DNA of 43,743 bases from Macrostomum lignano (Eukaryota). Of this stretch, positions 1 to 43,743 are shown in pieces. A program made the position numbers and the translations under genes. Below the pieces are notes generated by a model. It saw only the letters and a list, made by a program, of their open reading frames with translations, did not search any database and was not told the origin of the DNA. How positions within the stretch are numbered: position 1 is the first letter of the stretch; each line of letters starts with the position of its first letter. Location of the stretch: positions 1-43,743 of the forward strand of contig NIVC01002568.1 in assembly GCA_002269645.1 (NCBI GenBank). Reading direction: 5' to 3'.

Positions 1-1923
1 TGTGGTCCTACCGGGACATGAACTCCTGGTGCGTCTGGAGCGCCAAACTGCAGCTCAACAAGCGCTCAGAGCTCAGCGGAACAAGAGCATCGCCTCCGTG
101 CTCAGCGGAGGCTGGGGCCGACGGGGACGGCGGCAGCGAGCGGCTGCGGTGGCCAGAGGGGTCCTCCAGCCGGTCCTCCCTGCTGTGCTACCCGGAGAAC
201 CTGACTCTGGCAACCTGTACTACTTCATGATGACGCCGACTCTCTGCTATGAGCTCAACTTTCCCAGGCTGATGCGAATTCGGAAGCGATTCTTGGTCAA
301 GCGATGTCTGGAACTCGTGTTCCTGCCGCAGGTAAGCCGGGCAGCAGGTGTCAGCAATGCAGTGTCAGACCACATAAGTCACTCAGTCGCGCAATGTCAG
401 ATCAAATGAGTCAGTGTCACTCAGTGTCAGTCAAGTCAGGCACAATTCTGCAGTCGCTTTCGTAGTGTCAGATTAAATCAGATGAGTCAGGCACAGCTAT
501 GCGCAGTCAGATCAGATGAGTCAGGCACAGCTATGCAGTCAGATCAGATGAGTCAGGCACAGCTATGCAGTCAGATCAGATGAGTCAGGCACAGCTATGC
601 AGTCAGATCAGATGAGTCAGGCACAGCTATGCAGTCAGATCAGATGAGTCAGGCACAGCTATGCAGTCAGATCAGATGAGTCAGTCACAGCTATGCAGTC
701 AGATCAGATGAGTCAGGCACAGCTATGCAGTCAGATCAGATGAGTCAGGCACAGCTATGCAGTCAGATCAGATGCCAGTCACGCAGTGTCAGCAGTCCAG
801 CTACGCCTCGCATCCGCAGGTGATGGCGGGCCTGACGCAGCAGTGGATCATTCCGATCCTGAACAACTCCGTGAAGCCGCTGCAGGCCTCGGAATGGCCG
901 GTGGTGCTGGAGCGGCTGCTGAAGCTGGCCATCCCCAACCACCTCATCTGGCTGATCTTCTTCTACGTGTTCTTCCACTCCGCGCTGAACGTGGCCGGGG
1001 AGCTGACGCTGTTCGGCGACCGCAACTTCTACAAGGACTGGTGGAACAGCGAGAGCGTCACCGAGTTCTGGACGCTCTGGAATGTGCCCGTTCACCGCTT
1101 TGCCAAGCGGCACATCTTCACTCCGCTGATCCACCGCTGGGGCTTCAACAAGCTGCTGGCCTCTGTTGTGGTCTTCGCCGTGTCCGCCTTCTTCACGAGC
1201 TGCTGGTATCCGTGCCGCTGCGCATGTTCCGGCTCTGGGCTTTCCTGGCCATGATTATGCAGGTGCGGCGGACAGGGCTGATCCCTGTGCTGGTCCCAAT
1301 GTGCTGGTCCCACCGATCCCACCGCTGGTCCCAGTGTACTAGTCTCACTGATCCCTGTGCTGGTCCCAGTGTACTAGTCCCACCGATCCCACTGCTGGTC
1401 CCAGTGTACAAGTCCCACTGATCCCTGTATTGGTCCAAGTGTGCTGGTCCCAGTGCTGCTGGTCCCAGTGTGCTGGTCCCAGTGTGCTGGTCCCAGTGTG
1501 CTGGTCCCAGTGTGCTGGTCCCAGTGTGCTGGTCCCAGTGTGCTGGTCCCAGTGTGCTGGTCCCAGTGTGCTGGTACCAGTGTGCTGGTCCCAGTGTGCT
1601 GGTCCCAGTGTGCTGGTCCTACTGATCTCAGTTCTGATCCCAGTGTGCTGGTCCCAGTGTACTAGTCCCACCGATCCCACTGCTGGTCACTCCTGCAGAT
1701 GGGCAGCTGAGCAGGTCACTCCTGCAGATGGGCAGCTGAGCAGGTCACTCCCCACCCGCAGGTTCCGTTCGCCATGTTCGTCAGTCGGGTTCTCCGAGGC
1801 GGTCAGCTCGGCAACATGGCGGTGTGGCTCAGCCTCATCATCGGACAGCCTCTCGCCATCATCATGTACTTTCACGACTACTACGTGAGCCTGCACCAGG
1901 GCAAGGCTGAGGGTGCTGTGTGA
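1..1923 (+). CDS. DGAT1: Diacylglycerol O-acyltransferase 1 (MBOAT family), 5'-truncated by the window edge; exons <1-331, 820-1262, 1762-1923
   Basis: DGAT1 motifs [62 protein letters not shown] and IIGQPLAIIMYFHDYY. GT-AG introns join the exons in frame. Two 1-nt deletions (about 210 and 1194) break the frame in this sequence. Confidence 0.95.
478..772. repeat. 32-bp minisatellite (GTCAGATCAGATGAGTCAGGCACAGCTATGCA)n in a DGAT1 intron
   Basis: Direct tandem copies at 32-bp spacing. Confidence 0.95.
1280..1750. repeat. 14-bp minisatellite (GTGCTGGTCCCAGT)n, followed by two copies of a 29-bp unit, in the last DGAT1 intron
   Basis: Direct tandem copies; boundaries approximate. Confidence 0.9.
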
Positions 1924-2626
1924 GGCACCGGCGCAGCTCATCTGGAGTCTCGTCTGCAAACTCTGGAACTTTTTATTGAAGCAGAAATTTGTCTAATAGG
2001 TACCTTGCTACTCTGCGCTGCATGCTAAGTACTTAACTATTTCAGATTAGATATGCAAGCTTTCTGTTAGTGTTTAGCAAGTTTCACTAGAATCAGTGAG
2101 CCCGCACTTATTGAGCAGCTTTATTGTCCGATCTAATTCTGATTCATTATTTGTTTGAAGCAGCCGTTTTTCTCTTTCTAATTGTGACAATTTTTCTCAA
2201 CCGAGTCCCGCGGACCTTTGCTTGTGCCCTGCGCAGCCCTTGCTGCAGTTGTTGCCCAGCGCGCCCACTGATGCAGCGGGCTCGCACTGCATTGACAATT
2301 GCACGCTGTGCTGGGACCTATTGGGACTTCTGTGTTGAGGCTGGTTGACTTTGCGGTTGACTGCTGCAACTGGCACTGCTATCTGTACTCAATCTAATCA
2401 AATAAACTGTCCGATCGCTGTCTTGTTATTTTTCCTCGCGATTCGAAACTCACTGGGCTGTTTTTTGCCGCTGCCTTGTAAATCATTTTGGTGCGGCAGG
2501 TGGTTTTTGGCTCGGGTTCAGCTTGCTTCCTCAGCTCTGAGTTACTTCTGTTTAAAAACCCTGGGCACCGCGTTATCCATTGACTGTGCAGTCTAAGTAG
2601 GATCTGGCACTTCTGTGCGAGCAACA

Positions 2627-3297
2627 CCCATAGTGGGATCAGCACCTCATAGTGGGATCAGCACCTCATAGTGGGATCAGCACCTCATAGTGGATCAGCA
2701 TCCATAGTGGGATCAGCACCCATAGTGGGATCAGCATCCCATAGTGGGATCAGCACCCATAGTGGGATCAGCACCCATAGTGGGATCAGCACCCCATAGT
2801 GGGATCAGCACCCATAGTGGGATCAGCATCCCATAGTGGGATCAGCACCCATAGTGGGATCAGCACCCCATAGTGGGATCAGCATCCCATAGTGGGATCA
2901 GCACCCCATAGTGGGATCAGCACCCCATAGTGGGATCAGCATCCCATAGTGGGATCAGCACCCATAGTGGGATCAGCACCTCATAGTGGGATCAGCACCC
3001 ATAGTGGGATCAGCACCCCATAGTGGGATCAGCATCCCATAGTGGGATCAGCACCCATAGTGGGATCAGCACCCCATAGTGGGATCAGCACCCCATAGTG
3101 GGATCAGCATCCCATAGTGGGATCAGCATCCCATAGTGGGATCAGCACCCATAGTGGGATCAGCACCCATAGTGGGATCAGCATCCCATAGTGGGATCAG
3201 CACCCATAGTGGGATCAGCATCCCATAGTGGGATCAGCACCTCATAGTGGGATCAGCATCCCATAGTGGGATCAGCACCCCATAGTGGGATCAGCAC
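2627..3297. repeat. 18-19-bp minisatellite (CCCATAGTGGGATCAGCA[C/T])n upstream of the MRPL46 ATG
   Basis: More than 30 tandem units, each with an internal inverted repeat CCCA-TAG-TGGG. Confidence 0.95.
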
Positions 3298-3328
3298 CAG
3301 GATCTGCATCCCAGTCCCCCGCCATCCC

Positions 3329-4664
3329 ATGGCTACATCAGCCGCTGTGGCTGCCCTGTGGCGATCGGGCTCAGCCGCCACTCCGGGCCTCACCCGGTCT
3401 GGCCGGCTGCTCAGCGTTGGCCTGCTCATCCAGCGCAAAGCTGTGCTCACGCCTGACCTCACTGAACTGGAGACTCGAGCCTCGGACCTCTTCACCCGGC
3501 TGGACTTTGAGCGCAGCCGCCTGTCCGACTTTGAGCTGCGCGACCGCGCCGAGTCGGAGGCAGCCAAGCGGAGCCTCAGCGCAGCCGCGGAGGGCAAAGT
3601 CCAGGTGGCCAGGGACGGCGCCGTAATTACCGCCAAGGACCTGATGCAGCGGTGGGCTGCTGAGCAACAGGCAGTCACTCTGGCCTCCAGGTGTGCTGTC
3701 GGTTTCACTTAATGCTTTAATTGTATTGCATAGCCACTCTCGCTACTCACAGTAGCTGTTTGCACAGCTAGGTCAGCTGCAGTCCGTCCTCACTACTCAC
3801 AGTATCAAATAGCTGTTTGCACAGCTAGGTCAGCTGCAGTCCGTCCTCACTACTCACAGTATCAAATAGCTGTTTGCACAGCTAGGTCAGCTGCAGTCCG
3901 CTCTCACTACTCACAGTAGCTGTTTGCACAGCTAGGTCAGCTGCAGTCCGCTCTCACTACTCACAGTAGCTGTTTGCTCAGCTAGGTCAGCTGCAGTCCG
4001 CTCTCACTACTCACAGTAGCTGTTTGCACAGCTAGGTCAGTTGCAGTCCGCTCTCACTACTCACAGTAGCTGTTTGCACAGCTAGGTCAGCTGCAGTCCG
4101 CTCTCACTACTCACAGTAGCTGTTTGCACAGCTAGGTCAGCTGCAGTCCGCTCTCACTACTCACAGTAGCTGTTTGCACAGCTAGGTCAGTTGCAGTCCG
4201 CTCTCACTACTCACAGTAGCTGTTTGCACAGCTAGGTCAGCTGCAGTCCGCTCTCACTACTCACAGTAGCTACTCCGCATTCTCTCCACCACAGGGAGGC
4301 CGCCGACCCCAGCCTGAAGCGGCCAGCCGTGCTGCTCAGCACGGATGCTGACCTCTGCCTCCCCTGCTGCCCAGTTGTTGACGGCGACGCCAGCCTTCGA
4401 GCCGCCTGCGACCGCCTACTGGAGCTGATGGGGCTGACCGCCAGCTGCCGGTTGCTAGGCAACGCGCCAGTCGGCCTGCACACGTACAAGTACAAGAAAT
4501 CCCCAGTTTCCCTGTTCCTGCACCGGGCCATCTTCACCGGTGCCGACTGGCGCAGCGCGGAGGCCTCGGGCAGCTGGAAGTGGGTGGACGCGGACTCGCT
4601 GCCCGGCCGCGTCCCGGACAGGCGGCTGCTGAAGAAGCTGCGGCTGCTGGCTGCCGAGTTTTGA
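3329..4664 (+). CDS. MRPL46: Mitochondrial ribosomal protein mL46 (Nudix-like fold), about 243 aa; exons 3329-3690 and 4295-4664
   Basis: Presequence-like N-terminus. LLIQRKAVLTPDLTELE...ERSRLSDFELR and LLGNAPVGLHTYKY match recalled mL46 motifs. A phase-2 GT-AG intron joins the exons in frame (732 nt total). Confidence 0.85.
3745..4270. repeat. 50-bp minisatellite in the MRPL46 intron
   Basis: Unit CAGTAGCTGTTTGCACAGCTAGGTCAGCTGCAGTCCGCTCTCACTACTCA, about 10 copies. Confidence 0.95.
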
Positions 4665-4930
4665 CTTTTAATTTGTAGCTTCACTGGCAGCAGCCCAGTT
4701 ACTTTGTAGCCTAATGTGTTATCATTGATTGCTAGCTTTTTCTACCCATAAAATGCACCCTACACTGCATTTTCTGCGTGCAGACCTTTGCTGCTAGAAC
4801 AATTTTCTGTTGTTTCGCTTTTTATTTTTTGTTCTTGTTAATTTTCTGCTTTTTGTTCTTAGAATTTAACTTCAATAACTTTTACTCCCTACTAGCAGTA
4901 GTCTGTTCGATCGCTCCGCAGCCTCTTCCT

Positions 4931-6520
4931 ATGCCGCTGCTGCCGCTGCTGTCCTCTGGGCGGCTGGCCCGTCTGACCGCCTCTGGCCGCCGTCTTCTCA
5001 GCTCCACCAGCGGCGGCGCGCAGCCTCCCAAGACCGGCATCCTCATGCTGAACATGGGCGGGCCGGAGACACTGGACGATGTTGGCGACTTTCTGCACCG
5101 CCTGTTCAGTGACGGGGACTTGATCCCGTTGCCCGCACAGTCTCGGCTGTCTAAGTACATCGCCAGGAGGCGCACCCCGGCCATCAGGGAGCAGTACTAC
5201 CGCATTGGCGGCGGCAGCCCAATCCTCAAGTGGACTGAGGCTCAGGTGAGTCCCCGCTCAGGGGACAGTTTTAGCTTTTGTTTAGCTTCAATCTTAGTAT
5301 TCGGTGAGTGGATGCAAATTTTCTAGCGATACTGGCTTGGCATTTCACATATGAGCTTCTGCATGTGTCCAAGTGCGAGACTCGGACTCACGATTGGCCA
5401 GGACCAGTGTCTGAGTTCTCTTTGCCAGCTCAAAGACACACGCGTCAAATTTCTGTTTATCCATCAGTGCGCAACCTTTTGCACACCCTATAAGAGATTC
5501 GCTTCAAATTGTTTCCTTGCTTCTCTTCAGTAGGCGATCTCTCTTATATATCACTGTTCGGGTGCCGATATGTATCGTAAATAACTTTCCAGCATGTCAG
5601 ACTTCGTAGGAGCTGACCAGCCATGAAAGCTGACCATGGGAGAATTATCCCCAAACCCGCAGGGCCGCGCCATGACGGCTCAGCTGGACCGGCTGAGCCC
5701 GGGATCGGCGCCGCATCGCCACTACGTTGGCTTCCGCTACGCCCGGCCGCTGCTGGAGGACGCCGTGGAGGCGATGGAGCGGGACGGCGTGCAGCACGCG
5801 ATCGCCTTCTCACAGTACCCGCAGTACTCCTGCAGCACCAGCGGCAGCTCCTTCAACGCGCTGGCCGCGTACTACCGCAAGCGCAGCGGGGCCAGCAGCA
5901 TTCAGCGCTGGTCGCTCATCGACCGCTGGCCGGCGCACGCTGGCTTCGTGGCCGCCGTGGCCGAGCGGGTTCGGCCAGAGCTGGATAGGCTGGGGCCGGA
6001 GGAACGGGCCCGCTGCGCGCTGCTGTTCTCCGCCCACTCGCTGCCCATGTCGGTGGTGAACCGGGGCGACCCGTACCCGGCTGAGGTGGCCGTCACCGCC
6101 CATATGGTGGCGCAGGCGCTGGGCCCCGGCAGCGTGCCGTACCGGCTGGTCTGGCAGTCCAAGGTGGGTCCGCTGCCCTGGCTGGGCCCCAGCACGGAGG
6201 AGGCCATCCGCGGCCTGGTGAAGCGCGGCCGCGACCAGCTGGTTCTGGTGCCCATCGCCTTCACCAGCGACCACATCGAGACGCTGTACGAGCTGGACGT
6301 CGAATACGCAGGCAAACTGGCCGGCGACCTCGGCGCCCGCGTCCTCCGCTCCGAGGCTCTCAACGACAGTCCGACCTTCGTGTCTGCGCTGGCCGACCTG
6401 GTGCTGCAGCACCTGGCCGAGGGCTGCACCGTCAGCTCGCAGTTCCAGCTGCGCTGCCCGCTGTGCACAAATCCCAGGTGCGCCGCGGCCAGGGAGTTCT
6501 TCGCCCAGCATGGCAACTGA
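4931..6520 (+). CDS. FECH: Mitochondrial ferrochelatase, about 390 aa; exons 4931-5245 and 5663-6520
   Basis: Motifs [66 protein letters not shown] and [16 protein letters not shown]. Animal-type C-terminal [2Fe-2S] ligands CPLCTNPRC are present. Phase-0 GT-AG intron. Confidence 0.97.
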
Positions 6521-7353
6521 CTGGCTGCTGTCTTACCGGTGCTGATCCTCCTTTATTGCGTCTGTTCAGCAATTGTATGTTTTTGTCTTACCGGCTGCAT
6601 TCGGTTGACGATTTTGGTTTACCTGCGACGGCCCACAATGTATAACTGGGGCTGATATTTGCACCGCTTGTTCTTATAGTTAGTTATAGGCAGGTGCATG
6701 CCTTTGGCGCTGACTGCTTCTCCCAGATTCCTTCGCTTTGTTCTGCTTTATTCGGCATTTTCAGCTAGTAAAAATGAATTGTATGGCTGTAACTGTGCAT
6801 TAATTATTAATCATATCGAAATAAACTCGGAGTTGCTGGCGCCTCTGTGAGAGCTCTGCAACTGATCAGCTTTACTACTTGACAGAATATCTAGTGTGGC
6901 TTCCTGGACAATCGTACCTGAGCCAATAATTAATGGAATGCGTTCTCGTTGCTGGGTTAATGTGATTTTTGCTGCGCTATTTGGCAGGTACTTTGTGAAC
7001 TTATTAGAACCCAACAGGCAGACATTATGGCTTATGCGGTCACATGATGCAATTACAGCTACGAATATGCACATGGAAGAGTCAAATGTAGCACCTCTAG
7101 CGAGCGGCGACTTCTCTTAACTCATTCACTCTACACTCGGAGGGGTCTACTATAAAGCTGTCGTAGCGTAAGTTCGATCGTACGTCGGAACTTTTACACT
7201 GCGGAAATAAGAACAATCTTATGTTACGATGGCTTTGTAGAACTGGCCCGGATATTTTAACATGGCACTGAGAGGACTCTTAAACTCCAGATAGTTATCA
7301 TTGCTTCACAATGGACTTCGGTGGGCTGGATTCCGGGACTTCAGAGGGGCCGT

Positions 7354-7722
7354 CTCCCCAGTGCTTCAGTGGACTGGCTCCCCAGTGCTTCAGTGGACTG
7401 GCTCCCCAGTGCTTCAGTGGACTGGCTCCCCAGTGCTTCAGTGGACTGGCTCCCCAGTGCTTCAGTGGACTGGCTCCCCAGTGCTTCAGTGGACTGGCTC
7501 CCCAGTGCTTCAGTGGACTGGCTCCCCAGTGCTTCAGTGGACTGGCTCCCCAGTGCTTCAGTGGACTGGCTCCCCAGTGCTTCAGTGGACTGGCTCCCCA
7601 GTGCTTCAGTGGACTGGCTCCCCAGTGCTTCAGTGGACTGGCTCCCCAGTGCTTCAGTGGACTGGCTCCCCAGTGCTTCAGTGGACTGGCTCCCCAGTGC
7701 TTCAGTGGACTGGCTCCCAAGT
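7354..7722. repeat. 24-bp minisatellite (CCCCAGTGCTTCAGTGGACTGGCT)n
   Basis: About 15 near-perfect intergenic tandem copies. Confidence 0.95.
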
Positions 7723-7844
7723 GCATGTACTAAACTTATTTTTAAAAGGCTCAAAAGATTTTCATGAAACTTGCACCGTTCGATCATAAAGGCACTAGAA
7801 TGTTTCGCAAACAAACTCATTTATTAAATCTGAAGTACTTTTGG

Positions 7845-7889
7845 CAAGGATGACTAAAGTAACGCATATATATACTTAAGTAGTCCTTG
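7845..7889. mobile_element. hAT-type micro-MITE (45 bp)
   Basis: Imperfect TIRs CAAGGATGACTAAAG and CTTAAGTAGTCCTTG. The 8-bp direct repeat ACTTTTGG lies at 7837-7844 and 7890-7897. Confidence 0.75.
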
Positions 7890-8518
7890 ACTTTTGGTTG
7901 GATTAGAAGCCGCAAAGTGAAATATTTATTATTTGATTTTGCTTTAGATTTTAAATATTTATATTTTGCTTTAACTCGATAGATAGAAACTTCTCTTTAG
8001 TTGGTTGGAGCCCTACTATAGCTTGTATTTGTATACACGAGTATTCAGTATTAGTAGTTCTTGAGCAGAAGACAGGCCCCTGCTGAATGTAAGGTTGGTT
8101 GGCTTTACTTCTAAGGCTTTGTCCAGCGAGTCAGGCTGTGGAGAGAGGCGTTCTTTCTGTGTGTACAGTCATTTAGCGCTGGGAAGGCGGGGGACAGGGA
8201 AAAGAATGTACATTGACGCAGGGCAGAGTGTACATTTGTGCACGGGCAAGGGGGTTTCTAGAAAGAGTCGAGGCATTGGGCTTCATTTCTCTCCCCGCGG
8301 GCCAGCAGGGAGAGGCTGACAGGGCTGTGGGTAGGTAGGGCCTGGCTTGTACATTAAACCTATTATAAAAGAAGAAGGCAAGCAACGACAAGAATGAAAA
8401 CGAAAAATGAAAACTGAGGCTTCCGGATTTAGCAGATAATTTGTTTTCTGTTTTACGTTTTAAATTAAAAAGCGAGTCAGAAAGCTGAATAAAACTCTGA
8501 CATCATCGTCTCAAGCAA

Positions 8519-11500
8519 ATGGCCACCGATCTCAGAGACAAACTCAAAAGAAGGCATTCCCCACTGCTCGATGAGTCCGAGCCCAGCGTCAAGTCAGCCG
8601 AGCCCACAGAGAAGCACCTGACGGAGCTGCGGCAGTGGCGCTTCGCCCGCTCCTTGGTGGACGTCTTCCTGAAGGGAGACGGCAGGATGTACCACACAGC
8701 GGATAAGAACCTTTCGGAGGCGCAGAACATGCTGGACCGCTGGCTGCTGTCCTTCCAGCTGGACTACGCTGGCAGCATGGACTCGCGCTACCCGCTGTTT
8801 CCGCAAAGCCTGAGCGAGGAGGACTCGGTGAACCAGAAGCTGATCGACGAGTGCGTGGAGAAGAAGTTCAGCTCGGACAGGGAGAACGCCAGGACCATCT
8901 TTGGTCAGTTGGAGCAGCGACTGCGCAAGTTCCTGAAGGACGATGGCAGGGACGAAGACACGAGCGACCTCCGCATAGAGCTGATTGAGGACAGCGAAGA
9001 TGCAGCTCACGTGACACTGGGCGACTTCAAGTCCAAGCACTGCTGGCGGGTGAAGTTCCTGGTGCGCAACTTCGGACTGCTGCCAGCCACCAGGATGCTG
9101 ATCAGGTACGAGGCGCTGGGCACCGGCAGTCTGCAGTGGGGCGACCCCATCACAGTGCACAATGCACTGCATGACCTCATGGGAGTTCGGTACGAGGGCT
9201 TCGCGTCTCCTCTGAACTCCAAGATGATCGACAAGGCGGACTCCCGCTTCTGCAGCCTCTTCATCGACACTGACGAGGAGTTCGGCAGCATGGGCAGCTT
9301 CTTCAAGGTGGACTTCTCCAAGTGCCACGGCGGATGGACGGTCAACCCGCCATTCATCGAGGAGCTCATGGACCGGGTGGCCACCAAGGTGCTGAACTAC
9401 CTGGACACTGGCGATGAGAACTGCTGGTTCTTCGTCACCTTCCCCAGGTTCGACTGTTGAGAGCGCTCAGCTTTTTGTTCCACCAGCTACCTTTTTAATC
9501 ATACTTAGCAGTCCCGGATCAACTCAGGATTGTCATCAGCCACCGATCCCGGTATTTGAGCCTATTTGGGATCCGCACCAGCCACTGATCCCGGTATTTG
9601 AGCACTCTATTTGGGATCCTCTCCCAGCCACTGATCCCGGTATTTGAGCACTCTATTTGGGATCCTCTCCCAGCCACAGATCCCGGTATTTGAGCACTCT
9701 ATTTGGGATCCGCACCAGCCACTGATCCCGGTATTTAAGCCTATTTGGGATCCTCTCCCAGCCACTGATCCCGGTATTTGAGCACTCTATTTGGGATCCT
9801 CTCCCAGCCACAGATCCCGGTATTTGAGCACTCTATTTGGGATCCTCTCCCAGCCACTGATCCCGGTATTTGAGCACTCTATTTGGGATTGGGATCCTCT
9901 CCCAGCCACTGATCCCGGTATTTGAGCCTATTTGGGATCCTCACCCAGCCACTGATCCCGGTATATGAGCACTCTATTTGGGATTCTGTACAAGCTATGG
10001 ATCCAGAGATACGGGATTTGAGCATTCAAGTCGCGATCCCCTCCCAGCTATTGATCCCGGGATCTGAGCACTTTTTGGGACCATCTGCCGCTCAATACTC
10101 CCAGGATTTGAGAGCCACAATTTTACTGGGATGTCTCTTGGCCTGAAAGGAGCTCTCCTACAACATTAAGCGCAAATTCTGAGGGTATTTACGAGCTAGA
10201 AGTGGAGTGACTCTGTGAAACTGATGCAGTTAAATTACCAGTGTATCTCAGATACTTGATTAAAAATTGCTGTCTGCATTGCACTAGGAATTACCAATTT
10301 ACTCGTATTTACACCTGTACTCGTAGTTTGAGCGACCTGTCTACACAGTACAGCTAAGCAAGTGCGCTTCTAGCTCAGAAATCTCTGAGGTGGCGACCTT
10401 TGCTTAGTTAACATTCATGGCAGATTTCAAAGCATGCCAAAATTCTGTCTATACCCGATCCTCGCTACTCTTAGTAGAGGAATGTGCTGGTCTGCTTCAG
10501 TTTTTCTCCAAGTCGAAGCCTTCTTGCGGCCGAATGAATTTTATTTAGATAGGAATTCGATGATCAAATCGGATTTGATTGCTTCCAACCCACTAAGGGG
10601 ATTTCTTATCTACGTCAGAAACTTTTTTATTTTTCTTACACCTCTAAATTGTATTTTTTCCATCGCCTAAACATCCGCCAGGTGGGATGACACCCCCGGC
10701 TGGGTGCGTCTCAGTGATTCCAAGCGCCGCATCGACCAGATCGAGCTGGACGACGGCGGCTTCACGGTGCAGGACTGCTACGGCCGCATCTTCGTGCCCC
10801 GCAACAACCTCACCATCTTCGTGATGGGGAACCGCCTGCCCGATGATGCCAACCTAAAGGAGATTCGCAAGATGTTCCGCAACCTCAACCGGCACATGGT
10901 GGAGGAGGAGTGGCGGATGACCTGCAGCAAGCAGCTCCGTGTAATCCTCAAGCCCAGCCGGCACAGAGCTGCCAAGACCGACGGCCATGAGACGGGCAAC
11001 ACCGCGGATCTCCGGAACAGACTCAAAAGAAGGCATTCCCCACTGCTTGATGAGTCCGAGCCCAGCGTCAAGTCAGCCGAGCCCACAGAGAAGCACCTGA
11101 CGGAGCTGCGGCAGTGGCGCTTCGCCCGCTCCTTGGTGGACGTCTTCCTGAAGGGAGACGGCAGGATGTACCACACAGCGGATAAGAACCTTTCGGAGGC
11201 GCAGAACATGCTGGACCGCTGGCTGCTGTCCTTCCAGCTGGACTACGCTGGCAGCATGGACTCGCGCTACCCGCTGTTTCCGCAAAGCCTGAGCGAGGAG
11301 GACTCGGTGAACCAGAAGCTGATCGACGAGTGCGTGGAGAAGAAGTTCAGCTCGGACAGGGAGAACGCCAGGACCATCTTTGGTCAGTTGGAGCAGCGAC
11401 TGCGCAAGTTCCTGAAGGACGATGGCAGGGACGAAGACACAAGCGACCTCCGCATAGAGCTGATTGAGGACAGCGAAGATGCAGCTCACGTGACACTGGG

Positions 11501-14500
11501 CGACTTCAAGTCCAAGCACTGCTGGCGCGTGAAGTTCCTGGTGCGCAACTTCGGACTGCTGCCAGCCACCAGGATGCTGATCAGGTACGAGGCGCTGGGC
11601 ACCGGCAGTCTGCAGTGGGGCGACCCCATCACGGTGCACAATGCACTGCATGACCTCATGGGAGTTCGGTACGAGGGCTTCGCGTCTCCTCTGAACTCCA
11701 AGATGATCGACAAGGCGGACTCTCGCTTCTGCAGCCTCTTCATCGACACTGACGAGGAGTTCGGCAGCATGGGCAGCTTCTTCAAGGTGGACTTCTCCAA
11801 GTGCCACGGTGGATGGACGGTCAACCCGCCCTTCATCGAGGAGCTCATGGACCGGGTGGCCACCAAGGTGCTGAACTACCTGGACACTGGCGATGAGAAC
11901 TGCTGGTTCTTCGTCACCTTCCCCAGGTTCGACTGTTGAGAGCGCTCAGCTTTTTGTTCCACCAGCTACCTTTTTAATCATACTTAGCAGTCCCGGATCA
12001 ACTCAGGATTGTCATCAGCCACCGATCCCGGTATTTGAGCCTATTTGGGATCCGCACCAGCCACTGATCCCGGTATTTGAGCACTCTATTTGGGATCCTC
12101 TCCCAGCCACTGATCCCGGTATTTGAGCACTCTATTTGGGATCCTCTCCCAGCCACAGATCCCGGTATTTGAGCACTCTATTTGGGATCCTCTCCCAGCC
12201 ACTGATCCCGGTATTTGAGCCTATTAGGGATCCTCACCCAGCCACTGATCCCGGTATTTGAGCCCATTTGGGATCCTCTCCCAGCCACTGATCCCGGTAT
12301 TTGAGCCTATTAGGGATCCTCACCCAGCCACTGATCCCGGTATTTGAGCCCATTTGGGATCCTTACCAGCCACTGATCCCGGTATTTGAGCCTATTTGGG
12401 ATCCTTACCAGCCACTGATCCCGGTATTTGAGCCTATTTGGGATCCTCTCCCAGCCACTGATCCCGGGATTCAAGCACTATTAGGGATCCTCACCCAGCC
12501 ACTGATCCCGGTATTTGAGCCTATTTGGGATCCTCTCCCAGCCACTGATCCCGGTATTTGAGCCCATTTGGGATCCTTACCAGCCACTGATCCCGGTATT
12601 TGAGCCTATTTGTGATCCTCTCCCAGCCACTGATCCCGGTATTTGAGCACTCTATTTGGGATTCTCTCCAAGCTATGGATCCAGAGATACGGGATTTGAG
12701 CATTCAAGTCGCGATCCTCTCCCAGCTATTGATCCCGGGATCTGAGCACTTTTTGGGACCATCTGCCGCTCAATACTCCCAGGATTTGAGAGCCACAATT
12801 TTACTGGGATGTCTCTTGGCCTGAAAGGAGCTCTCCTTCTACAACATTAAGCGCAAATTCTGAGGGTATCTACGAGCCAGAAGTGGAGTGACTCTGTGAA
12901 ACTGATGCAGTTAAATTACCAGTGTATCTCAGATACTTGATTAAAAATTGCTGTCTGCATTGTGCTACAAATTATCAATTTATATACGATCGTAGTTTAA
13001 GCGATCTGTCCACACAGTAGCAAAGCAGTGCGCTCATTCATGGCAGATTTCAAAGCATGCCAAAATTCCGTCTATATCCGATCCTAGCTACTCTTAGTGG
13101 AGGAATGTGCTGGTCTGCTTCAGTTTTCTCCAAATCGAAAGGGACAACCGCTACCAATTAAATTTTATTGGGATTCGGTGATCAAAACAGTGTTGATTGC
13201 TTCGAACTCACCGAGGTGATTTCTCCGCTTAGCCAGATACTTCCACTGTTTGAGTACTTTTGTTTTTTATTTCGTACTTTTAGTTCTCCTTAGTTACATC
13301 TCTAATTTGTATTATTTTCCGTTGCCGAAAATCCGCCAGGTGGGATGACACCCCCGGCTGGGTGCGTCTCAGTGATTCCAAGCGCCGCATCGACCAGATC
13401 GAGCTGGACGACGGCGGCTTCACGGTGCAGGACTGCTACGGCCGCATCTTCGTGCCCCGCAACAACCTCACCATCTTCGTGATGGGGAACCGCCTGCCCG
13501 ATGATGCCAACCTAAAGGAGATTCGCAAGATGTTCCGCAACCTCAACCGGCACATGGTGGAGGAGGAGTGGCGGATGACCTGCAGCAAGCAGCTCCGTGT
13601 AATCCTCAAGCCCAGCCGGCACAGAGCTGCCAAGACCGACGGCCATGAGACGGGCAACACCGCGGATCTCCGGAACAGACTCAAAAGAAGGCATTCCCCA
13701 CTGCTTGATGAGTCCGAGCCCAGCGTCAAGTCAGCCGAGCCCACAGAGAAGCACCTGACGGAGCTGCGGCAGTGGCGCTTCGCCCGCTCCTTGGTGGACG
13801 TCTTCCTGAAGGGAGACGGCAGGATGTACCACACAGCGGATAAGAACCTTTCGGAGGCGCAGAACATGCTGGACCGCTGGCTGCTGTCCTTCCAGCTGGA
13901 CTACGCTGGCAGCATGGACTCGCGCTACCCGCTGTTTCCGCAAAGCCTGAGAGAGGAGGACTCGGTGAACCAGAAGCTGATCGACGAGTGCGTGGAGAAG
14001 AAGTTCAGCTCGGACAGGGAGAACGCCAGGACCATCTTTGGTCAGTTGGAGCAGCGACTGCGCAAGTTCCTGAAGGACGATGGCAGGGACGAAGACACAA
14101 GCGACCTCCGCATAGAGCTGATTGAGGACAGCGAAGATGCAGCTCACGTGACACTGGGCGACTTCAAGTCCAAGCACTGCTGGCGGGTGAAGTTCCTGGT
14201 GCGCAACTTCGGACTGCTGCCAGCCACCAGGATGCTGATCAGGTACGAGGCGCTGGGCACCGGCAGTCTGCAGTGGGGCGACCCCATCACAGTGCACAAT
14301 GCACTGCATGACCTCATGGGAGTTCGGTACGAGGGCTTCGCGTCTCCTCTGAACTCCAAGATGATCGACAAGGCGGACTCTCGCTTCTGCAGCCTCTTCA
14401 TCGACACTGACGAGGAGTTCGGCAGCATGGGCAGCTTCTTCAAGGTGGACTTCTCCAAGTGCCACGGCGGCTGGCATGTGAACCCACCCTTCATCGAGGC

Positions 14501-15017
14501 CATGATGGACCGGGTGGCCTCAAGGATTTTGGACTATCTGGACACTGGCGATGAGAACTGCTGGTTCTTCGTCACCTTCCCCAGGTGGGACGATGCCCCC
14601 AGCTGGGAGCGCCTCAGCCTCTCTAAGCACCTCATTGACAAGTTTGCGCTTGACAATGGCGGCTTCACGGTGCAGGACGGCTACGGCCGCGTCTTCGAGC
14701 CGCGCAACAACCTCACCATCTTCGTGCTGGGCCACCGCCTTCCCGAGGGCGCCAACCTGCAGGAGATTCGCAAGATGTTCCGCAACCTGGACAAGAGCAG
14801 GGTGGAGCAGGAGTGGCAGATGACCTGCGGCAAGCAGGTCCGCCGAATGCTCACGGCCACCCGGCGCAGTGCAGTCAGGGTTTCTGGGGACTCCCCAGCT
14901 CGCTGCCTCCCAGACGATGACGTGCCGTCCGCCGCCCCGGCCGTGCTGCCCGCCAAGCCCGTCATCGACCCGCAGCTGAAGCCGAATCGCCAGTTGAAGC
15001 GGTTCAAGAAGTCCTAG
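8519..15017 (+). CDS. PCIF1/CAPAM-like cap-adenosine N6-methyltransferase with three tandem helical+MTase units, about 1283 aa; exons 8519-9447, 10682-11926, 13340-15017
   Basis: Each unit has LDRWLL...YPLFP, RYEALGTGSLQW, EGFASPLNS, CSLFIDTDEEFGSMG and the catalytic NPPF motif, which align to PCIF1 FECFASPLN...ANPPFCEELM. Splicing AG|GT at 9447/10682 and 11926/13340 restores FPRWDD, the sequence found uninterrupted in unit 3. Total 3852 nt, divisible by 3. Confidence 0.85.
9538..9990. repeat. 42-46-bp minisatellite (CCAGCCACTGATCCCGGTATTTGAGC..CTATTTGGGATCCT) in PCIF1-like intron 1
   Basis: Tandem units with an internal GATCCC...GGGATC inverted repeat. Confidence 0.9.
12017..12660. repeat. 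Paralogous, longer 42-46-bp minisatellite in PCIF1-like intron 2
   Basis: Same unit as 9538-9990 but more copies. Confidence 0.9.
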
Positions 15018-15922
15018 CCGGGCCCTGGCTGCACGCTGCTGCGGCTCCCGCAAGCTCCGTGCCCGCTGATGCCGCCCCGATGATTCAAGTTGAGATGTTT
15101 GCTTCTTCTGCAGCCTCCTGCTGTCTGATTAACTTTTCAATACTGTTTTGATTTGTTTTACCATGCGGTAAATTAATGATAATGTTCCAATTTTAATCCT
15201 TATATAATTAGACTCTCTAGACAGACTAAAAGATTTTCCAATTGTTTTCTGTTTGTATTTCATTTAACTTTTTGGCCATTGCTTGAGCGGGGACTGCTCA
15301 GGTGTAGGACGCTGCACTTCTCACGCCAGCACTAATCAGCCCCGTTTGCATGGGGACGTATAAAGTATTCCACAGCTATATGGAGACTAGCAAACTTAAA
15401 CAAATTGGGCCACTCTCGAATATGCGAATAAGCTACTTTCAGTTGATTAGTAAACTAAGCATTTTAATATATTTATGAGAAGACTCAGCTGTTATCCCCC
15501 CCAGCTTCCGAAATGACTCCCAACTATCCACATTTGACCTCTACCTGCCCGCCGCCCAATGTTTATCGTTACAGAGCAAAATATTGTTTAACTGCATGCG
15601 CTAATAGTGCTGTGAAAATCCATTTGACGTAACCTCGTGATTTTTGTCTGTCTATAAAGCAATGAAAACTCGAGAAATAAAAGCCATCAGTTAATTCAAT
15701 ATTCCATTAGAATCATACTACAACTGGGTTATATTTTATACTGTACCAGCTTCATGAATTTAACTAAAAAATGTAATGAGCACTGATATGACTATTGTGG
15801 GGTGGTGGCTGAACTTTCTAGCGATGTAATGCGAGCAGAAAATATGAAGACAGTAATAATAGTGGGGTAAAAAGTACATTCTAGAAATGTTAAACCGCAC
15901 GATCGGACCAGGTCAGCAGGCG

Positions 15923-16414
15923 TCACAGTCTCATCACCCGGCAGCTGCGCACGTCTTTGGAGAAGCTGCGCACGATGGCAACGCCCTGGCAGCTGCCCAG
16001 GACCTCCGTGGCCGTCTGCCTGACGGTAAGGTTCCCACAGGCGTAGTTGTGCTCGAGCTCCATTGAGCCGGTTGGACTCGGGCTGATGCACTTGGACTCC
16101 GAGTGGGCAAGGCCCTGCTCCGGCAGGTGGTTCCAGTAGTGTCTGCAAGTCTCCATCCGGCAAGGCCCGGAGGTGTCGACGCTGCATCTGCGGACCTCGC
16201 TCTCCGGCGTCAGCCTTTGCATTCCCTCGGGCAGGAAGACTAGGAAAGTGTCATTCCGGGTCAGGTTGGCCGCGAAGCCGGAGCCGCAGCGGTCAGTCAC
16301 CAGTCGCAGCAGGTTGGTCGGCTGCAGGGCCTGGCCCTGAGGCTGCATCAACCACAGGCAGAGCAGGAGAGCCGCTGCTGCCAGGCTGGGCTTGCTGCTA
16401 GTTTCTGGGCGCAT
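15923..16414 (-). CDS. Predicted secreted cysteine-rich protein, about 163 aa, family not recognised
   Basis: ATG at 16414 (the ORF-track start is a TTG). Hydrophobic signal-like segment SLAAAALLLCLWLMQPQGQA, 8 Cys in the mature part, sequons NLT, NDT and NLT. GC-rich coding-like composition with AT-rich sequence downstream. Confidence 0.65.
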   Translation of the reverse strand: MRPETSSKPSLAAAALLLCLWLMQPQGQALQPTNLLRLVTDRCGSGFAANLTRNDTFLVFLPEGMQRLTPESEVRRCSVDTSGPCRMETCRHYWNHLPEQGLAHSESKCISPSPTGSMELEHNYACGNLTVRQTATEVLGSCQGVAIVRSFSKDVRSCRVMRL

Positions 16415-17272
16415 TGCTGCTGGTGAAAAACAGCTGTTCCAAGGCAAAATTTGGCTTAGTGGGAGCTCAGGGCCTGCGGTCTCGCCTTATGTAGTCTCGG
16501 GGCGGGAGGAGGGGGACCCCGGGGGCTCCTCGAGCCTTCCTCCACGCGGGCTCGCAGCGAGTAGAGGCATTGGTTGCCGCAGCTGCAGGATGCTTGGGCT
16601 TATTTTAGAAACTTTTTATTCCTGGCTTCCATTTTTAGCATCTGAAGCTTCCTTGGCAAGTGCTCACAATAGCCAGGCAGGCATGCTCAGGCCATTGTCA
16701 AACCGCCCCACAGTATTCTCTTTTTACTGCAGCAACACTTGCAGACGTAAAATATCTCAGCCCAAGTGGCAGCCCGCCTTCCCACGGCCCGACTCACTGT
16801 GACTCATTGTGCGCTGCACTTAATGAGAAAACTGCCACAGTGAATCATTTCAGGGCGCAAAGGCAGATCCGAAATCTCTCAGACTGCCTCTGAAAATCAG
16901 TCAAGCTGGTTCTTTGCTTGACTTGAAATCCCCTGGATCAGCCAAGATGCCTCAGCCGGGTGCCAGGCGCCTCACTTCAGGAGTCCTCTGTACCTGGAGG
17001 TCACTGGACCGATCCGCATTCAGTTTTTCCCGAGTTAGCTTAAAAAGATGGTCCAAGGAAGAAGTTGGCTGCTTCTACACGTGTTTCAATGAATTGAGGA
17101 GGCCACTTTAATCCATTCTTTAATTCCCACTTGACAGCTGAATCAAGTCTAAATACTTAAGTGTGTAAAGTTTTTTAAGTCATTGAGAGATATGGAGATA
17201 GCCATTTACGTTGGCCTGTTTAAGCGAACTCATGGAAAACTGAATGTCCTGGATCGAGACAGGGTCACCCCT

Positions 17273-17577
17273 CTTACTACTTACTGCCTTACATGTACTA
17301 ACTGCCTTACTAACTGCCTTACTTACTGCCTTACTAACTGTCTTACTTACTGCCTTACTAACTGTCTTACTTACTGCCTTACTTACTGCCTTACTAACTG
17401 TCTTACTAACTGTCTTACTTACTGCCTTACTAACTGTCTTACTTACTGCCTTACTTACTGTCTTACTTACTGCCTTACTAACTGTCTTACTTACTGCCTT
17501 ACTAACTGTCTTACTTACTGCCTTACTAACTGTCTTACTTACTGCCTTACTAACTGTCTTACTTACTGCCTTACTAC
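17273..17577. repeat. 12-bp-period array ACTTACTGCCTT / ACTAACTGTCTT
   Basis: Tandem units visible directly. Confidence 0.9.
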
Positions 17578-17934
17578 TTCAGAATTATGCAGCTCAAAAA
17601 AGCAAATCTGGTTTAACAACGCGAGACAGGACAAAGCAGGAACATGCCTTACAGGTGACTATTGTTCTCAGTCCGGGGTGCGGTCCGAAATGCCTTCTCA
17701 GCTTTTATGATGCCGCCCTAATTTATGGCCCCCAGGACGCTGGAAAACTTGCCGTCGCGCGCATTTTGCTGCTCCTGCGAGACTCGCGTGAACGGAATCT
17801 GAGACTGTTATTGCTTCTCAGCTCTCATTCAAACTGGCTCGAGCGGCATTGCCAATGCGGATGGATGCGGATTTTTCTGCTTTTAAGGGGTTCCGGGTTA
17901 ACACTCTGACCACCTGACTCTTCATAACTGACCA

Positions 17935-19450
17935 TCCTTCTCTCTCTCTCTCTCTCTCTCTCCATCTCTCATTATATCTCTCGATCTCCAACTCTCATTA
18001 TATCTCTCGATCTCCAACTCTCATTATATCTCTCGATCTCCAACCCTCATTATATCTCTCGATCTCCATCTCTCATTATATCTCTCCATCTCCATCTCTC
18101 ATTATATCTCTCGATCTCCAACTCTCATTATATCTCTCGATCTCCATCTCTCATTATATCTCTCGATCTCCATCTCTCATTATATCTCTCCATCTCCATC
18201 TCTCATTATATCTCTTCATCTCCATCTCTCATTATATCTCTCGATCTCCATCTCTAGTTGTATCTCTCGATCTCAATCTCTCATTATATCTCTCCATCTC
18301 TATCTCTCATTGTATCTCTCAATCTCCATCTCTCATTATATCTCTCCATCTCCATCTCTCATTATATCTCTCCACCTCCATCTCTCATTATATCTCTTCA
18401 TCTCCATCTCTCATTATATCTCTTCATCTCCATCTCTCATTATATCTCTCGATCTCCATCTCTAGTTGTATCTCTGGATCTCCATCTCTCATTATATCTC
18501 TCCATCTCTATCTCTCATTGTATCTCTCAATCTCCATCTCTCATTATATCTCTCCATCTCTATCTCTCATTGTATCTCTCAATCTCCATCTCTCATTATA
18601 TCTCTCCATCTCTATCTCTCATTGTATCTCTCAATCTCCATCTCTCATTATATCTCTCGATCTCCATCTCTCATTGTATCTCTCGATCTCCATCTCTAAT
18701 AATATCTCTCCATCTCCATCTCTCATTATATCTCTCGATCTCCATCTCTAGTTGTATCTCTCGATCTCCATCTCTCATTATATCTCTCCATCTCTATCTC
18801 TCATTGTATCTCTCAATCTCCATCTCTCATTATATCTCTCGATCTCCATCTCTCATTATATCTCTCCATCTCCATCTCTCATTATATCTCTCCACCTCCA
18901 TCTCTCATTATATCTCTCGATCTCCATCTCTCATTATATCTCTCGATCTCCATCTCTCATTATATCTCTCCATCTCTATCTCTCATTGTATCTCCCGATC
19001 TCCATCTCTCTTTATATCTCTCCATCTCCATCTCTCATTATATCTCTCCACCTCCATCTCTCATTATATCTCTTCATCTCCATCTCTCATTATATCTCTC
19101 CATCTCTATCTCTCATTGTATCTATCAATCTCCATCTCTCATTATCTCTCCATCTCTATCTCTCATTGTATCTCCCGATCTCCATCTCTCTTTATATCTC
19201 TCCATCTCCATCTCTCATTATATCTCTCCACCTTTATCTCTCATTATATCTCTTCATCTCCATCTCTCATTATATCTCTCTATCTCTATCTCTCATTATA
19301 TCTCTCGATCTCCATCTCTCATTATATCTCTCTATCTCTATCTCTCATTATATCTCTCGATCTCCAGCTCTCATCATATCTCTCTCCATCCAAGGACGAC
19401 TAAAGTAACTTAAGTAGTCCTTGTCTCCATCTCTCATTATATCTCTCTGT
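17935..19450. repeat. (CT)n followed by a degenerate pyrimidine-rich minisatellite (TCTCCATCTCTCATTATATCTC-like)
   Basis: About 1.5 kb with an almost G-free + strand. Confidence 0.95.
19391..19423. mobile_element. hAT-type micro-MITE (33 bp) inserted in the CT-rich array
   Basis: CAAGGACGACTAAAG-TAA-CTTAAGTAGTCCTTG flanked by TCTCCATC on both sides (19383-19390 and 19424-19431). Confidence 0.7.
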
Positions 19451-20594
19451 CTCTGATTTCATTTTTTATTTATTTCATTAGTATATTTGTTTTTATGTAC
19501 GATATATAAAAGTTATTAATGTATATGCAAATATTCGTATTATTATTTACACAGTATATATTTTCACTGCTTTTTGCTGACACATTCGTTATCTATCGCT
19601 TTAAGTAGTCTGGCTAGCACAATGCTGTCGGAAAATGCTTATTCTTTTTAAAAATCCGCTGAATTACTGTGGGCAGCCCTAGCCTGTAGTGACTGTATCA
19701 GATTTGCCCGGTCAAATAGGGCAGCCTTTGGTACAGTGTTAGCAGTGTTCAGATTCACTCCCACTGGCGCCTGTTGCACCTGCAAAGCTCCAGACCTTTA
19801 GAACCTCGCCAGGCTGCACCCCAGCTAGCGGAGGGAGGATGCCGGCTGCCTCATCTTTTCCGATGCCCTGCCAGCATGGCAGCTCTGAGGGCGCAGTCTG
19901 CAGTTGACTGGGTGGCTGAAGTCTGCATGCAGAGATTGGCAGATAAATCCAAGCTAGCTGGGCTCGCAGTGCAGCTGCTGCATTAAGAAATGATTGCATT
20001 TGAATATGGCACAGCTGCAGTCATGACTTGCGGATGCCGGGATTGCTTCGCAGCCGCTTCTCTATCCGGAAGGCTGAGCCGAATGCTCACAGACCGCCGG
20101 GGGCTCCCTTCTGTCCCGCACTCGCTCTCTCAGAGCAGCCCATTGTTCTGTGAATGCAGCTCGCGCCAGCGCACCTTGGGCTTGTCACAATAATAAAACT
20201 CTGTCACAACACGCAAAAATGGAATTTTGCGCTACGCAAATCGCACTGCGAGCTGCTCCGAATTGCACGAAATTGAGAGGCAGAGCACCGCCCCATACCT
20301 GCTCGCTGCTCGGGCTGGCCCGGCTTTCCAGGCTTATTGCGCAGCTTCACCCCGCCCGTACGGCCCGCTCTGCAGCACCTTCTGCCCCGGGAGGGGGTGG
20401 CGTGCAGCCCTGCGACCTCGTGCCCTCCACCCCGGCCCGCGCAATTCAAGTCGCCCTTCTTACTTCAACCAGGACGCAGTTCTGCTTGCTAAGCCCGTGC
20501 GCACTCTGCATTTTTCAGATATCACTGCGCAGCCCTCGGCACACGGCTGCCCGAAGCCAGCAGAGACAACTCGGCAGAGCTGCAACGCTGAGCG

Positions 20595-23500
20595 ATGGAC
20601 AAGAAGGAGTACTGCAAGGTCACCGTGCACTGGGAGAACAAGTCTACTGGGAAAATGGACACCAGGATCCTGGTAATTAGTCCGCGACAGTCTGAAATAA
20701 ACTGCCACTGCGCGCAGACTCTTGCGCCAATCAAGCAAAGCTGCACAAAATGTCTTGTTAGCTCTGTAGCTCTAGTGGTGAAGGTGAATGGGGCCAAACT
20801 GACCACTGACTCAACCGACTGATGTACGGATAAGTGTGCGGGAGTGACCAGGGCACGCATAAGTGTGCGGGAGTGACCAGGGCGCGCATATAAGTGTGGG
20901 GGAGTGACCAGGGCACGCATAAGTGTGCGGGAGTGACCAGGGCGCGCATATAAGTGTGGGGGAGTGACCAGGGCACGCATAAGTGTGCGGGAGTGACCAG
21001 GGCACGCATAAGTGTGCGGGAGTGACCAGGGCACGCATAAGTGTGCGGGAGTGACCAGGGCACGCATAAGTGTGCGGGAGTGACCAGGGCACGCATAAGT
21101 GTGCGGGAGTGACCAGGGCACGCATAAGTGTGCGGGAGTGACCAGGGCACGCATAAGTGTGGGGGAGTGACCAGGGCACGCATAAGTGTGGGGGAGTGAC
21201 CAGGGCACGCATAGGTGTGCAGGAGTGACCAGGGCACGCATAAGTGTGGGGGAGTGACCAGGGCACGCATAAGTGTGGGGGAGTGACCAGGGCACGCATA
21301 AGTGTGGGGGAGTGACCAGGGCACGCATAAGTGTGCGGGAGTGACCAGGGCACGCATAAGTGTGGGGGAGTGACCAGGGCACGCATAAGTGTGGGGGAGT
21401 GACCAGGGCACGCATATAAGTGTGGGGGAGTGACCAGGGCGCGCATAAGAGACGGCCTATTGGAGTCAGTAGGCTCACAATCCGACACTGAAGCCAAGCA
21501 TCACGGATGCACCTCTGTGACGAAGAAATCGAAACTGCCTCTTATCCCCAGATCATGCGGTCCGATCGCATGGAGGTGGCGGTGCTGAAAGGCCAGATCC
21601 GTACCGAGCGCTCTGTGCACTTCCTGGACATTCGCCGACTGGAAGCGGGCGGGGAGAACCGCGCCAGTCTGCAGATAAGCACCGGCGAGGTCCTGCAGTT
21701 CATCTGCACTCTCGAGGCCGACCTCATCAAGCTGGTTTCGCATCTGGTGGCCAGCCTGCAGTTTCACCTGCCGCAGCTGCGCACCACACAGCAGCAGCTC
21801 TTGGATCTGCGGCTGCCAAAGTCGTGGGACCTGGAGTCCTTGGTAGAGGCCCACAAGGTGGAGCTGGGCCGGCCGGGCTCGGACAAGTGCGGCCACTTCG
21901 GCAGCGCCTACGAGTTCTTCTGTCGCTACACGGGCGCCGAGGTTCGCGAAGAGATCCGCTGGGACGTGGAGACCATCTACTTCTCGCAGGGCTCGCGCAC
22001 CTTCAACATGACTGACTTCAGCCACTTCGGCCCGGCGGACTTCGCCATCATCCTGGCCTCCCTCAGCTTCAATGACTACTTCACTGCGCTCCATGTCGAG
22101 GGCATCAAGTTTGTGAGCTCCTGGCTGTGTACAAGATCCGAATTTGTGACTCTGAGTTACCTGGCCCTTGGATCTCCGAACCAATCAGATGTCCTTGGGC
22201 TCGCTGGGTCAGCGTGGGCCTTGGATAGGCTTCCGAACCAATCAGATGTCCTTAGGCTCGCTGGGTCAGCGTGGGCCTTGGTTAGGCTTCCGAACCAATC
22301 AGATGTCATTAGGCTCGCTGGGTCAGCGTGGGCCTTGGTTAGGCTTCCGAACCAATCAGATGTCATTAGGCTCGCTGGGTCAGCGTGGGCCTTGGTTAGG
22401 CTTCCGAACCAATCAGATGTCATTGGGCTCGCTGAGTCAGACTTGTGGTTTGCTGCAGACGTACTAAAAGTAGTATTGATATACTTCAAATAGAAAACAC
22501 TACGAGTCTCGTATCCGTACAAGTTAATTCGGGAGCTTTAAGCTTCAGGTGGCTTCAGAGTTTAGGTGGGGGCTAAATTTCATCCATCGGTACATCGAAC
22601 TCAAAACTTCTCACGAATCATTTGTCCCTTCCAGACAGCTCAGATGAGCAAGTTCCTGGAGATGATGCTGACTTACAACACAACGCTGCTGGAATTGCAC
22701 CTGCCCAACTGCGGCCTAAAAATGTGAGTAGCTATCACTGCTTCTCACCCTGCTCTCTGCATTTAATCCCAGCTTTCACATCTCCCAACTCCGCCACAGA
22801 GACTCGGTGCGGGCGATTGCCTCAGCGTTGGACGCCAACAGCGGGTTCCGCATCAAGGTGCTCGACCTGTCCGGCAACACCTTCAGCGACGATAAAAGTA
22901 AATTGAAAAGGGCTGCTGTCCTGCTACCTCTGGAGTCCCCTTCTCAGGCTTAGCGCTGTTTGCCATGCACTCACTCCGGGTGTCACGTCACTCACTTTGG
23001 GCGTCACTCACTCCCTCCGGGGTGCCACTCACGCACTCACTGTGAGGCGTCACTTACTCACTCTGGGCGTCACTTACTCACTCTGGGCGTCACTCACTCA
23101 CTCTGGGCGTCACTCATTCACTCTGGGCGTCACTCACTCACTCTGGACGTCACTTACTCACCCTGGTCGTCACTCACTCACTCCACTCTGGGCGTCACTT
23201 ACTCACTCTGGACGTCACTTACTCACCCTGGGCGTCACTCACTCACTCTGGGCGTCACTCACTCACTCCAGGTGCCACTCATTCACTCTGGGCGTCACTT
23301 ACTCACCCTGGGCGTCACTCACTCACTCTGGGCGTCACTCACTCACTCTGGGCGTCACTCACTCACTCTGGGCGTCACTCACTCACTCTGGGCGTCACTC
23401 ACTCACTCTGGGCGTCACTCACTCACTCTGGGCGTCACTCACTCACTCTGGGCGTCACTCACTCACCCTGGTCGTCACTCACTCACTCCACTCTGGGCGT

Positions 23501-26500
23501 CACTTACTCACTCTGGCCGTCACTCACTCACTCCAGGTGCCACTAATTCACTCTGGGCGTCACTCACTCACTCTGGACGTCACTCACTCACTCCTGGTGC
23601 CACTCACTCACTCCCTTATTTCCCTGAAAAACCGCCGGTCCTCAGCTAAAGTCCAAATGCCAGCAGCCTCATCCCCTTTTCATTGAAGTCGTGGACCGGC
23701 TGTGCGCCCTGCTGTCTCGGCTCAGCAGCAGTCTGGAGCGGCTGGTCTTGAGCGGCTGCGGCCTCTCCGCCAAGGCGTTGAACCGCGTCTGCGAAGCCCT
23801 CGGCGGCGGTCAGCAGGGCCTCCCGGGCCCGCCGCCTCTCAGCCACCTGGTCATCGATTGCAACGAGCAGAAGGGGGAGAATTCAACAGTGAGTGGAGCC
23901 CGGAAACTGAGCATACTTGACTGGAGTATAAACTCATAAATTTCACATGTTCTGGAGCAACTGCTTTGACCTTCTGTGAATCCTTTTAATGCCTGAGACA
24001 CCAGCTATCTACCTGCTGGTTCAACTGTCTACCACTCTCCCATCAGACTGCCCATCTGCACCCCACTCTGCCGCTCTCCCATCAGACTGCCCATCTGCAC
24101 CCCACTCTACCACTCTCCATCAGACTGCCCATCTACACCCCACTCTGCCGCTCTCCCATCAGACTGCGCATCTGCACCCCACTCTGCCGCTCTCCCATCA
24201 GACTGCCCATCTGCACCCCACTCTGCCGCTCTCCCATCAGACTGCCCATCTGCACCCCACTCTGCCGCTCTCCCATCAGACTGCCCATCTGCACCCCACT
24301 CTGCCGCTCTCCCATCAGACTGCCCATCTGCACCCCACTCTGCCGCTCTCCCATCAGACTGCCCATCTGCAACCCACTCTACCGCTCTCCGATCAGACTG
24401 CCCATCTGCACCCCACTCTGCCGCTCTCCCATCAGACTGCCCATCTACACCCCACTCTACCACTCTCCCATCCAGACTGCCCATCTGCACCCCACTCTAC
24501 CGCTCTCCCATCAGACTGCCCATCTGCACCCCACTCTGCCGCTCTCCCATCAGACTGCCCATCTGCAACCCACTCTACCGCTCTCCCATCAGACTGCGCA
24601 TCTGCACCCCACTCTGCCGCTCTCCCATCAGACTGCGCATGCGCATCTGCACCCCACTTTGCCGCTTTCCCATCAGACTGCCTATCTGCACCCCACTCTG
24701 CCGCTCTCCCATCAGACTGCCTATCTGCACCTCACTCTACCGCTCTCCCATCAGACTGCGCATCTGCACCCCACTCTGCCGCTCTCCCATCAGACTGCCT
24801 ATCTGCACCCCACTCTGCCGCTCTCCCATCAGACTGCCTATCTGCACCCCACTCTACCGCTCTCCCATCAGACTGCGCATCTGCACCCCACTCTGCCGCT
24901 CTCCCATCAGACTGCGCATCTGCACCCCACTCTGCCGCTCTCCGATCAGACTGCCCATCTGCATCCCACTCTGCCGCTCTCCCATCAGACTGCCCATCTG
25001 CAACCCACTCTACCACTCTCCCATCAGACTGCCCATCTGCACCCCACTCTACCCCTGGTACCACTCTCCCATCGGACTGCCCATCTGCACCCCACTCTGC
25101 CGCTCTCCCATCAGACTGCCTATCTAAGCCAGCCACTGGCCCACCTGCCCCCTACCAGCAACGAGCTTCCATTGTGCAGATGCTGAAGACGCGTGGGTTC
25201 TGCAGCGAAGTGAGTGAGGGGCCGCTCAGCCAGCTCTGGCACCGCGAACTTGCATGCGGGCTCTGATTCAATGCTGCAGTGCCTTACAGAAAATTCCAGT
25301 AACAGCCTCAAAACTGGCTATTTGTAGTAGTGCAGAATGGAGTTGCAGATCTCTATCAGTAAAGCCAAACGCATGACTGCTTTGGGATGCAGCGGGCAAT
25401 AATCAATGGGATATTGTTTTATCTGTTCTCTGTTTCTACTGAGGCTAAACCGCGGCAGCTCGAATCGACCCCTTCCGTTTGCAGCTCATACAAAAGTACA
25501 TTTCCAAGGCCACCAACCTGGAGCATCTCAGCTGCGTGGGCTGCGACTTCAACCTGGACTCGGTGAGCACCCAGTATCAGCTGCTTGGCGAACTTGGTCA
25601 GTTCTGACTGAGCCCGCTTGGCTGCTCTAACCAAACTCGCTGCCCCTTCCACAGTTCGCCCCAGCCTTCCTGCGCGGACTGACCCAGTGCGTGACCCACC
25701 TTGACCTGAGCGGCAACCCCTTCTGGAACCCACGCCGCGGCTCCCGGCCCAAGGACGCACCGTCCCTCAGCAAGGACTGGGGCCAGCTCTTCTCCCGCTG
25801 CCTGCGCCTCCGGCTTCTCCGCCTCAACTCCTGCCGACTGCCGCCTCAGGCCATCTCCGACCTGCTCAGCGGCCTCGGCTCCAACAAGGATCTGAAAGGA
25901 GTTCGGCTGGAACTCGCCTCGAATGAGTTCGGAGTGGCCGGAGCCCATGTGCTTTGCAGCTGCCTCAACAGCTGCTCTATCAGCTGCCTCGAGGCCCTGG
26001 ATCTTAGCGATAATGGTGCGGTGCTAATCTGATAATGCATGTCGCTGTCCTGTTGCTGCTCTGTTGCTGCCCTGTTGCTGTCCTGTTGCTGCCCTGTTGC
26101 TGCCCTGTTGCTGCCCCGTTGCTGTCCTGTTGCTGCCCTGTAGCTTCTCTGTACCAAGTCATTGTACAGCGCACACAGCTGTCTAACAGCGGAAGATGCA
26201 TTTTAACTTTCCAGCATTCGACTCCGAGCTGAACCGAGTTGTGGAGGCAGTTTGCCGATCCTCCATCCGACACCTGTCAATTGGCGGGAACAACTTTAGG
26301 GCCAAGTAAGTGCAGTGCAAACGCCCATGATGGATGGCGGCACAATCTTTCCTGCCGGGAATAAGGACTCACTCCGCACTTTCAATTTCAGGGACGTCAA
26401 TCTGGATGAGTTCTCCGAATTGGTCACGGATTCCAAGTGTGTAAGTACTCTTCTTAGTCAGTCAGTCAGTCAGTCAGTCAGTCAGTCAGTCAGTCAGTCA

Positions 26501-29500
26501 GTCAGTCAGTCAGTCAGTCAGTCAGTCAGTCAGTCAGTCAGTCAGTCAGTCAGTCAGTCAGTCAGTCAGTCAGTCAGTCAGTCAGTCAGTCAGTCAGTCA
26601 GTCAGTCAGTCAGTCAGTCAGTCAGTCAGTCAGTCAGTCAGTCAGTCAGTCAGTCAGTCAGTCAGTCAGTCAGTCAGTCAGTCAGTCAGTCAGTCAGTCA
26701 GTCAGTCAGTCAGTCAGTCAGTCAGTCAGTCAGTCAGTCAGTCAGTCAGTCAGTCAGTCAGTCAGTCAGTCAGTCAGTCAGTCAGTCAGTCAGTCAGTCA
26801 GTCAGTCAGTCAGTCAGTCAGTCAGTCAGTCAGTCAGTCAGTCAGTCAGTCAGTCAGTCAGTCAGTCAGTCAGTCAGTCAGTCAGTCAGTCAGTCAGTCA
26901 GTCAGTCAGTCAGTCAGTCAGTCAGTCAGTCAGTCAGTCAGTCAGTCAGTCAGTCAGTCAGTCAGTCAGTCAGTCAGTCAGTCAGTCAGTCAGTCAGTCA
27001 GTCAGTCAGTCAGTCAGTCAGTCAGTCAGTCAGTCAGTCAGTCAGTCAGTCAGTCAGTCAGTCAGTCAGTCAGTCAGTCAGTCAGTCAGTCAGTCAGTCA
27101 GTCAGTCAGTCAGTCAGTCAGTCAGTCAGTCAGTCAGTCAGTCAGTCAGTCAGTCAGTCAGTCAGTCAGTCAGTCAGTCAGTCAGTCAGTCAGTCAGTCA
27201 GTCAGTCAGTCAGTCAGTCAGTCAGTCAGTCAGTCAGTCAGTCAGTCAGTCAGTCAGTCAGTCAGTCAGTCAGTCAGTCAGTCAGTCAGTCAGTCAGTCA
27301 GTCAGTCAGTCAGTCAGTCAGTCAGTCAGTCAGTCAGTCAGTCAGTCAGTCAGTCAGTCAGTCAGTCAGTCAGTCAGTCAGTCAGTCAGTCAGTCAGTCA
27401 GTCAGTCAGTCAGTCAGTCAGTCAGTCAGTCAGTCAGTCAGTCAGTCAGTCAGTCAGTCAGTCAGTCAGTCAGTCAGTCAGTCAGTCAGTCAGTCAGTCA
27501 GTCAGTCAGTCAGTCAGTCAGTCAGTCAGTCAGTCAGTCAGTCAGTCAGTCAGTCAGTCAGTCAGTCAGTCAGTCAGTCAGTCAGTCAGTCAGTCAGTCA
27601 GTCAGTCAGTCAGTCAGTCAGTCAGTCAGTCAGTCAGTCAGTCAGTCAGTCAGTCAGTCAGTCAGTCAGTCAGTCAGTCAGTCAGTCAGTCAGTCAGTCA
27701 GTCAGTCAGTCAGTCAGTCAGTCAGTCAGTCAGTCAGTCGCTCCTCAATTCCAGACACTCGAGTCGCTATCCCTGCGAGACTCCCGCCTGCGCGACAAGA
27801 TCGTGGTGCTCCTAAATGCCATCGGCCAGTGCCGCAACCTCAGCAAGCTGGACATCAGTGGCAACTGGATGCAGGACCTGGGCGCGAAGTTCCTGGCCAA
27901 GAGCCTTTACCTGAATTCCAGCCTGACGGAGGTGCGGCTGGACGACAACCACATCGGACTCTCTGGCTTGAGGGACATCACGGAGGCGCTGCAGTTCAAC
28001 TCCAGCCTGTGCAGCATGCCGGTGCCGGCCATGGACATCGCCCGCATTCTGGCCGACCCCAGTGCCGCGAGCTCCGTGAACGCCGCGCTGGCCAGCCTGC
28101 AGCAGGCTCTGCTGAAGAACCACTCGGCCACCTACCAGGTCACCGGCCGAGACTACCGCCTGCAGTCCGAGCTGGGCAGCTACGCCTTCAGCCTCGATCA
28201 CCTGGCCAGCCGGCTCGACCACAGTCTCAAGGCCATCGACAAGTCCGATCCGGACCCGGAAGTGGCCGAGTGCGAGCAGCGCTGTCGGGCAGCCATGCGG
28301 GACGCGCTGTCCGCCCGCTACCTGCTGACCGGCCTGTCTGGGGTAGCTGATTCTTGGCCGGCCGAGTCCATTAGCCACTGCGTCCGCAAGCAGCTGGCGC
28401 AGCCGCTGCTGGACGCCGCCTCGGCTGACCTGGGCGGCACTCAGGAGGCGATGCTGCAGTTCCTGGAGGCGGAGTGCCCGAACGCCTTCAAGGCGGACCC
28501 AAGCCTGGCCGCGACGCTGCGTAACCGCCTCGCGTCGGAGCAGAGCCAGTTCTCCGCGGCCTCCGTGCTCACCCTTCTCGAGCGGTCGGCCATGGCCAGC
28601 GTGGCCAGCAAGTTGACGTGAGAAGCCCTTGGCCGCTCAGTGCAGTCTTAGGCTAAAGTAGAAGGAATACAGAAGTTGCGGTGTTGCAATTTTGCTTTAA
28701 ATTTGCTTTTGAAAGATAGAAAATGGGTATCTTTAGGCGCATAATGGAGGACGGCTATCACAACGATCACATGAAGTTGGAACGTGCTTGGTCCAAGTTG
28801 CTACTGGAGTTTATCGACCTAAAGTCAACAAAAGTGCTGCTAGAAACGGTCAAGCACAAGGGGGCCGTAGCCCAGCGGTCTAGCGCAGGCTCTGGTGTGC
28901 CAGCGACCCAGGCTCGATTCCAAGTGCAGTCACATTAATTTGAAGCTGAATTGGAATCTCGGCTTGGCTCTGCTCGTGCAATTAACGGCCTTGAGAGCCA
29001 ACCCCCCAAGGCGCAGTGAAGTGTACATGCTTAACGATAAAATAAAGTTAGGGCCGCTGTACACTCCTGTGTGAGTGTGTGCCTGCGTACGTATCCGCGC
29101 GCTTGTATGCCTGCTCAGGGGAGTCGGCGGAATGGGCAGTAATGCCTCTTGCCGGTTGTGTGCCTATTTCGCTTAAAGGGCGCCAGGGTGCACACAACCC
29201 CCCTTGCCTCTAATAAAAAAACGGTCAAGCACAGACAATTGGAACAAAGTTGCCGTTCATCCTCTATCTCTTTACTGTATAGAAGCATTTTTCTCGTCCC
29301 AAGACTTTCCGCGTTATTTATCCGTGTTGATGCAATCCCATGCAATCAAATGAATTCCTGTGGAACGCGAGCGTTACCTCCTGTTTCGCATAAGTGGTCC
29401 CTGCTGAAGCACTGCCGCCAGTCCCAGGTGTTTGCAGGCAAGACAAAGACCACTGTCAGAAAGGAATGGACGAGCTATTGGGCCCGGGTGTCTTCACAAT

Positions 29501-31641
29501 GTTTTCTACTTAAAGAGTTTAGAAGCAATACTAGACTGGAGACTCAAAAACTTCAAACTAAGTTTGTCATTCTCCTCACCTCTATGTATTTTCTCAAGCC
29601 TCAGTCAGCTTCCTCCTGCCCCAACCCGCCGCCTGCAGAGCTCTGCAGCTCAACAGTGCGCTGCTCATCAATGACTGCATGCAGGAGGCCATTGGGCACA
29701 ACTTGCAGATGGCGGAGCAGACTCTGGTGAGACCTGCCTGTTAATATTGCCAGTCCGGCCCTGCTTAGATTTATAGTTGGTTGTAGCGCTCCGATGGTGC
29801 AGCAGTGAAATTCAAGAGCCCCGCAACGCCCCGCAGAGCAAGCTGATGCGCTCAAAGATGCTCAAGCCGAACCTACGCCGCAACGAGTCCCAGAAGACGT
29901 CGGAGAGCGACGCCGCCGACTCGCAGTCGCCGAAGACGCCGGAGCCGCAGTCGCTCCACAACGACGGCCGACGCAACACGCGGCCGATCTCCGTCTTTGG
30001 CAAGAAGGGGTCCGCCAAGATAACGGAGCTCATCGAAATCAGCGTCGACGAAGGCAAGGCTGACGGCTCCGATGCAGATAAACAGCGGTCACTGCAGGCG
30101 CTGCCCCGCCGGCCGGTCGGGAACCAAAACCGCCGGCTACCCACCTCAAACCTGCTGCGCCAGCGGCAGTCGGAGGAGGCGAAGGAAAAGGAGGACAGCG
30201 AGCCAGAGCCTGACGAAGAGATCGACGTGGATCTCGAGGCTGATCCCGTGTTTGAGCAGCGCGACGCGGACGAGCCGAAGCAGCCGCCGCCTGCGGCAGC
30301 TACTCAAGGGGCCGCTCGGAAACTGCCGGTGGGAGCCGTGCCGCTCATGGGCTTCGGCGCGCCGCCGCCGCATGTGCAGCAGAAACTGCTCGCTAGGCCA
30401 GAGGAAGAGAGCAGCGCGGCCTCCTCACCCTCGACGCCACCAGCTCGGGTCCGTCTGCTGCCGGCAGGCAGCACCCCGATGGCCATCAGCAAGGACGACC
30501 TCGCCAAATCCGTCCTGCGCAAAGCTGAAAGTGAGCAGCAGCCGCCGCCTGCGACGGCTCCGAAACCGAAACCGAAGACGGGCACCAAGCCACCCGCTTC
30601 AAACGGTAGGAGACACTGTTGGGTGACCATGGCGGTTGGCTGGGTGGGAAGGCACACTGAACAAGCAGCAGGCACCAATCAACCAGTCACACTGAACAAG
30701 CAGCAGGCACCAATCAACCAGTCACACTGACCAAGCAGCAGGCACCAATCATCAACAATTCACACTGACCAAGCAGCAGCAGACACCAATCAACAAGTCA
30801 CACTAACCAAGCAGCAGGCACCAATCATCAACAAGTCACATGAACAAGCAGCAGGCACCAATCATCAACAAGTCACACTGACTAAGCAGCAGGCACCAAT
30901 CATCAACAAGTCACACTGACCAAGCAGCAGGCACCAATCATCAACAAGTCACACTGACCAAGCAGCAGGCACCAATAATCAACAAGTCACACTGACCAAG
31001 CAGCAGGCACCAATCATCAACAAGTCACATGACCAAGCAGCAGGCACCAATCATCAACAAGTCACATGACCAAGCAGCAGGCACCAATCAACAACAAGTC
31101 ACATGACCAAGCAGCAGGCACCAATCATCAACAAGTCACATGACCAAGCAGCAGGCACCAATCAACAACAAGTCACATGACCAAGCAGCAGGCACCAATC
31201 AACAACAAGTCACATGACCAAGCAGCAGGCACCAATCATCAACAAGTCACATGACCAAGCAGCAGGCACCAATCAACAACAAGTCACATGACCAAGCAGC
31301 AGGCACCAATCATCAACAAGTCACATGACCAAGCAGCAGGCACCAATCATCAACAAGTCACATGACCAAGCAGCAGGCACCAATCATCAACAAGTCACAT
31401 GACCAAGCAGCAGGCACCAATCATCAACAAGTCACATGACCAAGCAGCAGCTGGTACTAATTAACCAGTCACATCAAAAGACAAACAATGAAACCGGTAA
31501 CTTACCGCAGACTCGGGCACCGCGGCACCAGCAGCGCGGACCTCGGTGATCATTGATGGCAAGTCATCGCCGCGATTGGAGGAGCATGATGACCGGAAGC
31601 TGAAGTCTCTGCCCACCGAAAAATCTAAATCCAAGCCATGA
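20595..31641 (+). CDS. CARMIL: CARMIL / LRRC16 (PH-LRR-helical dimerisation-Pro-rich tail), about 1150-1170 aa; exons 20595-20672, 21552-22112, 22635-22723, 22800-22897, 23689-23888, 25485-25562, 25655-26015, 26215-26305, 26392-26440, 27755-28617, 29639-29726, 29837(or 29777)-30605, 31511-31641
   Basis: CARMIL linker signature REEIRWDVETIY.SQGSRTFNMTDFSHF...IILASLSFNDYF. LRRs LDLSGN, LDLSDNG and LESLSLRDSRL...LDISGNWMQDLGAKFLAKSL. All splice phases are compatible (3456 nt with the 29837 acceptor). The acceptor of exon 12 is uncertain. Confidence 0.9.
20831..21448. repeat. 29-bp minisatellite (TAAGTGTGCGGGAGTGACCAGGGCACGCA)n, CARMIL intron 1
   Basis: Direct tandem copies. Confidence 0.95.
22165..22440. 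repeat. 57-bp minisatellite containing GAACCAATCAG, CARMIL intron 2
   Basis: Five copies at 57-bp spacing. Confidence 0.9.
22960..23610. repeat. 20-bp minisatellite (CTCTGGGCGTCACTCACTCA)n, CARMIL intron 4
   Basis: Direct tandem copies. Confidence 0.95.
24030..25125. repeat. 39-bp minisatellite (CCCATCAGACTGCCCATCTGCACCCCACTCTGCCGCTCT)n, CARMIL intron 5
   Basis: Direct tandem copies. Confidence 0.95.
26045..26140. repeat. Short CTGTTGCTG(C/T)C-type array, CARMIL intron 7
   Basis: Degenerate tandem copies just after the donor site. Confidence 0.7.
26456..27739. repeat. Perfect (AGTC)n microsatellite, about 1.28 kb, CARMIL intron 9
   Basis: Uninterrupted tetranucleotide run between the GTAAGT donor (26441) and the TTCCAG acceptor (27754). 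Confidence 0.98.
28859..29218 (+). mobile_element. tRNA-derived SINE, about 360 bp, with an A-rich tail and 15-bp TSD, CARMIL intron 10
   Basis: Head GGGGCCGTAGCCCAGCGGTCTAGCGC...CCCAGGCTCGATTCC carries Pol III A-box and B-box-like motifs. The element ends in AATAAAAA. The direct repeat AAACGGTCAAGCACA lies at 28844-28858 and 29219-29233. Confidence 0.8.
30655..31470. repeat. About 37-bp minisatellite (ACCAAGCAGCAGGCACCAATCATCAACAAGTCACATG)n, last CARMIL intron
   Basis: Direct tandem copies. Confidence 0.95.
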
Positions 31642-31964
31642 GAGCCTGTGTACCGCTAAGAAGTACTTTTTATCTATTTAATCAGCATATTCAGAGTCCT
31701 GACTCAATCACCAATCTTTTATCAGAGTGAAAAAAACTTCACTTTTCAGGCTTTTTGACAAATTTCGCCAAATTTCTGCACATTTATCCTCTTTTTCTGC
31801 TCCCCCCCGAATGCACGCTGAGACGACTTTGAGTCGCTCCTCACTGGTTCTGACTTTCTGCGCTGCCTCCCCTCAGTGCCGCACCCCATTATATTAAGTA
31901 TTTTCTGTGATTAGTTCGTGATTATTCTAGACTTTTAGCTCAGCACAGAAGCATGCGACAGCTG

Positions 31965-32175
31965 AACAATGATTGAGTGTCTATAGAACAGTGATTGAGT
32001 GTCTATAGAACAGTGACTTAGTATGTCTATAGAACAGTGATTGAGTGCCTATAGAACAGTGATTGAGTGTCTATAGAACAGTGACTGAGTGTCTATAGAC
32101 CAGTGATTGAGTGTCTATAGACCAGTGATTGAGTGTCTATAGAACAGTGATTGAGTGTCTATAGAACAGTGATCA
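31965..32175. repeat. 22-bp minisatellite (GAACAGTGATTGAGTGTCTATA)n
   Basis: Direct tandem copies, intergenic. Confidence 0.9.
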
Positions 32176-32826
32176 AATGTAATCTATATGGAATGATAGA
32201 ACACTAGGGTTTGCGTGACCGAATGCTAAGCAATGGCTGAGGGTCCAACAAATTTCCATGCCCCTCAGGCAAGCTGCCCTATCGGATTGTCAATAAATCA
32301 TTGTGCTTTAATAATGAATTCCTCCATTTTTGCGATCGAGCTCCTGCCGTGATTTGAGGCAAGTACTCGTAAAATTGTTTGCCGTCTGGCCTAAATTCTT
32401 TATTGCAATGCGGATCAGAAAGCACAGCGTACCGATGCAATCAGCGATGCTGTTGGATGCAGTTGGCAGCTGGGGGGTTGCCGCTCAGGGCGCTGTGGAA
32501 ATGAGCTCCATTATGGAGCGCTAAGCAGACAAATTAACTCTCGGGGAAATTGGGCCACCTGATCCAAATCTCTAAAACCGTCCGAACAGCTCTCCCCCGC
32601 CCCAGCCCCAGCCCCAGCCCCCGCCCCAGCCCCAGCCCCAGATCCGCCACCCAATGGAAGAGCAGCAGGAGAAGAGAGGAAGAGGTTATCGAATGGAAAG
32701 TGATGAAGCTGAGGAGACTGGAAGTCTGGGTCGCTCAAAAAACCTGTCAGCCTTTGAAGCCGCGACTTTCAAAGCCGGTCCGCCTCATCCGAGCCCAGCC
32801 TCCGCAGCCCAGCAGGAGGGGCCGAC

Positions 32827-35800
32827 ATGCCGTTCATCGCGCCGGCAACAAAAGTGCAGGCGAACGTGACGGAGAACACGGAGAGCCGGGAGGAGAAGGT
32901 GCGGAATGACAAGCGGAAGCTGGCCACCAGCGCGGCGGGGGTCGCCATCAACGGCATCGTGGCGCTGGCGGCTGACATCATCTTCATCAGCTACAGCTGC
33001 ACCGCGGCTCGGGGTACGGCGTTTGAGGGCTTTTGTGCACCCAGAGTCCAATTAGGAGTCCAATCTGCTCCCAGCACCCCCTGGCCCGCCTTCTATCAGG
33101 TGCTCAGAGACTCGCAGACTTCATTTTCCATCTCTTGAGCGCCCTTTGTGGGATGCACTTTGAAGCCCCGCCTTTGCCCTGCAGCTTGCTGGCGCGGCCT
33201 GTTCAGATTTTCAATTTCCGCCATTGCCTCCACCATTTCATTAACCTGACTGGGGGATTGAGCTGGCTCTCAGTGCATCATCATGCCAGGTGAGCTGGCT
33301 CTCAGTGCATCATCATGCCAGATGAGCTGGCTCTCAGTGCATCATCATGCAAGGTGAGCTGGCTCTCAGTGCATCATCATGCCAGGTGAGCTGGCTCTCA
33401 GTCAGTGCATCATCATGCCAGGTGAGCTGGCTCTCAGTGCATCATCATGCCAGGTGAGCTGGCTCTCAGTGCATCATCATGCTAGGTGAGCTGGCTCTCA
33501 GTGCATCATCATGCTAGGTGAGCCGACTCAAAAGTGTCAAGGAGCCAAAATATCCATCAGCAGCAGCTGCCCAGATCTCGCAGGTCTCGAATGACAGGAG
33601 CTCTCAAGGCCCTTCACCGAAACCAACTGAAAAACGAGCGGCTGCCTTGTTGCCGTAGTCAGCTCTGCCTGAGCTGCCAATCAAAGTGTGGGCAGGTTGC
33701 AAAATCTGCGAGCTGACAGCTTTCATACCCCCGATTTGCAGCTGCAGTTTTTCACTTTGCAAACAATGCGCCGGGAATAATTGGAAGCTTACCGCTTGCA
33801 TTGGGGGGGGGGGCGCTGGCTCTGGCCTGGCACTGGCAAACAGCGAAGAACAGAGGAAACAGCCGAAGCTGCGCGAAAACATTTTGTTCGCATCCGGAAC
33901 TCTGGGAGTCCGTGGGCTAGCTGTTTGCTCGCGGATAGTCCCTGGCTCCCGGCTCCTCCCGAGCTGGCTGAGACACTGCAAGCTGGCTGAGACACTGCAA
34001 GCTGGCTGAGACACTGCAAGCTGGCTGAGACACTGCAAGCTGGCTGAGACACTGCAAGCTGGCTGAGACACTGCAAGCTGGCTGAGACACTGCAAGCTGG
34101 CTGAGACACTGCAAGCTGGCTGAGACACTGCAAGCTGGCTGAGACACTGCAAGCTGGCTGAGACACTGCAAGCTGGCTGAGACACTGCAAGCTGGCTGAG
34201 ACACTGCAAGCTGGCTGAGACACTGCAAGCTGGCTGAGACACTGCAAGCTGGCTGAGACACTGCAAGCTGGCTGAGACTCGCCGCTCGTAATTCCCCCAG
34301 AGAAAATTCCTCTCGAAGACTATCTGAGAAAGTTTCATTCGCATCTTGAATGTTTGCACCTTCAGTAACTGTTAAGATCTCCCGAGAGAAGTTTGTCTCC
34401 GGCCGTTTCTCCTGATCCGAACCTGCGGCTGAAAGCCGAGTGGATGCGGACTGGCACTACCCTCTTCTGGCTCCCCCAATGCAGCTTCAACCCGCAGTGC
34501 TTGGCAATTTCCTCTCCCTCCGATCCGCCCCACTGTATTGCCAAAGCTTCCTTCGCCACTTCTTTTCCCTGTCTTCATCCCACAGCAGCCGCAGATAACG
34601 GCCCGGGCTCCCCTGCGCGTCCCTGAGAGAGCGTTTCCCTCGCCCCATCATCGCTGTTCCCCGTCGCGTGCAGTTTCGAGTTGCAGTTGCAAATTTGATA
34701 CTCAGACATTGGCCCAGATTATTCCCTACCCTACTCTAAACCCAAACCCTAGCAGACACAGAAGCCAGCTTTTCTGCCAAAAGTCCCTGGCAGCAGAGAG
34801 GACAAGTCTTGAAGTTTGGCCCAGCAGCTGGCATTGGCTGCACTCTGTATGGCACCTTAGACTCCACAGCATGCAGCTCTGGCTTGCGACTGCCGAATCG
34901 CTATCTCTGACCTCCCGAGTTCTTTAAAAGGATCAACTGAAGGCAGCGCAGCCCCAGTGGCGCAGATTCCGGCTGCACTCTCCGCCAGAACCCAAATGCA
35001 CTGGCTGAGCCCGCCGCTCCCACCCGCTCCTCTGCCCTACCTGTCTTCTAGCTCCTCAATCACGTTGCCATGGCAACAGACTGCTGAGAAGCTTGTTGGC
35101 TTGCGCAAAGTGAGGTACTCTGCGGATCCGGGAAGAAGGGAAAGGCAGCAGAGCAGGCCGCCTCCAAAAAGCCTCCAGTTTTATTCGCCCAACCCCGGGG
35201 CTGCCGGCCTCTCCTTCCGACCGAGCCGAGCCCGCCCACTCCAGCCAGCCCCGAGGCTCGGAAGCTGGGATCTCTCCGCGTTCCCCCAGATCCCGGGAAT
35301 AATTTCGACGTTTTTGTCAGCGGGAGCGGCCCGGCCACTTCCGATCCCAGCTCCGCTCCTTCCTGCGCGGCCGCCCCGCTGTGTTTTTCCTCTCGCATCT
35401 CATTTGATTTTCGTCCCGCTCTCCACGCCTTCCCCGATTTCAGCCTTTGCTCTGCTAAGCGGGGAGCCCTCAAATATTTGAGCAGTCCTTAGAGAAAAAG
35501 AGTGCGCGGCTTTCCCAACTGGCGGTCACGCGACCTCGGGGATCAGCCGTCTGTTTTTAGTCGCCGTTGCCGCGACGGGATCTGCTCAGCAATCTCAACG
35601 ATCTAAAAATCTGGGGAATTGGAATGCGATTTCAGACCTGCCAAGGCCCAGGAAGCACAGGAAGCATCCGCTCAAAATCACGCTTGACATTTTTTCACTC
35701 TGCCAGCGTTAAGCACCCTGGGATTAGCAAAAGTGAGATAATTGCCAGCAGCTCAATCCTGTTTCATCTGTTCCTCAGTGGAGTTGTGCTCACTAAACGA

Positions 35801-38299
35801 GCTCAATCCTGGGTCATCTGTTCCTCAGAGGAGTTGTGCTCACTAAACGAGCTCAATCCTGGGTCATCTGTTCCTCAGTGGAGTTGTGCTCACTAAACGA
35901 GCTCAATCCTGTGTCATCTGTTCCTCACAGGAGTTGTGCTCACTAAACGAGCTCAATCCTGTGTCATCTGTTCCTCACAGGAGTTGTGCTCACTAAACGA
36001 GCTCAATCCTGTGTCATCTGTTCCTCAGAGGAGTTGTGCTCACTAAACGAGCTCAATTCTGTGTCATCTGTTCCTCAGAGGAGTTGTGCTCACTAAACAA
36101 GCTCACAGCTGACGGTAGCCGATAGTCAGGCTTAGAAAGCGAGTTCAGACACGGATTCTATTTTTTGCCATTTGCCAATGGAAAAAGGGCAAACTGTTGT
36201 CCCCATTGACTGCTGCGGGCAGCCGGGCCAGCCCAGAGCCCTTTGAGCTCTCTTTGTTCCACGCTCTAATCTGCTCTAATTCAGGGGTCATCCACCCCTC
36301 CCTATCGACTGAGGAAGTCAGGTCGATGCGGGAGTCGGCCGGGAAACTTTTTCACGCCAGCTCCTCCTGTCTCCATGGCAACCGATGTGCCGGCCCCGCC
36401 CCCGGCAGCCGAGGCCATTTTTTCTCAGTTCGCATGAGCAAAAAATTCTCCGATGATGAGCTCAGCAGACTCCCACAGTTGCCTTCTTTGCCTGCTCTGC
36501 GCAAAAGTACGATAAACAGTCACTGAAAAACGAAGCTGCCCAAATCATTGTGCTGCAGTTGATGCGGAGCACAGTGGCAATTGGCATTAACTAGCGGGCT
36601 GCGGGGACGCTGCGACTCTGGCCAGCAATTTCGGCTGCAATTAGGAGTGCAAATCCTGAGTCAAGGCGGTGCGGCTACAGCTCAGGCTCTGCTCAGCCCT
36701 GGATTCGATCTACATGCTCAACCCTGCTATTATTGATGAAGCATGACATTAATTTCGCCAACTTGTTGACGAGCCTGAAAGCAGAATACGCTTCTACTGC
36801 AAAACTGCATTGGGTGTTGCTGCACTGGCGTGATAGCAGTGATTGGGAACCAACTTCTTTCGGCAGAGTTACCTTCTGGTTTTGTTTATAAATTGCCCGT
36901 AAGCGTGCCCCTTCACGGGGTGACGTTTACGGTTGTTAACGACCGGTCGGGCACCGCTCCTTTGCGCTCTCCCCTGCTCTGGCCGCTTTGTGCTCCGTGC
37001 GTACTCTCTCTCCCCCGTCGCACCCCCTCCCCCTCCGTATCTCTGCCCCGCGCGCACCCCCTCCCCATCCGTCTCTCTGCCCCGCGCTCACCCCCTCCCC
37101 CTCCGTCTCTCTGCCCCGCGCGCACCCCCTCCCCCTCCGTCTCTCTGCCCCGCGCGCACCCCCCTCCGTCTCTCTGCCCCGCGCGCACCCACCCCCGCTC
37201 TGGTTTTAAAGACTGCTCGCGTGTTTTGGCTCGCTTGTCTGTTTGCGCGAGTCAATTTTTCTTTTTGTCTTCTTTTATCTTGATTACAAGTTGCTTCACT
37301 TGTCTATAACGCTATTGCCGATCGCTTGTTTAACTCGAAATAAATCGTTTCATTGTCCCACGTCTATGCGGCTCTTTTGCGCGTCTGCGTGCCTCGTTCT
37401 CCCAAGTTCGGCCTCTCTGCCTTCGTGCTCCGACCGTGGAATTAACAAACTTCTTTCGACATTAATGAATGGGCAAATACCTACATAAGTACTTTGGAAC
37501 TCTGACGGGAATCCCTCCCAAAAATCCTCGCGAGCACTCGGGATTTGCCACGAGCCCTGCGTAATGCCAACGAGCACCGAAGAATCCGAAAATGCACTCG
37601 GGACTCCCCCAGCACTCCGGAAACTCCCCGCACACCAGCGGTCTCCCTTAGCGTCAGGACGCGGCACTCTCATCTCCCTCCCTCCCCGCACACCAGCGGT
37701 CTCCCTGAGCGCCAGGACGCGGCACTCTCATCTCCCTCCCTCCCCGCACACCAGCGGTCTCCCTGAGCGCCAGGACGCGGCACTCTCATCTCCCTCCCTC
37801 CCAACACACCAGCGGTCTCCCTGAGCGTCAGGACGCGGCACTCTCATCTCCCTCCCTCCCCGCACACCAGCGGTCTCCCTGAGCGTCAGGACGCGGCACT
37901 CTCATCTCCCTCCCTCCCCGCACACCAGCGGTCTCCCTGAGCGTCAGGACGCGGCACTCTCATCTCCCTCCCTCCCAAACCTCCGCAGGCATCGGCATCG
38001 GCATCGCCGTCGGCTCCTTCGCAGCAGCTTTGCTCAGCGTAACCCTTGGCTGCTGCGGCACCCGCCTGTTCCTGAACCCCTGCTTGATCATCACCAACTG
38101 CAGTCTCCACTGCCTCATCCTGGCGCTCAACGTGGCATTCGTGACCTGCTCGTTCCTCACGCGACTCAGCTCGGAACCGCACTGCACTGCCATGACCATC
38201 GGCATCACCGGCATCACCCTGCTCATGTACCTGCCCTGCTGCATCGCCGCTGCCGCCATCCTCCTGCACTGGCACCGCGACAGGGGCGCCCTCACGTGA
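32827..38299 (+). CDS. Small four-transmembrane protein (MS4A/CD20-like topology), about 165 aa; exons 32827-33013 and 37989-38299
   Basis: Joining G|GTACGG to CTCCGCAG|GC (phase 1) gives a stop-free 498-nt CDS with four hydrophobic segments and a Cys in each putative outer loop. The intron is about 5 kb. The family assignment rests on topology only. Confidence 0.6.
33255..33520. repeat. 32-bp minisatellite (TGAGCTGGCTCTCAGTGCATCATCATGCCAGG)n
   Basis: Direct tandem copies. Confidence 0.9.
33960..34280. repeat. 19-bp minisatellite (GCTGGCTGAGACACTGCAA)n
   Basis: Direct tandem copies. Confidence 0.95.
35064..35077. promoter_or_regulatory. Perfect RFX X-box palindrome GTTGCCATGGCAAC
   Basis: Exact 14-bp palindrome matching the X-box consensus, in GC-rich non-coding DNA. 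Function untested. Confidence 0.55.
35750..36105. repeat. 50-bp minisatellite (GCTCAATCCTGGGTCATCTGTTCCTCAGAGGAGTTGTGCTCACTAAACGA)n
   Basis: About 7 tandem copies. Confidence 0.9.
36369..36382. promoter_or_regulatory. Second X-box-like site GTCTCCATGGCAAC
   Basis: Matches GTHNYYATRRNAAC. Confidence 0.45.
37005..37197. repeat. C-rich tandem array (CCCCCTCCGTCTCTCTGCCCCGCGCGCAC-like)
   Basis: Degenerate tandem copies. The - strand is G-rich. Confidence 0.8.
37625..37975. repeat. 58-bp minisatellite abutting the acceptor of the four-TM gene's exon 2
   Basis: About 6 copies at 58-bp spacing. Confidence 0.9.
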
Positions 38300-39526
38300 C
38301 CTTGCGCGACTCCCGAGTTGCAGCCTGACCCCCGCTGGCTGAGGACCGCCGGCTGGAGTCGGACAGTGTGGATTTCTATATTGAAGACCGAATCCGAAAT
38401 TTATTAGCGAGATAGAAATTTCATGATCTGGTCATGCGGGACAAGATTTGTGTTCGATTGGAGGCTTGAAGAAATTCCATCGGAGACTCAACTTGATAGG
38501 TTTTATAGCAAGCATTGCATCAAAGGCTTTTCACCCCAAAGGCTTTTCTGAAAATCCAGTTCAAAAAAATGACAGGCAAAATGAAAGTTAAAATTTCTAC
38601 GGAAGTGTGCTTGAAATTGGCTTGCCTTTCAGTCTCCAGCTTAAGTATGGTTATGCTTTAAAATAATTGACTTGTCGAACCACCCCGGTTGAACCCGCAC
38701 TGGCTTCATAATTGTTGTCGGGAACTCCAACCTTTGCTTCGAATCCGTCCTGTATATTGAAGGCCCTCGTAATTTGGTTCTCAAATTTTCTCATTTTGTT
38801 CCCCCATCAGCCCGCTGCATGAGCTGGTCTGCTTATGGCAGAAACTGGCAAGACTCACTCTTGTGTAAAGTGCGAATCCAGACTGAAAATGAAGAAAACG
38901 AGCACTGCAAATAAACCAGCAATTATGCCTCGTACGAGGCACTCTTTTGAGTTGCGAATATGAACGCATTTGGCAGGAAACTTTGATTTGCTCTGGGACG
39001 CACTGTCAGAACGGTGAGCAATCAGTGAATTCTGTATTATTGAGAGCAGCAAACCACACTGTCACAGAGTTTCTACAATACTCCTCTCACGATAGGTTCA
39101 AAATATGCTGCAATTCTACCTGTAAATTTATCCGAAACGGTAAATTACATCTTTAAACATTGAGGAGGCAGAGGTGGCTACTATAAAAGTACATAGCGCA
39201 GAACAGAGCAGCCGCCCTAACTAGCAGCTCGTATTTAGCGGGACATTTTTTCCGCGCCAGAGCTTGAGTCAGAATTGAGTCAGAATAGGCAGCAAAAAAC
39301 TATGCTGTAAAATGTATATTGAAAACTGTAGCTCGCCATGATGCAGAAACATGTAACGCACATACTCACCTGTAGGAAACAAACAAAAATTAAAACGCCT
39401 TTTGTTTTTCCCGCTGTCTATGCAAATGAAAACCCAGTTCCGTCAAAACGATTCACATATTCAGTTGAAATAAATATTCATCATTGCTCCAGAGAGTGCT
39501 CGAGCCTCTCTCACTGCTCCAGCCGC

Positions 39527-41730
39527 TCACCAGGGCTCTGGCATCAGCTCCAGATCATCGCCAAACGGGATGGGTGAAGGTGACAACGATGCGAGCGGTG
39601 ATGCGGTGGTTGGAGGCAGCGCCAATGTCTGCAGCGCTGTCGAATTCGGCGGGGCCGGATCAGCGTCCACGCTGTCCGTACCGACCCCATTGAGGTCGTC
39701 CGCGCAGCGTCCGAGAAGGCCGGCTATCCGAGCGAAGAGGCTGCCGTCATCTCCAGTGGCAGGCCGAAGTCGACAGTCGCGGCGCCGCTGATGGTCGTGC
39801 ACAAGCAGTTCGGTAGGAGTGCCTGTCTTGTCGGCGTTTTCAGGCTCTGTAACCTCCACGCGTAGTTGCGGCTGCTGGATGGCCATCACCGGGAGGAAGT
39901 CCCGTCTGTGCTTGTACAGGGCGAGCTGGCGACCTTCCGGGTCCACGCGACACCACAAGCTGACCCAGCGGCCGGAGAACCAGGCCGTCACGTGACCCTT
40001 GAGGCTCTCCTGGTTCTCGTCAAGCGCGCGCACGCTGCGAAATCGAGCTAGCAGCTGGCGGTGTCGATCGGAGGCGAGCTCCGTGGGCTCCGCACCCGCT
40101 GCTATGCGGCAAAAGAAGCAGCAACGCAGCGATTTGTCGCCTCCCCAGCTGGTTTGTGCCTGGTAGCTGGTGCAGTCCGAGCAGAAGGCGCCCCACACAC
40201 TCGGCAGGAGAGGCGGCGCCGCTGCAGCAGGCGATAAGTGGCTCCACAGCCCTGACAGCGTGACGCTTTGTCAAGAGGCGTCATCACTGGCCGCCCAGTG
40301 CGCCCAGCAGCCCGTTCCCATGGCAACAATTGATCATCACCTTCAGTCGGAGAGTCAAAGAACGGCACACCAAGTCTGCGCAGCTCCATGGCCCAGTCGC
40401 GGCACTCGCGGACACCGTCGCTACCGCTGTCGCTGCTGTCCCCGCGGGCTTCCTCTTCGGCTCCTCTGCGGCTGCCGAATTCGAGCTGCAGCCGGGCATC
40501 GCTGTCAGTGTCCATGCGCAGCAAGCAGCCCTCGCAGCCGAGTACACGGAGGTCGCCAGGAACCGGCAAAGCCCGCTTGGCAGTCCAGGTCTCCTGGCGG
40601 AAGCGGCTTGGCGCGCAGATGAGCAGAGTGCGCCTCGACAGCAGGAGATAGCGCGGCTTCTCCTCCTGCCAGGCGCGGCCGTGGCGGAGACAGCAGTGCG
40701 CGAACTCCTCCCAGTGAGGTGCCAGCGTGGCTGGGAAAGCCACGGAGCGAAGGAGCTGCAGCCTCTCCTGAAAGGCGGAGAAATCGCGTAGGCTTTTCTC
40801 TAGCTCACTAAGCGACTCCAGAACGGTGTTTTTGGCGCGATGCGCGCTGACAAAATCCACGTGGCCGGATCCAATTTCTTCGAGGTAGCGATCCAGCAGC
40901 ATGGGGTAGCGCATTGGCCGCTGCACTGGCTCCAGCAGCAGAGCCCGCAGGTCAAGTTGCGCTTCCACCTGATCTGTGCATTGCTGCCGCAGCTGGGCGA
41001 ACTCTCGCCTAAAGGCTTCATCGGTCATCCAGCCACGGACAGTTGCAGTTGTCTGCGGAAATGTCGAATAGTAAGTACTGTAGCTCTTGAGCTGATGGCC
41101 ATACTGGCACATGAGCTGTCCGAGTTGCTGCTCGCTTTCCAGTAGGTCTGACAGCAGCTGCTCATGCAGCAGCCGCATGCTCTGGAAGTGTCCAAAGACG
41201 CGCTTTAGCTCATCCTGGCTGCAGCAGGTCAGCCGCCGTTCCTGCACTGCACTCTGCAGTCCGAGATAGTACACGTCGAACACCAGGCCAAGCCGGCGCA
41301 CGTAGGTTCGCTCTGTGGTCATGAACTCCTCAAGAGCACTGGCGTAGCTCGAGCTGGACGCTTCCGCAACAGCTTCGTTTGACGCGTCTGACTTTCGCTG
41401 AACGTCCTCGCCGAGTGGAGGAACATCATTGATACGAAGAGCGTCATCATTATCTGAATCATCAGATCCCGGCACCTCCTCAGATAGGTGGCAGCTGCCC
41501 GCGGCAGGGACCGGAGCGCTGTTCGCGAGAGGCACAGCTGCGGTGCCGTCGCAGCTGCAGCTCAGCCGGAGTCGCAGTTGACCGGAAGAGTCGCGGCTTA
41601 GCTGAGCCAAAACAACTGGTCCGAGCTGCTGCTGCTTCTGCTCCTCCTGCTTCTGTCGCCTTGGATCTTCTGGGCCAATTATTTGCAACGAATCCTCACA
41701 GCCATGGTCCCAAGTGATGACCAGTCGAGA
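39527..41730 (-). CDS. FGD/frabin-type Cdc42 GEF (DH-PH-FYVE-PH); one large exon, N-terminal exon(s) not located
   Basis: DH motifs ALEEFMTTERTYVRRL and LLEPVQRPMRYPMLL. First PH RYLLLSRRTLLIC. FYVE CQGC...CRVCG.AFCSDC...RCCFFC. Second PH LWCRVDPEGRQLALYK. A 1-nt frameshift at about 40192 joins the two track ORFs. Putative acceptor TTCCGACAG ending at 41731. Confidence 0.85.
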
Positions 41731-42923
41731 CTGTCGGAATCATGAGAGGAGAATTCACTTTGATGAGAGACGAGATTAGGGTCATAATGGGTCATATCAT
41801 ATGCGTCTGGAATTTATAGTCTCACATGCCTGTCACTTCCTTTGTCCTCCTGAACTATATTATTCTTTTCTCTCCGCCCTCTCCTCTCCATTATCCTCAA
41901 TCTTCTCTCCTGTTCCCTAACGTCTAATTTAAGGTCTAATTTAAGGAGAGTCAATTTTTTGGCCCAAAGACAAAAAGGTTGCAGACCCTTACGGTTAGAG
42001 TGACGAAGATTCAGTACAGATTAGAATTTGCCCTTCTTCAAAACTTGGTGCTTCAAAAGCAACGCAGAAATCTGCTCCCTGTGCTCCCTGCTCTGAACCG
42101 CGAGTCATTGTCAAGTTAGGCTCACCGGGTCGGCGATTTCCAAGCTAAAATTCAAGCCGGTGAAGTTTTGCCGATTTCCGTTCGCCATCAGTTCGCTGCT
42201 ATTCACAGCAAAGATTCGAGCACAGTGCAAGGCGATGGAGAAGCTATTTTAAGCACTATGGTACTAAAACTTGAGTAGTGATGCCATCAGTCTTATAGAG
42301 CTTGAAGCTGCGTCTCCTTTTAATACCTTGCTAGCAAAGAGGCGTCATTTTTACCTTTGAAGCGGGCTGCACAATGTACTTGCGGGGCACAGTTGCAGCG
42401 AACAAGCTGTACAGACAACGGTCGAGCTTGAGAGGGCAGAAACAGCCGTTTCTATTGTCTTCGAATCTCTGCACAGTAGGAAAGCAGCCGGACCACCCCG
42501 CTCACTTCCAGCTTATGCACGCGCACTCGTACCATCCATTCGCTGCATTAAATGCTGCGGACCGACGTAACCAAATTAGACACTATTTTTATTCATTAAA
42601 GCAGATATGCGAGCTTGATAAGTCGCAGCAATTTTTCAGCCAAAGTCGACCATTTCTCTCATGCCAATGTGGATGCTGAAAATACAATGTTTCCAGTCCC
42701 AGAGAAAGTCTTTGTTTCTTTCGTATCAAGCAGCAGACATACATTCTTTGTGTTTGGGGCATGGTTGCAGACAGTTGGGTCTGGGTCTCTATTGGTGCAC
42801 AGAAACCCCAGCACTGACCGCTAATAAAGCATTTTGCGCCCAGTTTAAATTTATGGCCAATTTCATTTGATCCTTGACCTTGATCTTTCACTTGACTAGT
42901 GGCCGATGCAGAAGCAGTCGACG

Positions 42924-42970
42924 CAGGGACTACTTAAACTCCACTGGCACAGTAGTTTAAGTAGTCCCTG
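42924..42970. mobile_element. hAT-type micro-MITE (47 bp) with perfect 17-bp TIRs
   Basis: CAGGGACTACTTAAACT (42924-42940) and AGTTTAAGTAGTCCCTG (42954-42970). The 8-bp TSD AGTCGACG lies at 42916-42923 and 42971-42978. Confidence 0.85.
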
Positions 42971-43743
42971 AGTCGACGATGAACAGTCTGTGCCATTCGC
43001 ATTAAATAAACGCGACACATCACAAAAAGATTTTGCTTCTAGGACAGCAATGACTTGAGTTGATCTTCGACGGCAACCAGCATCGATACAGACTCTGCAT
43101 CCAAGCAGAATATTTTGTTATCTTTCTCTGCAGAGAGTTGGTCATTTTCGTCAAAATTAATTTCTTCCTTCTCTATGCTGTTCACTACAATAAAAGTTTC
43201 AATACGTATATTACATTCTTCACGCCATTTTGTTTAACAAAACCGAGATTAATTGACAAACTTTACTTGCATAATACACAAGATACGTCGAAACTACATG
43301 TCGTTGAAATGATCTGAGCGAACAGACTCGCTTGGACTGCATTCAGTATTGGAATGACGTGTGCCGAACTGTATATTAGCTCAGTTGGACCATGCTCGTA
43401 CAACTGCAAGCAAACTGCAAAATTAGTCATTGCTGTGGTAAACAGGGATTGAGAAATCGGCCCTAAGATGCGTCATGCTGTGGCCTGCGCAAACAGCCGT
43501 TAATTCGTTCTGCTTTAAACGGTAGTCGATCCTAAGGAAGACGAGGGGTTGCTTTTGTCTTAGTATTTTAAGAGCAAAAATACACGCAAACCGCCAAGTC
43601 CCATTAGAGTGCCCCACTTCTGATTTTAAGTCCTTGGTCCGCGTGGGAGGGCGCGGGATGCCTCCAGGATAAATACAGCAGCAACCACAAGGCTGTGCGA
43701 CCACAAGGACCTGCTTCAATAGCAACCTGTTTGCAATGGCGCT

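What the first reader, a model, noticed from the sequence alone, without database searches (positions are those of the whole stretch)
8519..15017. One gene encoding three tandem PCIF1/CAPAM-like cap m6A methyltransferase units
Seen: the three track ORFs splice (8519-9447, 10682-11926, 13340-15017) into about 1283 aa made of three units of about 415 aa. Each unit has a PCIF1-like helical region, the FASPLN motif and an intact NPPF catalytic motif. Established: PCIF1/CAPAM normally has a single catalytic domain and makes m6Am at the cap-adjacent adenosine. Inference: three active sites on one chain could support successive methylation (for example N6,N6-dimethyl, as in the trypanosome cap4), multi-cap binding or specialised substrates such as spliced-leader or snRNA caps. 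I do not know of a described multi-catalytic-domain PCIF1.
Basis: partly seen in the sequence, partly recalled or inferred. Interest (0 to 1): 0.88.

Follow-up and report, generated by a model that had tools for sequence, protein, structure and literature searches.

The report
Flatworm gene with three PCIF1-like methyltransferases
A gene of the flatworm Macrostomum lignano really does string three complete, apparently intact copies of a PCIF1/CAPAM-type RNA cap methyltransferase module on one protein chain, an arrangement not described in the papers searched, but the copies are almost identical, so it looks like a recent internal triplication rather than a new enzyme chemistry.

Summary
The window is Macrostomum lignano DNA (assembly GCA_002269645.1). 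Splicing 8519-9447 / 10682-11926 / 13340-15017 with two GT..AG phase-2 introns gives 1283 aa. This is 100% identical to the deposited, RNA-seq-guided model PAA56815.1 (BOX15_Mlig000263g6).

Each of the three units (415, 415 and 453 aa) matches Pfam PCIF1_WW (E 1e-25 to 1e-29). Each has FASPLN and NPPF. An AlphaFold model of one unit has CAPAM crystal structures as its best PDB matches.

Two other contigs carry the same three-unit gene with different intron lengths, so it is not an assembly artefact.

There is no WW domain. Units 1 and 2 differ in only 5 residues. The closest relatives are single-unit paralogues in the same worm and short WW-less PCIF1-like proteins, several sampled from giant-virus-like contigs.

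The best reading is a recent in-frame intragenic triplication, kept similar by gene conversion. It gives three independent heads on flexible linkers: more valency or dose, not new chemistry.

The protein is in databases but uncharacterised. No paper was found on it or on any PCIF1 with several intact catalytic copies. The number of units in the mature mRNA still needs long-read cDNA.

The parts
8519..9447 (+). Exon 1. It holds the start codon and unit 1: a disordered basic/acidic N-terminus, the helical region, and the methyltransferase core up to ...FFVTFPR (split codon AG|G).
   Evidence: ORF and splice donor CCCCAG|GTTCGA. Pfam PF12237 positions 26-144 of 176, cut off at the exon end. There is an in-frame stop shortly upstream of the ATG.
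9344..9355 (+). NPPF catalytic motif of unit 1 (aa 276-279).
   Evidence: AACCCGCCATTC = NPPF.
9448..10681 (+). Intron 1 (1234 nt, GT..AG, phase 2). It contains a 46-nt minisatellite at 9537-9984.
   Evidence: The homologous intron is 1228 nt in L001 and 1941 nt in L002.
10682..11926 (+). Exon 2 (1245 nt = 415 codons). It holds the C-terminal third of unit 1's methyltransferase domain (10682-10997). This runs in frame, with no stop and no ATG, into the linker and into unit 2's N-terminus, helical region and core (10998-11926).
   Evidence: Unit 2 starts NTADLRNRLKRRHS, against MATDLRDKLKRRHS in unit 1.
11823..11834 (+). NPPF catalytic motif of unit 2 (aa 691-694).
   Evidence: AACCCGCCCTTC = NPPF.
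11927..13339 (+). Intron 2 (1413 nt, GT..AG, phase 2). It contains a 43-nt minisatellite at 12016-12673. It is 84-89% alignable to intron 1.
13340..15017 (+). Exon 3. It holds the C-terminal third of unit 2 (13340-13655), then the whole of unit 3 (13656-15014) with no intron at the FPR|W position. Unit 3 has a more diverged C-terminal part and a roughly 45-aa disordered tail. The stop codon is 15015-15017.
   Evidence: Pfam PF12237 positions 26-168 are uninterrupted.
14481..14492 (+). NPPF catalytic motif of unit 3 (aa 1106-1109).
   Evidence: AACCCACCCTTC = NPPF.

Best explanation
This is a single Macrostomum lignano gene, Mlig000263.g6. Its product, 1283 aa, is three tandem, complete, WW-less PCIF1/CAPAM-family modules. 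Each module is a small helical domain plus a Rossmann methyltransferase domain with NPPF. The modules are joined by roughly 35-45-residue disordered linkers.

The gene arose by in-frame tandem duplication inside an originally single-unit gene. Gene conversion has kept the copies nearly identical. The triplication is older than the split of the three homeologous or allelic loci in the assembly.

Inferred, not shown:
- Each module is an independently active SAM-dependent RNA adenosine-N6 methyltransferase that acts on the cap-adjacent adenosine, like CAPAM.
- The triplication gives three equivalent heads per chain, meaning higher local valency or dose. It does not give a new reaction or divided substrate specificity.
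For: Gene structure:
- GT..AG introns restore the family-conserved FPRW and the C-terminal third of the domain.
- Units 2 and 3 have no ATG at their start, and there is no stop between units.
- If the spliced leader, which ends in ATG, were joined at the exon 2 or 3 acceptors, the reading would be ATG GTG GGA TGA, an immediate stop (sequence, leader).
- The spliced product is identical to the deposited model PAA56815.1. That annotation came from RNA-seq-guided transcript assembly, cut at experimentally mapped trans-splice and poly(A) sites (PMC5730564).

Not an assembly artefact:
- Contigs NIVC01001140 and NIVC01001141 carry the same three-unit gene downstream of ferrochelatase. Their intron lengths differ: 1228/1673 and 1941/1593 nt, against 1234/1413 here.
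- Units cluster by position across loci: 2-15 differences per 930 nt within a position, against 15-39 between positions.
- One locus has the same A-to-D change in all three of its units. This is the signature of gene conversion.

Family and fold:
- PF12237 matches in all units.
- phmmer hits to human and zebrafish CAPAM chains at E 3.6e-17 and 4.7e-16.
- AlphaFold model of unit 3 with mean pLDDT 85.6 and pTM 0.82. Residues 1-28 and 409-453 have low confidence.
- The best PDB matches by Foldseek are CAPAM 6IRW/6IRV/6IRY, at E 2.7e-14 to 1e-12, over about 410-420 columns.

Intactness:
- All residues that are invariant or nearly invariant in the 63-sequence alignment are present.
- NPPF is present in 9 of 9 units across the three loci.
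- dN/dS between units is 0.14-0.52, on small counts.

Cap context of the clade: relatives are fused to FtsJ 2'-O-methyltransferase or viral poly(A) polymerase, or sit next to a cap guanine-N7 methyltransferase.
Against: - No enzymatic or cap-chemistry data exist for this protein or for any WW-less relative that I could find.
- The two donor flanks are identical, and so are the two acceptor flanks. Short RNA-seq reads therefore cannot tell a three-unit mRNA from an exon-2-skipped, in-frame two-unit mRNA.
- No independent transcript contig was found in the protein collection.
- The TM-score to CAPAM is only about 0.43 and the helical domain is much smaller. Cap recognition may therefore differ.
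- One locus (L002) has a frameshift near the end of unit 3. This may be a sequencing error or the start of decay.
Confidence: 0.6

Rival explanations
1. The three heads do something new: stepwise N6,N6-dimethylation, simultaneous binding of several caps, or units specialised for different capped RNAs such as spliced-leader or snRNA caps.
For: - All three active sites look intact.
- M. lignano trans-splices about 30% of its genes with a leader from a small nuclear SL RNA. For SL RNAs in general the paper describes a trimethylguanosine cap (PMC8629364).
- Unit 3 differs from units 1 and 2 at 36 of 130 residues in aa 271-400, around and after NPPF. For example, TVNPPFIEEL becomes HVNPPFIEAM.
Against: - Units 1 and 2 are identical except for 5 residues at the extreme N-terminus, so they cannot be specialised.
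- The published leader starts with C.
- Nothing in the sequence distinguishes a dimethylating from a monomethylating site.
- The disordered linkers suggest independent modules.
Confidence: 0.1
2. The mature mRNA or protein does not carry three units. Possible causes are exon 2 skipping (in frame, giving two units), intron retention ending at FPRFDC*, or a misjudged copy number.
For: - Exon 2 is exactly 415 codons and both introns are phase 2, so skipping stays in frame.
- The donor flanks and the acceptor flanks are identical, so short reads are ambiguous.
- No independent transcript contig was recovered.
Against: - Three separately assembled long-read contigs all have exactly three units, with different intron lengths.
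- All nine units keep open frames and NPPF.
- Position-specific differences are shared across loci.
- The deposited RNA-guided model has three units at all three loci.
Confidence: 0.12
3. It is a polyprotein. The chain is cut in the linkers into three single-unit enzymes, so the triplication is only a dosage device.
For: - The linkers are predicted to be disordered.
- Each contains a basic cluster, RNRLKRRH.
- Single-unit proteins of 320-450 aa are the usual form of this clade.
Against: - There is no sign of a signal peptide. The N-terminus MATDLRDKLKRRHSPLLDESE is hydrophilic, so secretory-pathway convertases are unlikely to act.
- No protease domain is present.
- The basic cluster could equally be a nuclear localisation signal (my inference).
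Confidence: 0.08
4. The modules are active methyltransferases but are not cap-specific. The target could be internal RNA adenosines, uncapped 5' ends or another nucleic acid.
For: - The helical domain, which helps bind the cap in CAPAM, is much reduced. Overall TM to CAPAM is about 0.43.
- There is no WW domain.
- Human PCIF1 itself shows weaker activity on uncapped 5' A and on internal A (PMC8931429).
Against: - The N-terminal helical region is conserved across the WW-less clade: many hits align from about query residue 35-65 onwards.
- Relatives are fused or adjacent to cap-forming enzymes.
Confidence: 0.1

Closest known systems
Vertebrate PCIF1/CAPAM (human 6IRV/6IRW, zebrafish 6IRX-6IS0), the cap-adjacent Am N6-methyltransferase
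   Same: - Same Pfam family (PF12237).
- NPPF catalytic loop.
- FASPLN and DTD..FGS motifs aligned residue by residue.
- Helical region plus Rossmann domain, with CAPAM as the best structural match.
   Different: - No WW domain.
- Each unit is about 415 aa, against roughly 500 aa for the crystallised HD+MTD. The helical domain is smaller.
- Only about 40% identity in the 130-aa core, whereas arthropod PCIF1 sequences are 59-69% identical to human over a 158-aa core.
- Three catalytic modules per chain instead of one.
Single-unit WW-less PCIF1-like proteins. Viral examples: Bodo saltans virus A0A2H4UTM5, Cafeteria roenbergensis virus E3T4I2, Hokovirus A0A1V0SFI2, Pithovirus-like, Salmon gill poxvirus A0A0H4XWM9, Tetraselmis virus 1. 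M. lignano paralogues: Mlig021227, Mlig015920, Mlig030305.
   Same: - Same unit architecture and size (315-480 aa).
- Higher sequence scores than vertebrate PCIF1 gives: 222-358 bits for the best, against 65.6 bits for human.
   Different: All carry a single unit. The nearest paralogue, Mlig021227 (440 aa, 46% identity), has four introns at other positions.
Two-copy PCIF1-like proteins of about 500-870 aa from metagenomes (P0002, P0003, P0029, P0030, P0044, P0099 and others). They are uncharacterised as far as I could find. The one contig I examined, for P0003, looks like a giant virus.
   Same: More than one PCIF1-like methyltransferase core on one chain.
   Different: - Two copies, not three.
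- In the four full-length members whose alignments I read, the N-terminal copy has lost NPPF (for example PPIS, VPPY, APSY), so it looks like a pseudo-enzyme paired with an active copy. Which copy keeps the motif varies in others, such as the fragment P0028.
- The copies are old and diverged.
- The P0003 gene is intronless and lies next to a cap guanine-N7 methyltransferase.
Enzymes with tandem repeated catalytic domains on one chain, such as the dinoflagellate luciferase with three catalytic repeats (from my own knowledge, not tested here)
   Same: Three homologous catalytic modules, each presumed active, produced by internal gene duplication.
   Different: Unrelated fold and chemistry. This is an analogy only.

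Membership tests
PCIF1/CAPAM family (Pfam PF12237) | Significant match to the family profile above the curated threshold | tested here: met
   90.9, 90.1 and 103.7 bits against a cut-off of 31.1, one match per ORF. Three full-length core copies in the spliced protein.
PCIF1/CAPAM family (Pfam PF12237) | Catalytic NPPF motif in the catalytic loop. Its mutation inactivates CAPAM (PMC8287941). | tested here: met
   NPPF at aa 276, 691 and 1106, aligned to NPPF of 6IRV. Present in all nine units of the three loci.
PCIF1/CAPAM family (Pfam PF12237) | Helical domain plus Rossmann methyltransferase domain, as in the CAPAM crystal structures | tested here: met
   AF2 model with pLDDT 85.6. The top six Foldseek PDB hits are all CAPAM, E 2.7e-14 to 1.3e-12, over 407-420 aligned columns. 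TM is only 0.38-0.43 and the helical part is smaller.
Canonical metazoan PCIF1 (orthologue of human PCIF1) | [quoted passage not shown] | tested here: not met
   No WW (PF00397) or any other domain at E <= 0.1 in the three ORFs that together cover the protein. Unit 1 starts at the ATG, with an in-frame stop just upstream.
Canonical metazoan PCIF1 (orthologue of human PCIF1) | Orthologue-level similarity to other animal PCIF1 proteins | tested here: inconclusive
   About 40% identity to human in the 130-aa core, against 59-69% over a 158-aa core for spider, Daphnia and Anopheles. Yet within my set the human core is most similar to these units. A search for a separate WW-containing PCIF1 in M. 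lignano returned only fragments and none from this species.
Cap-specific adenosine-N6 methyltransferase (functional class) | SAM-dependent N6-methylation of the m7G-cap-adjacent (2'-O-methyl)adenosine | not testable with these tools
   Inferred only from homology and from the cap-enzyme fusions and neighbours of relatives.
Single transcription unit / one polypeptide | One mRNA containing all three units | tested here: inconclusive
   Supported by frame continuity, the absence of internal starts, and the RNA-seq-guided deposited model. However, identical junction flanks make short reads ambiguous, and I had no long cDNA data.

The most novel reading that the evidence does not exclude
Macrostomum carries an expanded family of WW-less PCIF1-like genes, with at least five paralogue groups. 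The family scores higher against short WW-less metagenomic proteins, several from giant-virus-like contigs, than against vertebrate PCIF1. It may have been acquired from, or exchanged with, Nucleocytoviricota. Its three-headed member would be a truly multivalent cap-modifying enzyme: the heads would cooperate on clustered or nascent capped RNAs, or on the trimethylguanosine-capped trans-spliced mRNA population. This would give flatworms a cap-adjacent methylation system organised differently from that of vertebrates.
Probability: 0.1. Interest if true: 0.75.

Novelty: new variant of a known kind. Interest (0 to 1): 0.5.

Why it matters
PCIF1/CAPAM is treated as a single-domain enzyme recruited to RNA polymerase II by its WW domain. 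One preprint did not detect m6Am in fly or nematode mRNA (bioRxiv 10.1101/484931).

A flatworm protein with three intact catalytic modules and no WW domain is a natural experiment. It bears on whether valency and recruitment mode matter for cap-adjacent methylation. It also shows that the family is more varied in invertebrates and giant viruses than the vertebrate-centred literature suggests.

M. lignano has published transgenesis methods and genomic resources, so the questions can be tested directly. The near-identity of the units limits the likely biological novelty: the simplest outcome is more of the same activity.

The locus is also a clean example of in-frame intragenic tandem duplication with concerted evolution in a minisatellite-rich, recently polyploid genome.

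Tried and rejected
1. Dinoflagellate-style tandem gene array or polyprotein was my first guess, from the GC content and repeats. I rejected it once the protein matched M. lignano at 100%.

2. Three separate genes or an operon resolved by spliced-leader trans-splicing. I rejected this because units 2 and 3 lack start codons, units 1 and 2 need the next exon to complete their domain, and leader-ATG joined at the cis acceptors reads straight into a stop.

3. Assembly artefact. I rejected this on the evidence of three independent contigs with different intron lengths and position-specific substitutions.

4. The intron as a recent mobile-element insertion ('introner'). The intron sits exactly at an AG|GT site that is uninterrupted in unit 3. 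But I found no other copy in about 70 kb of M. lignano DNA and no terminal inverted repeats. The nearest paralogue has an intron 13 codons away, not at the same place. Gain versus loss stays open.

5. Transcript evidence from public assemblies. The protein collection holds only the three GenBank models and no RNA-derived fragments.

6. A canonical WW-containing PCIF1 in M. lignano. A search seeded with the human core returned mostly short fragments and nothing from this species. This is inconclusive.

7. Literature. No paper holds both 'Macrostomum lignano' and 'PCIF1', or holds Mlig000263.

8. Rfam and spliced-leader scans of the window found nothing.

9. I did not model the full-length protein, because 1283 aa exceeds the 1200-aa limit.
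Full report
**What is there**

The region holds three long + strand ORFs, at 8519-9460, 10704-11939 and 13362-15017. They are 97-98% identical at DNA level over their first 300 nt and repeat with periods of 2479 and 2658 nt.

- The first two ORFs end in ...FFVTFPRFDC*.
- Each is followed by a donor CCCCAG|GTTCGA. About 1.2-1.4 kb downstream lies an acceptor CCGCCAG|GTGGGATGAC.
- Joining 8519-9447, 10682-11926 and 13340-15017 gives 3852 nt, or 1283 codons plus stop. Both introns are GT..AG and phase 2.

The splice is not arbitrary. It replaces FPRFDC* by FPRWDDTPGWVRLSDSKRR..., the direct homologue of the uninterrupted FPRWDDAPSWERLSLSKH... in the third unit. It also restores a Trp that is at least 90% conserved in a 63-sequence family alignment.

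**Source and existing annotation**

The spliced protein is 100% identical over its full length to GenBank PAA56815.1 / UniRef A0A267E5H1. That entry is 'hypothetical protein BOX15_Mlig000263g6' of the flatworm Macrostomum lignano, assembly GCA_002269645.1.

The annotation was built from RNA-seq-guided transcript assemblies (StringTie/TACO). These were cut at experimentally mapped spliced-leader and poly(A) sites, and ORFs were called by TransDecoder (PMC5730564). The three-unit model therefore already rests on transcript data.

One caveat applies. The two donor flanks are identical, and so are the two acceptor flanks. Short reads cannot distinguish exon1-exon2-exon3 from an in-frame exon1-exon3 isoform.

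**Not an artefact**

The 90% cluster of this protein has two more members, on different contigs: PAA71771.1 (1283 aa) and PAA71759.1 (1204 aa).

- Both lie downstream of a ferrochelatase gene, as here.
- Both have exactly three units.
- Their introns are 1228/1673 nt and 1941/1593 nt, against 1234/1413 nt here.

In a nine-unit DNA alignment the units group by position. Between loci there are 2-15 differences per 930 nt for the same position, against 15-39 between positions. The triplication is therefore older than the divergence of these homeologous or allelic loci.

Locus L002 carries the same A-to-D substitution in all three of its units and the same 21-nt deletion in units 2 and 3. This is the mark of gene conversion within the array.

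**Family and fold**

- Each ORF matches Pfam PF12237 (PCIF1_WW) at E 1e-25 to 1e-29. Nothing else matches, and there is no WW domain.
- A 210-aa core query finds three full-length copies in the protein.
- FASPLN is at aa 228/643/1058 and NPPF at aa 276/691/1106.
- By sequence, one unit hits human and zebrafish CAPAM chains at E 3.6e-17 and 4.7e-16. The FASPLN, DTD..FGS and NPPF blocks are aligned.
- An AlphaFold model of unit 3 has mean pLDDT 85.6 and pTM 0.82. It shows an N-terminal helical region, a Rossmann-type alpha/beta domain and a long C-terminal helix. Residues 1-28 and 409-453 have low confidence.
- Its six best PDB matches are all CAPAM structures, at E 2.7e-14 to 1.3e-12 over 407-420 columns. 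TM is only 0.38-0.43, which fits a smaller helical domain.

According to the review PMC8287941, CAPAM is organised as WW-linker-helical domain-methyltransferase domain. The WW domain is dispensable for catalysis but mediates RNA polymerase II CTD binding. The helical domain helps hold the cap.

**How similar the units are**

- Units 1 and 2 differ at 5 residues, all within the first 8 (MATDLRDK against NTADLRNR).
- Units 2 and 3 differ at 1 residue in aa 1-270 and at 36 of 130 residues in aa 271-400.
- At DNA level the C-terminal parts of units 1 and 2 are identical in all three loci. They are 21% diverged from that of unit 3.
- dN/dS between units is 0.14-0.52, on small counts.

Units 2 and 3 have no start codon, and there is no stop between units. 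The C-terminal third of the domain of units 1 and 2 is encoded in the next exon, contiguous with the next unit. The M. lignano spliced leader ends in ATG (PMC8629364). If it were joined at the exon 2 or 3 acceptors it would read ATG GTG GGA TGA, a stop. Independent expression of the units is therefore not a workable reading.

**Relatives**

An exhaustive HMMER search of 1.84 billion representatives with one unit found 2337 relatives at E <= 0.001. Among the best 150, only this protein has three matched stretches.

The closest relatives are other M. lignano proteins, all with a single core:
- Mlig021227 (440 aa, 46% identity)
- A0A1I8HAP9 (359 aa)
- Mlig015920 (372 aa)
- Mlig030305 (361 aa)
- a 1170-aa protein

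Next come short WW-less proteins of 300-450 aa. The contigs I examined look like giant viruses:
- L007 has Rpb5, RNase III and Skp1 in a dense intronless array.
- L005 has PolB and GIY-YIG.
- L003 has a cap guanine-N7 methyltransferase next door.

The BFVD fold search names Bodo saltans virus, Pithovirus-like viruses, Cafeteria roenbergensis virus, Hokovirus, Salmon gill poxvirus and Tetraselmis virus 1. Several relatives are fused to FtsJ 2'-O-methyltransferase, viral poly(A) polymerase, a DEAD helicase, XRN_N or Rpb10. This supports an mRNA-5'-end role for the clade.

In the 130-aa core the units are about 40% identical to human PCIF1. Spider, Daphnia and Anopheles PCIF1 fragments are 59-69% identical to human over a 158-aa core. 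This is a divergent WW-less member, not a well-conserved orthologue. Whether M. lignano also has a canonical PCIF1 could not be settled.

**Other multi-copy PCIF1 proteins**

About fifteen proteins of roughly 500-870 aa among the hits carry two PCIF1-like cores. In the four full-length members whose alignments I read (P0002, P0030, P0040, P0099):
- The N-terminal copy keeps the FxSPxNS and DTD..FGS blocks but has lost NPPF.
- The C-terminal copy keeps NPPY or a close variant such as HPPY or PPF.

Which copy keeps the motif differs in others, such as the fragment P0028. P0003, the one member whose contig I examined, lies in giant-virus-like context. Multi-copy architectures therefore exist in the family, but as an old pseudo-enzyme plus enzyme pair. 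Three intact, nearly identical copies were seen only in M. lignano.

**Most likely mechanism**

Shown:
- One gene model with three complete modules.
- All catalytic and family-conserved residues are present.
- The linkers are predicted to be disordered.
- The origin is an in-frame internal duplication with concerted evolution.

Inferred:
- Each module is an independent SAM-dependent adenosine-N6 methyltransferase for the cap-adjacent nucleotide.
- The chain is a three-headed enzyme whose benefit, if any, is valency or dose.
- Without a WW domain, recruitment is not through the phosphorylated CTD.

Stepwise N6,N6-dimethylation is not indicated by anything in the units. Substrate specialisation is excluded for units 1 and 2 by their identity. 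The spliced-leader cap is made unlikely by a leader that begins with C.

**Origin of the introns**

Unit 3 has no intron at the FPR|W site. The nearest paralogue has four introns, and the closest of them lies 13 codons upstream of this site. The intron sequence has no other copy in the M. lignano DNA at hand and no terminal inverted repeats. Each intron is largely a 43-46-nt minisatellite. It is one of more than twenty minisatellite arrays in this window. Gain versus loss of the intron remains open.

**Verdict**

- The sequence is already public but uncharacterised. No paper was found on it.
- I rate it a new variant of a known kind, of moderate interest.

Noticed in passing
Proteins P0002, P0003, P0029, P0030, P0044, P0099, P0082, P0088, P0101, P0109, P0006; loci L003/L004: A clade of proteins of about 650-870 aa with two tandem PCIF1-like cores. 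In the members I inspected, the N-terminal copy has lost NPPF and the C-terminal copy keeps NPPY/NPPF, like a pseudo-enzyme plus enzyme pair. P0003 lies next to an mRNA cap guanine-N7 methyltransferase on a dense intronless metagenomic contig that looks like a giant virus.
   Followed up: partly
Proteins P0019, P0073, P0049, P0050 (FtsJ); P0042 (viral poly(A) polymerase + GT8); P0005 (DEAD helicase; L005); P0007 (XRN_N); P0017 (RNA_pol_N); P0026/P0037/P0053/P0068 (GT8): WW-less PCIF1-like domains are fused to many other mRNA-end or transcription enzymes. The two contigs I examined for such relatives (L005 for the DEAD-helicase fusion P0005, L007 for the single-domain P0018) look like giant viruses. 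The recurrent fusion to glycosyltransferase family 8 is unexplained.
   Followed up: partly
M. lignano proteins P0164 (Mlig021227), P0013 (Mlig015920), P0016 (Mlig030305), P0015, P0010/P0157: M. lignano has at least five groups of WW-less PCIF1-like paralogues besides the three-unit gene. One older gene model (P0157) joins a Sleeping-Beauty-type transposase HTH to the PCIF1 domain. This may be a model artefact or a link to a transposon.
   Followed up: partly
L002 (NIVC01001141), gene 6001-13149: This copy of the gene differs from the other two loci in four ways: a 1-nt deletion near the end of unit 3 that truncates the protein to 1204 aa; a 21-nt in-frame deletion shared by units 2 and 3; an A-to-D change in all three units; and a changed KRRHS cluster in unit 1. 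Either gene conversion is at work and one homeologue is starting to decay, or these are long-read indel errors.
   Followed up: partly
window 26456-27739 (ORF 26315-28621): A perfect (AGTC)321 microsatellite creates a 768-aa ORF. Its Pfam hits (Gp5_C, DUF445, GerPC) are low-complexity artefacts and not a gene.
   Followed up: no
window 477-774, 2627-3298, 3737-4271, 7354-7724, 17296-17576, 17951-19384, 20826-21449, 22968-23613, 24028-25125, 30649-31450, 33962-34278, 35750-36105, 37624-37976: The window is packed with minisatellite arrays of 19-58-nt units, many 95-100% homogeneous. The 26-nt C/T-rich array at 17951-19384 explains the extreme GC skew there. Such a genome would be expected to be prone to tandem duplication, which fits the intragenic triplication.
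   Followed up: no
window 5636-6520 (+); L001 2378-3976; L002 2178-3773: The last exon of a ferrochelatase gene lies 2 kb upstream on the same strand, and this synteny is conserved in all three loci. A 24-nt x 15.5 array (7354-7724) lies between the two genes. I did not test whether the two genes share a transcription unit.
   Followed up: no
window 40102-41688 (-): An exon-sized ORF with a RhoGEF domain and a weak FYVE hit (an FGD-like gene) lies on the minus strand. An LRR/CARMIL-like gene follows the PCIF1-like gene in L002.
   Followed up: no
window 9447/9448 and 13340-region versus 14577-14590 (unit 3 FPR|W site); L009 6607/7719: The intron of units 1 and 2 sits exactly in a CAG|GT site that is uninterrupted in unit 3. 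The paralogue Mlig021227 has its nearest intron 13 codons upstream. Intron gain in the unit 1/2 ancestor and intron loss in unit 3 are both possible.
   Followed up: partly
L008 (Logan SRR21676451 contig, 2939 nt): The closest relative outside M. lignano is P0011 (446 aa, 41% identity). It is the only gene called on this AT-rich contig, possibly a transcript, from an unidentified sample. Its organism is unknown.
   Followed up: no
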